In this document: piece after piece, positions 1 to 64,000 of the stretch
Numbering within the stretch: position 1 is the stretch's first letter
How the letters are laid out: each line of letters starts with the position of its first letter
NCBI GenBank assembly: GCA_030390025.1
Contig: CM059440.1
Location: 43,586,001-43,650,000, forward strand
Length of the DNA stretch: 64,000 nt
Source of the DNA: Squalus acanthias
Lineage: Eukaryota
Reading direction: 5' to 3'
Position numbers and translations under genes: made by a program
Notes under the pieces: model-generated
Databases searched by the model: none
Told to the model about the DNA's origin: nothing
What the model saw: the letters and a program-made list of their open reading frames with translations, nothing else

Positions 1-14
1 CGCTTGAGCTGCGG

Positions 15-818
15 GTGGATGAGTTTTGGAGCATACGCGATGCTGAGAGGGTCGTGGATGACACGTTTAACAAGTTGGTCATGCCGCAGGGTAGGGCTGC
101 ACAGGCAGAAGGGAAATGGGTGACCATCAGGCGGAGCAGCAGAGGCAGGCAGGGAGTACAGGGAACCCCTGCGGTCATCCCCCTTTCAAACAGGTATACC
201 GATTTGGATACTGTTGAGGGGGATGACTCACCAGGGGAGAGTGGCAGCAGCCAACTTCCTGGCACCAGGGGTGCTTCTGCTGCTCAGAAAGGGAGGAAAA
301 AGAGTGGGAGAGCAATAGTGGTAGGGGATTCTATCGTAAGGGGAACAGATAGGCGTTTCTGTGGCAGTAAACGTGACTCCAGGATGGTTTGTTGCCTCCC
401 TGGGGCCAGGGTCATGGATGTCACTGAGCGGCTACAGGGCATTCTTAAGGGGGAGGGTGAGCAGGCAGAGGTCGTGGTTCACACTGGGACCAACGACATA
501 GGTAGGAAGGGGGATGAGGTCCTGCATCAAGAATTTAGGGAGCTAGGCAGCAGATTAAAGAGCAGGACCTCAAAGGTTGTAATCTCTGGATTACTCCCAG
601 TGCCACATGCTAGTGAGTATAGGAATAGGAGGATAGAACAGATGAATGCGTGGCTAAAGATTTGGTGCAGGAGGGAGGGTTTTAGTTTCCTGGATCACTG
701 GGCCTGCTTCTGGGGAAGGTGGGACTTGTACAAGTCGGACGGTTTGCACCTGAACCAGAGCGGGACAAATATCCTTGCGGGGAGGTTTGCTAGCACTGTT
801 GGGGGGGGTTTAAACTAA
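15..818 (+). CDS. CR1 ORF1, SGNH/GDSL esterase-like domain (partial, likely starts before the window)
   Basis: Motifs IVVGDSIVR, CLPGARV, VVHTGTND and DGLHLN typical of CR1 ORF1 esterases. Confidence 0.9.
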   Translation: MDEFWSIRDAERVVDDTFNKLVMPQGRAAQAEGKWVTIRRSSRGRQGVQGTPAVIPLSNRYTDLDTVEGDDSPGESGSSQLPGTRGASAAQKGRKKSGRAIVVGDSIVRGTDRRFCGSKRDSRMVCCLPGARVMDVTERLQGILKGEGEQAEVVVHTGTNDIGRKGDEVLHQEFRELGSRLKSRTSKVVISGLLPVPHASEYRNRRIEQMNAWLKIWCRREGFSFLDHWACFWGRWDLYKSDGLHLNQSGTNILAGRFASTVGGGLN

Positions 819-819
819 C

Positions 820-3734
820 TTGGCAGGGGGATGGGATCAGAGTGGAGCTACAATAGGGGGTGATGTACAGTCAAATATAGAGAAAAAAACAAGTCAGCTT
901 GGAAGACAGGGCAAACATGTAAGAGCAAGGCTGGAAGGTATCTATTTTAATGCAAGGAGTCTAGCGAATAAGGTGGATGAACTGAAGGTGTTGATAAACA
1001 CATGGGAGTATGATATTGTTGCTATCACGGAGATATGGTTGAGGGAGGGGCAAGACTGGCAGCTCAATATTCCGGGGTACAGAATCTTCAGGCGAGACAG
1101 AGGGGGAGGTATAAGAGGAGGGGGTGTCGCAATATTAATTAAGGAATCAATTACTGCCATAAGGAGGGATGATATATTAGCAGGTTCCTCCAATGAGGCT
1201 ATATGGGTGGAGCTTAAAAACAAAAAGGGGGCAAGCACTTTGCTGGGAGCGTACTATAGGCCCCCAAACAGTCAGGGGGAGATAGAGGAACAGATATGTA
1301 GGCAAATCTCAGAGAAATGTGCAAATAATAGGGTAATAATAATGGGGGATTTCAACTTCCCCAATATTAACTGGGATAGTCAGAGTGTGAAGGGCTTAGA
1401 GGGTTCAAAATTCTTAAAGTGCATCCAGGAGAGCTTTTTGAGCCAGCATGTAGAAAGTCCTACAAGGGAGGGGGCGGTACTGGACCTAATTCTAGGGAAT
1501 GTGGCCGGCCAAGTGGAAGAAGTGCTAGTAGGTGAGCACTTTGGTGACAGTGACCATAATACGGTGAGATTTAAGGTGGTCATGGAAAAGGACAGGGATG
1601 GGCCGGAAATAAAGGTTCTAAATTGGGGGAAGGCCGATTTTAATAAGATAAGGCAGGATCTGGCCAAAATGGAGTGGGATCAGCTGCTTGTAGGAAAATC
1701 CGCATCGGAGCAATGGGATTCTTTCAGAAGGGAGATTGAGATCATACAATGGCAGCATGTTCCCGTAAAGGTCAAGGGTGGTTCCAAAAACCCCAGGGAA
1801 CCTTGGATGTCAGGGGATATACGAGAATGGATCAGGAAAAAAAGGAGGGCTTTTGGCAGATACAAAATGCTAAAGACGGAGGAAGCACTAGAGGAGTACA
1901 AAAAGTGCAGGGGGATACTTAAAAAAGAAATTAAGAGATCAAAGAGGGTCCATGAAATAACACTGGCGAGCAAAATAAAGGAAAATCCTAAGATGTTTTA
2001 TAAGTATATTAAGGGTAAGAGGATAACTAGGGAAAAAATAGGGCCCATTAGGGACAAAAGTGGCAATCTGTGTGTGGAGCCAGAAGATGTAGGTGGGGTT
2101 CTAAATGAATTTTTTGCATCTGTTTTCACTATGGAGAAGGACGATGCAGACATAAAATTAGGGCGGGGGACTGTGATATACTCGAACATTTTAACATCAA
2201 GAGGGAGGAGGTATTGGCGGTTTTAGCAGGTCTAAAAATGGATAAATCCCTAGGTCCGGACGAAATGTATCCCAGGCTGCTGTGTGAGGCAAAGGAGGAG
2301 ATTGCGGGGGCTCTAACACATATATTCAGAACCTCTCTGGCCACAGGGGATGTGCCAGAGGACTGGAGAACCGCTAATGTAGTACCATTATTCAAGAAAG
2401 GGAGTAGGGAAAAACCGGGGAACTACAGGCCAGTGAGCCTAACATCAGTGGTAGGAAAATTATTGGAAAAAATTCTGAGGGACAAAATTAGTCTCCACTT
2501 GGAGAGGCAAGGATTAATTAGGGTTAGCCAACATGGCTTTGTCAAGGGAAGATCATGTCTGACTAATTTGATTGAATTTTGTGAGGGGGTGACTAGGTGT
2601 GTGGATGAGGGTAACGCAGTGGATGTGGTATACATGGATTTCAGTAAGGCCTTCGATAAAGTCCCGCACAGGAGACTGGTCAAGAAGGTAAGAGCCCATG
2701 GAATCCAGGGTGCCTTGGCACATTGGATACAAAACTGGCTCAGTGGCAGAAGGCAGAGGGTGATGGTCGAAGGTTGTTTTTGTGACTGGAAGCCTGTGGC
2801 CAGTGGGGTACCACAGGGATCGGTGCTGGGTCCCTTGCTGTTTGTGGTCTACATTAACGACTTGGATATGAATGTAAAAGGTATGATCAGTAAGTTCGCG
2901 GATGATACAAAAATTGGTAGGGTGGTAAATAGCGAGGAGGGTAGCCTCAGTCTGCAGGACGATATAGATGGTTTGGTCAGATGGGCGGAACAGTGGCAAA
3001 TGGAATTTAATCCGGAAAAGTGCGAGGTGATGCACTTTGGAGGGACTAACAAGGCAAGGGAATACACAATGAATGGTAAGACCCTAGGCAAGACGGAGGG
3101 TCAGAGGGATCTTGGTGTGCAAGTACACAGATCCCTGAAGGCGGCGGAACAGGTGGATAAGGTGGTAAAAAAGGCATATGGGATACTTATATTCTATGCC
3201 TCGGCTAATGAATGCAAGAGCAAGGAGGTTATGATGGAGCTGTATAAAACACTGGTTAGGCCACATCTGGAATACTGTGTGCAGTTCTGGTCGCCACACT
3301 ACAGGAAGGATGTGATCGCTTTGGAGAGGGTGCAGAGGAGATTCACCAGAATGTTACCCGGGCTGGAGTGCTTCAGCTATGAAGAGAGACTGGGCAGATT
3401 GGGTTTGTTTTCCTTGGAGCAGAGGAGGCTGAGGGGGGACATGATTGAGGTGTACAAAATTATGAGGGGCATAGATAGGATGGATACTAAGGAGCTTTTT
3501 CCCTTAGTACAGGGGTCTATAACAAGGGGGCATAGATTCAAGGTAAAGGGCGGGAGGTTTAGAAGGGATTTGAGAAAGAACTTTTTCACCCAGAGGGTGG
3601 TTGGAGTCTGGAACTCACTGCCTGAAAGGGTTGCGGAGGCAGGAACCCTCACAACATTCAAGAAGCATTTGGATGAGCACTTGAAACGCCATAGCATACA
3701 AGGCTACGGACCAAATGCTGGAATATGGGATTAG
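820..3734 (+). pseudogene. CR1 ORF2 (APE endonuclease + reverse transcriptase) with one frameshift near 2160
   Basis: YFNARSL, YRPP, GDFN and SDH in 820..2226; [23 protein letters not shown] and FADD in 2214..3734. The frame shifts at ~2155-2170, where the GDCDILEHFNIKREEVL segment is out of frame. Confidence 0.92.
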
Positions 3735-3815
3735 ATTAGACAGGGCTTGATGGCCGGCGCGGACACGATGGGCTGAAGGGCCTCTATCCATGCTGTATAA
3801 CTCTGTGACTCTATG

Positions 3816-4430
3816 TTCACACTGCCGTACTCACCGTGCTAATCACTACTAACACTGCCGTACTCACCGTGCTAATCACTGTTCACACTGCCGTACTCAC
3901 CGTGCTAATCACTGTTCACACTGCCGTACTCACCGTGCTAATCACTACTAACACTGCCGTACTCACCGTGCTAATCACTACTAACACTGCCGTACTCACC
4001 GTGCTAATCACTACTAACACTGCCGTACTCACCGTGCTAATCACTGTTCACACTGCCGTACTCACCGTGCTAATCACTGTTCACACTGCCGTACTCACCG
4101 TGCTAATCACTACTAACACTGCCGTACTCACCGTGCTAATCACTACTAACACTGCCGTACTCACCGTGCTAATCACTACTAACACTGCCGTACTCACCGT
4201 GCTAATCACTGTTCACACTGCCGTACTCACCGTGCTAATCACTACTAACACTGCCGTACTCACCGTGCTAATCACTACTAACACTGCCGTACTTACCGTG
4301 CTAATCACTAACACTGCCGTACTCACCGTGCTAATCACTGTTCACACTGCCGTATTCACCGTGCTAATCACTGTTCACACTGCCGTACTCACCACGCTAA
4401 TCACCGTGCTAATCCCTACCAACACTGCCG
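3816..4430. repeat. 33-bp minisatellite, ~18 copies, two unit variants
   Basis: Unit ACTGCCGTACTCACCGTGCTAATCACT followed by ACTAAC or GTTCAC. Confidence 0.95.
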
Positions 4431-5970
4431 TTGCTATGGGAACCCACATGGGTCCTAGCTATGCCTGTCTTTTCATGGGATATGTGGAACACTCTTTGTT
4501 CCAGTCCTACTCGGGTCCCCTCCCTCACCTCTTTTTCCGGTACATTGATGACTGTATCGGTGCTGTTTCCTGCTCTCGCCCTGAACTAGATAATTTCATT
4601 CACGATGCTTCCAATTTCCACCCTTCCCTCACCTTCACATAGTCCATCTCCGACTCTTCCCTTCCCTTCCTCGACTTCTCTGTCTCCATTTCTGGAGATA
4701 GGCTATCGACCAACATTCACTATAAGTCCACTGACTCCCACAGCTACCTGAACTACACTTCCTCCCAGCCCGCCTCCTGTAAGGACTCTATTCCATTCTC
4801 CCAGTTTCTCCGTCTCCGCCGCATCTGCTCTGACGATGCCACCTTCCATACCAGTGCTTCCGACATGTCTTCCTTTTTCCTCAACCAAGGATTCCCCTCT
4901 ACTGTGGTTGACACGACCCTTGACTGTGTCCGTTCTATCTCCCGCACTTCTGCTCTCACCCCTGCCCCTCCCTCCCGGAACCACGATAGGGTTCCACTTG
5001 TCCTCACCTTTCACCCCACCAGCCTCCACATTCAACGGATCATCCTCCGCCATTTCCGCCACCTCCAGCGTGATCCCACCACCACACACATCTTCCCCTC
5101 CCCTCCCCTTTCAGCATTCCGTAGGGACCGCTCCCTCCGCGACACCCTAGTCCACTCCTCAATCACCCGCAACACCCCTTCCCCTGGCACCTTCCCGTGC
5201 AAGCACAGGAGATGCAACACATGCCCTTATACCTCCCCCCTTCTCACTATCCAGAGCCCCAAACATCCCTTCCAGGAGAAACAGCGATTTACTTGTACTT
5301 CTTGCAATTTAGTATACTGTATTCGCTGCTCATGATGTGGTCTCCTCTACATTGGGGAGACCAAACGCAGATTGGGTGACCGCTTTGCGGAACATCTCCG
5401 TTCAGTCCGCAAGGGTGACCTCGAGCTTCCGGTCGCATGTCACTTTAATTCTCCGCTCCACTCCCACTCAGACCTCTCCGTCCTCGGCCTCTTACACTGT
5501 TCCAACGAAGCTCAACGTAAGGTCGAGGAACAGCACCTCATCTTTCGATTAGGCACTTTACAGCCTTCTGGACTCAACATCGAGTTCAACAATTTCAGAC
5601 TATAACCTTGGCCCCTGTATTTCTTTATATTTTTTTCTCTTGTTTTCTCACATGGTAGTTGTTAATGTTGCTGCCATCATCATTCACACATCATCTCGAG
5701 CCATCTTTTGTTTCTTAACTTGTCCCATTACCTCTCCTTTTGCCTCGCACCATCATCCCTTTTGTCATTCAATCTCTCCTGCCTTCCATCCTATCACAGA
5801 CCTTCCCTTTGTTCTTTCCTCCCTCCTCCCTGCCCCTGCTTAAAAATTACTCTTCTCTAATCTTTTCCAGTTCTGACGAAGGGTCCCTGACCTGAAACGT
5901 TGACTGTTTCTCTCTCAATGCTGCCTTACCTGCTGAGTGTTTCCAGCATTGTCTGTCGTTATTTCAGATT
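4429..5970 (+). mobile_element. 5'-truncated Penelope-like retroelement (RT C-terminal part + GIY-YIG endonuclease), decayed
   Basis: VAMGTHMGPSYACLFM and FRYIDD (RT); C-x2-C, LVYCIRCS*CGLLYIGETKRRLGDRFAEH and GLN (GIY-YIG). In-frame stops at ~4640 and ~5333. The 3' region carries a hammerhead motif. Confidence 0.92.
5868..5906 (+). ncRNA. Minimal type I hammerhead ribozyme motif in the Penelope 3' region
   Basis: CAGTT-CTGACGA-AGGGTC CCT GACCT-GAAA-CG-TT-GACTG. Stem I is CAGUU/GACUG, both core boxes are present, and stem III is the palindrome ACGU. Confidence 0.75.
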
Positions 5971-6506
5971 TATCGTCGACGTTTTCCTATTCTAACAGAA
6001 CTCCAGATATTTTTTAAAAATCATGTTAATTTATTTATGGCGTAAATTGTTCCGCTACATTACTCAGCACGGCAAAGGGTCCAAATCCCCAAAGATCCAA
6101 GTCCAAAATTAGGAAGTTAGGAGTAGAAGGGAACTCGGGCAGAACCCTTTCACCCCAAGAGCAACAGTCCGGTGGAGTAAGTTACCAGGCAAGGGCACTG
6201 ACAGCACCAGTATCAATGGGATTGGGAAGCAGTGAATGTGTTTCTGGAGAGCAAAGGGACACCAGGCTATGATGAGAAGGTGGATAGTTGGGTTAATCCA
6301 TTGAAAAGGGGCAAGCTTGTTGTATTGGCTCACCTTTTTCATTCCAAAAATGTCCGTTCTTACTACCCAACGTAACTTCAGATGTTCCTTTCCCCATCCC
6401 CATAATGTAACTCATCTTCAAGATACTAATGGTCTTCATTTCACCATTACCGAAGATAGTTAGTGGAGGAATGTTGCAATGGAATACTCAAAATTTAAGC
6501 CTTTAC

Positions 6507-6590
6507 CTCCTTGAACATGACCTCGAAGGACTGGGTCTCCCTCGGCTGCAGCTGGTGATTGTGGTAGCTCACCAGGGTGATGTCATTACC
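6507..6590 (-). CDS. HSPG2: Perlecan exon (L4 domain): GNDITLVSYHNHQLQPRETQSFEVMFKE
   Basis: 84 nt, phase 0-0, acceptor gatctttcag, donor gtaaag. Resembles human perlecan GNNIMLVASQ...RRSYEIMFRE (recalled). Confidence 0.93.
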
Positions 6591-6902
6591 CTGAAAGATC
6601 ACACAAACAAAAACATTTTCAGATAAACAATCGACAGATCTGTACACCGCAAGCATGGAGAAAGTACAATCCAATAATCACTCACGCAAAAAGGATTGGA
6701 TAATGATTCTTTTTATACTTTAAATAAAAACAACCATCACTGAATCAGGAGAGCTCTCTCTTTAGCAGAGAATGGTCTCGCTGCAGTGCCGAGCCCAAAG
6801 AACACAACTTCTGCTGAAGTTTTGGAGTGGGTTCCTCCAAGAACTTCACCAAATTTAAATATGTGCCAACAGTGTGCCTTCAAATTTGAATAATGTACCA
6901 CA

Positions 6903-7268
6903 GAATCATAGAATAGTACAGCAAAGAAGGAGGCCATTCGGCCCATCGAGTCTGTCTCTTTCGAAGAGCAATCCAGTTAGTCCCACTCCCCGCTCTTTCC
7001 CCATATCCCTGCAATTTTTTCTCCTTCAAGTATTTATCCAATTCCCTTTTGAAGGCTGCTATTGAATCTGTATCCACCACCCGATCAGGCAGCGCATTCC
7101 AAATCCTAACCACTTGTTGCGTAAGAGAGTTTTCCCTCATGTCGTCTCTGGTTCTTTTGTCAATCACCTTAAACCTGTCCCCTCTCGTTATCGACCCTTC
7201 AGCCACTGGAAACAGTTTCTCTTTATTTACTCTACCTAAACCCTTCATGATTTAAACACCTCGATCAA
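6903..7268 (-). mobile_element. CR1 LINE 3' fragment
   Basis: KEKLFPVAEGSITRGDRFK...WNALP plus the CR1 tail with TTCTATGA repeats. Confidence 0.88.
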
Positions 7269-8699
7269 ATCCATCAAACCAATTTTCAGGTAATTTGAAA
7301 AATGTCAGGATTCGGGATTAATAAATTATTTGATAAAAAGACTCCCACCTGGCAGGGAGAGGAAGATTCACCTTTGAAATGACCCAAATTGTGGAATGCT
7401 TCACATTCTCTCATCCTTGCCCCTTGGCGCTGGGTGCGGTCTGCTCACCGCCTGCTATTGTCCCCCTGCAGGCAGCTCTCAGACCATGCTGGGAATCCCT
7501 GGGCGGGACGCTCCTCCCATTCCCCCCCCCCCCCCCCCCCTTTACTGGGAGATGCTGCAGTCCGTCTCCAATCTGAGTAACAGTGTGCTGGTATTCCAGT
7601 CTCCAGACCGCCACACTTTATAACCTGAATGATCTGAGCTGGTTACCGGGCAGATTAGCCAGGTTTCTTTTTGTACTTTATTCGATACACTAAGCTGAGG
7701 CTGCTGGAATAATGATGTGACGAAGAGGACACAAGGGCTCATTTTGTGCTCTGGGTTAAGCTCAGGTTTTTCTGCCCACCTGCTGCGGCAAAGCTCACCT
7801 GCAACCCAGCGAGCTGACTGCCCACAATTTTGCGAGATCAGCTCATTGGACTAATGATTGATCGGTGCCTACACAGCTGTGGCCTTGTGCAAGGAGCCAG
7901 TTTAATGAGGGAGGCAACATTCCCTGTAGGCTGTACGGCCGTACAGTGACCCAGGGGTCCCGCGCAGCCGGTGAGTCAGCTTTTAAATTGGAAAAAACCA
8001 CGCATGCGCGGACTTTGAGGGGCTGCGCAGCCATTAAAAGGGGTCGCGTGGCCCCAAAAAATTACGGGGCAGATTGAGGGGGATGGTACATCATCTAACC
8101 AGCATCTCAAATTTCAAGGGTCCAGCGTACAGAAAGCCAAGTGGCTGCATTAGGGACAAACACTATTTCAACTTTTATACAGCTACAAAAATAATTTTGA
8201 ATACTTGTCAACCTTTGTCGAGGGCAGAGGATGTAGTGTGAAAAAGTGAAAGGAAAGCCAATGAGAAGGCACAAAACACCACCTGTGGGCGAATGACATG
8301 AATCTCACCCACTCCTGATGGCTGGCAGGGTGGATGTATAGCTGTGTGGGGAGAGTGGTCCATTTCGGCACTTCAGGGTACTCCCTAAAGTAAGGTGACC
8401 ATGCATTGGACAGATGGCCCAAGATTGTGTCTCACAAATTTCTGTCCGTCAACCTGTCCCACAGTAACTCCTCATCCCTACTCACAGCTCTTTTACTGAA
8501 CCTCATACCTCCGCATACCTCAGTAGAGCGTACGCTCAAGGGCAACTGAAAGCCTGGTCCTCACACACACACACAAGACATGACAAGTCACTGTAATGCA
8601 ACCATGCTGCATGATGCCAAGACACTTGCCAACACCCAGGTTGGCCAGTAGGTTGTGAACCTATCTCTCAACGTGCACTGCTCCTTCAATGTTATTTTT

Positions 8700-9463
8700 T
8701 ATTCGTTTATGGGATCTGGGCGTCGCTGGCAAGGCCAGCATTTATTGCCCATCCCTAGTTGCCTTTGAGAAGGTGGTGGTGAGCCGCCTTCTTGAACCGC
8801 TGCAGTCCGTGTGGTGAAGGTACTCCCACAGTGCTGTTAGGGAGGGAGTTCCAGGATTTTGACCCAGTGACGATGAAGGATCGGCGATATATTTCCAAGT
8901 CAGGATGGTGTGTGACTTGGAGGGGAACTTGGAGGTGATGGTGTTCCCATGCGCCTGCTGCCCTTGTCCTTCTAGGTGGCAGAGGTCGCGGGTTTGGGAG
9001 GTGCTGTCGAAGAAGCCTTGGCGAGTTTCTGCAGTGCATCTTGTAGATGGTACACACTGTAGCCACGGTGCGCCGGTGGTGGAGGGAGTGAATGGTTAAG
9101 GTGGTGGATGGGGTGCCAATCAAGCGGACTGCTTTGTCCTGGATGGTGTCGAGCTTCTTGAGTGTCGTTGGAGCTGCACTCATCCAGACAAGTGGAGACT
9201 ATTCCATCACACTCCTTACTTGTGCCTTGTAGATGGTGGAAAGGCTTTGGGGAGTCAGGAGGTGAGACACTTGCCGCAGAATACCCAGCCTCTGACCTGC
9301 TCTTGTAGCCACAGTATTTATGTAGCTGGTCCAGTTAAGTTTCTGGACAATGGTGATTCTCAGGATATTGATGGTGGGGGATTCAGTGATGGTAATGCCG
9401 TTGAATGTCAACAGGCGGTGGTTAGACTCTCACTTGTTGGAGATAGTCATTGTCTGGCACTTG
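8700..9463 (-). mobile_element. Non-LTR retrotransposon 3' fragment (CR1/L2-group, a different family from the 1-3.8 kb element)
   Basis: IYKAQVRSVMEY, LKKLDTIQDKA and KSWNSLP...FKKAAHHHLL, all post-RT LINE motifs. Confidence 0.8.
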
Positions 9464-9974
9464 TGCGAAAAATATGCGCAAAAACCCCCCAAAATTCAAA
9501 GAATTTAAAAACAAAAGAACAAACGCACCCAATAAATGTAAAAATAGGACCCAATAATTAAATGTGAGAACCAATCCCGAAGCAGCACAACCCAAAGGAC
9601 AGAAAGGGCCCTCTACGGCCACCATGTGTTTCCCTGGCAAAGGTTCAGCAATCATGAGTCAGGTACATTGAAACAATTGGGCTTAATAAGGGACTTGTAC
9701 TCCATCAGGAAGAGCCTCTATCCAGCCAGTGCATGCCAGCTGTAAACAAAAGGGTTGCATGATCCCCAGAGGAAGTGCAAGGGCTACTCCCTGGTTTCAA
9801 GAGCTTGTGTGTTCAACGTCTAGATACGTATCTCTCAAGACAATGCCAGACCCACAACTTGGTCTTCACATGAAACTGCCTGGTGGGAGTCTAAAGTCAA
9901 CATTTGGCTCATATTTGCTTTGGCTTCTACAGACTTAAGTGAAGTGTGTCAGATGGACAACTGCAGCCACTTAC

Positions 9975-10067
9975 GATGATCTGCACGTCAGCGTCTGGTA
10001 CCGTGGAACCCCGGAACCCTGCATCGTAGGAGAGCGTGTACCGAAGGAGTCCACCGTAAGAAGTCAC
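9975..10067 (-). CDS. HSPG2: Perlecan exon (L4 domain): VTSYGGLLRYTLSYDAGFRGSTVPDADVQII
   Basis: 93 nt, phase 0-0, acceptor ttcttttgcacag, donor gtaagt. Carries the L4 signature SYGG.LRY. Confidence 0.95.
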
Positions 10068-11212
10068 CTGTGCAAAAGAACAAAGACAATTACAAGAATG
10101 CTCCGTACTGACATGACACGTGGATCATCACCACTGCAAGAGAACAAATCTCACCAGCACACCTTGGACTGAACAGTCAGACACCATGACCAAGTAGATA
10201 CCTACAAAAATATAATGCTCAATGTTACAACTTACCGACACACCGTACCAGTTGAGCAGTGAGCTGTTCCACACTATAATTAACAATTTATAGATTACAT
10301 TTATTTTTTCAGAAACCTGAACTTATAAAACTCCTAAATTCCAATACTTCACTTAAAGTCTCCATTACTCATAGAGCTCCTGTTGCACTGCTCACAGTTA
10401 GTCGAGGACATGGGCCAAGAACATGGGGAGGAGTGAAGCACGGACTGAGATGCTGGGCTCGGGAATGGAGCACCCTGGTGGGGGGGAGCTGGAACGAGGC
10501 AGGAGCCCCAGAGAGGATGGAGTTTCATTTAGTCTGTTAACTAGCAATTGCTGCCATTGGGAGAGCAGACAATACCTGGGTGTTGGAAGCAGATACGCCC
10601 AGGGGCTGAGGCTGGGAACTGGAAGAATGACAGATAAACGCTAACTACGAGATTTTTATTTAGATTTCCTGACATTTCAAATCAACATAGCTAAATGTAG
10701 ACATTCATATCCAAGGTATGCGAGAGTGTTTATAGAGAGGGACATGATTATAGGGTTTCACTTATGGCTGGAGCCAAAAACCACACGTTGTGTTCGTGGG
10801 CATTACATAATCATAGTGCTACTGTGACCGTGCTGCTAACATCTTCATGAAGGCTCCTCACCACCGTATATCCCAACTAGTCCCAAGCGCAGAGCAATCT
10901 GGTCTGTAGAACAGTGTGTGACTATCAGCATTGACCGCACAGGTAACGCAACGTCCATTAAATCCCCTTACTCGCTCATGGCGAGATGTAGACCTTCCGC
11001 TTCGAGGCCCATCAAGCGGCTTTGGCTGAGAACGTCACCCAAACAAGTAAACTTGGAGTTGCACCATTCCAGATACCACTGAACTCCATACAAAATATCT
11101 GTTCTCAAGCGCCCTCTGATCAGCATTTATATGCTAAGTATCTGTAAGTGTACTTGCATCTCCCTTTAGAACTAGGAGGCACTAAATCAGACAAATACAG
11201 TTCTCAGTTACA

Positions 11213-12075
11213 GAGGATTACAGAAAGTCTACAGCACAGGAACAGGTCATTCGGCCCAACTGGTCATTGCCGGTGTTTATGCTCCACATGAGCCCCTTCC
11301 CATTCTAACTACCTCTCTCCACTCTACCCCATGTCCCTCTATTCCCTTCTCCCTCATGTACGCTTCAAGCCTCCCCTTCAATACATCAATATAATCTGCT
11401 TCAACCACTCATGTGGCAGAGAGTTCCACATTCTCCATATAATCGCGGGGGAATGGGACTGACTGGATTGCTCTGCAGAGAGCCGGCACAGACTCGATGG
11501 GCTGAATGGCCTCCTTCTGTGCCGTTCTGACTCTATAAGGAAGTACCTCCTAAATTCTTCATTTGATCGGTTAGTGACTATCTTATATTTTGTCCCTTTT
11601 TCGGGAATCAGCCACAAGTGGAAACAGTTTCTCCAATTCCACCCTATCGAATCTCTGGTGGGAGAGTCCAGAACAAGAGGGCACAGCCTTAAAATTAGAG
11701 CGGGGCCATTCAGGGGTGATGTCAGAGAACACTTCTTCACACGGAGGGTAGTGGAAATCGGGAACTCTCCCCAAAAAAGCTGTTGAGGCTGGGGGGGTCA
11801 ATTGAAAATTTCAAAACTATGATAGATTTTTGTTAGGTAAGGGTATTAAGGGATACGGCGCTAAGCAAGTAGATGGAGTTAAGATACAGATCAGCCACAA
11901 TCTAAATGAATGGCAGAACAGGATTGAGGGGCTGAATGGCCTCCTCCTGTTCCAATGTTCCTATGAAGCCCTTCATAATTTTAAAGACTTCTATCAGGTC
12001 TCCTCTTAGTCTTCTCTTTTGCAGAAAAGAGGCCCAGTCTGCTCAATCTTTCCCGACAGTTGTATCCTTTCAGTT
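11213..12075. mobile_element. Nested CR1 3' fragments in both orientations
   Basis: A minus-strand CR1 piece is interrupted by plus-strand pieces (GESRTRGHSLK at ~11660, tails at ~11500 and ~11940). Confidence 0.8.
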
Positions 12076-12343
12076 ATTAATTAAGTAAAAAATGACATTT
12101 GTTACTTTTTTCCATCATTTCTGTTATACACCTGGCCCATTACCCAAGTATAATTACAGGCATTAAACCTTGCTCCTAATTTATTTGTAGATTGTGTTAG
12201 ATAGTTGGCACAGTCTGGTACTGTTAACGAGAAATATTCATTGTTTGACTGCTCCCACTCATTCATTAGCATTCCTTTATGAATTGGTCGGTAAGTATAG
12301 ACAGTTTACTCAAATTACAGTGTGCTGGGATATTGGTCTACAA

Positions 12344-12570
12344 TGGCTCCTCTTCCCGCTCCCACATCGTTCCCTCTGGTGTCCCCCAAGGATCTATCCT
12401 TGGCCCCTCCCATTTTTCATCTACATGTTGCCCCTCGGAGACATCATCCGTAAACAGTGCCGTGTGGGGCTCGGTGTCAAATATTTTTGTCTTTTAATAC
12501 TCCTGTGAAGCACCTTGGGATGTTTTACTAATTAAAGGCGCTATATAAATACAAGTTGTTGTTATTGTTG
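12344..12570 (+). mobile_element. L2 LINE fragment with 3' tail
   Basis: SGVPQGSILGP, then the tail GTGAAGCACCTTGGGATG...AAAGGCGCTATATAAATACAAG(TTG)n. Confidence 0.8.
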
Positions 12571-13135
12571 TCAGATCCATTGTCAATCACATTGTCTCAT
12601 CACATCTTTACTGTAATTCTGAAGTGTTGGCCACACGCAGTTGAGAAGTACTTGATCTGATTATAGTGCGTTCCATTTTCCTCAACTGATGTAATGATAA
12701 GAAACTGAACAAACCTGCTCCCAGAGAAAAGGAATCCCTCCTCTTTTTCAAGCAGAGGGGCCTCAGCAATCAGCATTGGAATGGATTGATGGAGACTACA
12801 ACCCTGTCACTTGATGCTTAGAACGACCCTCAGCGAAGACCAAATAATGAACTTGTGTCTCCTCCAAACAGTAAATCCGAATGCACGTTTTGAACAGACG
12901 CTTTTCCCCAGTCATAAAGGAGTTTAGGCAGACCTTCATTTTGGTTGGTTTGGGGAAGAGAAGATATGGGGCACAGGGGAAGAGATTGGAAATATAAAAG
13001 GTTGCTCTTGGAAGAACGAGACACTTGTCTTCCTGGAACTCCCCACTTCCAATCTTCCACAATGGAATGACAGAACCGCTCCGGAACCATCCATGCTTCA
13101 CCAAAAAACCAGCTTGGCTCAGGTGGCTTGGCCAG

Positions 13136-16100
13136 GACACCATCCTCATCAACACCAGACACCATCCTCATCGACATCAGACACCACCATCCTCATCAAC
13201 ACCAGACACCATCCTCATCGACACCAGACACCATCCTCATCAACACCAGACACCACCATCCTCATCAACACCAGACACCATCCTCATCGACACCAGACAC
13301 CATCCTCATCGACACCAGACACCATCCTCATCAACACCAGACACCATCCTCATCGACATCAGACACCACCATCCTCATCAACACCAGACACCATCCTCAT
13401 CGACATCAGACACCACCATCCTCATCAACACCAGACACCATCCTCATCAACACCAGACACCATCCTCATCAACACCAGACACCACCATCCTCATCAACAC
13501 CAGACACCATCCTCATCAACACCAGACACCATCCTCATCAACACCAGACACCATCCTCATCAACACCAGACAACACCATCCTCATCAACACCAGACAACA
13601 CCATCCTCATCAACACCAGACAACACCATCCTCATCAACACCAGACAACACCATCCTCATCAACACCAGACACCATCCTCATCAACACCAGACACCATCC
13701 TCATCAACACCAGACACCATCCTCATCAACACCAGACAACACCATCCTCATCAACACCAGACACCATCCTCATCGACACCAGACACCATCCTCATCGACA
13801 CCAGACACCATCCTCATCGACACCAGACACCATCCTCATCGACACCAGACACCATCCTCATCGACACCAGACACCATCCTCATCGACACCAGACACCATC
13901 CTCATCGACACCAGACACCATCCTCATCGACACCAGACAACACCATCCTCATCGACACCAGACACCATCCTCATCAACACCAGACACCATCCTCATCAAC
14001 ACCAGACACCATCCTCATCAACACCAGACACCACCATCCTCATCTACACCAGACACCACCATCCTCATCTACACCAGACACCACCATCCTCATCAACACC
14101 AGACACCATCCTCATCAACACCAGACAACACCATCCTCATCAACACCAGACAACACCATCCTCATCAACACCAGACAACACCATCCTCATCAACACCAGA
14201 CACCATCCTCATCAACACCAGACACCATCCTCATCAACACCAGACAACACCATCCTCATCAACACCAGACAACACCATCCTCATCAACACCAGACAACAC
14301 CATCCTCATCAACACCAGACACCATCCTCATCAACACCAGACAACACCATCCTCATCAACACCAGACACCATCCTCATCGACACCAGACACCACCATCCT
14401 CATCGACACCAGACACCACCATCCTCATCGACACCAGACACCATCCTCATCGACACCAGACACCATCCTCATCGACACCAGACACCATCCTCATCGACAC
14501 CAGACACCATCCTCATCGACACCAGACACCATCCTCATCGACACCAGACACCACCCTCATCAACACCAGACACCATCCTCATCAACACCAGACACCATCC
14601 TCATCAACACCAGACACCATCCTCATCAACACCAGACACCATCCTCATCAACACCAGACACCATCCTCATCAACACCAGACAACACCATCCTCATCGACA
14701 CCAAACACCATCCTCATCAAAACCAGACAACACCATCCTCATCAACATCAGACACCATCCTCATCGACACCAGACACCATCCTCATCAACACCAGACACC
14801 ATCCTCATCAACACCAGACACCATCCTCATCAACACCAGACACCATCCTCATCAACACCAGACAACACCATCCTCATCAACACCAGACAACACCATCCTC
14901 ATCAACACCAGACAACACCATCCTCATCAACACCAGACACCATCCTCATCAACACCAGACACCATCCTCATCTACACCAGACAACACCATCCTCATCTAC
15001 ACCAGACAACACCATCCTCATCTACACCAGACAACACCATCCTCATCAACATCAGACACCATCCTCATCAACACCAGACACCATCCTCATCAACATCAGA
15101 CACCATCCTCATCTACACCAGACAACACCATCCTCATCTACACCAGACAACACCATCCTCATCTACACCAGACAACACCATCCTCATCTACACCAGACAA
15201 CACCATCCTCATCTACACCAGACAACACCATCCTCATCTACATCAGACAACATCCTCATCAACACCAGACACCATCCTCATCAACATCAGGCACCATCCT
15301 CATCTACACCAGACAACACCCTCATCTACATCAGACAACACCATCCTCATCTACATCAGACAACACCATCCTCATCGACACCAGACACCATCCTCATCGA
15401 CACCAGACACCATCCTCATCGACACCAGACACCATCCTCATCGACACCAGACACCATCCTCATCGACACCAGACACCACCCTCATCAACACCAGACACCA
15501 TCCTCATCAACACCAGACACCATCCTCATCAACACCAGACACCATCCTCATCAACACCAGACACCATCCTCATCAACACCAGACACCATCCTCATCAACA
15601 CCAGACAACACCATCCTCATCGACACCAAACACCATCCTCATCAAAACCAGACAACACCATCCTCATCAACATCAGACACCATCCTCATCGACACCAGAC
15701 ACCATCCTCATCAACACCAGACACCATCCTCATCAACACCAGACACCATCCTCATCAACACCAGACACCATCCTCATCAACACCAGACAACACCATCCTC
15801 ATCAACACCAGACAACACCATCCTCATCAACACCAGACAACACCATCCTCATCAACACCAGACACCATCCTCATCAACACCAGACACCATCCTCATCTAC
15901 ACCAGACAACACCATCCTCATCTACACCAGACAACACCATCCTCATCAACATCAGACACCATCCTCATCAACATCAGACACCATCCTCATCTACACCAGA
16001 CAACACCATCCTCATCTACACCAGACAACACCATCCTCATCTACACCAGACAACACCATCCTCATCTACACCAGACAACACCATCCTCATCTACATCAGA

Positions 16101-19100
16101 CAACATCCTCATCAACACCAGACACCATCCTCATCAACATCAGGCACCATCCTCATCTACACCAGACAACACCCTCATCTACATCAGACAACACCATCCT
16201 CATCTACATCAGACAACACCATCCTCATCAACACCAGACACCATCCTCATCAACACCAGACACCATCCTCATCAACACCAGACAACACCATCCTCATCAA
16301 CACCAGACACCATCCTCATCAACATCAGACACCATCCTCATCAACACCAGACAACACCATCCTCATCAACACCAGACAACACCATCCTCATCAACACCAG
16401 ACACCATCCTCATCAACACCAGACAACACCATCCTCATCAACGCCAGACACCATCCTCATCAACACCAGACACCACCATCCTCATCGACACCACACACCA
16501 CCATCCTCATCGACACCAGACACCATCCTCATCGACACCAGACACCATCCTCATCGACACCAGACACCATCCTCATCGACACCAGACACCATCCTCATCG
16601 ACACCAGACACCATCCTCATCGACACCAGACACCACCCTCATCGACACCAGACACCATCCTCATCAACACCAGACACCATCCTCATCAACACCAGACACC
16701 ATCCTCATCAACACCAGACACCATCCTCATCAACACCAGACACCATCCTCATCGACACCAAACACCATCCTCATCAAAACCAGACAACACCATCCTCATC
16801 AACATCAGACACCATCCTCATCGACACCAGACACCATCCTCATCAACACCAGACACCATCCTCATCAACACCAGACACCATCCTCATCAACACCAGACAC
16901 CATCCTCATCAACACCAGACAACACCATCCTCATCAACACCAGACAACACCATCCTCATCAACACCAGACAACACCATCCTCATCAACACCAGACACCAT
17001 CCTCATCAACACCAGACACCATCCTCATCAACACCAGACAACACCATCCTCATCAACACCAGACAACACCATCCTCATCAATACCAGACACCATCCTCAT
17101 CAACACCAGACACCATCCTCATCTACACCAGACAACACCATCCTCATCTACACCAGACAACACCATCCTCATCTACACCAGACAACACCATCCTCATCAA
17201 CATCAGACACCATCCTCATCAACACCAGACACCATCCTCATCAACATCAGACACCATCCTCATCTACACCAGACAACACCATCCTCATCTACACCAGACA
17301 ACACCATCCTCATCTACACCAGACAACACCATCCTCATCTACACCAGACAACACCATCCTCATCTACACCAGACAACACCATCCTCATCTACATCAGACA
17401 ACATCCTCATCAACACCAGACACCATCCTCATCAACATCAGGCACCATCCTCATCTACACCAGACAACACCCTCATCTACATCAGACAACACCATCCTCA
17501 TCTACATCAGACAACACCATCCTCATCAACACCAGACACCATCCTCATCAACACCAGACAACACCCTCATCAACACCAGACAACACCATCCTCATCTACA
17601 TCAGACAACACCATCCTCATCAACACCAGACAACACCATCCTCATCAACACCAGACAACACCATCCTCATCAACACCAGACACCATCCTCATCAACACCA
17701 GACACCATCCTCATCAACACCAGACACCATCCTCATCAACACCAGACACCATCCTCATCAACACCAGACACCATCCTCATCAACACCAGACAACACCATC
17801 CTCATCCACATCAGACACCATCCTCATCGACACCAGACAACACCATCCTCATCGACATCAGACAACACCATCCTCATCCACATCAGACACCATCCTCATC
17901 AACACCAGACACCATCCTCATCAACATCAGACACCATCCTCATCAACACCAGACACCATCCTCATCAACATCAGACACCATCCTCATCAACACCAGACAC
18001 CATCCTCATCTACACCAGACAACACCATCCTCATCTACACCAGACAACACCATCCTCATCTACACCAGACAACACCATCCTCATCTACACCAGACAACAC
18101 CATCCTCATCTACACCAGACAACACCATCCTCATCTACACCAGACAACACCATCCTCATCTACACCAGACAACACCATCCTCATCTACACCAGACAACAC
18201 CATCCTCATCTACATCAGACAACATCCTCATCAACATCAGACACCATCCTCATCAACACCAGACACCATCCTCATCTACACCAGACAACACCATCCTCAT
18301 CTACATCAGACAACACCATCCTCATCAACACCAGACACCATCCTCATCAACACCAGACACCATCCTCATCAACACCAGACACCATCCTCATCTACATCAG
18401 ACAACACCATCCTCATCAACACCAGACACCATCCTCATCTACACCAGACAACACCATCCTCATCAACACCAGACACCATCCTCATCAACACCAGACACCA
18501 TCCTCATCAACACCAGACAACACCATCCTCATCAACACCAGACAACACCATCCTCATCTACATCAGACAACACCATCCTCATCTACATCAGACAACACCA
18601 TCCTCATCGACATCAGACAACACCATCCTCATCTACATCAGACAACACCATCCTCATCTACATCAGACAACACCATCCTCATCTACATCAGACAACACCA
18701 TCCTCATCTACATCAGACAACACCATCCTCATCTACATCAGACAACACCATCCTCATCTACATCAGACAACACCATCCTCATCTACATCAGACAACACCA
18801 TCCTCATCTACATCAGACACCATCCTCATCTACATCAGACAACACCATCCTCATCTACATCAGACAACACCATCCTCATCTACATCAGACAACACCATCC
18901 TCATCTACATCAGACAACACCATCCTCATCTACATCAGGCAACACCACCCTCATCTACATCAGACAACACCATCCTCATCTACATCAGACAACACCATCC
19001 TCATCTACATCAGACACCATCTCCTCATCTACATCAGACAACACCATCCTCATCTACATCAGACAACACCATCCTCATCTACACCAGACAACACCATCCT

Positions 19101-19390
19101 CATCTACATCAGACACCATCCTCATCGACATCAGACAACACCATCCTCATCTACATCAGACACCACCATCCTCATCGACATCAGACACCACCATCCTCAT
19201 CTACATCAGACAACACCATCCTCATCTACATCAGACAACACCATCCTCATCTACACCAGACAACACCATCCTCATCTACACCAGACAACACCATCCTCAT
19301 CCACATCAGACAACACCATCCTCATCTACATCAGACGACACCATCCTCATCTACATCAGACACCATCCTCATCTGCATCAGGCACCACCA
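13136..19390. repeat. ~6.25-kb minisatellite of 22/25-bp units
   Basis: Unit ACACCATCCTCATC(A/G/T)ACA(C/T)CAG with an optional 3-nt insertion. The + strand is C/A-rich and has no stop codons. Confidence 0.98.
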
Positions 19391-19489
19391 AAGCTGGCTT
19401 AGTACCGACAAACCTACTTCAGTTCTTGGTTGAAGATCCTGTAAGGAGGACTTGCATGGGTCAAAATAGTGGCCACGTGCCAAGACAGA

Positions 19490-19611
19490 GGGAGTCATTT
19501 TAACTAAACCCCGGGTCAGCCGCAACTTTACACTCCAACTCTCCGCTGACTTCAATCGGGCCGGGTGTGTCCGTCAGTTTCCCGCTGGCGGGTTAAGCTA
19601 AAATGACCCCC
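19490..19611. mobile_element. Small MITE-like element with imperfect ~22-bp terminal inverted repeats
   Basis: GGGAGTCATTTTAACTAAACCC ... GGGTTAAGCTAAAATGACCCCC. No clear TSD. Confidence 0.5.
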
Positions 19612-20007
19612 ACTGCCTCAATGGATAAAGACATGAAATGAAACATGTTCTTGACAAACTTCCTTAATGGAGGCTTCTGGTCAACACTTCACTCTGGTGC
19701 TGCCATTGACCAATGATGGTCTTCTGGGTGAAGCTGTACCTGAAGAGCTTGGTAACTGAACCAATGAAGAGAATTGAAAAGTTGCACTGATTTTTTCAGC
19801 AGTACCAGAGGATCTGCTGTGAGAGCCAGAGGCCTCCAACACTTTCTCCCCCAGCCATAGAGCGTAGACCGACCAAAACAAATATACAAAGACACCGTCA
19901 TGTTAAATTAAAAACACGCACATAACTCATAACGGCTGGAATTATTATCCAAACTACAAACGTGCCAATATATGGTTTCTAATTCAGTACTTGATAACAC
20001 TGGTTAC

Positions 20008-20091
20008 CTTGTTCCCCAGGTACTGGTGAGGCAGTCGCCAATAGAAATTGTTTTCAGGTAGGAGGCTGAAGCCCTTGTAAAGCAGAGCATA
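20008..20091 (-). CDS. HSPG2: Candidate alternative perlecan exon: YALLYKGFSLLPENNFYWRLPHQYLGNK (second copy of an L4 segment)
   Basis: 84 nt, phase 0-0, strong acceptor cctcttttcctatcccag, donor AAG/gtaacc. FYWRLP..YLGNK parallels YYWQLP..FQGDK in the 36-kb exon. Confidence 0.88.
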
Positions 20092-20395
20092 CTGGGATAG
20101 GAAAAGAGGCAGACACAAGATGAACAGAGAAAGTAAACACAGAGCAACAGTCAATGGCACATTCAAGGACATGCTTTGAAATTCCTTCCCCAGCATTGTT
20201 TCAGGAAGCAGTGCCCCCCATTCCCTGCCGATGAAACACACACGAGAGTTTCATAGAATTATTAGAAAATGCAGGGCCTTTTTAAAGCTACCAAATTATT
20301 ATAGTATATCAGAAGTTCAGTATCTTCAGTAAAGCCACATTATTCAGCAAAGGAAATACTGAACTGAGCACAAGATTAATTCAATGCCAAGAACA

Positions 20396-20500
20396 CAAGT
20401 TCTGATGAAGGGTCATCGACCTGAAATGTTGACTCTGTTTCTCTCTCCACAGATGCTGCCTGACCTGCTGAGTGTCTCCAGCATTTTCTGTTTTTATTGC
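20396..20500 (+). mobile_element. Penelope-derived terminal fragment with a hammerhead-like motif
   Basis: AGTT-CTGATGA-AGGGTCATCGACCT-GAAA-TG-TT-GACT, similar to 5868-5970. Confidence 0.75.
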
Positions 20501-22336
20501 AAGATTAATTTACCACTTTCTACCCTTTGTGGTCAGCTTAGTGTTGGACATGCACAGAAACCCAGCGATAAGCTCGAGAGTCTCCAAGCCGAACTACTGA
20601 GAGCTGTAAACTGGTCGAGTTTCTATGTGCCGGATACGGAATGCACAGCCCACTTACTGAAGCCTCGGTGCAGATTGGCAAGACCAAAGAAGCCCGGGTT
20701 GGGACTTTAGCTCAAAGCTCACAAAGTCTTCCTGCAGAGCTGTGGAAACTTTCCCACTGCTTGTCCTCCCAGGTCCTTCCTGTCCAATAGGGTATGAGGT
20801 GGTGGGACGACCTGGAGTTGAGCAGAAAGATTCCCAGCCTCCATCGAGGGCCCTGTCTCATTTTACAAATGATGGCTTTAAGAATCCAGGATATGGATAG
20901 CTTGTTGGATAAGAATAAAAGCAGATGCCAACAAGCTTCTTGTGTGGTAATCGGGATGATGAAAGATGGAAAACACTTTTCTGCCTGGTCTAAAAAATGT
21001 ATTTTTTCTGAATGGAGACCGCCCCAGGTTCTAAACATGGGTGGTGAAAGGTCACTTGGAAAAATGGTTCACTTTATTTCCCCAATTTCTCCTCCTTTTC
21101 AAATATCTTCTCATCTCTCTGCAATTTCCCAGGCTTCTGAAATCCAGGCTATTTATTATTCTAAAGTACAGTGAAAATTAACCGAAGGAGGAAATATTCC
21201 TGCCACTTACTGTGGCAATTAGAAATCGCAAGGCATGGACTGATCTTTAATCACAATTAAAGGAGTTCCCCATCTCTTTCGAAGCAGCCAGGAACTTTCA
21301 CTAAAACCGTCGCTGGGATTTTCCACTGGCAGAAACCTGGCAAACATTCCAGAGTCAACCTCATTCTTGTTAAGTTTGGCAGGCTTCCGGCAGAATTCCC
21401 ACCTGTGGCGGGGACCCCAGCGAGAAGGGGAGGTGTGACGATGTTGCAGGCCTCAGGGGCGAGTGGGGCTGCTGAATAGGAGGTCAACTTGTTTTTATGA
21501 TTTTTTTTTTTTTCTACAGGACTGGGGAAATCCAGTTAGGTTTCTTGGCTGTGCTCCATTTCCTTGCTGAAAAGCTGCCTGAAACCACCGTACCTCCTTC
21601 AGGGAACCAATAAAATGTAAATCTCCCCCTGCCTGCCAAACCAATGCTGGAATCCAATTACACCAACTGGCCTGCCTTCCATCCAGCGCTGTCAGGGCGA
21701 ACGATGGAAAATGTGATGCCCGACATCAATCCGTCATTACCACGCAATTTGAAGACGCCCGCCACATTAGGGCGGACACACCCGACAGCCAATATTATTT
21801 CCAACGGGAAGCCCTGGAAGAGACGGTGACCAGCGGAACATCTCCCGCACTCAGAACAGTTAACAGAAGAAGTGGTGTAGCAGGTCCCCTTCTCAAGGGT
21901 GTCACCCCAACTCAGTGGCTAATGAGTGCCCTCTTTCAATGATTCACAAATGGCACGGGGCAAACAGGACATCTCAAGTCCAAACATGCACTTCAGAGCC
22001 AATCACAACAAAGCCGCACACATATTAGTTCCAACTAAAACTCAAACCAAATGGGATAAAGATAAGTATAGCCAGCAGGGGATTTATCACCATGCTAAAA
22101 CCTCATGCAGAACGGCCTACATTTTGCAGTGATCTCAAGTTACTTTCTACATTATCTTACTTTGCACGCAAACATGCTGCTTTGTTGAATTTTTTAAAAT
22201 TATTTTGGGTCAGTTTACAAGGTGAATTGCGACAACAACCCACGATTGCAGGCACTTCGAAGAGTTGAGAAACTCTTGTTGACTGGGAATCTTGCCCAAA
22301 GGTCTTGAATTTGTAATCCAACAAGCAGCTTTCTGA

Positions 22337-22565
22337 TACAAAAGCAAAACTCTGCGGATGCTGGAAATCGGAATAAAACCAGACAAAGCTGGAAATACTC
22401 AGCGGGTCAGGCAGCATTTGTGGAGAGAGAAACAGAGTCAACGTTTCAGATCAATGACCCTTCGTCAGAACTGGAAAAAGGTCATCGACTGGAACCGTTG
22501 ACTCTGTTTCTCTCTCCATAGATGCTGCCTGAGCTGCTGAGTGTTTCCAGCATTTTCTGTTCTTT
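22337..22565. mobile_element. Inverted pair of Penelope terminal fragments
   Basis: A minus-strand copy (hammerhead core at ~22436-22472) is followed by a plus-strand copy of the same 3' sequence. Confidence 0.75.
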
Positions 22566-23166
22566 GGCAGCTTTCTGAAGTCATTCACATCCAAGACATG
22601 CACAAGGTCACGGAGATACTAGAATATTCCATGCACAAGCTAACCACGGCTACCTTCTCAAGGCCAGCAGGCCTTGGGCCCAACATGGAGGAAGAAATTA
22701 GGTTTGATGAGTCCTGAGCTTGCAGTGAAGGGACCCGAGGAATCTTTCTCATCTGTACGTACATGCAGAGAAAATCAATACTTAATTTCATCAATTTATA
22801 ATGGAACTGGTTTAAAAAAATGCAAATCCCCACCTCCAAACTGAGAATAACACCATGGACATTGTTTTTAAACTCCCAACCTCCTCCCTTCCCATCATGA
22901 CTCAGACACTTACACTAGCCTTCACAGTGGCTGCTCTTGTCCAAGTGATCACTCATGTGTGTGAGCCAGGACAGGGACGTTCCACAATCAATAGGACGAG
23001 GGAGGCCCAACATGAAATCCTCTGCAGCTGCCCAATTTCCAGTACAAGTAGGAGAAATCTACCCGGCTTTCCCCCCTCCCCAGACAGATGTTGCTCTGCC
23101 TGATGAAAGCACATATTCAAGATGGCGAGTAGGTAAACCCAGAGCCTTCGTGTCCTGCATCACTCC

Positions 23167-23637
23167 GCACGCACCAGGGGCCCAGCACGCACCAGGGGCC
23201 CAGCACGCACCAGCGGCCCAGCACGCACCAGCGGCCCAGCACGCACCAGCGGCCCAGCACGCACCAGGGGCCCAGCACGCACCAGCGGCCCAGCACGCAC
23301 CAGGGGCCCAGCACGCACCAGCGGCCCAGCACGCACCAGCGGCCCAGCACGCACCAGGGGCCCAGCACGCACCAGCGGCCCAGCACGCACCAGCGGCCCA
23401 GCACGCACCAGCGGCCCAGCACGCACCAGCGGCCCAGCACGCACCAGCGGCCCAGCACGCACCAGGGGCCCAGCACGCACCAGCGGCCCAGCACGCACCA
23501 GCGGCCCAGCACGCACCAGGGGCCCAGCACGCACCAGCGGCCCAGCACGCACCAGGGGCCCAGCACGCACCAGCGGCCCAGCACGCACCAGCGGCCCAGC
23601 ACGCACCAGGGGCCCAGCACGCACCAGGGGCCCAGCA
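23167..23637. repeat. 18-bp GC-rich minisatellite, ~26 copies
   Basis: Unit GCACGCACCAG(C/G)GGCCCA. Confidence 0.97.
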
Positions 23638-23759
23638 TGGGGCACGATCAAGATTTACTTTCTTTATGCCCAAGGCTGATGGCTAGATTTCAATTCAAAA
23701 TTTCAAGTGATCAAGATTTTGCAAAATTTTGATTACAAAAACTATTCGGATAAACTTAC

Positions 23760-25770
23760 ACTGGCACATGTAATCCTAACATTCACCACCAGATCTGGCT
23801 GGACCACGTAAAGCACTGTCGGGTCTTGCTCTCGTCTGCCAAAATTGCTCACTATTCCAGAATCATTTTGGAATGCAAAGATAAACCCCAGCTTCTTTTC
23901 TCCATTGCTAACCGTCTTCTTAAACCCCTCTCCCGACAACAAGCGTGAGGAGCTCATGGACTTCTTTGTCTCTAAGATTGAGACCATCCGTTCAGCTGCC
24001 TTTGCCACTTCCCTTCCTTCCCCTAGCCCACCGGGGCAAACTTCCTCTAAGGTTCCCCCCTGCCCTAGTCCTGAACTCACATCTTTCTCCAGTTTCGCTC
24101 CGATCTCCCCTCATGACCTCTCCGCACTCATCATGTCCATGAGACCCACTTTCTGCTCCCTCGACCCTATTCCCACTAAACTGACCACCCAACTTCCTTT
24201 TCTGGCTCCCATGTTAACTGATATTGTTAACGGTTCTCTCTCCTCAGGTACTGTCCCCCTCTCCCTCAAATCTGCTATCATCACCCCTCTCCTCAAAAAA
24301 ACAACCCTTGACCCCTCCGTCCTTGCAAACTACCGCCCCATCTCCAACCCCCCTTTCCTCTCCAAAGTCTTTGAACGTGTTGTCGCCTCCCAAATCCGTG
24401 TCCATCTTTCTCGCAACTCCTGTTTGAATCCCTCCAATCAGGTTTCTGCCCCTGCCACAGTACCAAAACGGCTCTCATTAAAGTCACAAATGACATCCTC
24501 TGTGACTGTGACAAAGGTAAACTATCCCTCCTTGTCCTTCTCGACCTGTCTGCAGCCTTTGACACGGTTGACCACTCCATCCTCCTCCAACGCCTCTCCA
24601 CCATCGTCCAGCTGGGTGGGACAGCACTCGCCTGGTTCCATTCTCATCTATCTAATCGTAGCCAGAAAATCACCTGCAATGACTTCTCTTCCCACTCCCA
24701 CATCGTTACCTCTGGTGTCCCCGAAGGAGGTATCCTTGGCCCCCTCCTATTTCTCATCTACATACTGCCCCTTGGAGACATCATCCAGAAAACACAGCGT
24801 CAGTTCCTACATGTACGCTGACGACACCCAGCTCTACCTCACCACTACTTCTCTCGATCCCTCCACGGTTTCTAAATTGTCAGACTGATTGTCCAATATC
24901 CAGTACTGGATGAGCAGAAATTTTCTCCAATTAAACATTGGGAAGACTGAAGCCGTTGTTTTCGGTCCCCGCCACAAACTCTGTTCCCTTGCCACTGACT
25001 CCATCCCTCTCCCTAACATCTGTCTGAGGCTGAACCACACTGTTCGCAATCTTGGCATCATATTTGACCCTGAAATGAGCTTCCGACCACATATTCATGG
25101 CATAACTAAGACCGCCTATTTCCACCTCCGTAACATCGCCCGTCTCCGCCCTTGCCTCAGCTCATCTGCTGCTGAAACCCTCATCCATGCCTTTGTTACC
25201 TCTAGACTTGACTATTCCAACGCACTCCAGGCTGGCCTCCCACATTCTACCCTACGTAAACTTGAGGTCATCCAAAACTCGGCTGCCCGTGTCCTAACTC
25301 GCACCAAATCCCGTTCACCCATCGCTCCTGTGCTCGCTGACCTACATTGGCTCCCGGTTAAGCAACGCCTCGATTTCAAAATTCTCATCCTTGTTTTCAA
25401 ATCCCTCCATGGCCTCGTCCCTCCCTATCTCTGTAATCTCCTCCAGCCCCGCAACCCCCCCCCACACCCCCTGAGATATCTGCGCTCCTCTAATTCTGCC
25501 CTCTTGAGCATCTCTGATGATAATCGCTCCACCATTGGTGGCCGTGCCTTCTGTTGCCTAGGCCCTAAACTCTGGAATCCCTTCCCTAAACCTCTCCGCC
25601 TCCCTAACTCTCTCTCCTCCTTTAAGATGCTCCTTAAAACCTACCTCTTTGACCAAGCTTTTGGTCATCTGCCTTAATTTCTCCTTATGTGGCTCGGTGT
25701 CAAATTTTCTGTTTTATAATACTCCTGTGCAGCGCCTTAGGACGTTTTACTACGTTAAAGGCGCTATATT
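23760..25770 (+). mobile_element. L2 LINE, 5'-truncated, with frameshifted RT
   Basis: LDPIPT, NYRPISN, YADDTQLY, SRLDYSN and LHWLPV motifs; tail AAAGGCGCTATAT. Confidence 0.92.
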
Positions 25771-26304
25771 GCTGTTGCAATATTTACAGTGACTTTCTTT
25801 GTATTTGGCTAATCCTCCTCTAACCAAAAGGGCAGAAAAATCTGTGGACATGTCTGCAGCCCCTCAGTGAAGAGATCCTTCCCCGATTCATTCAATGGCA
25901 CGTATAAATAAGAAGTTTCATTAACCCAACTGAAGGCAGTCACCTGGGCAGCATCAGGCTCATCATGCCACGGACTGGTCATGCAACACTTGCCCCTCCT
26001 CTGCTGTATCTAAGGTCTCAATCGAGGCTGCAGCTCGAGTCTAACACCATGACCAGTAACATGCATTACCGTGGCAAATCACTGATAAAAATTTGGCAAA
26101 GACAAACTTTTTCCTGTTGTGCTGACTAAGGCACAAATGGCCGTCAACAATAGAAGGAAAAGAACTGCAGCTATCACGAGCATTTATGTAAGGAAATTGG
26201 GTACACACACAGAACTCCCAGCGTACAAATCAGAAATTCTTATTTAGGACGTATCAGCACGTTGTCCCGCTGAAGGAAGTTAACACATAAACATCACCAC
26301 AGAT

Positions 26305-26705
26305 TGATACAGCACAGGAGGCCATTTGGCCCATCATGTCTGTGCTGGCTCTTTGAAAGAGCTCTCCAATTAGTTCCACTTCCTTGCCCTTTCTCTCCCC
26401 CCCCCCCCCCCGCCCCCAAACCACTACAAATTTTTCCCCTTCAAGTATATATCCAATTCCCTTTTGAAAGTTATTGCTTCCACCACCCTTTCAGGCAGCG
26501 CGTTCCAGATCACATCTCACTGTGTAAAAGAATTCTCATCTCATCTCTGGTCCTTTTGCCAATTACCTTCAATCTGTGTCCTCTGGTTACTGGCCCTTCT
26601 GCCACTGGAAACAGTTTCTCCTCATTTACTCGATCAAAACCCTTCATAATTTTGAACATCTCTATTAAATCTCCCCTTAACCTTCTCTGCTCTCAGGAGA
26701 ACTAG
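26305..26705 (-). mobile_element. CR1 LINE 3' fragment
   Basis: Similar to 6903-7268. Confidence 0.85.
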
Positions 26706-27034
26706 AAAAACACCAGGAGGCATCAGACACCTTCATACAAACCCAACGCCATCCACCCCAAGCCTCAGCTGCTGAAGAAACCTCCAGGCTGACTACTGAA
26801 TCATGCTCGCCCCCCTCACAAGGCTGTCACCACAACTCAATGGGCGAATGAGAGCACCTTGCCTCCACCTCTCCCACCTGATGTAATGTTTTCCTGACTA
26901 ACCTGTTTGGACACCATCCACACCTTTCATTGCCGTGATTGTCTCTCTGCCGAGGTGTGATAAAGGGCAGTTAGAAAGATTAACTGTAATCATCTGGCAG
27001 TGTTCTCTGACTATATATGCTGTGCCTATATACA

Positions 27035-27166
27035 TCTCTTCACTTCACCTGACGAAGGAGCAGCGCTCCGAAAGCTTGTGATTTCAAATAAAGCTGTTGG
27101 ACTATAACCTGGTGTTGTGCGACTTCTCACATTTGTCCACCCCAGTCCAACACCGGCACCTCCACA
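27035..27166 (+). mobile_element. Short Penelope-type terminal fragment (second family) with a minimal hammerhead at 27045-27081
   Basis: TCAC-CTGACGA-A-GGAGC AGC GCTCC-GAAA-GC-TT-GTGA, followed by AATAAA. The Penelope assignment is inferred from this motif. Confidence 0.65.
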
Positions 27167-28059
27167 ACCTGAGACCAGAGCACCCTTGGTAAATAATGAT
27201 CCTGGCCCTGCCAATAGGAAGCTCTACCAAAGTGTGAAGAGCTGCACAGGACCCTCAATGTGGAAATACCATGCCACGTGCAAAGCAGCACATATTCTCC
27301 ATCGGCGATGACCTGCAAATGTATCAAATTTGTACTGCTCAATAATGAAATGAGATTTTGTGGGGGGAGGGGACCTGCTGATATATTCAAGTTGCAGTAC
27401 GTTGAACCTGAATCAAACCCCTACCTTTGGGCAGGCTGAAGAGTGGATATCTAACGGGGAACATTACATCTCGCTTCCCCATCGGCCTCAGTTTTAGGCG
27501 TGTGCTTTCTCTCGAGGTTCTTATTCCCTGACAGAGGGCAGGAGAACCGTTGGCCAGTTTTTGAACCTCTACCCATGCCACCCTTGAACTGATCTTTGGC
27601 CTTTGTGTAAAACTGTCCCAGTTCTGCACCTTCTCACTTCCCCTCTTGGTGGGAAGCATCTCCAATCCGTTTCTATCTTCTCCTGGTGACCCCAGAGGTT
27701 GATAAATTGACACAATATCACAAACACACACTTTGGGGGCACTGTATAAGCCACCAGCACACTTTGCCACTAGACCATTTGAAATCCAAACTTTACAATC
27801 CCCGACTTGCTAATATCACAGCTGACCTCAACTACTCGCCACTTGTGATAGTCCTTATTGACAGTCCGCTCGACACAAAACATCACACGATGAGAGCCTG
27901 GAAACCGGCCTGTCCTAATGCACAGGTTTTAATTACAGTTTTGGGCATTTTACCCAACGCAAAACTGTTACTTGGCTTTTTACTAATCCTAACCCCATAA
28001 ATGCAAGGATTTGCCTGAAATGCATGATTACATTTCCCACTGAAGCGAGATTTCCATAC

Positions 28060-28362
28060 CTTTGTGTGGTGGCCGGGATGAGAAAGCAGAGATGAGGGGC
28101 GAGAAGAACGGGAAGTAGCGGTTCTTGAAGAGGAAGAGGAGGGTATGGAATGAGATGATGTATTGCGAGAGGCAGAGGGAGCAGGAGGTCCAGCAGGACT
28201 TGCTGAGGCCAGTCGAGACAATGGATAGGATGGCTGGGACAGATTCCTACCACCGGGTGAGGTGGGATTGTGTGATTCGCGCAACTGCTCAGCAGTAAAG
28301 CCAGTTATAATCGCCCATATCTCGTCATCTATACGCTTCTGCTCTTCCAGATCAGGCACAGA
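28060..28362 (-). CDS. HSPG2: Candidate alternative perlecan exon, 101 aa: SVPDLEEQKRIDDEIWAIITGFTAEQLRE...Ser/Pro-rich...HHTK
   Basis: 303 nt, open, phase 0-0, acceptor ccttcacttccttgtag, donor AAG/gtatgg. Confidence 0.75.
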
Positions 28363-28904
28363 CTACAAGGAAGTGAAGGAACAAGTCATCTCTACATTAA
28401 AAAGCGTCACCACTGCAATCCAGCCACGAGCTTACCACATCACTAATGTACTAAATCTTAAACGTTAAATGAAATCACAACACAGGCAATGAAGATTAAT
28501 CGTGCAGTTTGTTTTCAAAAAAGTTCTGTAAATTTTCTTCCTCTTTTGAAGTGCTTCCTATATAGTTAGTTTCATGAATTTATTTATCCACATCAGTGTA
28601 TCCCATAATCGTATCCAGCTTTCACTGCTTTCCTTTGAAGGATTGTTACCCAACGTTAAATGTCCAAATTATTCCAAGTGTTAATCATAGTGTTAAGACC
28701 AAAAATACCACTCAAGACAACCAAACCATGCTGTAGAAACAATTAAGAGGGTTACTGGTGCGCTAATGTACCCTTTCCCTGCTTCACTTTGAGATCCAAC
28801 CGTGAAGGATAATTGTGAGGTTTTGGCTCGACCTTTGCTCGAAGGACGCCGGTAGATAATGGCAGCAGATCATCGCCATTCACCAGCACCACAGCCAACA
28901 ACCA

Positions 28905-29295
28905 GAATGGTCCCAGGGGTGAGGGACTTCAGTCATATTTAAAGACTGGAGAAGCTGTGATTTTTCTCCTTATAGAAGAGAAGGTTACGGGGAGGTTTAA
29001 TAGAGGTGTTCAAAATTAGGAGGGGTTTTGATAGAGTAGATAGGGAGAAACTGTTTCCACTGGCAAGATGGGTCAGTAACCAGAGGAGTTATTGTGATCT
29101 GGAATACACGACCTGCAAGGGTGGTGAAGCAGATTCAATAGTACCTTTCAAAAGGGAATTAGACATATAATTAAAAAGAAAAAATGTGCAGGGCTATGGG
29201 GAAAGAGCGGGAGAGTGGCACTAATTGGAGAGCTCTTTCAGAGAGCCGGCACAGGCATAGTGGGCCACATGGCCTCCTTCGGTGCTGTATGATTC
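28905..29295 (+). mobile_element. CR1 LINE 3' fragment, internally deleted
   Basis: RMVPG...RLEKL..., GAGAAACTGTTTCCACTGGCA and the CR1 tail. Confidence 0.82.
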
Positions 29296-29658
29296 GACAA
29301 CACCTGATTACTCAAGCTCTTGGGGAAGTTGTTTGAATAATTGGTGTCGGAAGCTAAGACAGTTCACTTCATGTAGAAGCGGAGCATGTACATTATATGG
29401 CAGCTGAACACCACTTGGACCAAGACCGAAGCTACGTGTATGACACACACGGGTCTCCAATCCCTATCGACATTAATATTGGGCCCTCATCAACAGCTCA
29501 AGTCATTCCCGTGCTCCATTTACAGCACAGCTGGCCAACACAAGCTATACAGTGAATTGGACACGGTCTAGTATATATTGTTTTATTGCTTTTATTATAC
29601 TTTTTTTGCGGTGAGGTATGAAAGAAAATTATGAAAATGCAGTTCTTACAATAACTGA

Positions 29659-30097
29659 ACACGGTGGCATAGTGGTTAGCACTGGTGCCTCACAGCGCCA
29701 GAGACCCGGGTTCGAATCTGACCTCGGGTGACTGTCTGTGTGGAGTTTGCACATTCTCCCCGTGTCTGCGTGGGTTTCCTCCGGGTGCTCCGGTTTCCTC
29801 CCACAGTCCAAAAATGTGTGGGTTAGGTTGATTTGGCTATGATAAATTGACCCTTAGTGTTAGGGGGGATTAAATATGTGGGGTTATGGGGATAGGATGG
29901 GATATGTTAGGGGGAATTAAATACGTGGGGTTACGGGGGTAGGGTGGGATATGTGTACTGTGGGGATTAAAGCAGGGACAGGGTACTGGATTTGGATGAT
30001 CAGCCATGATCGTATTGAATGGCGGAGCAGGCTCGACGGGCCGAATGGCCTACTCCTGCTCCTAGATTCTATGTTTCTATGTTTCTATGTTTCTATG
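29659..30097 (+). mobile_element. tRNA-derived V-SINE (HE1-like) with a CR1-derived tail
   Basis: A box TGGCATAGTGG, B box GGTTCGAATC, V-domain TGTGTGGAGTTTGCACATTCTCCCCGTGTCTGCGTGGGTTTCCTCCGGGTGCTCCGGTTTCCTCCCAC, tail (TTTCTATG)n. Confidence 0.9.
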
Positions 30098-30217
30098 AAA
30101 TAATCTTGTGAACTAGATTGATGGATTGGACGAGGTTAAATCTACTGTACAAATTGCTTGCACTACCCAGTCAATCAGATTCATGCTCCACACTGTGCCA
30201 TGCAGTCACGCTGCTAC

Positions 30218-30319
30218 CTTTGAGGATCGTTTAGCCCTAGGAAGAGATGACGTTGAGCCCAAGAGTTCCCAGATGGCCGCATCCTTCCTCAGCTGGTCCT
30301 CAGTCAAAGACGGGTCTTT
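30218..30319 (-). CDS. HSPG2: Candidate alternative perlecan exon: KDPSLTEDQLRKDAAIWELLGSTSSLPRAKRSSK
   Basis: 102 nt, phase 0-0, acceptor gcattcattag (weak), donor AAG/gtagca. Shares a motif with the 28-kb exon; TGCATG lies just downstream. Confidence 0.68.
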
Positions 30320-30884
30320 CTAATGAATGCAATTTTGCACGTTACTTTAGCACCGACAAAACCATCCTGCTCGCTCAGCGAGGTGCTCCGGTCAATCCAA
30401 CGCCACCACAAACATGTGCATACAAGAAACTGCAAGGTAGGCAAATCCCGGCAGATTCAGAGAATTCGGCCTGATCATCTTGCTGTGGTCAGCCAGGACG
30501 AGTAGATCAAAGCGTTCCAGGTCAACAATACAGCGGCTAGAATTTAACATGATCCGCCAACCAGCAAACACCATCAACACATGCTGAATGTTAATAGAAA
30601 CATCAGACAACTGCTCTTATATATTTCAATTTCAAGATCTGGAGATCCAAGTAAAAACAAATAGTTTTCCCATTCGTGACACTTTTATAACAGCAAAGAC
30701 AAACAGAATTATTGCTACCTTTACAAATACCAATCAAAAATCCCTGACCATTTAGGACTATCCCGTTTGCACAGCAGCCAACAGTTTCCACTTATTATGA
30801 TAAAATTAACTTACTCTGATTTTGGCTTTGAATCAATCTTCCCACCTCCGAGTGGGATGTTGAAAACCAGTCACAACTCACGCA

Positions 30885-31090
30885 TAGGAACAGGAGGCGG
30901 CCATTCAGCCCCTCGAGCCTGTTCCATCAATTGGATCATGGCTGATCTGTACCTCAAACCCATTTTCCCACCTTTGCTCCCAATCCCCTGATACCCTTAC
31001 CCAACAAAAATCTATCAATCTCAGCCCTGAAAGTTTCAATTGGCCCCCAGAATTCCCAGCCTTTAGGGGGAGCCAGTTCCAGATTTTATG
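30885..31090 (-). mobile_element. CR1 LINE 3' tail fragment
   Basis: Reverse complement of GATCAGCCATGATC...CTCGAGGGGCTGAATGGCC. Confidence 0.8.
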
Positions 31091-31537
31091 CCTGTGGCGG
31101 CAAACTTGTGCCGATTTCCTGTTCTGTTCAGCCACAAAGAAACACGATGCACGCGACTGGCTGGTAAACGCCGTGAAGCCCATTCACGGTGTAAATTTAG
31201 CAGATGAAGATTTTCTGGTCTTTACAGTGAATGATTGACATTCAGTTCTTTTAATACAGCGGGCTTGAGGGAGGGGAAGGAGGAAAGAGCAACTTAAAAA
31301 CATAACAATTTGCAAATCTGTAATAGGAAATGGATATTGAGGGAGGGGCTGGTGGGGGGGAGGGGCTGGTGGGGGTTTGAAAAGTAATATCTGCGGCAGG
31401 GAAAGAAGGAAGTAAATGAAAAAAATACAGACGGCTCTGCAGCAATTCAGCGGGGTTACTTCGGCAGTACCTCCCTCCCCTGTGACCTCCGCACTGAGAA
31501 AGACACGAGCAGCAACGTTGTGGGAATATCAAAAAAA

Positions 31538-31704
31538 GGAAAGAACTTGCATTTTGATAGAGCGCCTGTCACATCCTCAGGACGTCCCAAAATACTTCAC
31601 AGCCAATGATGTACTTCTGAAGCAGTGTCACTGTTACAGTGCAGGAAACACGGCAGCCAATGTGCTCCAAGCAAGCTCCCACAAACAGCAATGAGATAAT
31701 GACC
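31538..31704 (-). mobile_element. DeuSINE 3' fragment (L2-type tail)
   Basis: Reverse complement of ~40595-40762. Confidence 0.75.
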
Positions 31705-32538
31705 AGCTCTACCTCACCACCACCACTCTCACGGCCTCGGATCTGTCATGCTGCTTGTCCGACATCCAGTATTAGATGAGCAGAAACTTCCTCCAATTAA
31801 ATTTTGGGAAGACCGAAGCAACTGCATTCGGGTCCCACCACAAACTCCGTTCCCTAGATACAGATTTCATCCCTCTCCCTGGCCACTATCTGAGGCTGAA
31901 CCAGACCGTTCGCAAATTTGGCGTCCTATTTGACCCTTGGCTGAACTTCTGACCTCATAATCCTCTCCAACATCAAGACTCCATACTTCCACCTCCGTAA
32001 CACCGCCTGTCTCCGTCCATGCCTTTGTCTAGACTTGACGATACCAACGCTCTCTTGGCCGGCCTCCCATCTTCCACCCTCTGTAAGCTCGAGCTCATCT
32101 AAAACTCTGCCGTGTATCTTAACTGGCACCAAGTCCCGTTCTCCCGTCACCCCTGTGCTCGCTGACCGACATTGCCTCCCAGTCCAGCAACGCCTCAAAT
32201 TTAAAATTCTCCTCCTTGTGTTCAAATCCCTCCATGGCCGCCTCGCTCCTCCTCCTCCAGTCCTCTGACCCTTCTCGCTGCATTCCCAATTTCCTGCGCC
32301 CCACCGTTGGTGGCCGTGCCTTCAGTTATCTAGTCACCAAGCTCTGGAATTCCCTCCCTCTCTACCTCTCTCTCTCCTCCATTAAGATGCTCCTTAAAAC
32401 CTCCCTCTTTGACCAAGCAGGTCTTAATATCTCATGTGGTTTGGTGTCAAATTTTGTCTGATAACACTCTTGTGAAGCGCCTTGGGACGTTTTACTATGT
32501 TAGAGGCGCTACATAAATGCAAGTTGTTGTTGTTGTTG
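31705..32538 (+). mobile_element. Decayed L2 LINE 3' fragment
   Basis: Similar to 24830-25770; ends GGCGCTACATAAATGCAAG(TTG)n. Confidence 0.85.
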
Positions 32539-32837
32539 AATGATGTTGGTGAGGGATAAAATATTGGCCAAGACACCGGGATCCTGTTCCCAGACATCAG
32601 AACAAAGTGTAAAAGTTGCTGGGAAAAGAATGCAAATAAATCAGGTTTTAGAACTGTGCACAATGCACTCTTCTGAAAACTGTAGATGGATCTCTCGTTG
32701 GGGCACTGGGCTATGGGGACAAGATCTCCCGGTTTGGATGCGATTTTCAAGACAAAAGTTGGTTGGTCGCTCCCACGCCAATCTGTTTTGAATCTAAGCT
32801 TCTGATTGGCCGGAAAGCTGCTTTGAGCTACAAGGTC

Positions 32838-33372
32838 GCCGGGAGGTCAATGCGCAGCGGGAGCCGGGAGGTCAATGCGCAGCGGGAGCCGGGAGGTCGA
32901 TGCGCAGCGGGAGCCGGGAGGTCAATGCGCAGCGGGAGCCGGGAGGTCAATGCGCAGCGGGAGCCGGGAGGTCAATGCGCAGCGGGAGCCGGGAGGTCGA
33001 TGCGCAGCGGGAGCCGGGAGGTCGATGCGCAGCGGGAGCCGGGAGGTCAATGAGCAGCGGGAGCCGGGAGGTCAATGAGCAGCGGGAGCCGGGAGCCGGG
33101 AGGTCAATGCGCAGCGGGAGCCGGGAGCCGGGAGGTCGATGCGCAGCGGGAGCCGGGAGCCGGGAGGTCAATGTGCAGCGGGAGCCGGGAGGTCGATGCG
33201 CAGCGGGAGCCGGGAGCCGGGAGGTCGATGCGCAGCGGGAGCCGGGAGGTCGATGCGCAGCGGGAGCCGGGAGCCGGGAGGTCGATGCGCAGCGGGAGCC
33301 GGGAGGTCAATGCGCAGCGGGAGCCGGGAGCCGGGAGCCGGGAGGTCGATGTGCAGCGGGAGCCGGGAGCCG
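32838..33372. repeat. 25-bp G-rich minisatellite with extra 7-bp GGGAGCC sub-units
   Basis: Unit GGGAGGTC(A/G)ATGCGCAGCGGGAGCC; later units grow to 32 and 39 bp. Confidence 0.95.
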
Positions 33373-34215
33373 AGGTGAAGGAAGGCAAGTTACAACATTT
33401 CATCTCAAACTAAATAACAGAAGAGGATTAGAGGAGGCGGAAGAGAGTATAGTTAAAATAGGAAGCAGAGAAAACAGGTTAAAAAAAGAGAATAGGCGAG
33501 TGAAAGGAACAACAGGGTAAATGCTGGCAAAGGGTTTTCTTAATATTTATTTCAGTGTCACAATACGGGAATTGAAAACAATCTAAATCGATTGAGCTGA
33601 GGTGGTGAGGAGTTCACCTGGTGGCAGTTCCGGGTTCATCAATAGTTACAGAACATTGGGGGTGATACATCAATGGGTCTCCCCTTGCCCCCGTTCCCAG
33701 CCTTGACAACAACGAACATCAAACTCTACTCTATGGCCCTTATCCATTTCTTGTTCTGGTTGTGAAAATCTGAACTTTCTCTTTAGAGAAAATATAAATT
33801 TCTCATTGCAGCGTGTTTATTTAACGGTGTAACTCTCTTTCCTTCAGTTATTTTTCAGTCTTCTTTCCTGGTCTCCCTTTGACAAACACTCAGAGCTGAG
33901 AGGACAGGCAGGCAACCCACTCTCATAGTCCGGCTGCTGCAGGAAGCACTGGCGAGTCGCCCGGGGACAACACCAGGCCTTTGCTCAGCGCCTGGCCACC
34001 GTAACATGGTGGAGACCACAGTTGCGCGATCGCATCCTAGGACTGTGTGCCGTAGTATCCAGCGTTTATCTCAAGGTACAATTTCACTTCAATAACTTCG
34101 CAAAAGGCGGCACGTTTTACTACTGAAGCCAACAGTGCAAAGCCAAACTCAAGCAGACAAACACAGCGGCCAAATCACAGAGAGGGCATCACAGCATGCC
34201 CATCGCACACTCTAC

Positions 34216-34254
34216 CTTGTGTCCACGTCTAATACGAGCAAAGAATTGCTCCCT
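34216..34254 (-). CDS. HSPG2: Candidate alternative perlecan microexon: REQFFARIRRGHK
   Basis: 39 nt, phase 0-0, strong acceptor ttattccctttcttcag, donor AAG/gtagag. Confidence 0.62.
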
Positions 34255-36145
34255 CTGAAGAAAGGGAATAAATAACAGTGAGAGGTAAACAGGTAAAGGG
34301 CAGCGAACAGTATGTTAGAGAGGAGGGTCGAAGATAATAGAACAAAGTGCAGTAGTCTACCTTGGCTGCATAAGCACTCCTTTAAAACTAAACCGAAGAA
34401 AATCTTGGAATCTCACAGGTGTGGTTGAAAAGGCGATGGATTGTGACTGTAAGAGCCACGTGTTCAGGCACAGACCACACATTATTTTAATTTACTTTGC
34501 TGAGAGAATTTATTATGAGGCCAATTCTACGCCTTCTAATTTTATCTGACCAAGGTCTTTGCTCAAAGTTTTGCCGCAGTTGCCACGGGTTTAGAATATC
34601 AGCCTCGCCCAAAACAACACGTTCATCAGGAGGTACAGCCGACAGGCACAAACTCCCCTGCTTTGAAAGAACAGTATCATCTTTGCCATATTCATGTGCA
34701 AGACTCGTATAATGTTCATTCCACGTATATTTGTATGGCCCCAGATTAACCTTCAGTCACGAACACACACTGCCAGTTCCAGGTGTACAAACATCTGTGC
34801 AGGACATCTGAGGGAGAGTTCCCGTCAGATCCATTTTGCAGAGGAAAGAAAATGATTTAATCTCAACCCTTGGGAACTTGGCATTTTTTGATTGAAAGTG
34901 GATCAAAGTTTTCAGTATGTCTTCGAGTTCAAGTGTAAGTTTCAGGTTGTCGCCTTCTGTCAGAATTTCTGCGGGGAAGGTTAATCCCCGAACTAATGCC
35001 GTGAATATAATGGGACTGTAGAACTACACATTACACCAGGAATTTATCGCAGCACATGAACAGATGTCCTATTGCACAGGTGCATTTGAGTCAGCTGCAC
35101 AACTTGGATGGAATCGGCCAGTATTATTCACCGCCATCATGTAACAGAACTGGGAACTCACGAGACATATCATGTGCATCAGGTTCCAACATATAGACAT
35201 ACACCTATGGTTCCACTGTTAACATTGTAGCAATAGGCTCGATATCAACTCCCCACAGGCCGGGGTGAGGGGAGGTTAAAAAGTGAAATACGCGGAACAC
35301 CGACCCAACTGGCTGCCATTTTTACAGCAGTGGATAGCGGGGCGTCTGAGTGACGCTTATTAACATATTTAAATTGGGCTACTACAGCGCAATTAGGAGC
35401 GCCATTTAAAATTCACTGCTGCTGCGTGGGTTTCCCGGGGCTTGAGAAATTTGGCAGGGAAAGAGAGGCGGGAGCTGCCGGCTCCACAAGGCCTTTTCCG
35501 GCTCTCCTCGAGGGCCAGGAGGAGCAGGAGCGCTCACCCCACCACCCCCCCCGCCCCTCGAGGAAGCCTCCAGCCTCCATCCACAGCCCCTATCGCCAGC
35601 CTCCACCCCCTCCCGATTGCTGACCCCGATTGACGCAGACTGTCCCCGAGGGTCCCCCAGCTGCTGCCTCCTGCCGCTAGCGTTCCCTCCTGCCCCCTGC
35701 CGCTAGCGTTCCCTCCTGCCCGTCGGCCAGGCTGTCCATTCAGCCGGCTGCCAGGCAGAAGGCGGAGCTACAAGATGTTAATGAGGCCGCGCCGTTAAGG
35801 CCGGCGGGACCTCCCCCAGTAAATTCACACTGGGTTCTCACTGCACTGCAATCACACCAGACCCTGCTCACTCAGTCTGGTATCATTGGGAAATGTCACA
35901 ACTCATACAATTAGCAACCTCCAAAGGCATGGTATTATAAATATCAAAAAAATTGTGGTAGGAGAGTGGCAGGAAATTCAACCCTAAATAAATGCAACTT
36001 CGAGGTTTTGTTCAATGATTTCGATCATGAGCACCATTCGAGTGGGACATCACCGGCCAAGGCCTTGGGTCATACCACAGCATTCCTAAACCTGTAAAGC
36101 TCTCGTGTCCAAAGGATTTAAGATTGTGTCGGTCTGGAGCTGTAC

Positions 36146-36340
36146 CTTGTCTCCCTGAAATGCCTCTGGAAGCTGCCAGTAGTAGGACTCCTGGGTGTAC
36201 TGCCCAAACCGGTCGAACGAGAGCTGTGGCTGCCTCTCCCTCACCGTCACGGTGAATCCCGAGGTGATGCGGGTAGTGCGCTGACGATTCACCAGCGAAA
36301 AGTTTTGGAAGTTGCTCGGTGGAACGAATGGACTCGCAAC
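36146..36340 (-). CDS. HSPG2: Perlecan exon (start of third L4 domain): VASPFVPPSNFQNFSLVNRQRTTRITSGF...SYYWQLPEAFQGDK
   Basis: 195 nt, phase 0-0, acceptor catttctgtag, donor gtacag. Resembles human FQGFALVNPQR...SFYWQLPETYQGDK (recalled). Confidence 0.96.
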
Positions 36341-37139
36341 CTACAGAAATGAACAGAATGAAAGTTCATTTGTATCATAGCTTACAAAATGACACCTGAT
36401 CCTAAAGGCCTTGTGGTACCAGTCAGTCTGCACAATAACCACGATATTCAAGTGTTACCGAAAAATCACTTGCAACAGAATTATTCTTTTTAAGTAAAGC
36501 AACGTTTAGCTCCGTGTACCTTCAAGATGGTCTTCTCTAGTCTTCTAATTTAACTTAGTTTCCACAGATAAATGAATAGGTTCGTGAACTGGATGGGCTG
36601 GGGGGCGAGGGGGAAAATCACTGCACAATATCTCGAAGACTCTGATCTCCTCACAGGGATCGTGCAATACATACGATCAGAAAAGACAGAGTTCGTACAA
36701 GAAGGCGGTTACACACATCCAGAAATGTCTGTCCCTGAGCCAGAATCTGAGGAATACCCATCGGTGAAACACACCATTTGACAAGTCACTGCGAGCCGAC
36801 ATCACGCTGCCTGCGACCCTGCAGCAAAATGGTTCTCTTTCTGAATATGGCAATAACATTCTTCTCCAGATTGCACCAATTATCAACAACTAGATCCATC
36901 ATCCTCAATGGGAGGATTCACTGACGTGCCTGTGCCTGTGCCTGTGCCCGCCTCTACTGAGGGTGCGCGCTAATTCATTCTTCACCTCTGCGGCGTGATG
37001 GGCTGACAGACCTGTGCAATTAGACCGAGTATAATTCCACACCGGCATGGCGTGAAGTCACGCACTGGAGTCCAGGCTCCACCAAGCGTGATGCACTGAA
37101 CTGCCATCATGTATTATACATCTGCACCGTTACAGCGTT

Positions 37140-37725
37140 CATAGAATCATAGATAGAATCACAGAAAGTTACAGCATGGAAGGAGGCCATTTCGGCCCAT
37201 CGTGTCCGCGCCGGCCAACAAAGAGCTATCCAGCCTAATCCCACTTCCCAGCTCTTGGTCCGTAGCCCTGCAGGTTAGAGCATCCCAAGTGCACATCCAA
37301 GTACTTTTTAAATGTGCTTAGGGTTCCTGCTTCTACCACCCTTTCAGGTAGTGAGTTCCAGACCCCAACAACCCTCTGGGTGAAGAAATTTCCCCTCAAA
37401 TCCCCTCTAAACTTTCCCCCAATTACTTTAAATCTGTGCCCCCTGGTTTTTGACCCCTCTGCTAAGGGAAATAGGTCCTTTCTATCCACTTTATCTAGGC
37501 CCCTCATAATTTTATACACCTCAATAAGGTCTCCCCTCAGCCTCCTCTGTTCCAAGGAAAACAGACCCAGCCTATCCAGTCTTTCCTCATAGCTTAGATT
37601 CTCTACTCCCAGCAACATCCTTGTAAATCTCCTCTGTACCCTCTCTAGTGCAATCACATCTTTCCTGTAATGCGGTGACCAGAACTACACGCAGTACTCT
37701 AGCTGAGGCCTAACTAGAGTTTTAA
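37140..37725 (-). mobile_element. CR1 LINE 3' fragment
   Basis: ALERVQRRFTRML...QGYGPRAGKWD, similar to the end of the 1-3.8 kb element. Confidence 0.92.
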
Positions 37726-38224
37726 ACTTGCCCTTTGAACTAGTCCAGGACCAGCATTATTGCTTGATGCCAGGAGCTGCAGTGTTACTGGAGGTCCATC
37801 CTGTGTCAAAGTCTTTTCCATGTGTAATTCCTATTCTACAAATGTAGGGTCAGTCACTAACGCTAGAGATAGGTGCAGTGCGGTGACAATTTACAAGGGC
37901 AAAGTTTTGGAAGATCATTGGCGGAACAAATGGAATCACAACCTACAGAAATTAAGAGCATTAACTGCGTCAGCTTTCCCATATGCTGATCAGCCATGTT
38001 AGCTCACATCTGACACCAGTTACATGAACTCTCCCTGATAAAGAGGCAATGCCAGTGGGTGAGCACCAACGAAGGGTTGTTTCCCAGGGCAAGGTCCTGG
38101 GTGTAGCAGAGCAAGGAAAGGGCATTCGACCGGTGGGGGACGTGAATTTTTTCAAGGGCGATGTCCCCTGTGGGATGATTGAAGCTACTGCTCGCACACA
38201 GGATGACGAAGAGTGAACACGTAC

Positions 38225-38365
38225 CAGCTTCCTGTAGTACGAGGAGCTGCTGCATTGATGCGTCACTCCCATACAGAAACACGGCAGGCATCCCTCTCTG
38301 CTCTCTGCACTCAGGTCGAAGTAACCGGCTTTGCAAGTGTCGCAGGTCTGGCCTTCCACATTAGG
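38225..38365 (-). CDS. HSPG2: Perlecan exon (laminin EGF): PNVEGQTCDTCKAGYFDLSAESREGCLPCFCMGVTHQCSSSSYYRKL
   Basis: 141 nt, phase 0-0, acceptor ttttgattacag, donor gtacgt. Contains the perlecan motif GCLPCFCMG.T..C. Confidence 0.96.
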
Positions 38366-39660
38366 CTGTAATCAAAATATAAATCACATGTCGTCAGGCT
38401 AACCTTGCACTAAAGTGACATTTAACGTTAGTGGGGCACATCATTCTGCAGATGAACGCTATAAATACTATAAATTGAAATGGGATCTAACCAGAGGCTC
38501 TCTGAAGATAGATTTTGAGGTTTCTGACTAGAGGTGATAGGACTTTAGGCACTTAAACTGGATTGTTAGTACGACACATTCTCAGAAAGAGTGAATCATC
38601 TCCAGTTTGCGGACAGTCCAGTTGGGATTGAATGCAATTTGGGGAGGGGGGGAGGAGCGGGCAGGCAAGCCCGAGGTACCTCAGGACTATGATATCAGGA
38701 CTAGATTTTCATGAATTGGCTCTTTATGGCACCGATTCTCATCGGAGAGGATAGAACCAACCCGACCATTGAATATGCCTACCCTCATTAGGTAGGATTG
38801 CCTTCTGTTTCAACACCCCACTCACAGAGTGCGCCAATGGGGGATGTGTTGGAGGAGCCCCACATAAGGTTTCTCTCAGTAATATTGAGACGTTTATACT
38901 GTCTGTGATAACCGGCTGTCTCGGACTATCTGGACTGCAGTGAGGTGGTGTGCTGGTAGGTAACAGCATCAAAGACCTAAATATGATTTTTAAAACCAAA
39001 AAATTCACTTTATTTCCATCCCCGCCCCCACCAATTTTCTCTCCTCCCCATTGCTCCTGAAGCTATTGACTTCTGGCTGGAAGCTGGTTCCACAGACATC
39101 AGTCATCCTCTGGTACCGTGCCCAAGTAGCTGTTATTCATGTGTGAGCTGCAACAGAGTGTGCCAGCAGGCTATTCTACCCTGCAGGCATCACAGCCAAG
39201 CCCAACCTCATCTGTACGTGCAGTCTGCTCCCGCGAGGGTCCTGGAGAGCGATCAGCGAGAACGCTGGCTGGGTTGTCCCTCCTAATCCGGAGACGCCAA
39301 CTGCAGCGCCCGAACTGCTGCCCCAGAAATGAATATCAGCTCCCAATCAGAATCCCATGGAATATCATATATCTTAAGTCACGGCCGACTGTCCCACAGG
39401 ACCTTCACTGGAAGTTGTTGGACTGACGGGACCACCTTTGAAACAGCTTCCCCATGGCTGCGTGACCGGAACTGTTCAGACTTTGTTTCGCGATACCCAA
39501 CGGAAATGTCCTTCCTAATCCTACCTCCGAAATGTCAAAATATGAGTTATTTGGCCGAATATAATTCTGTCACATTCAGTCACTTTGGTCAGTCGGGTAA
39601 ACTGGTTTAGAAAAGCCCCCGATTCTCCAATGGTGGCAGTTATGGCTGGTCAACCATTAC

Positions 39661-39731
39661 CTTGCATTGGCAGTGCCCAGTGGCATCACATTGGTCTCCA
39701 GTGCTTCCACTCCGGTCACAAGTACAGCCAG
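39661..39731 (-). CDS. HSPG2: Perlecan exon (laminin EGF start): xGCTCDRSGSTGDQCDATGHCQCK
   Basis: 71 nt, phase 1-0, acceptor tgtgttgcag, donor gtaatg. LE pattern C-x-C-D-x2-GS-x4-C-x3-G-x-C-x-C-K. Confidence 0.95.
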
Positions 39732-40319
39732 CTGCAACACAGCAAACAATCAACTGAAACATCCTGGTTTCATTCATAAATCGATGAACATCAAAAAGAT
39801 TTTGAAAAAGGATTTTTTATTTTAATTTTAACAGACGGCTTGAGATCCGTCATGGTGGGTGGCTCAGTGGACGAGAGTTGCTCTTGCTGATGTAGAGTGC
39901 GGACCCATTGCTGGGCCAGGCTCACTGTGTTGGGCACGGTGAGCTCCGCAGCCTTGGCTGCCAATCCCAGAGTTCCAGTAACGTTTGGGAAGAGTTCCGT
40001 ACTGACCAGGAATCTGGTTGGCTCACTTCAAACGGAATGTATGCATTGGCGAAGGTGCAGAGATGGGCAACGCAATTGATCCCGAGTTTAAAACGGAGAA
40101 ACTACGAGGACACGTGGGAGAAGCTGAATCTCTGCACTCCAGAGAAAAGGTGGCAAATCACTTCAAGGCGAGGCAAGAATAGTGAAAAATAGAGTTTAAA
40201 ATCGATGTTAATAAAAGGTTGTTTTCTCAGAGTAATAATCCACCAGGTAAAGCTGCTGTACTCTAATACATTAGAAGGAAAGTTTAAGATGTAATTGGTC
40301 TCGAGGCCAATTAGGGTGT

Positions 40320-40763
40320 TGGCCTTGGCTCAGTGCTGGCACTCTCGCCTCGGGGTCAGAGGTCGGAGGTTCAAGTCCCACGTCGCATAACCTTGGCTGA
40401 CGCTTCAGTGCAGTGCTGAGGGAGTGCTGCACTCTCGGAGGTGCCGTGTTTTGGATGAGACGTTAAACCGGGGCCCCGTCTATTCCTCTCAGGTGGACGT
40501 AAAAGATCCCAAGGAACTATTCGAAGAAGAGCAGGAGAGTTCTCCCCAGTGTCCTGGCCAATATTTATCCCTTAACCAATATCACTAAAACAGATTATCT
40601 GGTCATTATCTAATACCTGCTTGTGGGAGCTTGCTGTGCACAAATTGGGTGCCTTATTTCTCTACATTACAACAGTGACTACACTTCAAAAGTACTTCAT
40701 TGGCTGTAAAGTGCTTTGGGACATCCTGAGATTATGAAAGGCGCTATAGAAATGCAAGTTCTG
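40320..40763 (+). mobile_element. Full-length tRNA-derived DeuSINE (SacSINE1-like) with an L2-type tail
   Basis: A box TGGCTCAGTG, B box GGTTCAAGTCC, central TGCAGTGCTGAGGGAGTGCTGCACT...GGATGAGACGTTAAACCG, tail AAAGGCGCTATAGAAATGCAAG. Confidence 0.82.
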
Positions 40764-40764
40764 G

Positions 40765-42255
40765 TCTATGCCGGCGTTATACTCATGAACCTCCTCCCAC
40801 TTTAATTACCTCTTCCCACCCTGCCCCATCTCTCTATTCCCTTCTCCCTCGTGTATGCATCGAGCCTCCCTTAAATGCATCAGTGCTCTCTGCTTCAACC
40901 ACTCCCTGTGGCAGTGAGTTCTACATTTTCACCGCTCTCCCTGTAAAGACATTCTTTATTTAATCTGTTAGTGGCTATCTTATATTGTTCCCCCTTGTTC
41001 TGGACTTACCCATAAGTGGAAACAGTTTCTCTAAATCCACCCTATCAAACCCCTTCATCATTTTAAAGAGCTCTATCAGGTTTCCTCTTAGTCTTCTCTT
41101 TTCCAGAGAAAAGAGCCCCAGCCTGCTCAATCCTTCCTGATAGTTGCATCCTCTCGATTCCGGTAGAAACATACAAACAGGAGGAGGCCATTCAGCCCCT
41201 CGAGCTATTCAGTTAGATCATGGCTGATCTGTACCTCAACTTCATTTACCCACTTTAGCTCCATATCCCTCAATACCCTTGCCTAACAGAAAAGATTTAG
41301 ATGGTAGCATCCTTGTAAATCTTTTCTGCACTTTCTCCAGTGCTTCTATATCCTCTCTGTAGTATAGAGACCAGAACTGCGTACAGTTCTCCAAGTGTGG
41401 TCTAACCAAGGTTTTATATACATTTAACAATACCTCCCTGCTTTTGTATTCCATTCCTCTAGAAATGAATCCCAGTATTTTTCACTCTTCATGACCCTTG
41501 TCACCTTGTGTCTTATTTAGTGATTTATGTATCTATATTCCTGGATCTCTTTACTCCACGACCACATTTAGTTTCTTACCTTCCAAGGAATAAATGGCCT
41601 CCTTATTCCTCCTACCTAAACAAACTACCCAACACTTTGCCAATATGAATTTCATTTGCCATTGATCGCCCACTCTGACAGCTTGTTTCTGTTTTCCCCT
41701 ATTTTGGTGCAATCCCCCACATTATTAGCGATACCCCCAATTTGGTATTATCTTCAAATTTTGACACCATACCTCCAATTCGAGTCCAGATCATTTATGT
41801 ATACGGTGAGAAACAGTGGTCCCAGCACCGATCCCTGTGGGGCACCACTTCCCATTTTCTGCCAGTCCAAGAAACTTGCTTTAACTCTACCTTACTGCTC
41901 GGTGTTGCAGCCATCTTTCAATCTATTGTTACCTGACCCCTGACCTCACATGCTCTGATCTCTGTCATGAGTCTCTTATGTGGCACCTTATCGAAGGCCT
42001 TCTGAAAGTCCATGTGTACCACATCCACTGCATTATCCCTGTCTACTCAGTCTGTTACTTCTTCAAAGAATTCAATAAGGTTGGTTAAACATGACCTTCC
42101 TTTTGTAAATCCATGCTGACTATTTTTATTATATTCTCTGTCTCTAGGTGTTTTGTTCTCTGATCTTTTTCCCAGCACTGATGTTAAGCTAACTGGTCTA
42201 TAGTTTCTTGGATAAGTTCCCATCTCCCTTTGTGAAAATAGGAATTACATTCGCT
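40765..42255 (-). mobile_element. Decayed CR1 LINE RT/3' fragment, interrupted by a CR1 tail at ~41168-41300
   Basis: EYKSREVLLNVYKTLVRPHLE and LFSLEKRRLRG; reverse complement of the PQGSVLGP region at ~41820. Confidence 0.85.
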
Positions 42256-42478
42256 GAAATAACAACAGAAAACGCTGCAAAAACTCAGCAGGCCAGGCAG
42301 CATCCGTGGAGAGAGAAACAGAGTTAACGTTTCAGGTCGAAGACCCTTTGTCAGAATGCTTCGTCTTCGACCTGAAACGTTAACTATGTTTCTCTCTCCA
42401 CGGATGCTGCCTGGCCTGGAGTTTTTCCAGCGTTTTCTGTTGTTATTTCGGATTTCCAGCATCCGCAGTATTTTGCTA
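42256..42478. mobile_element. Inverted pair of Penelope terminal fragments inserted in a CR1
   Basis: Arms ~42256-42345 and ~42363-42450 are near-perfect inverted repeats of the GACCTGAAACGTTAAC...GATGCTGCCTG sequence. Confidence 0.78.
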
Positions 42479-42509
42479 TCGAATTACATTAGCTGCCCGC
42501 TCGTTATCG

Positions 42510-42652
42510 AATGATACAGCACAGGAGGCCATTCGGCCCATTACGCCTGTGCTGGCTCTTTGGTAGAGCTATCCAATTAATCTCACTGCCCTGATCTTTC
42601 CCCATAGCCCTGTAAACTTTTCCCCTTCAGGTATTTATCCAATTCTCTTTTG
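42510..42652 (-). mobile_element. CR1 3' tail fragment
   Basis: Reverse complement of GATGGGCCGAATGGCCTCC..TGTGCTGTA. Confidence 0.75.
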
Positions 42653-43499
42653 AATAATCCTCTGCGACTATTAATTTTTCTACTGAATTTTGATACATGG
42701 ATACCAGTGCCTCTGCTCTCTCCTCTTCAAGTTCTTTTGAGTATCAATGGGTCCATCAATCCATCTGGATCTGTCATGTGGTCCTCAAGTTTCATTTCAT
42801 TTCAGCTGCTAGAGAAGGTGGAATTAAAAGTAGTAGTAATGACCACCATTAGGTTTTGAGACTTACTAGTGCAACGCTGTCCATATATGGGATTCCCAGA
42901 GTAACCTGGAGCACACCTGTAACAAGTATTACAAACAGAGATTAGAAATGGCTCTTCAAACAGGACCCAAAAGTGTTTGCATATGAACCTTTTTTGAGCC
43001 CACTGACTAGGGTCAGTTTATAGTGGAATTTAATTCTGATTCATTGTCTGCAGGGTGACTATTCTTTACCCTCAGTTACGTTAACACCTCAGTAGCAGTG
43101 GATCAAGACATGATTCAGCCTCCATTCGCCAGTAAAATGATTATGAATCAATGGAAAGGCAGCTGAAAAAGAACCCACCTTCTGGCAAATCTTTACAACG
43201 CTGCGTCCAAAGAAGTGACACAAATTTGCGTTCCCGGAATGAGAAATCGTGACTGTGGTAAAAGCCAAGTCCTCGGACACAAAAGGTGAACTGCCCCTGC
43301 AGGTGCCTCCCTCCTGCCTGAATCCCTCCTGATGAAATTGGTCTTTAGGAGATTCACCAACGCTATTGTCCAGCTGTGCAAAAGTTACTTCCTAAAAAAT
43401 TCCAGATGGGTTTTGAACGTGCTGTGGTAAGTACAGATGTAAGTACAGGTGTACCCCAGTTAGAGGGTGCAACCATTGCACACACAGAGCTGTGACTAT

Positions 43500-43953
43500 G
43501 CAGCTTCAATTACGTGGAGAGACTGGAGAAGCTGGGATTGTTCTCCTTAGAGAAGGTTATGGGGAGATTTAATAGAGGTGTTCAAAATCATGAACGGCTT
43601 TGATAGAGTAGCTAGGGAGAAACTGTTTCCACTGGCAGGTGGGTCAATAACCAGAGGACACAGATTTAAGATAATTGGCAAAAGAACCGGGGTGGGGGGG
43701 TGGGGGGGGGGGATGAGGAGAATTTTTTTTAATGCAGTGAGTTGTTATGATCTGGAATGTGCTGTCTGAAAGGGGGCTGGAAGTAGATTCAATAATAACT
43801 TTAAAAAGCGAATTGGATAAATACTTGAAAAGTAAAAATGTGAAAGGGCGATGGGGAAAGAGCAGGGAGTGGGACTAACTGGAGAGCTCTTTGAGAGAGC
43901 TGGCACAGGCACGATGGGCCAAATGGCCTCCTTCTGTGCTGTGTGGTTCTATG
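43500..43953 (+). mobile_element. CR1 LINE 3' fragment
   Basis: FKIMNGFDRVAREKLFPLAGGSITRGHRFK plus tail. Confidence 0.88.
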
Positions 43954-45746
43954 TACCGTAATATAAATTTGCGTTAGTGGGGAGACTTGTTCCTTGTTGG
44001 CATTATAAGAGCGGACAGGCTGAGTTTTATTGATCAATTACAAAAGGCACAGTTACCAATTCGTTGTGACAGATCATAACCTACAATTTACTTCAGATGG
44101 TTCTTGGCAGATAGCAAGACAGTGGGAGAAATCCAACCCTTCCGCACAAACTCAATGAGAACTCATCGACTCCGGTTAGGCCTCCAATAAAATACTGAGC
44201 AGGTTTAAAAATATTACTTGTTATTGGTTTCACACAGTAACAAACAGACAGAAAACGGTCATTTTAATTGGACAAAGACATTACGAACAACTGATGTAAA
44301 AACAAACAAAAACACACACAGAAGAGCTAAGGGCAGCGTCAGCGAACCTGCACCAACACCGACACCAGGCAACAGTGGCAAAGGCACAGAGAAATCAGGG
44401 CAGCAAATCAGATGGCTGCTTATTATGAGAAGCAAAAACCACAGTGGCGGAGCAAGTTAAATAGCAGGTCGGAATTTCCGCTGACTGTAGGACACCAAGG
44501 CCAGCAGAGATTGAGAATAGCAAGCTGATAAGATTACTGTTCTGACCATAAACCCTCGTTAATGGTCTCTTCCTTCAAATATTTATTGTACGCCATTTTT
44601 AATGTCACCCAAATATGCCCAAAAACATTTCACATGAAAATGTCAAAGGCCACGGTGGCTCAGTCTGAGCTTCCCATACCAGCGCAGTGCCAATAGGAAG
44701 CTCTTCCAAAAGCCCCCGGAGTTCAGAGACCAGGATCGCCCCCTGTAATCAGCCGCAACACTAGCCCTTTCTTGTAATAACACCAACAGATTCATCTTTA
44801 TCCTGCAACACTTGAAGACGAACCTTTTCACTAAAATACTTCACTGAAGAACAAATCTCTAAGAGATTGGCTTCACGCCTCAAGCACCGTCTACCCTGCC
44901 ATCGTTTCACTGTGATAACTCACGTTACAACCAAATCATAATGTGTTATTTCTAGTTGATATTTCAGCACGGGACAATTTAATTTTTTTCTCTCATTCCA
45001 AGTGTAAGTACTGTGCAGATCGATGATGCTCAGCAACTTCTCATTAACGGTCACACAGGAACTTAACCCGTGGTAGAAATCCAGATGTTTATGAAGTGTT
45101 AAAGACCCAAACCAAAGAGTGCTACATTCCACATCTGGGATCTGGTCCTCGCCCCAAGACACGACAGCATATGAATCAGCTTTTGAAAGAGTCCCTGTTG
45201 TGCGGTACAGGAGGCCTGCAGTAGCACAATATTTTGTTGTTTTATTAACCCCTCTCGTTTTAAACTTTTCCTCTACAAAATATTTGATTTGGGATTTTCG
45301 CTGCAGTTTCACATCGGTAGGGCCTTCCTTGGTGTTTACTTCAAAAAACATCTAATAATGGGATGGCAGGGACTGTCGTATGAGAAAAGATTGAGTAAAC
45401 TCGGCCTGTATTCTCTTGAATTCAATAGAATGAGAGGGGATCTCATTGAAGCATACAAAATTATTACAGGGTGGATGCTGGGAGAATGTTTCCCTGATCC
45501 CCTGCAGCGCCCCTCGCTATCAGGCTGCTGAGCGGAAAAGCCACATGGCTGCAGGATGGCCCAGACAAGGCGGGCTGCTGATAAAGGAGTCGTGGAAAAA
45601 GAAATGCTCAGGTACTGAGAGTTTACAAACTGGCCCTTCTCAGCATTGCTGGAAACCATGTGGTTTTAAACCGGAGACTGAATTTTTAAAAATTAGTCTC
45701 TATCGCATCAAAGCAACTTCAACTGGCTTTAATATGTCCTGTAGTG

Positions 45747-45941
45747 CAGCGTTTCCCAACCTGTGGTCCGCGGACCACTGGTGGTCCGCGAGGGTACTGC
45801 AGGTGGTCCGTGAAAAAAAATATATAAGTTTGACTCCCGTCAGCCATAGGCTGTTAAAAAAATTTTAAACGGCTGGTGGTCCGCAGAAGCAATTTTTAAA
45901 CAGCTGGTGGTCCGCATGAAGGAAAAGGTTGGGAACTGCTG
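45747..45941. mobile_element. Non-autonomous hAT (Charlie-like) MITE with an 8-bp TSD
   Basis: TIRs CAGCGTTTCCCAACCT / AGGTTGGGAACTGCTG. Exact TSD CTGTAGTG at 45739-45746 and 45942-45949. Internal GGTCCGC repeats. Confidence 0.9.
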
Positions 45942-46064
45942 CTGTAGTGTAACAACATTATTTGTTCTGCAGTTGGAAACATCCAAGGGTTGTGCCACAG
46001 TCAGCAGCATGATGGGATAAATGCTCCTCGATCAGGGGGCAGCTGAGAATCCACTCAAGTGTCA

Positions 46065-46465
46065 GCCGGGGCTCAGTGGCTGCACTTTCACCCGAGAGTC
46101 AGAAGGTTGTGGGTTCAAGTCCCACTCCAAGACTTCAAGATATAATCTAGGCTGGCACTTCAGTGCAGTATTATCAGAGGGGACGTCTTTCAACGAGATG
46201 TTGAACCGAGGCCCTGTTCAAGTGGACACAAAAGCACTCTGACGAGGAGCTGGGGAGTTTTCCAGGGGTCCTGGCCAATATTTACCTCTCAACCAACATC
46301 ACCAAAACTGATTAACAAGTCATTTTTCTCGCTGCTGTCTGTGTCTAGGTGCAGATTATGACCAACCAGCCATTCAAGTAACACCAACCCTTGCTCACAT
46401 AACAGTGACTGTATTTCAGAAGTAATTCATTGGCTGTGACACACTCTGGGGCGTCCTGAGGCTGT
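46065..46465 (+). mobile_element. Decayed DeuSINE copy
   Basis: Similar to 40320-40763, with B box GGTTCAAGTCC. Confidence 0.75.
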
Positions 46466-49400
46466 GAACCTCACTAGTAAACTGCAAGCTTGTTCTATGA
46501 TTTCATCCCCTGGGAATTATCCAGACAGCCTCAATCGTGTTCACTGGGCTCATAAAAAAAACCCAGAGCAAGTGTGCAAGACCATAAAACAAGATGAGCA
46601 GCACAGCTCTGAGCAAACTGTGCTGGTCACATCACTCAAATATACAGTCATTAACCGTGTGCTGGGGCAGGTTACACAGAGTTTGGAAACAGCCCCAGAG
46701 CCCTTGCTACATTCAATTTGAGTTGACTAGAAGAATCCTAGCGAAGCATCTTACTGGCCCACTGCTGGCGTCTACAAGAGATCACCGACACTAGAATGTC
46801 GGAGCTCTGTGGCAGAAGCCGGAGGTATGAATTGTACGAATACTTGCTTTCTTAATGCCCATTCTCTCAGCTAACTGAATTGCCAGGACTAATTTACAAA
46901 TGAAAGTATTTTGAAAGAAAACTAGTCCAATATGCACATAACGTAGCAAATATTGGACCCGGTCCAAGACGTAAGAATCAAAACAAGGGAGACAAAACAA
47001 AGATACGCTACAGAAAAAGTCATTACAAAGGCTAAGGAATGTGCCTTTCTCGCAGCTTTTGCTTAACTACAATGCTTGCGCTTATTTTGACAATATGAAC
47101 GCACACACACACACAGACACTTAAAGCATTGTTCACATATAAAGCCACCTGCACCCAAAAGTAATGGGAATAGCTTGAAGTCCAACTAACCCAGCACAGC
47201 ACCTCTCCCCAGAAGGATGTGAAAAGGATTGTGGAAACAAATCTACAAGCGCAGCCACTGCCCTGTGTATCAGGGGAATCTTACCTTGGAAGTTTGTGGC
47301 CTACCATCGCCATCTCTGTATGGCCAACCAGAACAATTCTTGCACCAAACCAAAGGCCTGAACCTATAAACACTTTACTACATCAATTGTGTTAAACACC
47401 CAAAACAGTCAGGCCTTAAATGAGGTAAAATATTAGAAGCACTCATGCTACACTTATCAAAATAATAATACTTTAACAAACTATTTCTCCGACGGAAAGA
47501 TCTGTGATTATTCAACGGCATATATGATTAACTAGGCAGCGATTATAACCAGTCATTCATCGCTTGCTGATGATCAGGTTCAAGCAATTGATGGATAATC
47601 ATCACCTGACAGCTTCCAACTTACCACATAAGAAAATAGTGACTAGAGAATAGCGAGAATGTCCAAGCATATTGTATTCCGAGCACCTTAAAGCGTCAAC
47701 TGACAGCTGAGATTGTTTGACTGAGAGGTGCTCACACGACCACTGCTCCCCTGTAGTTACAGGAGAAAATGATTATGAAAACGGATGCACTGATTTTGAG
47801 GCAACGTCTGTGGACATGAACATCGCATATTTCGACACTGGGCCCAGAACTTCCTGCGAATTTGCATGCAAACACAGTTGCCTATTTGAGGCTCCCACCC
47901 TGAAACCAGGCTTCACACTGTCCAATACAAAGTGGGTGAAAGCTGAAAGTCACATGCAGTACCTGACCTGTCAGTCTCCACTGCTGTACATGGGTACGGG
48001 TGATCAGGCTGGGCATATTCTGCTATTGAGGGCAAGACAAGCTGTGCTGGCAATGGAGGAGCGACTGTCTGTCCAGCATCTCACGGATACAGCAGCTTAA
48101 AGACGAGTCCAGAGATACAGGGCTGTGGTGGGGGCAGGGAAGAGAGCAGGGCAGTGGGATTAGTTTTGGATAGCTCCAGCAACAAGCCAGTAACACGATG
48201 GGCTGAGTGGCCTTTTTCTGTGCTGTAATTGTCTATGGGTCAGGTTAATGGCTGTGTGTATGTATATTGTGCGACACAGAAATCATTTGCTTTAACATTA
48301 CATTCTGCGAAGCCTTAATCTTCAAGACTTGGCCTTACTCTTCCCTTTCCTGGATTCACCAACACTTGAACACACGGAGATGCTGGTCTGAATTGGAGAT
48401 GATCAAGAGTGAGCTGTTTGATTCGCTTCCAAAGAGAATTTTATTTGTATTCTCGGGAATAATCCCGATATTGAAAACATCTCAGTCTAAGTTCCGACTG
48501 CATTGTCGGGCAGTAGGCACACAATTGTGTAGCTTGCTCTGTGAAGAAGTCAAGGTGTCGTACTTCACCTGTTCAATGCAAATGTCTTCACACCCAATCA
48601 TCTCATCCTGTAACTTTATATAACAGAATGTCACTCAATCGTCTGGACGGATACAGGATGTCAAAGAATAAAATAGTCACCGTGACCCAATGAGATGCTG
48701 GCTCGACAGCTGCAAGAGCCCAGTAATATGACAGCACATTGGGCTTCTTTAACAAAGCAGGCTGACCCCAGCAAACCTGCCAAACTGGTCAGGAGTGACA
48801 ATCAGCCTTTTCGGTTAAAGTTGTAGCCTATTTTGTTGCGTCACACTTCAAAAAATAAACACGACCTCTGTATGACACTTGATAACCAGAAATGCCACCA
48901 GTGCTCCCCTGGTGTTGGCAGCGTTGTTTGGACACCCTGACTGAACCATTAATGGTCGACTTCCTAATCCAGGAAGTAAGGGAATATTTTCTCAGTGTTG
49001 TAACAAAATTATTACAAATAAATAAAATCAAATTAGATTTCTTTCTAGTAAGAAAATTCGGAGTAATTTGAGACAGGGCATGTGGTAAGTGGGAGGAACA
49101 GGTGACTTTAGACCGATGGTTCCCAAAGCTCTCCACCACTGGGGGTTTACCTTGACTCATGTCTGGGTCTGTTGTAGACTCATTGATCGAGATTGATCGC
49201 TGCGATTGGCCAACAACTCCATTATTCTTGTATCATGTGACTACCAGGATGGTAGAAAGTGAACTAGAGGGACCGCGGTCTTTTCTCGTCTAGCAATTCC
49301 TGCGTTCTTATATTTCCCCCATATGCCTAAAAGTTGCAAGATATTGAGCAGGAGCATCCAAACTGGGCCATGTGAACCTCAAACTTCGGCAATCTAGATC

Positions 49401-50754
49401 CTGAAGCCAAGATTGATTTGCTGGTTTGCCCTGTTTCAGTTTTGTGGACCTGGAGGTTTAGTAAAAGGGCTGTTTTAGTGCTATTGATCAATGGTGGCTA
49501 AATCCTAAATCAGGACACCAAGATCGGTTAGTACCAGCAACGCAAGACATACACAAATTGATGGGACATGGGTTTAAATGTCAGGTGTGGCCCACAAGGC
49601 TCCATGATATGCATCCCAGAGGCAAAAAAGAGGTGTGGGCACTCCTGAAATAGTCCGTAATAACGTTAAGCTCCATTCTCAGTGTGGAGCCACTCTAGAT
49701 AGGAACACTGCTCAGAGACAGGGCTCTGACACTACAAGGCCAATTCTGTACTCCATCCTCCAGCCAAGTGAAGCTCAGCGCTGGAAGTGCTTGTACCTCG
49801 GAGCAAGGTGTTTAAAAATAGCTCAGCTCGCAACGCGTGGTAATTGTAGAGTAAAACCATGTATATGTCGGAATGATGATGCTTAGCAGGAGAGAAATCA
49901 CAGAACAGTGAAACAATCCTGAACACAGCAGGTTGTGAAAATGGTGATTGATATCATTATTGAATCTTTATATCATAAAAGGAAAAGCACAGAATTGTTT
50001 TTTTTTCCAAAGACTTAACACTTTAAAATGTCAATGTAAACGCGATATAGAAATATTACTTAAATAGAAGTTACGAGCTCAACGTGATTTAAAAATACAA
50101 CTGGTTCTTTTTTTAAGTTTTGTAATAACTGTCCAGAAGGTGCAATACCTGAAAAGAAACCAGAACATGTAGCACCAAAACTAGAACAGAGGTCAGTTAT
50201 TTTCAGTCCGTTAATAGACAGGAGCGGTTATTCTTTGCTGCTCATCCAGCCTTTTAGGGAAATTCCATTGCCCCGAAATGTTAATCTCACATAATCTCTG
50301 CTCTCCACGGCAAATGGTCAATGGTGATTTAGACTTGTTGATAGTTGACATAAGCAGAGCCAAGTATGTTGCAAAAAACTGCCAAGAACCCAGTTTTTGT
50401 TGGTATCTTAACCAGATGACTTAACCTAATATTTCAAGTCAGTTGCCTGTTTGCAACTTATTTTGACTCTATCCTTCAATAGGCCTCAACTGCTACCGAC
50501 AGAGAGATCACTCCTACCCAGATTGATGGTTTTGGTTCAGTTCGTCAACTTTACATCTTGTTGCTCTAGTTCAGCAATGTGTGCATGCACTGTGTTCATT
50601 AACTTTCAGCGCGGCCACCGATGGGATTCCGCCCTCCAAGGAAGTGCACAAGATTGATTCCCTTCTGACAGTTTGCTTTGTCTCTGCTATCACTTTTTAA
50701 TGCCCTACTTGGAATGGGAACTCTGTTTGGGGGGATGGGGCGGTGAATACTTAC

Positions 50755-50778
50755 CAATAGCAGTGACCACGAGACTTC
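50755..50778 (-). CDS. HSPG2: Candidate 24-nt perlecan linker microexon, phase 1-1: xSLVVTAI
   Basis: Acceptor ttttttgtgacaaagcag, consensus donor G/gtaagt. Frame is compatible with the 39731 exon. Confidence 0.38.
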
Positions 50779-51069
50779 CTGCTTTGTCACAAAAAAGCAC
50801 ATGATTGAAATTTGTGACCGAGTTATTTAACTTTGAATTTATTGGTAAAACTGTGGTCAGATGCTCTTCCCCACCCCTCTGCATATAAAAGACCTCACTT
50901 GAAGAAACATCTTAATTTTTTAATCAAAGACAAAACAGGAATGAGAGAAATCATAAATGACATTAAACGAGCACCAGGCCAGATAAAGAACCAAGAGGCA
51001 CAGAGAAAGAGAGCTAGCGAGTTCCTTACAGCGAGGTTGAAGTACATTCAAACAACAAGAAATACAGCG

Positions 51070-52100
51070 ATGACATCTACCAGACAATGTGGAAGATTGG
51101 CCGGGTATGTCCTGTCTGCTAAAAGCACAACAAATCGAAGCCAGACAATTATCGCTCCATCAGCCTCCTCCTATTAATCAGATAAGTGATGGAAGGAGTA
51201 ATCAACAGCGTCATCAAATAACATCTTCTCACTGATAATCTGCACACCAACACTCAGTTCCAGTTCCGCTAGATCCACTTGGTTCCAGACCTCATCACAT
51301 TCTTGATCCAGACATGGCCACAAGGGCTGAATGCCAGAATAGAGGCAACAAGAAGCCCTAGAAAAAACTGGTCAATGGGGGTCGAAGGGAAAACTCTTCA
51401 GTGGCTGCAGTCATACCTGACACAAAGGAAGATGGTCGTGGTTGTTGGGGGCCAACCATCGCAGGCGTTCCTCAGGGAAGCATCCTTGGCCCAACCATCT
51501 TCAGCTGCCGAATCAATGACCTTCCCTCTATTATAAGGTCTGGTACACTGACGATTCCACAGTGTTCATCTACAGCCACAACTCCTGCAATATTGAAGCA
51601 GCCCATTCCAGCAGGACCTGCGATAACATCAAGGCTTGGGCTGACAAGTGGCTTGTTACAAGCTTGCCACCTAGTGACAGATAATGACCATCCTAAACAA
51701 GAGACAGCTCAGCCGTCACCACTTCCTGACCTTCAATGGCGCCACCACTGTTAATTGCTCCACCAACATCTTGGGGATCACCAGTAACCAGAGCTCAACT
51801 GGATCAGCTACATCAACAGGGTAGCTACAAAAGCAAGGCAGAGGCTAATTACTCTGAACACGTGTCTCACCTCCTGTCTCCTCAAAGCCTTTTCACCATC
51901 GACAAGGCTCAAGTTAGGAGTGTAATGGAATACTCTCTACTTGCCTGGACAGGTGGGCCTGCAACAACACTCAAGAAGCTCGACACCACCCAGGACAGAG
52001 CAGTTTGCTTGACCGTTGTCCCTTTCACAGGACTCAATGTCCACGACTGGTGCACTGTGACTACAGTACACAAGATAGACAGGATGCACTGCAGTAAATA
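51070..52100 (+). mobile_element. Highly decayed LINE RT fragment, same family as 8700-9463
   Basis: AGVPQGSILGPTIFSCRINDLP, KAQVRSVMEYS and TLKKLDTTQDRA. Confidence 0.8.
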
Positions 52101-55100
52101 CTTGTGTTGAGAGAAGTCCAATGCATTTTGGCTCATAAGTGGCCAAAGCACAAAGATGATCATTTCTTTCAGTGGAAGAACTGAGAGGGGTGGGGTGGGG
52201 GAGGGTGAAATTCTAGCATTTTCTCACACAAATGAAACTCACAGAGTTACAGGCAAAGAAAATATGACTGTCACTTGCCAATTGCCCTAATGAAATTTTA
52301 ATTAACAAGTGGTGGGACTCCCAGCAAATCATGGCGCTCATTGACACTGCATGCTGAAGTAAGTAGAAGATCATCAAAAGTTTTAAATGGAATGAATTGA
52401 AGATCCCGTTTTGACCATATGGTTTTGCGTGATGAATATTCATTTGTTTGGCAGGTGCTAGTTACTGACAAATGCCTTAACTTACCGGAGGCCCGGGAAA
52501 CCCAGCCGCCCACTGTAAAACCTGCAGAGCCTCATTAAATATTTAAATTGCCAATCTGCCTCGTGGGAGCGGGTTAGCTGCCCTCCCCTAGTCCCACCTC
52601 TGTAAAGCCCAGAAGTGGGCGGGTTGGAGTCGGGGTTCAGATTTTTAAATCTTAACATCTCTACTTGCCTGGACAGGTGGACCTGCAGCAACACTCAAGA
52701 AGCTCGACAGCACCCAGGACTAAAATTCAGCCCAATGAATGCGCCCTAGAAGAGAAACCTAGAAGTTCACTCTCTCAGGAGCCAGACCAATAGATGAAGG
52801 CTCTCATACCTGGAGCCCCTTTCTCAAAATGTGTGTGTGAATGGGATCATCTATAAAGGTTGGAAATGTTGAGAATGAGAAAATCCAATGGCCAATGGGG
52901 TGCAATTCCTCTGGGCAATAATTAGTGAAGAAGTGAGCCATATTTGCATGGTATCAAGGCATCGGAGGTGGAGTAAATCAAACACTCTGGCCCGAATATT
53001 CTGTGGCCCAACTCCACCATCTGGAGTGCGTTACGGCGAGACTGATGTTTTGCTTTGCCACAGCGTAAGTGAGCCCGTGGTCCAAGGAAGAACAGGATAA
53101 AAACGGTTTTAAAAGTTGCTGGTTGAGGGTGGCTGGAACGTGCCTTTAAAATGTAAATGTTGCTCACCCGCCACCGCCCCGGCCCCCGAAGCCCTGAGCC
53201 ACACTGCGCCAGGCATGCACCGGTGACCATGGCTACGACACAAATGACTGGACCTATGTTGCACCACATATTTCACTGATTTGCATGTTCTTGTAACAGA
53301 CCCACCCACGTACAGGCAGCTTCATCAGGCGGCCACGTTTGATGGGCAAGGGGCAGTGACTCACCGTGAGCTAATTCACCGGTAGCATGGCTGCACCGGG
53401 CAGTGAGTGGACGTGAGCTCCAATGAAGGGCAGATATTGCTGTAGCTGGGGCTTTTTCTATTTTACAAGAAAGCCCAGTCTTCCTAATATTCCACGGTTC
53501 TATTGAGCGGCTGCTTCGAGAGAGATCTGAGGGGTCAAACATAAATTACGGCAGACTTGTGAATGCCAATATCACTAAAAAGCTGGCGCTATCTTGGTAC
53601 AAGACGACAGATTACTTCAGCAATCTGTACAAATCCCACCATGGCCTTGGAGAAATTTACCACAGCAAGAATGTTGATTCAAAGTAGTCCATCAGGTAGG
53701 TTCTGAGAACGACTTCCTTGGTTTCCTGTATCAGCAGGAAGTCTCCACTCACCAAAGTTATTTGCTGCTGATTCTGTAAATAGGGGTATTGCACAAACTC
53801 CACTTTGGAATCTACTGATCAGGATTGGAAGCTCAATCAGGACCAACCGATTTGCACTGGAGCAAGCTGAAGGGTGCATTGTGGTCAATGTTACATCAAC
53901 TGGTCATTGGTTGCAGCTTTCAACAGTTTTGTCTTCTGTTGATGTTGGTCGATAATCAGAGCAAATGTGGAGTCCCAAAGCTGAACAAATGTGACTAGAG
54001 CTGGAGTAAGTTCTGGAGTGTTGGAGGATACAGAAAGATTCTCTCTTCAATGTGGCTCTCCCAACCTTTTTGGATCATTCATAATAGTGGTCCCTATTCT
54101 TCTGATAACTAGGAGGCAGAGGCGTGCTTCTCGGAGGATGCAAACTCGAGGCTTCTTCAGATGGAGGATCGAGAGTGACCCTTCTGGTCTGGCCCTCCAT
54201 TGAATTACTCAGCTACAGCTGGCCTGGACCAGAATTAACACCTCTGGAAATCGGTCAAAGTCAATAAACAATGGAAGCAAATGTTTTGAGTGACTGAGGA
54301 GGATCCATTACATTAAATGAGGATCCTGAAAGCCAGGACCGTCACCTCTTGGAAGAAAAAACCTACACACACCTGGACCTCAGTCAACTGAAAGTGTGAA
54401 AAGTGCGTCAGCCAAGCGCTGGATTGAGGACTTGCTAAAAGCAAATACAACTTCATAGAATGTCTGTAAAGCACACAGACTGAGGGATATTTTCTTTTGT
54501 TCGCTAATTTTAGCAACAAGCTGGATGCAAATATAAAATGCTGTTCTCTGCTTTATACTAGTCAGTTATTTCCCCCTTAAGTTAGAGATGGAGGAAGATA
54601 TACCCCCACGTAGCTTAAAGGTGTGAACTTACTGATTACAATGACGGAAGGAACTTTCTCTTCATGGATAACAGTCAGATGGGAGATAAATAGCTGAGAT
54701 TCCCCAGAAGATGGCCTTCTATAAAATAGGTTTTGGGAAGAGCATCTGACCAGCATGTTACCACCGGATCAGACGGTACAAAGCCCTGAAGTGACTTGCA
54801 CTAACCTCCCCCTTCTCTTTGGATGATGATACATGGAGAATACGGAATGGTGAAAATAGGTTACTTCTTTGGGATGATGATTTTAAAAGTCATGAATCCA
54901 AAATAGATTTGCGTTTTATAGTCTGTCTTCAGTGCTGCGTACAGTTAGTCTAGTAACACAGCAAGAGATTATTAAATGCAGTGCTACATTTAAACAGCTG
55001 AAGGTGATGTTATTGGGTTTCATTTTCTATTTGGCAACGCTAACTTTCAAAAGGGAGATTTCAATCCCAGTTTATAAAAAGGATTTAAGTACTCTTCGAG

Positions 55101-55913
55101 GAAAAAAAAGTCAAAACAGCATTGATCGTGTAAGCAAACAACCGACATCAAGGGGAGATGGGCGAGTGAAATAAAATGAGCCCGAGGTTGAGCCCAGGTG
55201 CACCCAGAATCAGAAGAGTTTGAAATTCAGTCTCTTTTTACCTTAGTGCGGCCGTGGAGTTTCTGTACTCGCACACACTGCCGACCTGACCACAAGGATG
55301 TGGCTCGTTGACCACTGTAATTAACTGATTGTTAAATCTACGTCAGTCTCAGGGACGCAGGTCATGAAATACAACGAGACAGACATTCGATCGAAGTGGA
55401 ACGATTCACAATCCTTCAGCAGGTGAACCACAAGCACTCCACTGAAAACAACCCAGGTTCAAGTTAATCGGAAGAAGGTGTGGAGGTGCAATGTGACGCC
55501 CATTTCCTTTGGGTGCAATGATTGAATATTTGAATCAAAAAGAGACTAACTTGTTGAATTCAATAAATTATTAAAAAGACAGGCTTCTGTACAGATTATT
55601 CCAATAGAACAAATGCAAGGAAACCAAGTGCGTCACTTGAATTGAGGTAGTTATTTGCACCTCATTACGGTTTAAAATGAGCTACATTTTACTTTCACAA
55701 ACTACATTACATAACACCGTCAAAATGTTTGACATTTACTTTGTACGTCGTTTTATACAGATAAGTGCAAAAGAATCTCGCTCAGTTCTCAGTGAATGTG
55801 AACCTTACACTTCGGCAAATAAGATTCTCGAGCACAAGACCAGTTACTAGATGGAAGTGTCTGTTCACCTATTTTTCATTGCGATGAACTCTGAACGCCA
55901 GCAGAGAAGCTCA

Positions 55914-58075
55914 TCAATCTGGGATGATTTTTATCGGTATGGCGAGGCGGCCCAGGGTGATATAGAGGGGCAGGTCCTTGACTTTCCCATTGGAGTTGGA
56001 ATAGTGCTGATGCCCTCCTCGCAGGAGCTGCAGGATGTCTAGTGCCGTCACTTTTTTAGTCTTTTTCTTTCTGCTTCCTGCCAGTTTGTTCCTTGGGGGA
56101 TCATCGCGGTCACATTTTTTAGAATGTGACCCACTTATTCGTCGACTTTCTGATCTTTTCAGTGACGCTGCAGTTGCTGGGAGCGTCGTGGTGACTGTCA
56201 GCCAGGTTTCTACCTCCGTGGAGATCTTCCTGGCAGACACCAATGTTGGCAGCACTCTGGCTTTGTCTGTAATTTTAGGCTGTGCCGTCACTGGGGATAA
56301 TGTGGTCGCACCGGATGTAGAGAAGGCCTTTCCTCTCCTGCGGATGGATGCAACGTTACTATCTTTTGATAATGGGTGCTTGATTTTATGCCTTTGGGAC
56401 CCATCTCGGTTACGTGCTGGTGCTGCAGAGGGTTTCACAGTAGTATCAAGATGTTCTGTGGTTGTTTTATCCTTGGACTGGCCAGTTCCATTTTTACCAG
56501 GTTTTGTTTTATCCTTGGACTGGCCAGTTCCATTTTTACCAGGTTTTGTTTTATCCTTGGACTGGCCAGTTCCATTTTTACCAGGTTTTGTTTTATCCTT
56601 GGACTGGCCAGTTCCATTTTTGCCAGGTTTTGTTTTATCCTTGGACTGGCCAGTTCCATTTTTGCCAGGTTTTGTTTTATCCTTGGACTGGCCAGTTCCA
56701 TTTTTGCCAGGTTTTGTTTTATCCTTGGACTGGCCAGTTCCATTTTTGCCAGGTTTTGTTTTATCCTTGGACTGCCCAGTTACATTTTTGCCAGGTTTTG
56801 TTTTACCTTTGGACTCTGTGACAGTTTTACCACTGGAATGTGTTTTCCCCTTAGCCCTAGCTGGGACCGGTGCATTATTTACAGTCTCTACGTATCCGGG
56901 TTTTACTTTCATTCCCGATACCCGTAGATGTGGTTTTGTGGGTTTCTCGAGCACAGCTGTCGGAACTGGTTGAGTGGTCAAATCCTTAGGCTCCGTGATG
57001 ACCAGAGTCACATTTGAACGCAATGTAAATGCTGTAGACGAGACTAGTTCAGGTGTGACTGCAGGTTTCACTGTTATTGTTGAGATAGCTGTTGTGGGGA
57101 CCTGCCTGACAACAGCTCTGCCTTTACCAGAAAGAGCTGGCTTTTTACGCCCATAATTAGCAGGCACTACAAATTTCCCGTTAACGTGGGCTTTGCCTGT
57201 GGGTTGCACAGGAGAGGCTGTGGATTTGACACGTGTTCGTACAGATGTCACAGGATCAACAGTAGAAGCTGCTTTTCTGTGAAAGCGAAGTGCTTTGCTT
57301 TTTACTTGCACTGTTGTGCTGAGAGAGCGACTTTTAGCAGAAGGTCTTGTGGAAACAAACCTTAAAGTTTTGCCGTTATTTCCATAAGGTGTTGGCCTCA
57401 CTTTCGATCTCGTTCTGGGACGTCCTCTGGAGTACTTGGTAAACAGATTCGTAGGAGAGCTCGTGGTAATTTTCCTGAGGCTTGGTTGATCACTATTGGT
57501 AAGAGAAGTCCTCCTTTTCTTCATCTCAGAGATTTCCTCGGCCAAGGCTGCAAAACCATCAATAAGAATCTCCAGTCGTACTTGCAAAGCGGTCAACTTG
57601 TCATCAACATCTACATACTTCCATTGGAGGTCGGAAATCAGTCTGTCTTTGGGGGGAGCTGACAACAAACGGGTGATGTTCTTCAGCTGCAAGCTTAAAT
57701 TATCTTGCCTTTTCTGTAAATGCTTGAAGCCGTCTTTAAGGTCCAAACCTGTATCCTCCAACATTGTTAGTCTTCTGTTGAAGCTGATGAGAGATGCTTT
57801 CATCAGGTGCCTGAAATTATAGGTCCTCCGTTTCAAGGTGGTCTTGACCACTGACAGAATTGTGGTTCCTCTCGTTGGCACGGTAACTGTATCTGCACTG
57901 GAAGCGTTGCCCATTCTTCCACCATCCCCAGTGGTGTTACTGCTCACCGAAGTGACAGTTTCCGTTGCATTGCCACTCGGGTCTTCTGGCCCAACTTCAG
58001 TAATCTTCTGACAGTCAACTGGCATCAACTCCTTAGATTCCAGCTTTACTGGCTGGATCCAGACTTTGCAGAATT
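55914..58075 (-). CDS. Large terminal coding exon (~720 aa): coiled coil, Thr/Lys/Arg-rich stalk, 14-aa repeats and C-terminal LGRLAIPIKIIPD. Either an alternative last exon of perlecan or part of a nested same-strand gene
   Basis: 2.2-kb stop-free, non-transposon ORF ending TGA TGA. Acceptor candidates are ctgacag/ at 58075 (phase 1) and gaaaag/ at 58086 (phase 2). Many N-x-S/T sequons. Confidence 0.82.
56463..56812 (-). repeat. 42-bp coding tandem repeat, 8 copies (PGKNGTGQSKDKTK)
   Basis: Plus-strand unit TTGTTTTATCCTTGGACTGGCCAGTTCCATTTTT(A/G)CCAGGTT; frame-preserving. Confidence 0.96.
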
Positions 58076-60127
58076 CTGTCAGATTTCTTTTCAAAGGATT
58101 AAAGGTCGTGGTCAGCAAACAAAAAACATCTTTTCTTTCTTTAAAGAAATATTGAACATGGAATTTGACAATTTGGCCTCCGATTGGCAGCCAGTTGGTT
58201 AGTTTAAAATCGGTTTCATTTTAGGCAGGTTTCTTTGAGCTGTTTTACTTGAGCACAAAGACTGGGTGGTGAAAACTCTATCGTTGACAACAATAGACAT
58301 GTTTCAGCCAAGTAGTTTTTTTGTATGTACATTACTTGTGTGTCAGTGTGGAAAGGCTTCACGCAACAACCTGCAATGCCCGCAAGCCCTGACCAACAAG
58401 TAGCCCCAGGTTAGTGAGCAGGTTAGTGACCAGCAGAAGCAGAGCAGCAAGAGCTTGATTAGGCAGCGATTAAAAGCAAAAGCCCCAGACTAGTCTGTGC
58501 ATGAAGGCCAGTTATTAATCCTGCAGCAAAATCTCCTCCCACCTGCTCCTCACCTCAATGCAACCCTCCAAAAGTTACTACCATCCCAAAAACAAACTCT
58601 CATCCTGAATCTTACTACATTTTGCAGGCTGTCGTAAGCTGGAAAGCAAACTGAGCTCTCAGGCACGTGGAAGGCAGCACTTGAAAGAATACCAGCCGGC
58701 TCGAACGTCATTGATTTGTAAACAGGTAATTCAAAACAACCCAATCACAACTTGAAACAAACAGAAGCAGCAACTGGAGAGTGCGAAGGCTGGGACCTGG
58801 AGACTCTCCTCCATTCACCAGCGGCTTTGTACCACTAACTTGGCAACTTGGCCTATTCCAAGAGTGTATATTTCTCATCTCAATAGAGCTGACCATCCAA
58901 TTGCAAGGTAATGAATAAAAAGCACAACATATACAGCGAGTTTTTCCACTTCAACTGATCAGTCGATTTTACATAGTGTTACGAAGACTGCCTGAAATCT
59001 CTCCCATTATTATAAATCAGGCTTTGAAGACAAAGCCCATTTTCCAGTTGATTTGGACGAAGGTGTCAGCTGTAGTGAGGATTAAACTGCTAACAAAGGA
59101 CTGACTGGAGTCTGTCCTGAGGGTTAACAGTGCAGACAGGTCAGACTCTTCACTTGTACAGATTGTCTCCTCGACACAATACAGCCGGGCTTTCCCTTCA
59201 CTCGGTGCAAACTCCCCAGACACGGTGGTAAAAACAGAAACATGCGCAACACATCTGGATGTTATAATGGGAGAGCTAGGGTATGAGAAGGATGAGCTAC
59301 AATGGGTGGAATGGTTTTTTTTCCATATCCTTTGACTTTTTGTGCATATATATGAAAAGTACCTCTTTAACTTCGCAAATGATTGATGCTGGGAGCACCA
59401 CTTTCTCCATTCTTGACCAGTGAGAACAGGTGCAATTGAAAGAAATATTTCGACCACTGTCCTACCAAAGGTATTAAATAATCATTCGAGAAGTGTGGGC
59501 AGATACCAACACATGACAAGAAAAAGAACACGAACCACACACACACGGTGCTAGCGGCTCAACTAAAGCTAACGGAGGGTCTCCATCCCTGCTGAGCCGC
59601 TCCATTGATGCAGATCACCGAATGTCCAGCAGCAGCTCCACTGGGGGGGAGGGGGGCAATTTCAAAGCACCCTCAAGCCCTCCAACCCAGGGTCGGCAAT
59701 CTGTAGTTGGGGAATAGACCTTTGCAATGGAGCCACTCTGGGACACCTTCCCTTACTTGGCGTCACCAGGGCAGCCCAACAGGGAGACTATGAGGCGTGA
59801 CTTGAGGGTCTAACAGCGACTGCCAAACGGTCGTCCAAGGAAAAAAAATACAAGTACATTTCAGGTGAGTTTATCATAACTGGGGAGATCACTTTTAACA
59901 GGACCACTCCCTCAAGACTTTCCTATGCCTTTTAAAAAAGATTGATGTTTTATTGATTCCTCAACCTTTGTCTCTGCGTTAGGTACTTAAATAGATTTTT
60001 TTTTTTTAAAACAGCGAGGGCAGCATGCCGCAGCTAGTATTTCTACATCCATCAGTTTCTACACTCTGCCCGGTGAGGTGCCACAGCTTTTGGCCATATA
60101 GTACAGAGTAAGCATTATAATCGTGAC

Positions 60128-60315
60128 TTGCAGCTCAGTGGGCAGCACTCTCGCCATTGAGTCAGAAGGTCATGGGTTTAAGTCCCACTCCAGAGACTTG
60201 AGCACAAAAGTCCAGGCCGACACTCCAGTGCAGTGCTGAGGGAGTGCCGCACTGTCGCAGCTGCTGTCTCTTGGACGAGACATTAAACCGAGGCTTCATC
60301 TGCCCTCTTGGGTGG
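60128..60315 (+). mobile_element. DeuSINE 5' part
   Basis: tRNA-like head followed by TGCAGTGCTGAGGGAGTGCCGCACT...TTAAACCGAGG. Confidence 0.75.
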
Positions 60316-60569
60316 AAACCCACTGAGCCAAGGCCCAAACCGAGTGATCCTTTGTTATTTAACCCGGGAAAGCTGCCAATTGCACACCAACAACTCATTG
60401 CCACCTAACTACAGGGAGGGAGATATATTGAGACAATTGCAGGGCACAGCAGCTTTTACTCCTCTTAGAGAAACATCACTGCTGTGCTTACAAAATTACA
60501 CGGCTGCAAGGATACAATTCTACATGATGGTAGAACGCGAGAACAGACACTGTGTAAAAATTGTTAAAA

Positions 60570-61110
60570 AAGGAAGTTATGCTAAACCTTTATAAATCAC
60601 TAGTTAGGCCCCAGCGAGAGCATGGTGTCCAATTCTGGGCACCACGATTTAGGAAGGATGTCAAGGCCTTAGAGAGGGTGCAGATAATATACACTAGAAT
60701 GGTACCAGGGATGAGGGACTTCAGTTATATGGATAGACTGGAGAAGCTGGGATTGTTCTCCTTAAAGCAGAGAAGGTTAAGGGGAGATTTAATAGAGGTG
60801 TTCAGAATCGTGAAGGGTTTTGATGGAGTAAATAAGGAGAAACTGTTTCCACTGGCAGGAGGGTCAGTAACCAGAGGACACAGATTTAAGGTAATTGGCA
60901 AAAGAACCAGAGGGGAGATGAGGAGAATTTTCTAACACAGCCAGTTGTTATGATCGGGAATGCGCTGCCTGAAAGGGCAGTGGACGCAGATTCAATAATA
61001 ATTTTTAAAAAGTGAATTGGATAAATACTCGAAGGGGAAAAATGTGCAGGGCTGTGGGGAAAGGACAGGGGAGTGAGAGTAATTGGATAGCTCGTTCAAG
61101 GGGCTGATGG
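60570..61110 (+). mobile_element. CR1 LINE 3' fragment
   Basis: KEVMLNLYKSLVRPQ...TRGHRFKVIGKR. Confidence 0.88.
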
Positions 61111-61633
61111 GCCCTCGAAGTGCTCATTAAGATGAGGGGTCAGATTTGAGGAAGCTAATATGCCTTGGACACTAGAATGACCGTCGAGCATTCCCAAGCC
61201 AGCTACACCTCTAGTCCACAACTTAACTCCAACCTCAGAACCCTTATACGTCAATGTAAATGCTCTATTTCCTACTCAAGCTATCCTTATGATTTCTCGG
61301 AGTAAGACTACCAATTGGGCACCACACTGTTTTGATCTGGAAGTCCATGGCCATTAGGAAGTTGACTGAAACTGCTCCAATTCACTTCACCAAAGCTTCT
61401 ACTTGGCAGAGAGAGGGAACTTTCAGTCATCACCACGGGCTGGATTCAAAAACCAGGTCCTGGAGGAAAAATATCTCCTACTGTACCAACCATTCCCCGA
61501 ATACAAATCTGTTTAAAACACATCATTGTTTCAACTGCTGTAAAATGTCAGATGGATTGCCATGTTAAAGATGGTGGTTCCCCACTGGAAGGTAACAGCT
61601 GAAGGTGGCCCCAGTCAGGCTGTACCCTGCTAA

Positions 61634-62477
61634 AACCATGTTGACTCTGCCTAATCGTATTATGATTTTCTAAGTGCCCTGTTACCATTTCCTTAATAAT
61701 GGATTCCAGTATTTTCACAACGACTGATGTCAGGTTAACTGGCCTGTAGTTCCGTTTTCTCTCTCCCTCCTTTCTTGAATAGCGGTGTTACATTTGCTAC
61801 CTTCCAATCCACTGGGACTGTTCTAGAATCTAGGGAATTTTGGAAGATCACAACCAATGCATCCACCATCTCTTCAGCCACCTCTTTTAGAACCCTATGA
61901 TGTAAGCCATCAAGTCCAGGGGATTTGTCGGCTTTTAGTCCCATTAGTTTCTCCAGTACTTTTTCTCTAATGATATTAATTACTTTAAGTTCCTCACTCT
62001 CATTAGACCCTTGGTTCCCCACTATTTTTGGTATGCCTTTTGTGTCTTCTACTGTGAAGAGAGATACAAAATATTTGTTTAAAGTCTCTGCCATTTTCAT
62101 ATTCCCCATTATAATTTCTCCTGTCTCAGCCTCTAAGGGACCAACGCTTACTTTTGCTACTCTCTTCCTTTTTACATACCTATAGCAGCTCTTGCAGTCT
62201 GTTTTTATATTTCTTGCTAGTTTATTCACATTCTATTTCCTCCCTTTTTATCAATTTTTTGGTCATCCTTTGCTGGTTTCTAGAGGTCTCCCAATCCTCA
62301 GGCTTACTACTATTCTTCACAACATTATAAGCCACTTCTTTTAATCTAATACTATCCTTTACTCCTTTAGTTAGCCACAGATGGATCACCGTTCCCGTGG
62401 AGTTTTTATTTCTCAAATGGAATGTATATTCGTTGAGAAGTTTGGAATATTTTTTCAAATATTTGCCACTGCTCATC
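61634..62477 (-). mobile_element. CR1 LINE internal ORF2 fragment
   Basis: LKADKSPGLDGLHHRVLKE, DWKVANVTPLFKKG and QSQHGF. Confidence 0.9.
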
Positions 62478-62551
62478 GCACCAACACCTTTCAGATCCCA
62501 GCAAAACTGCCTGACCAGGAATGAGTAGATAAGCAGGCAAACTGAGCTGAA

Positions 62552-63652
62552 CTGACTTGGATAGAGAACTGGTTGGCAGACAGGAAGCAAAGAGTTGGAA
62601 TAAACAGGTCTTTTTCCGAGTGGCAGGCAGTGACTAGTGGGGTATCGCAGGGATCGGTGCTAGGACCCCAGGTATTCACAATATATATTAATGATCTAGA
62701 CGAGGGAACTAGATGTAATATCTCCAAGTTTGCAGATGACACAAAGCTGGGTGGGCGTGTGTGCTCTGAGGAGGATGCAGAGAAACTCCAGTATGATTTG
62801 GACAGGTTGGGTGATTATACTGCATCTGCCCAATGTGGATAAATGCGAGGTTATCCACTTTGGTGGCAAAAACAGGAAGGCAGATTATTATCTGAACGGC
62901 AATAGATTGGGAGAAGGGGAAGTGCAACGAGACCTGGGTGTCCTTGTGCACCAGTCGCTGAAGGTAAGCATGCAGGTGCAGCAGGCGGTTAAGAAGGCAA
63001 ATGGTATGTTGACCTTCATAGCGAGAGGATTCGAGTACAGGAGCAAGGATGTCTTGCTGCAGTTGTACAGGGCCTTGGTGAGACAACACCTTGAGTATTG
63101 TGTGCAGTTTTGGTCGCCTTATCTGAGGAAGGATGTTCTTGCCATGGAGGGAGTGCAGCGAAGATTCACCAGACTGATACCTGGGATGGCAGGAATGACG
63201 TATGAGGAGAGATTGGGTCGATTGGGCTTGTATTCGCTAGAGTTTAGAAGAATGAGAGGGGATCTCATTGAAACTTATAAAATTCTAACAGGACTAGACA
63301 GACTAGATGCAGGAAGGATGTTCCCGATGGCGGGGGAGTCCAGAACCAGGGGTCAGAGTCTAAGGATAAGGGGTAAGCCATTTAGGACTGAGATGAGGAG
63401 GAATTTCTTCACCCAGAGAGTGGTGAACCTGTGAAATTCTCTACCACAGAAGGCAGTTGAGGCCAATTCATTAAATATATTCAAGAAGGAGTTAGATATA
63501 TTTCTTAAGGCTAAGGGGATCAAGGGATATGGGGAGAAAGGAGGGACAGGGTACTGAATTTGGATGATCAGCCATGATCTCATTAAATGGCGGAGCAGGC
63601 TCGAGGGGCCGAATGGCCTACTCCTGCTCCTATCTTCTATGTTTCTATGTTC
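62552..63652 (+). mobile_element. CR1 LINE RT/3' fragment with tail
   Basis: SGVSQGSVLGP, SKFADDTK and LEYCVQFWSP; tail TTCTATGTTTCTATG. Confidence 0.92.
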
Positions 63653-63829
63653 CAATCACTCAAAGCAGCTGTTTTACAGGAGATGAGGGGCACGCCTGGC
63701 TATGGAATGGCAATTTGCATACCATGTCTCCAAGAATTTATGAGTGGGGACAGGTAACAGAGAGAGCTAGATTGAATAAACATAGGACGAAAATCAGCAA
63801 TACTGTTTACAGAGAAGCCGATACACTAA

Positions 63830-64000
63830 CTGGATTGTGGGACTGGAGTAGGTTGTGTGGATTGTGGGAGGGGAGTCAGCTGTAGGGATTGTGGGAGGGG
63901 AGTAGGCTGTAGGGATTGTGGGACTGGAGTAGGCTGTAGGGATTGTGGGATGGGAGTAGGGTGTATGGATTGTGGGACTGGAGTAGGCTGTAGGGATTGA
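63830..64000. repeat. 27-bp minisatellite running off the window end
   Basis: Unit approximately GGGATTGTGGGACTGGAGTAGGCTGTA, ~6 degenerate copies. Confidence 0.85.

Follow-up and report, generated by a model that had tools for sequence, protein, structure and literature searches.

Integrin alpha chains and the insulin receptor are furin-processed, disulfide-linked two-chain proteins. The optional exons that we describe here in perlecan (HSPG2) resemble them in placing R-x-K/R-R, the proprotein-convertase (furin-type) consensus, within a disulfide-spanned loop; they differ in that cleavage is predicted only, and in that the site lies on optional exons and comes along with a spare copy of the structural segment that they interrupt. 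Alternative splicing of HSPG2 has itself been reported, as the published vertebrate variants (miniperl, mast-cell short forms and domain I variants) arise in this way, but those accounts deal with domain I, domain V or short transcripts rather than with the third laminin IV domain (L4-3) considered here (PMC6266596, PMC8521200), and the human variants listed in the section concerned are restricted to domain I/V and short ones (PMC6266596). The same review presents the perlecans unc-52 and trol as likewise diversified through regulated splicing (PMC6266596), yet among 10 non-vertebrate-type matches, a sample with cyclostomes outside it, we find one copy of the segment per L4 domain and no comparable cassette carrying a second. 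Domain III is described as an inflexible rod (PMC6266596) with growth factors and other matrix proteins among its ligands (PMC9776037). The L4 domains are cysteine-free and split laminin-EGF (LE) modules 1, 5 and 9 (PMC7037224). RefSeq predicted perlecan isoforms carry an insert identical to the shark cassette in position and exon order, 209 aa long in two sharks; examples are XP_072442898.1 (Chiloscyllium X5), XP_032903835.1 (Amblyraja X4), XP_078095298.1 (Mustelus X4), XP_069802948.1 (Dendropsophus X4), XP_053431699.1 (Nycticebus X4) and XP_037586653.1 (Cebus X3). These models are automated, leave the insert unnamed and state no function, and in the placental ones exon D is missing, as is a second strict dibasic site. 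The cassette is already present in automated annotation, and no description of it was found in the papers searched.

The sequence analyzed is a 64,000-nt window of the Squalus acanthias genome (GCA_030390025.1, contig CM059440.1, 43,586,001-43,650,000), and all positions are given within this window. Five optional exons, A to E, sit in the 26-kb intron between constitutive exons U and V (Table 1), which are orthologous to perlecan/HSPG2 L4-3 and lie in LE-L4-LE context. Exon U occurs once in the genome, and exon V matches Pfam Laminin_B with an E-value of 2e-4, just below the curated cut-off; scanned singly, exons B, C, D, E and U returned no Pfam family. All five cassette exons (5/5) have AG/GT borders, symmetric phase 0 and an open frame, and together they give 627 nt, or 209 aa, equal in length to the two shark RefSeq models and with no cysteine. 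The initial annotation had reported exons A, B, C and E, and their coordinates, lengths, ag|...AAG|gt borders, phase, open frames and translations all agree with ours. Its insert size of ~176 aa was too small, as the further exon it suspected it had missed does exist: exon D was recovered by tblastn with a skate isoform as the query (E 3e-13). When the 26-kb intron was scanned simply for splice signals, 6 candidates emerged; exons C and E ranked 1 and 2, and exons A, B and D stayed under the threshold. Splice signals alone are insufficient to pick all of the cassette exons. Separately, a giant Ser-Gly/acidic exon in the 6.2-kb minisatellite between exons E and V was considered and rejected, as each sense frame contains ~190 stops.

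Table 1 Exons of the perlecan L4-3 region in the 64,000-nt Squalus acanthias window.
Exon	Position	Strand	Length (nt)	Length (aa)	Description
U (constitutive)	36146-36340	-		65	Ends GDK; N-terminal 65 aa of L4-3, the final ~28 aa of which recur as a second copy in exon E
A (cassette)	34216-34254	-	39	13	Basic; dibasic site 1 RIRR
B (cassette)	30218-30319	-	102	34	Conserved predicted helix, variable linker, dibasic site 2 RAKR
C (cassette)	28060-28362	-	303	101	Conserved acidic/aromatic helix, then disordered tail
D (cassette)	22654-22752	-	99	33	Linker; phase 0, ag/gt, ends AAG/gt
E (cassette)	20008-20091	-	84	28	Second copy of the L4 segment preceding exon V
V (constitutive)	9975-10067	-			L4-3 continuation

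The cassette is widely distributed among jawed vertebrates. An insert at the U/V point is present in 155 of 299 vertebrate perlecan database proteins having both flanks (111 distinct inserts), a count that comes from searches enriched for the insert and takes no account of kinship. Seven of the 306 proteins examined were dropped for a missing anchor, either upstream (P0308, P0329) or downstream (P0001, P0004, P0116, P0135, P0186); three of these, P0004, P0116 and P0135, contain cassette exons without exon E, and exon V is absent from them as well. The insert-bearing taxa are chimaera, skate, sharks, ray-finned fish, coelacanth, amphibians, reptiles, ostrich, opossum and placentals, including primates. 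The initial annotation had foreseen predicted fish isoforms, and these exist, as do counterparts in all jawed-vertebrate classes. Its contrast with mammalian perlecan, in which GDK directly precedes VAAYGG, applies to the canonical isoform only, since predicted mammalian isoforms carry the insert. All five shark exons match bamboo-shark isoform P0224 in the same order with 71-93% identity. Exon A has a mean pairwise identity of 67% (81 rows), and the exon B linker preceding site 2 one of 19%. Within exon C, one Asp and one Trp of the helix are invariant, and the tail is Ser/Thr/Pro-rich with two N-glycosylation sequons. Placentals keep exons A, B, C and E, and primates retain at least these; exon D was not seen in placental models, and a 175-aa database model, P0337, also lacks it. 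The 15 proteins listed from a 234-member primate cluster include no human one, and the insert is missing from every mouse and rat protein among the 15 listed of 58, neither of which shows absence; exon C alone as a protein-search query gave no match among proteins of 178-2000 aa.

It is extremely improbable that these isoforms are artefacts of annotation or noise from the splicing of decayed intronic sequence. The models are indeed computational, the splice scores of exons A and B are weak, and all 13 of the 13 listed substitutions in the exon C tail are non-synonymous; however, exon order, phase and protein sequence are conserved from chimaera to primates, which largely refutes this explanation, and a related DNA run has 8 indels in the flanks of exon C and 0 in the exon itself. 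The five exons constitute a conserved, frame-preserving cassette that is likely switched on by regulated splicing. Models that include and skip the insert occur within one cluster in Chiloscyllium (5/4), Mustelus (10/5), Amblyraja (6/2), Dendropsophus (10/5) and Nycticebus (8/4), these being computational database predictions and not reads. Additionally, a 5306-nt contig of a relative (X5-17) aligns only at 28060-28364, covering exon C exactly to its splice sites, and the two matching bases past the exon are AG, which also ends the upstream exons; the match ends at both borders of exon C, the type of its run is unrecorded, and no exon-exon join is directly seen in the alignments, which cover exon C only. 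In X1 and X2, short identical contigs extend across the exon C/intron border and so represent unspliced RNA or DNA, and the sequencing-run search returned no matching run recorded as RNA among those listed.

Of the 306 proteins, 304 have exon U, and those with the insert carry it together with exon E, which rules out mutually exclusive duplicated exons with E replacing U in the mRNA. We consider it very unlikely that an internal promoter drives a short isoform containing the downstream exons and that these are absent from full-length mRNAs. The first codon of exon D is ATG both here and in the skate model, and the intron is long, but exon D has no initial Met in other classes, no cassette exon is signal-peptide-like, database models connect exon U with the cassette, and X5-17 extends ~3 kb upstream of exon C.

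Exon E resembles the 3' half of exon U, with 0 of 2000 shuffles reaching its score, and it is conserved about equally to the constitutive copy (64% vs 69%). Exon E sequences group together in a tree (98/96) and are as similar to the L4-2 segment (41%) as to the 3' half of exon U (38%) over the 28 columns compared. The Pfam Laminin_B match runs unbroken from a start inside exon E. An AlphaFold model of sturgeon P0008, which contains exons C and E and is without A, B and D, places exon E in the L4-3 sandwich with the insert outside it (pLDDT of 83-93 for E, 91-94 for the U strands, 42-48 for the U 3' half and 31-40 for the C tail), and this model matches the perlecan crystal structure 9I5A (E 2e-36). 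A strand swap is thus predicted by the modeling, in which exon E substitutes in L4-3 for the C-terminal 28 residues of exon U, and with E in that place the remaining insert would loop out of the domain. Together with the conservation, the include/skip models and the spliced-looking contig, the duplicate nature of exon E bears out the earlier proposal of an alternative module that both breaks into L4-3 and partly restores it. A second AlphaFold model, P0005 (A+B+E), has a mean pLDDT of 52 and folded exon U, not E; this is a gene model with a truncated L4-3.

These observations also bear on whether inclusion could act as a negative switch that unfolds or destabilizes L4-3, so that cleavage parts the two halves or blocks secretion. 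The insertion point is mid-domain, exon E did not fold with the downstream strands in P0005, and the human fragment that contains L4-3 has its first melting step at 49 C, whereas the other two fragments of region 3 first melt at >80 C (PMC7037224). Exon E nonetheless closes 110 of the 111 distinct inserts and is as conserved as the constitutive copy, which counts against a domain-wrecking role, for which it would be needless, and the frame is kept by all cassette exons. We therefore regard a negative switch as improbable.

Dibasic sites are strongly concentrated in the insert. A strict R-x-K/R-R is found in 89 of 99 inserts bearing exon A or B, against 17.7 expected from shuffling, at a density of 33.7 per 1000 aa in inserts vs 0.06 in the rest of those proteins. 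For site 2 of non-mammals, P4 is Arg in 67/69 and P1 is Arg in 65/69, P2 is divided between Lys (34) and Arg (34), and P3 takes 13 different residues. The motif is conserved beyond what composition would give, which suggests that cassette perlecan is a candidate convertase substrate; the processable isoform put forward in the initial annotation would depend on these motifs. Site 2 has decayed in mammals, with Gln as its P2 residue in 18/20 mammalian rows. A strict site is kept by 12 of 20 placental inserts and none (0/20) has two, and the P1 position of site 1 holds Trp or Gln in 4/18. Eight distinct inserts consist of exon E alone and hence have no dibasic site.

The same arginines could instead be kept for binding in an insertion that is real and uncut, with the basic and acidic helices of exons A to C on a flexible glycosylated stalk engaging heparan sulfate, a receptor or each other. 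Exons A and C are predicted to be helical, with site 1 in a low-confidence predicted helix in P0005; the non-basic positions of exon A are conserved along with the basic ones, the Asp and Trp of exon C are invariant, the B and C helices resemble each other (12/2000 shuffles), and mammals retain exons A, B, C and E though site 2 decays. The helical amphipathicity of A, B and C is not above that of shuffled sequences. Against an uncut insertion, site 2 follows the poorly conserved linker with fixed P4 and P1, a P2 of Lys or Arg only and a free P3, which is the pattern expected of a convertase site, and such sites are nearly absent from the remaining perlecan. On this evidence we consider an uncut insertion unlikely, although it deserves weight.

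The reading we prefer, with a probability of roughly 60%, is that a splice switch common to jawed vertebrates converts perlecan into a convertase-cut, disulfide-linked two-chain protein in which exon E replaces the exon U segment in L4-3. Exon E would take over the position of the last 28 residues of U while the remainder loops out, and furin-type convertases would cut after RIRR and RAKR within the secretory pathway, a double cut releasing the 34-aa exon-B peptide. In the bamboo-shark model, the N-chain would comprise domains I, II and most of III (~162 kDa core), and the C-chain (~308 kDa) would begin with the exon-C helix and the glycosylated flexible tail. Laminin-EGF modules pair their cysteines in the standard 1-3, 2-4, 5-6, 7-8 pattern, and what would hold the chains together is the initial strands of exon U plus the single disulfide of the LE module bracketing L4-3. 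Perlecan would thereby become nicked and gain a new binding surface in domain III. We offer more tentatively, as a possible but doubtful extension, that the cassette is a splice-controlled release latch predating the split of sharks and bony fish: the spare beta-strand segment would keep L4-3 folded during cutting, the heparan-sulfate-bearing N-terminal half, attached through a single disulfide and a few strands, could be shed, the 34-residue peptide and the new helical N-terminus would serve as ligands, and a human coding region may have been overlooked.

With a conserved cassette that brings in convertase sites together with a replacement strand, a core basement-membrane protein would have a second, nicked form, and an exon that restores the fold broken by its neighbors would be a clear case of how a large insert enters a structured domain. 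Because at least exons A, B, C and E persist in primates, a presumed intron of a human disease gene may harbor a coding region that has been overlooked; if the human exons are used, sequencing for Schwartz-Jampel and dyssegmental dysplasia would class variants there as intronic. The coordinates in Table 1 offer exact RT-PCR, proteomic and mutational tests. A rat Hspg2 exon is regulated by RBPMS (PMC6613909); it is distinct from the cassette exons, as its primers map near residue 190, at a 17-aa optional exon, and not to L4-3. A weak RBFOX-motif hint bearing on regulated inclusion was also noted.

The cassette that interrupts the third laminin IV domain (L4-3) of the minus-strand perlecan gene is real and ancient. 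The four segments proposed in the initial annotation, exons A, B, C and E, lie between the constitutive exons U, which begins L4-3 and ends in GDK, and V, and all were verified in length, splice borders, phase and open frame. The proposed insert of about 176 aa proved too small, and the accompanying caution about overlooked exons was justified: in the skate isoform P0112, C and E are separated by ~30 residues, which map by tblastn (E = 3e-13) to a fifth exon, D. The complete cassette is 627 nt and encodes 209 aa, the same length as the inserts of Chiloscyllium and Mustelus models. Its exons are collinear with the bamboo-shark isoform P0224 (71–93% identity); another shark model, P0337, is without exon D. 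A crude splice-site scan of the U–V intron gave six candidates, with C and E on top and A and B missed, and splice signals alone are therefore little proof. Exon U is single-copy in a search of the 3.7-Gb Squalus acanthias genome, and the proteins nearest to the window's gene are shark, skate and chimaera perlecans.

Positions of exons and intronic features in the window
Feature	Position	Strand	Length	Remarks
Constitutive exon U	36340-36146	minus		ends GDK
Cassette exon A	34254-34216	minus	39 nt	AG/GT, phase 0, open, ends AAG/gt
Cassette exon B	30319-30218	minus	102 nt	AG/GT, phase 0, open, ends AAG/gt
Cassette exon C	28362-28060	minus	303 nt	AG/GT, phase 0, open, ends AAG/gt
Cassette exon D	22752-22654	minus	99 nt	AG/GT, phase 0
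Cassette exon E	20091-20008	minus	84 nt	AG/GT, phase 0, open, ends AAG/gt
Constitutive exon V	from 10067	minus		
Partial copy of U	37877-37964	minus	88 nt	upstream of U
Minisatellite	13137-19373		6.2 kb	between E and V
Other intronic minisatellites	3819-4404, 23167-23637, 32838-33372, 56462-56815, 63832-63999			

A protein search with exon U returned 64 matches, one of them a frog isoform with the entire cassette after GDK. Queries that contained insert regions brought 216 proteins in one search and 213 in another, of which the best 120 of each were used, and cluster listings supplied further isoforms. Among 306 proteins of at least 600 aa, both anchors are present in 299 and an insert in 155 (111 distinct), a proportion that is not a prevalence because the queries were biased toward insert-bearing proteins. 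The suspected occurrence in predicted fish isoforms was confirmed in Callorhinchus, Amblyraja, Chiloscyllium, Mustelus, Polypterus, Polyodon, Lepisosteus, many teleosts and Latimeria, and carriers extend to caecilians, axolotl, frogs, turtles, squamates, Struthio and mammals (Monodelphis, carnivores, bats, ungulates, voles, marmot, Nycticebus and Cebus). Alternative use of the module is supported by five protein clusters that each hold predicted models with and without it; RefSeq alternative models are generally backed by transcript evidence. The cassette is already in automated annotation, as predicted isoforms. No description of it was found in the full-text literature searched (few subscription journals, no genome-wide splicing tables), which included PMC6266596, PMC6613909, PMC7037224, PMC9776037, PMC8521200 and PMC12002351, the last of them not relevant to the subject, and an earlier mention may exist. 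The insert is absent from mouse, rat and other murid proteins among those listed in the rodent cluster of P0268. Loss in murids is possible on these sequences and, if true, would partly explain why the cassette was neglected. Rodent models with the insert come from vole, marmot, kangaroo rat and Scotinomys.

Sequencing-run contigs were compared over 27400-29000, the exon C region. In run X5 (50 million letters, RNA/DNA type unrecorded), a 5306-nt contig aligns at 28060-28364 only, with 10 differences and no gaps, and both ends run on into sequence elsewhere; the two bases matching beyond the exon are AG, common to intron ends and upstream exon ends. This pattern at the exon C borders is consistent with a spliced transcript. 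Short identical contigs in runs X1 and X2 span the exon C acceptor or sit in the intron, which shows that they are unspliced RNA or DNA. In DNA run X7, eight indels are listed in the exon C flanks and none in the exon. Among substitutions listed for two relatives, all 13 distinct changes in the exon C tail (28060-28281, minus) are non-synonymous (P ~0.01 if neutral), and the helix part has one synonymous change.

The claim that the module rebuilds part of the interrupted domain is supported: the L4 segment preceding V recurs in exon E as a second copy (0/2000 shuffles score as high); ten non-vertebrate-type matches have a single copy per L4 domain. Exon E is conserved at 64%, versus 69% for the constitutive copy (102 pairs), and ends 110 of the 111 distinct inserts, the lone exception being a bullfrog genome-project model. 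In a tree, 24 E copies form one group (support 98/96), which fits a single origin predating the shark/bony-fish split. Exon E is the entire insert in P0136, P0140, P0151, P0162, P0181, P0196, P0223 and P0288; in these isoform models, which come from frog, sturgeon, teleosts, turtles and New World monkeys, L4-3 simply carries 28 aa duplicated in tandem. Mean identity is 67% for exon A, 50% for the B helix and 51% for the C helix, and falls to 19% in the B linker and 31% in both the C tail (54% Ser/Thr/Pro, two sequons) and D. The B helix resembles the C helix (12/2000 shuffles as high), which suggests an old duplication within the cassette.

Sturgeon P0008, which has U, C, E and V, was modeled with AlphaFold from a 41-row alignment, and the model matches the perlecan L4-2 region in crystal structure 9I5A. 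It places the first strands of U (pLDDT 91–94) and exon E (83–93) inside the domain, and the last 28 residues of U (42–48) and the C tail (31–40) outside; the C helix scores 68–76. The Pfam Laminin_B match begins within exon E and is then continuous. A second model, P0005 (A+B+E, L4-3 truncated), is of poor quality, has U folded in place of E and does not serve as confirmation. When the cassette is included, E likely takes over from the tail of U in L4-3, and that tail would loop out together with A–D. Convertases would then cut after RIRR (site 1, exon A) and RAKR (site 2, exon B), releasing 34 residues and leaving two chains of ~162 and ~308 kDa that would stay linked; by the LE (laminin-EGF) disulfide pattern, one bond, C1367–C1781 in P0224, would span the cut. 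The window's cassette contains no cysteine. According to PMC7037224, L4 domains are also cysteine-free and interrupt LE modules, in which every cysteine is believed to form a bond.

This cleavage and strand-swap mechanism is plausible. Strict R-x-K/R-R, the furin consensus, occurs in 89/99 inserts with A or B (shuffled expectation 17.7) and at 33.7 per 1000 aa in inserts versus 0.06 in the remainder of the same proteins, counted over related proteins uncorrected for kinship. By group, it is found in chondrichthyans (6/6), teleosts (30/32), other ray-fins (3/3), coelacanth (1/1), amphibians (22/22), reptiles and birds (14/14), marsupial (1/1) and placentals (12/20). At site 2 of non-mammals, in columns that also take in some teleost exon A sites, P4 and P1 are almost invariant, P2 is K or R and P3 is unconstrained. 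Against cleavage, no mammalian insert has two strict sites together. The main rival, that the cassette is an uncut helical binding module, fits mammals better. Four residues past site 1, an N-glycosylation sequon begins exon B in 53/78 orthologue rows and is absent in the window.

Four RBFOX-type hexamers, in the flanks of exon B (30218) and exon D, lie no more than 250 nt from the cassette's exons, against 0.86 expected for all five exons (P ~0.01, post hoc); this excess hints weakly at control in muscle or neural tissue. In the intron preceding U there is a degenerate partial copy of the U acceptor and first ~60 nt (79.5% identity), with AG kept and a U-like frame that soon stops. The 6.2-kb minisatellite mixes 22- and 25-nt units; because its repeat unit lacks stops, each of the three frames on the plus strand stays open over >2100 codons, and the sense strand is closed.

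Follow-up and report, generated by a model that had tools for sequence, protein, structure and literature searches.

Why would a gene keep, on an exon of its own, a second copy of a 28-residue segment of one of its folded domains? The question is raised by an 84-nucleotide exon, here named X, in the 64,000-nucleotide stretch of DNA that we analysed (the window). A preliminary description of this DNA had proposed two uses for X: to supply replacement strands with which a C-terminal cleavage product could still fold an L4 domain, or to serve a short transcript from an internal promoter.

Exon X and its host gene

Perlecan is indispensable for cartilage, muscle and basement membranes. Judged by its sequence, the window is part of domain III of the perlecan gene (HSPG2) of a cartilaginous fish, and X and its canonical counterpart belong to the third L4 domain (L4-3). 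Named perlecans run colinear with the window in tblastn, and the order and sequence of the LE-LE-L4-3 exons match perlecan domain III. Five shark and ray proteins are 85-92% identical to the canonical exon, against 66% for chimaera, and a PDB sequence search returned the perlecan region 3 entries 9I5A/9I5B, of mouse type. A word-index protein search using just the canonical exon yielded 3 candidates, all of which failed to pass. The exons of the domain are, in the order of the gene:

38225..38365, minus strand: LE exon upstream of L4-3, with the first three cysteines of the LE domain hosting L4
36146..36340, minus strand: canonical first L4-3 exon, phase 0/0, 65 aa, of which the last 28 have a second copy in X and the first 37 do not
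20091-20008, minus strand: exon X, 84 nt, 28 aa, phase 0/0; last exon of the cassette described below
9975..10067, minus strand: next L4-3 exon (VTSYGG...), 31 aa; its acceptor serves the canonical exon and X alike
6507..6590, minus strand: following L4-3 exon (GNDITL...), 28 aa

The X peptide is a second copy of the L4-3 segment and ends in W-x-L-P-x4-G-x-K. As the preliminary description had claimed, the copy sits on an exon of its own, which lies on the minus strand, bordered by a pyrimidine-rich AG acceptor and a GT donor. By approximate splice-site weights, the acceptor is among the best 0.3% of the 4340 minus-strand AG sites of the window, and the donor among the best 2% of its 4552 minus-strand GT sites. 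A plus-strand reading of 20008..20091 was discarded, as its frame contains a stop codon and the motif is missing.

The alignment of X to the last 28 residues of exon 36340-36146 is indeed free of gaps, with 8/28 identities and a BLOSUM62 score of 48. This is the top non-self score among the 127,828 six-frame 28-codon positions of the window (runner-up, 22), and pairwise BLASTP of the two 28-mers gives an E of 1e-5. The protein has been kept while the DNA has diverged, again as described: nucleotide identity is 36/84 (14, 16 and 6 of 28 at codon positions 1, 2 and 3), and different codons are used at 6 of the 8 residues common to both copies. Phase 0/0 is common to all three exons concerned, canonical, X and VTSYGG (10067-9975), so that both copies can be spliced to VTSYGG in the phase foreseen. 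Against Pfam Laminin_B, the stop-to-stop ORF holding X matches positions 1-15 with an E of 0.0082 and 16.4 bits, under the 22.4 cut-off; with an L4 profile built without vertebrate L4-3, X scores 26.8 bits and the canonical 28-mer 32.1 bits.

X closes an optional cassette

Four spacer exons, absent from the preliminary description, lie between the two segment copies. We located them using P0002, P0005 and P0008, proteins interrupted after G-D-K by an insert whose end resembles X, which came from a profile-free search of 1.84 billion representative sequences (64 matches):

34216..34254, minus strand: E1, 13 aa, phase 0/0; basic helix, furin-type motif R-I-R-R
30218..30319, minus strand: E2, 34 aa, phase 0/0; helix, then furin-type motif R-A-K-R
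28060..28362, minus strand: E3, 101 aa, phase 0/0; conserved D-x-E-I-W helix, then Ser/Pro-rich disordered tract
22654..22752, minus strand: E4, 33 aa, phase 0/0; disordered in the model (pLDDT <50)

X thus closes an optional five-exon cassette in which all exons are phase 0/0 and which totals 209 aa, counted here as E1-E4 plus X, the insert length also of the Chiloscyllium, Stegostoma and Mustelus RefSeq isoforms. E4 is 53-71% identical to four shark and skate isoforms and 41% identical over a longer stretch in P0107; no chimaera counterpart was among the matches listed, and none is apparent in therian inserts. E3 gave no usable ESM Atlas match. The E2 helix resembles the E3 helix (R-x-D-x-x-I-W), E2 being the second match for the E3 probe (30319-30218 versus 28362-28300), and the spacer may contain an older internal duplication.

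In order to survey the use of the cassette, we assembled isoforms, which are computational gene models with many per species, by searches with full-length perlecans (the best 120 of 486 matches, and another 34) and by cluster look-ups. The isoforms came from chimaera, sharks, skates, bichir, gar, sturgeon, teleosts, coelacanth and amphibians, and on the amniote side from turtles, lizards, ostrich and opossum as well as placentals, slow loris and rat among them; the matches listed included no human sequence. Alignment-based parsing assigned 264 of 272 proteins, 69 without an insert and 195 with one. The insert ends in X in all 195 (97 distinct X 28-mers). E1-E4 are skipped in varied combinations, where E3 labels cannot be relied on in fishes, E2 having a similar motif, and X is never skipped. 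A spacer accompanies X in 187 of the 195; the inserts of the other eight models, from frog, turtles, sturgeon and teleosts, consist of X only. The canonical exon co-occurs with X in 195/195 X-bearing isoforms, under a parse that required the canonical exon. XP_072442898, XP_031762630 and XP_053776217 are examples of RefSeq HSPG2 models with the five-exon insert ending in X.

Eight of the 272 proteins were dropped, four of them without the region. P0004 and P0180 have a spacer without X, and because their next constitutive L4 exons are missing too we treated them as gapped models. P0203 and P0205 have X without the canonical exon, whose N-terminal strands are missing too, and look mis-built.

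An in-frame GT donor at 36245 (minus strand) lies within the canonical exon, immediately ahead of the duplicated segment, and outscores the real donor (8.1 versus 5.0). If used, it would make X nearly mutually exclusive with the canonical segment; no isoform of that form was found among the models examined, and this route was set aside.

Age and conservation of X

Column conservation in an alignment of 47 sequences is 0.74 for X and 0.76 for the canonical copy, compared with 0.73 for E1, 0.48 for E2 and 0.37 for E3 and E4. X is intact, rather than disrupted, in gene models from chimaera to placentals, and the X of the window is identical (28/28) to the corresponding segment of skate isoform P0092. 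X copies share on average 18.5/28 residues with each other, 11.2/28 with canonical L4-3 segments and 11.6/28 with L4-2 segments. Because X copies are alike across lineages, and less so to the canonical or L4-2 segments, the duplicate predates the split of sharks and bony fishes. The earlier proposal of an old partial exon duplication under selection therefore holds: the second copy is real, ancient and under selection.

In a tree of the 28 columns, canonical L4-3 segments (support 81) and L4-2 segments (85) form clades and X does not. As donors of X, the L4-3 and L4-2 segments appear equally close, and the order of events cannot be fixed by the tree. Compared with the L4 segments of eight more distant, invertebrate-type proteins, X shares 10.7/28 residues and the canonical L4-3 copy 8.9/28; the canonical copy may be the more derived of the two.

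Each of the two copies, X and canonical, retains signature residues of its own, and they share only about 11/28. Together with the eight X-only models, this would suit a role in which X mainly alters the surface of L4-3, as the equivalent of a mutually exclusive exon that works by displacement in the protein, the spacer being secondary. We consider such a role distinctly unlikely, given that a spacer is also present in 187 of the 195 insert-bearing isoforms and that the spacer helices and motifs are themselves conserved.

Predicted fold with X in place

Since an insert-bearing product contains both segments, the predictions concern which of them would occupy the domain. In the AlphaFold2 model of a skate cassette isoform, X lies inside the sandwich (strands 263-268 and 278-281, pLDDT 83-89), while the canonical copy (58-85) is without a strand (blocks at 41-62, residues 57-72 with pLDDT <50). 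The first strands of the canonical exon (residues 31-50) have a pLDDT of 92, and E1, E2 and E3 contribute one helix each (85-99, 105-121 and 137-157, pLDDT about 69-78). Foldseek matched this model to perlecan L4-2 (9I5A/9I5B; E 3e-19 for 9I5B) and to laminin alpha2 L4b (4YEP). In the model, then, the antiparallel beta-sandwich of the L4 fold is attained with X in place. Scored with an independent L4 profile (36 L4 segments, vertebrate L4-3 left out), the canonical product obtained 121.2 bits, the X-swapped product 116.1 bits and a product with neither segment 66.8 bits.

We also ran ESMFold2, without an alignment, on the would-be cleavage products as two chains (N-piece 1-95 and C-piece 130-445). 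The pair scored 0.84 against 0.21 for the best control, beyond a mark passed by 51/78 solved versus 2/108 mismatched microbial pairs (39/65 versus 2/126 for eukaryotes). At least 62% of contacts agree among the two-chain runs, with a partner pLDDT of at least 56. Residues 278-283 of X pair with the N-terminal strand 34-39, which also touches 376-379. The interface names residues 56-61, which include the start of the canonical copy, and does not name 62-95. Because the two pieces are halves of a domain with solved homologues, this pass shows likeness and register, in the model, and not binding. The predictors may favour X merely for its contiguity with VTSYGG and the rest of the domain. As regards the replacement strands proposed earlier, AlphaFold2, ESMFold2 and the profile agree that X would supply strands of L4; the purpose assigned to them, a C-terminal product that folds by itself, is the part that was not supported, as explained below.

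Proposed role of X

With moderate confidence, we favour the explanation that X is a fold-repair exon, replacing the 28 residues that are displaced upon insertion in an L4-3 intron, and that the resulting loop is probably cut in non-therians. X would be the exon that has to close an alternatively spliced cassette within perlecan L4-3, as its coupling to the insert in predicted isoforms indicates. The sole intron available for an insert would be the one after G-D-K of the canonical exon, within the folded domain, and we infer that this junction tolerates an insert poorly. When the spacer is included, X would come after it and, as modelled, stand in for the canonical 28 residues within the beta-sandwich. 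Of the canonical exon, the first 37 residues would remain in the fold, and the displaced 28 would exit together with E1-E4 as one loop of 209 aa, containing three helices, the Ser/Pro-rich tract and two furin-type motifs. This loop would probably be cut in the secretory pathway of non-therian jawed vertebrates, leaving a nicked L4 of two chains that strand complementation and a disulfide between LE Cys2 and Cys4 hold together, with X locked in.

Furin-type motifs and the fate of the loop

The consensus of furin and related proprotein convertases is R-X-[KR]-R. The window cassette has two such motifs, in E1 and E2, and X is C-terminal to both. Among distinct spacers holding E1, the E1 motif is present in 71/75 non-therian and 19/24 therian ones; the E2 motif is present in 55/61 non-therian and 0/23 therian distinct spacers holding E2, the looser R-X-X-R being kept in 14/23 of the latter, in groups that were themselves assigned by motif. 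As background, the Ser/Pro tract has 3 matches in 9002 aa. In the skate model, the E2 motif falls in a low-pLDDT linker (122-134) and the E1 motif within helix 85-99. The flanks of the E2 motif are variable, in line with the exon conservation of 0.48, and small or polar residues follow it. This pattern of arginines kept amid variable neighbours suggests a convertase site. The E1 motif is less telling, because E1 is conserved as a whole helix (0.73), which may account for its arginines in some other way. Furin-type motifs are missing from some placentals (marmot, dog, loris, otter, and whale in one isoform), and several placentals have lost the E1 motif and keep X; since they do, and since X-only isoforms are without a motif, X cannot exist only for cleavage.

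The same segment swap could also take place with the loop left uncut, the three helices forming an intact binding module on a Ser/Pro-rich stalk and the R-X-X-R sequences being incidental. The helices are predicted with intermediate pLDDT (about 69-78) and would make up a module of a basic E1 helix and a D-x-E-I-W helix; E1 is conserved as a block, and therians retain the E1-E3 helices and X while the strict motifs decay. We nevertheless regard an uncut loop as unlikely, since the E2 motif persists in 55/61 non-therian spacers despite its variable flanks and is followed by small or polar residues.

A further step beyond the fold-repair explanation is a splice-encoded, protease-locked segment swap, in which convertase cuts would make the displacement irreversible and would expose or release the helical module. 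The product would be a nicked perlecan with an altered L4-3 surface, kept since the jawed-vertebrate ancestor and overlooked in mammals. We put this forward tentatively, as a possibility that we doubt more than we believe.

The C-terminal piece

The preliminary description had X enable the C-terminal product of cleavage to fold an L4 domain. For such a product to separate and fold alone, the position of X after both furin-type motifs is appropriate, and from the C-terminal piece of the bamboo shark protein AlphaFold2 still assembles most of the sandwich, with a core mean of about 79 versus about 90. However, residues with a pLDDT of at least 90 went from 109 to 21 (a different shark was the query here than for the full isoform), and the first half of X (residues 141-147) fell to a pLDDT <50. 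The first 37 residues of the canonical exon, which are not duplicated, supply the strand (34-39) that sits between X and another core strand (376-379). E4 was tried as a stand-in for the missing N-terminal strands and rejected, for it leaves the missing profile positions uncovered (97.7 versus 97.9 bits).

The cysteines of the LE domain also argue against separation. LE disulfides pair 1-3, 2-4, 5-6 and 7-8, and the available text of PMC6744579 states that the L4 insertion leaves this pattern intact. With three LE cysteines encoded upstream of L4, the 2-4 disulfide of this pattern would span L4, bridge the cut and keep the pieces linked. Given the need for an unduplicated strand, the drop in pLDDT, this disulfide and the eight X-only isoforms without a motif, we hold it very unlikely that X serves a C-terminal product folding on its own; a nicked two-chain L4 fits better than a released one.

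RNA data and the internal promoter

Contigs from 4 of 9 listed sequencing runs were aligned to 19450-23100, where two short copies of a repeat (about 20400-20500 and 22330-22560) account for most of the depth. Contigs of this kind do not reveal transcript starts. Among the contigs listed for these runs and this interval, none has a splice joint or loose end at X. The sole contig over X that was guessed to be RNA (20036-20247) crosses the acceptor unspliced into the intron, at a depth like that of other intronic contigs.

This contig, spanning the acceptor, is one of the points in favour of a short transcript from an internal promoter, in which X would follow a signal-peptide-like leader encoded in the intron. 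An in-frame ATG at 20172 and a hydrophobic run (20172-20092, minus strand) lie directly upstream of X, and the run is the most hydrophobic upstream stretch of the 9 exons compared. But the run is probably the polypyrimidine tract of the acceptor, 3 of the 9 exons have an in-frame upstream stretch containing Met, and in one contig of a related organism (run X7, depth 5.9) a 2-nt deletion at 20102 would break the frame of the leader. Besides, none of 330 retrieved proteins begins at X, and the product would be without the N-terminal L4 strands and the LE cysteines. This second use proposed for X thus finds little support, and we judge it extremely unlikely.

Other features of the window

Several further features of the locus were recorded. 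An intronic stretch at 37942-37862 (minus strand) matches five cartilaginous-fish perlecans weakly (E 2e-4 to 9e-3) near the start of the canonical L4-3 exon, and may be a further partial copy or a match of low complexity. A 6.2-kb tandem array (13137-19373) of about 267 copies of a 22-25-nt unit lies in the intron between X and the VTSYGG exon; its plus strand is open for 2191 codons. The plus-strand frames 814-2223, 3809-5602 and 23812-25674 resemble pieces of retroelements, which we take to be of the endonuclease/reverse-transcriptase kind.

An open frame of 768 codons (58220-55917, minus strand), ending in a stop, lies in the intron that precedes the LE exon at 42916, and a weak phase-2 acceptor at 58086 would carry perlecan into it. 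The middle of the frame is heptad-like, its tail is rich in Lys, Thr and Ser, and a 14-aa repeat occurs in it in 8.4 copies. Among the perlecan-related proteins compared with the window its sole match is P0148, an electric-eel perlecan gene model, in the corresponding position (27% over 225 aa, pairwise E 8e-16). It gave no Pfam match, and residues 120-280 gave no usable ESM Atlas match. The frame is a candidate for a conserved alternative terminal exon that would yield a truncated perlecan.

Comparison with known systems

The cassette exons are already in RefSeq predictions and are therefore not new to databases. The predicted HSPG2 "isoform X" models, automatic and with a plain protein name, have the same five-exon insert ending in X; in their annotations we saw neither the duplicate nor the motifs nor a mechanism described. 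In its available portions, a review treats vertebrate HSPG2 as having few characterised splice variants and names miniperl and mast-cell domain I/V fragments, with the cassette not among them (PMC6266596). Our search covered the available text of open-access literature on perlecan/HSPG2 and on the mechanism, subscription journals and supplementary exon tables (e.g. PMC5740500, PMC6886504) being outside its scope, and returned no description of the cassette. Such a description is likewise missing from the available text of PMC6266596, PMC4859157, PMC6744579, PMC10589900, PMC9010944, PMC5740500, PMC10214146 and bioRxiv 10.1101/2022.11.16.516790.

The function of the L4 domain is stated to be unknown in the accessible part of PMC6744579. 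A cassette in L4-3 from chimaera to placentals would offer a direct test of that function, with one domain presenting two surfaces, with or without a loop. As candidate coding exons, its parts would be called intronic by variant screens on the canonical transcript. The arrangement also suggests a design rule, namely that a partial exon duplicate admits a large insert into a folded domain at a fold-internal intron.

Perlecan L4-2 (9I5A/9I5B) and laminin alpha2 L4b (4YEP/4YEQ) share family (PF00052) and fold with L4-3, but these solved domains have a single copy of the segment and no insert. Glypicans, as presented in the available text of PMC4859157, are furin-nicked, disulfide-linked two-chain proteoglycans, and like the cassette have a convertase motif within a disulfide-bridged region; here the motifs alone point to cleavage. 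Agrin, in the same text, is a basement-membrane proteoglycan with splice-regulated, Ser/Thr/Pro-rich inserts resembling the spacer-bearing cassette. Unlike the cassette, neither is described there as having a duplicated replacement segment. The duplicate itself recalls the mutually exclusive exons that arise by tandem duplication (Hatje et al. 2017, PMC5740500): by the available text of that study, these too are homologous exons in the same frame, in a neighbouring intron, encoding an equivalent structural segment. X differs from them in being 84 rather than 195 nt long and in being spliced in together with the canonical exon. Exclusion of the canonical segment by X thus happens, if at all, in the folded protein.

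Follow-up and report, generated by a model that had tools for sequence, protein, structure and literature searches.

The perlecan gene (hspg2) of Squalus acanthias contains an alternative last exon which, we are highly confident, is spliced onto the upstream perlecan exons to form a short isoform ending in a 723-residue tail. The exon (2.17 kb) lies on the same strand as perlecan, inside one of its introns, within the stretch of 64,000 nucleotides analysed here and called the window (contig CM059440.1, positions 43,586,001 to 43,650,000; Table 1). An earlier reading made from the sequence only had proposed an alternative last exon in place of the third L4 and domains IV–V; this proposal is now backed by a splice join found in two sequencing studies and by gene models from three other species in which the tail is fused to perlecan. 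The short perlecan protein is probably made and functional.

The stop-free frame claimed for this region is present at 55914-58220 on the minus strand and spans 768 aa from stop to stop. Its non-repeat part comprises 605 open codons, which is above chance (longest frame in 1000 base shuffles: mean 98, maximum 238). The region encoding the coil is single copy: of 4 candidates scored across the 3.7-Gb genome, 1 matched. A transposon ORF, such as a LINE ORF1, was rejected on the basis of the single genomic copy, the lack of any transposon Pfam match and the occurrence of the frame at the same position in other species, in agreement with the non-transposon status first assigned to it.

Gene context was read from 200 kb fetched on each side of the window. 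Upstream of the tail exon, perlecan exons encoding domain I in part, domain II and III-1 to III-2 follow one another in order on the minus strand, and comprise SEA, LDLRa, Ig, L4 and LE module exons; the perlecan signal-peptide exon and the domain I sulfation sites were not located among these mapped upstream exons. A pattern scan placed exons of III-3 downstream of the tail exon, together with those of domain IV (Ig) and domain V (LG/EGF). The last perlecan exon before the tail exon is an LE exon of 87 nt at L002:3015-2929, 2.9 kb beyond the window, with a phase-2 end; the upstream partner had indeed been expected outside the window. The host intron had been taken to be the phase-1 intron before the exon at 39731; it is instead the phase-2 intron before the exon at 42916-42867.

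Two further observations concern the perlecan exons themselves. When compared with the models from Chiloscyllium and sturgeon, an L4-2 exon has a one-base frame break (minus strand; L003 about 5787, G000:C16:43665787), which is most likely an assembly error; as it lies upstream of both isoforms, it would break both forms if real. Several near-identical pairs of domain IV Ig exons (G000:C16:43504074-43483325, L031-L033, minus strand) suggest recent tandem duplication or homogenisation.

The stretch is contained in 14 sequencing runs, 8 of which were guessed to be RNA and none of which is on record as RNA. Five probable RNA runs (X1-X5, with X1 from study P1 and X4 from study P2) were compared with one DNA-like run (X9). 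One contig each from X1 and X4 aligned up to 58090 and continued into 26 loose letters, which are identical to the final letters of the upstream LE exon in one contig and differ by 1 mismatch in the other; no other match with ≤3 mismatches is present on the plus strand of 264 kb. Four further letters fit both sides, so the join was placed at 58086, with removal of the 8,842-nt GT-AG intron. The join to the perlecan LE exon was found in at least two of the five probable RNA runs, originating from two studies, and the DNA-like run X9 crosses the 58086 site unbroken. Both join contigs contain 30 upstream letters, one under the 31-letter bridging rule, at depths of 3 and 7.3, and the runs compared yielded no full-length transcript. 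A 30-letter overlap is the branch product of an assembly using 31-letter words, suggesting that another path probably leaves the same donor; among the contigs listed, there was no join for the long-form splice to 42916.

The sequence-only reading had named 58075 as the first choice of acceptor and 58086 as a second option, and it is the latter that proved to be the junction in use. Since the upstream LE exon ends in phase 2, 58086 is in frame and 58075 is out of frame. The acceptor at 58086 has the same phase as the donor, is preceded by 11 pyrimidines out of 17 and is seen in the contigs; that at 58075 is a phase-1 site with 6 of 17 pyrimidines, is absent from the contigs and was dropped.

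X1 covers 55342-58090 in six pieces, with zero depth at 58148-58500 and in most unique intron bins, and X5 yielded no contig at the acceptor. X2 produced an unspliced contig spanning the acceptor, and X2-X4 cover the intron throughout, for which reason exon cover in these three runs was not used as evidence. The unspliced X2 contig could also be accounted for by a nested gene on the same strand, driven by a promoter of its own, with separate 5′ exons, and using the exon alone or besides the perlecan fusion, as could the many relatives of the tail stored as stand-alone proteins of 407-727 aa. However, the intron cover in X2-X4 runs throughout, the perlecan exon is the only 5′ loose end at the exon edge, and the stand-alone records start variably, several apparently in the intron just before the junction. 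The absence of a signal peptide pointed out initially also holds, as none of the 5 Met among the first 260 residues is followed by anything like one. With no 5′ exon of its own and no start codon with a signal peptide seen, the nested gene, originally kept as an alternative, is very improbable.

Only variant poly(A) hexamers occur near the stop, as had been noted, and canonical AATAAA is absent from 55914-51500, i.e. within 4.4 kb of the stop. Polyadenylation at the variant hexamers (about 55690-55757) would be possible, but contigs run past them to 55342 (X1) and 55058 (X5). The missing AATAAA bears on another reading, in which the exon mainly ends transcription early and lowers full-length perlecan, its product being minor or unstable; the low contig depth and the absence of protein evidence for the tail point the same way. 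Yet termination by itself needs no conservation of the kind found here: between sharks and teleosts the frame stays open over 500-720 codons, and the cysteine pair, the coil and the end motif (81% identical) are all retained. We consider early termination as the main role highly unlikely and retain the protein-coding isoform.

Table 1. Features of the alternative perlecan exon and its surroundings (window positions unless stated otherwise).
Feature	Position	Strand	Remark
Alternative last exon of perlecan (hspg2), coding part: one base completing a split Arg, 723 codons, stop	55914..58086	-	
In-frame stop-free extension: intron, not exon	58087..58220	-	
Phase-2 splice acceptor used by the tail exon	58087..58110	-	
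Donor outside the window, end of the 87-nt LE exon	G000:C16:43652929 (L002:2929)		intron 8,842 nt, GT-AG
Two cysteines, tail residues 6 and 25	58011..58070	-	
Single Ser-Gly after acidic residues	57972..57977	-	possible glycosaminoglycan site
Predicted coiled coil at tail residues 91-192, ending in a basic cluster	57510..57815	-	
Predicted disordered stalk, 488 aa, net charge +80, 25% Ser/Thr	56046..57509	-	
Lineage-specific 42-bp array in the stalk, 8.4 copies	56462..56815	-	
Conserved end: short helix (681-688), 17-residue motif (707-723, 55967-55917)	55917..56045	-	
Probable 3′ UTR	55058..55913	-	contigs 55765-56327 and 55342-55544 (X1), 55058-55295 (X5)
Competing long-form perlecan exon, entered in phase 2, two cysteines, skipped by the short form	42867..42916	-	
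Next long-form perlecan LE exon, phase 1 in	39661..39731	-	

Relatives of the tail were collected by a full HMMER search with its first 202 residues against 1.84 billion representatives (E≤0.001), which returned 18 relatives, and P0003 was added by a word search. Those with species names belong to Chiloscyllium punctatum, Acipenser sinensis (two records, both flagged UNVERIFIED_CONTAM by the source), Goodea atripinnis and Astyanax mexicanus; the protein similarity to Chiloscyllium punctatum fits the cartilaginous-fish origin of the window. In four fused gene models (Chiloscyllium, both Acipenser records and Goodea) the tail joins perlecan at the same Arg, which follows the sixth cysteine of the LE module when numbered by the general LE pattern; being predictions, these models show a conserved position and frame, not splicing. 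A profile search of longer proteins returned P0003 alone and missed the two sturgeon fusions contained in the collection, and is hence too insensitive to bear on the distribution in tetrapods. A tree of 20 coil rows comprised a shark group, sturgeon and a group containing the named teleosts.

Mean identity to the window protein is 43% for the coil (n=17), 16% for the stalk (n=16) and 81% for the last 17 residues (n=16). The composition of the stalk is stable among relatives (S+T 0.22-0.30, K+R 0.19-0.26). A short mid-stalk motif (about F-Q-L-E-P-P-S-H) is conserved in the bony-fish relatives P0005-P0028 and poorly matched in the window protein and P0002. Indels in X9 are multiples of three in 3 of 3 cases inside the coding exon, two of these three sitting at the edge of the array, and in 1 of 6 cases outside. 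Pfam gave nothing above cut-off for the tail (best E 0.31 for the window protein, with scattered weak matches among 20 members), nor did the PDB sequences (best E 0.28) or, for positions 42000-64000, Rfam; the ESM Atlas contained no usable match to the Chiloscyllium tail.

The cysteine pair at the start of the tail is kept, with a spacing of 13-19 residues, in relatives with a complete N-terminal part, and the long-form exon that the tail replaces also opens with two cysteines. An acidic Ser-Gly occurs in 16 of the 21 relatives that include the N-terminal part (some of them near-identical pairs), forming a cluster in most bony-fish relatives, a weak single site in the window protein and none in Chiloscyllium. 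The heptad-like region claimed for the exon corresponds to hydrophobic a/d heptad spacing over tail residues 91-192, arranged in two runs with a break at about 142-146. The motif RhxxhE is found once in the window protein, in heptad register at residues 105-110 (57773-57756, minus strand), at least once in all 24 relatives listed and twice in most bony-fish rows. According to the accessible part of PMC3653964, RhxxhE occurs mostly in parallel trimers, yet not always. A monomer model showed three helices over residues 84-197 (pLDDT 60-90) and disorder elsewhere, with a mean pLDDT of 47. No transmembrane anchor was found in the tail, the maximum 19-residue hydropathy (1.37) lying inside the coil.

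The stalk had been described as basic and Thr/Pro-rich; it is basic and Ser/Thr-rich (S+T 0.25, K+R 0.22), and its Pro content is modest (0.08). The 14-aa repeats reported within it are the translation of the 42-bp array, each of whose 8 units carries an N-glycosylation sequon. The end of the tail, read as ordered-looking, consists of a short helix and the conserved 17-residue motif, which is modelled with low confidence as a beta-hairpin (pLDDT about 50).

Based on these features, splicing of the LE exon to 58086 would end perlecan after III-2, and the predicted product would have about 1,900 residues (1,206 from the incomplete Chiloscyllium model plus 723), comprising domains I to III-2 and the tail without III-3, IV and V. 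It would be translated and secreted via perlecan's own signal peptide, and the two cysteines of the tail may pair with each other, closing the interrupted LE module in place of its last disulfide pair. The coil would form a parallel trimer clustering three copies of domains I–III-2, in a layout reminiscent of laminin, where a short arm leads into a coiled coil. The stalk may serve as an O-glycosylated extended polycation that spaces the heads and binds polyanions such as heparan or chondroitin sulfate, and the end motif may be a binding or self-association hairpin, so that placement in the matrix would depend on the basic stalk and the conserved end rather than on domains IV and V. We moderately favour this proposal as a whole, namely a secreted short perlecan that trimerises via its coil and is held in the matrix by its stalk and end.

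Of the oligomerising coiled coil proposed from the sequence, the heptad pattern stands and oligomerisation remains a prediction. The same isoform could act differently if the coil were dimeric, folded into an intramolecular hairpin or took part in a hetero-oligomer, and/or if a proprotein convertase cut after the coil and freed the stalk and end motif. Such actions would agree with the register break near residues 142-146, with the separation of the three helices in the monomer model and with the basic cluster that follows the coil in all 24 relatives listed; moreover, RhxxhE is not fully predictive of trimers. However, this motif lies in heptad register and has been retained in both sharks and teleosts, with two copies in most bony-fish rows, and the basic cluster mostly differs from the canonical furin form. 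These other actions of the tail are rather unlikely in our judgement, and a parallel trimer is the somewhat more probable state of the coil.

Repeats also occur in other parts of the window. A 6.2-kb array (13137-19373; unit roughly 22 bp, about 267 copies) lies in a perlecan intron and contains no stop over more than 2,100 codons in any of the three plus-strand frames. GC-rich minisatellites with spurious open frames occupy 23167-23637 (18-bp unit, 26 copies) and 32838-33372 (mixed 25-57-bp units). At 1-3734 (plus strand) there is a nearly full-length LINE with an esterase-like ORF1 end and with endonuclease and reverse transcriptase in two overlapping frames, of the CR1 type as judged by eye. 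Retroelement fragments are located at 3809-5335 (plus strand), preceded by a 33-bp array, and at 23812-25677 (plus strand); they are Penelope-like and an L2-like LINE, respectively.

The short form and full-length perlecan (HSPG2) come from one gene, but the short form stops inside the LE module before L4-3, lacks domains IV and V and gains a tail without family match. Laminin chains consist of L4/LE modules followed by a coiled coil, and short perlecan has a similar layout; its coil, however, is only about 100 aa, there is no LN or LG domain, and Pfam gave no sequence match of the tail to the laminin coil family. Short UNC-52, a product of the C. elegans perlecan gene, reportedly contains domains I-III. 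In the accessible text of PMC9010944, nidogen, fibulin-2, fibronectin, integrin and VEGFR2 interactions are carried by perlecan domains IV and V, and growth-factor and morphogen binding is assigned to domains I-III, with PDGF-BB assigned to III-2. The short perlecan-gene products named in the accessible sections of PMC6266596 (section 4) and PMC8405445 are human miniperl, mast-cell forms, C. elegans short UNC-52 and Drosophila trol-RAG/RAX. Like the present isoform they are shorter or 3′-truncated products of the gene, but those sections describe neither a fish form nor one with a new terminal exon that is long, conserved and domain-bearing. LaNt alpha31 (LAMA3), as presented in the accessible part of PMC7710073, is likewise the product of a basement-membrane gene ended early after LE repeats with a unique C-terminus; it arises by intron retention and has a unique end of 54 aa, whereas the perlecan tail is a spliced exon of 723 aa with a coil and a conserved motif. 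GenBank models containing the tail (GCC31495.1, MGH0121395.1, MGH0119153.1, MEQ2177750.1 and KAG9269071.1, four of them fused to perlecan) are hypothetical, unnamed or called perlecan or laminin-EGF protein, and the tail is not recognised as a module in any of them.

We found no description of the isoform in the literature covered, which excludes most subscription journals as well as supplements such as transcript catalogues, and the accessible passages of PMC12314657 and PMC4398486 contain nothing relevant. Vertebrate perlecan splice variants are called few and poorly characterised in the accessible text of PMC6266596 (section 4). A short perlecan with a replacement tail is likely undescribed, and the isoform likely exists in sharks, sturgeon and teleosts, as judged by sequence.

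Conservation of so long a terminal exon between sharks and teleosts implies a second, dedicated product of the perlecan gene, bearing a module absent from family libraries. It is conceivable, and we suggest it tentatively, that jawed fishes have kept a second perlecan since the shark/bony-fish split. This matrix protein would be trimeric, would cluster growth factors and would carry a hitherto unrecognised binding module at its C-terminus, with a further glycosaminoglycan site in bony fishes. A single splicing decision would then turn a basement-membrane linker into a different matrix protein, and some tetrapods may carry an equivalent, unannotated exon. If this is true, reagents directed at domains IV and V are blind to the short form. 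Should zebrafish possess the exon, 5′-end knockdowns would remove two proteins, antibodies against or lesions in domains IV-V would address one, and the reading of fish perlecan phenotypes would change. The short form would allow the role of domains I-III to be tested directly, separately from basement-membrane anchoring, and would clearly exemplify the acquisition of a whole, predicted oligomerising tail by a matrix gene via one exon.
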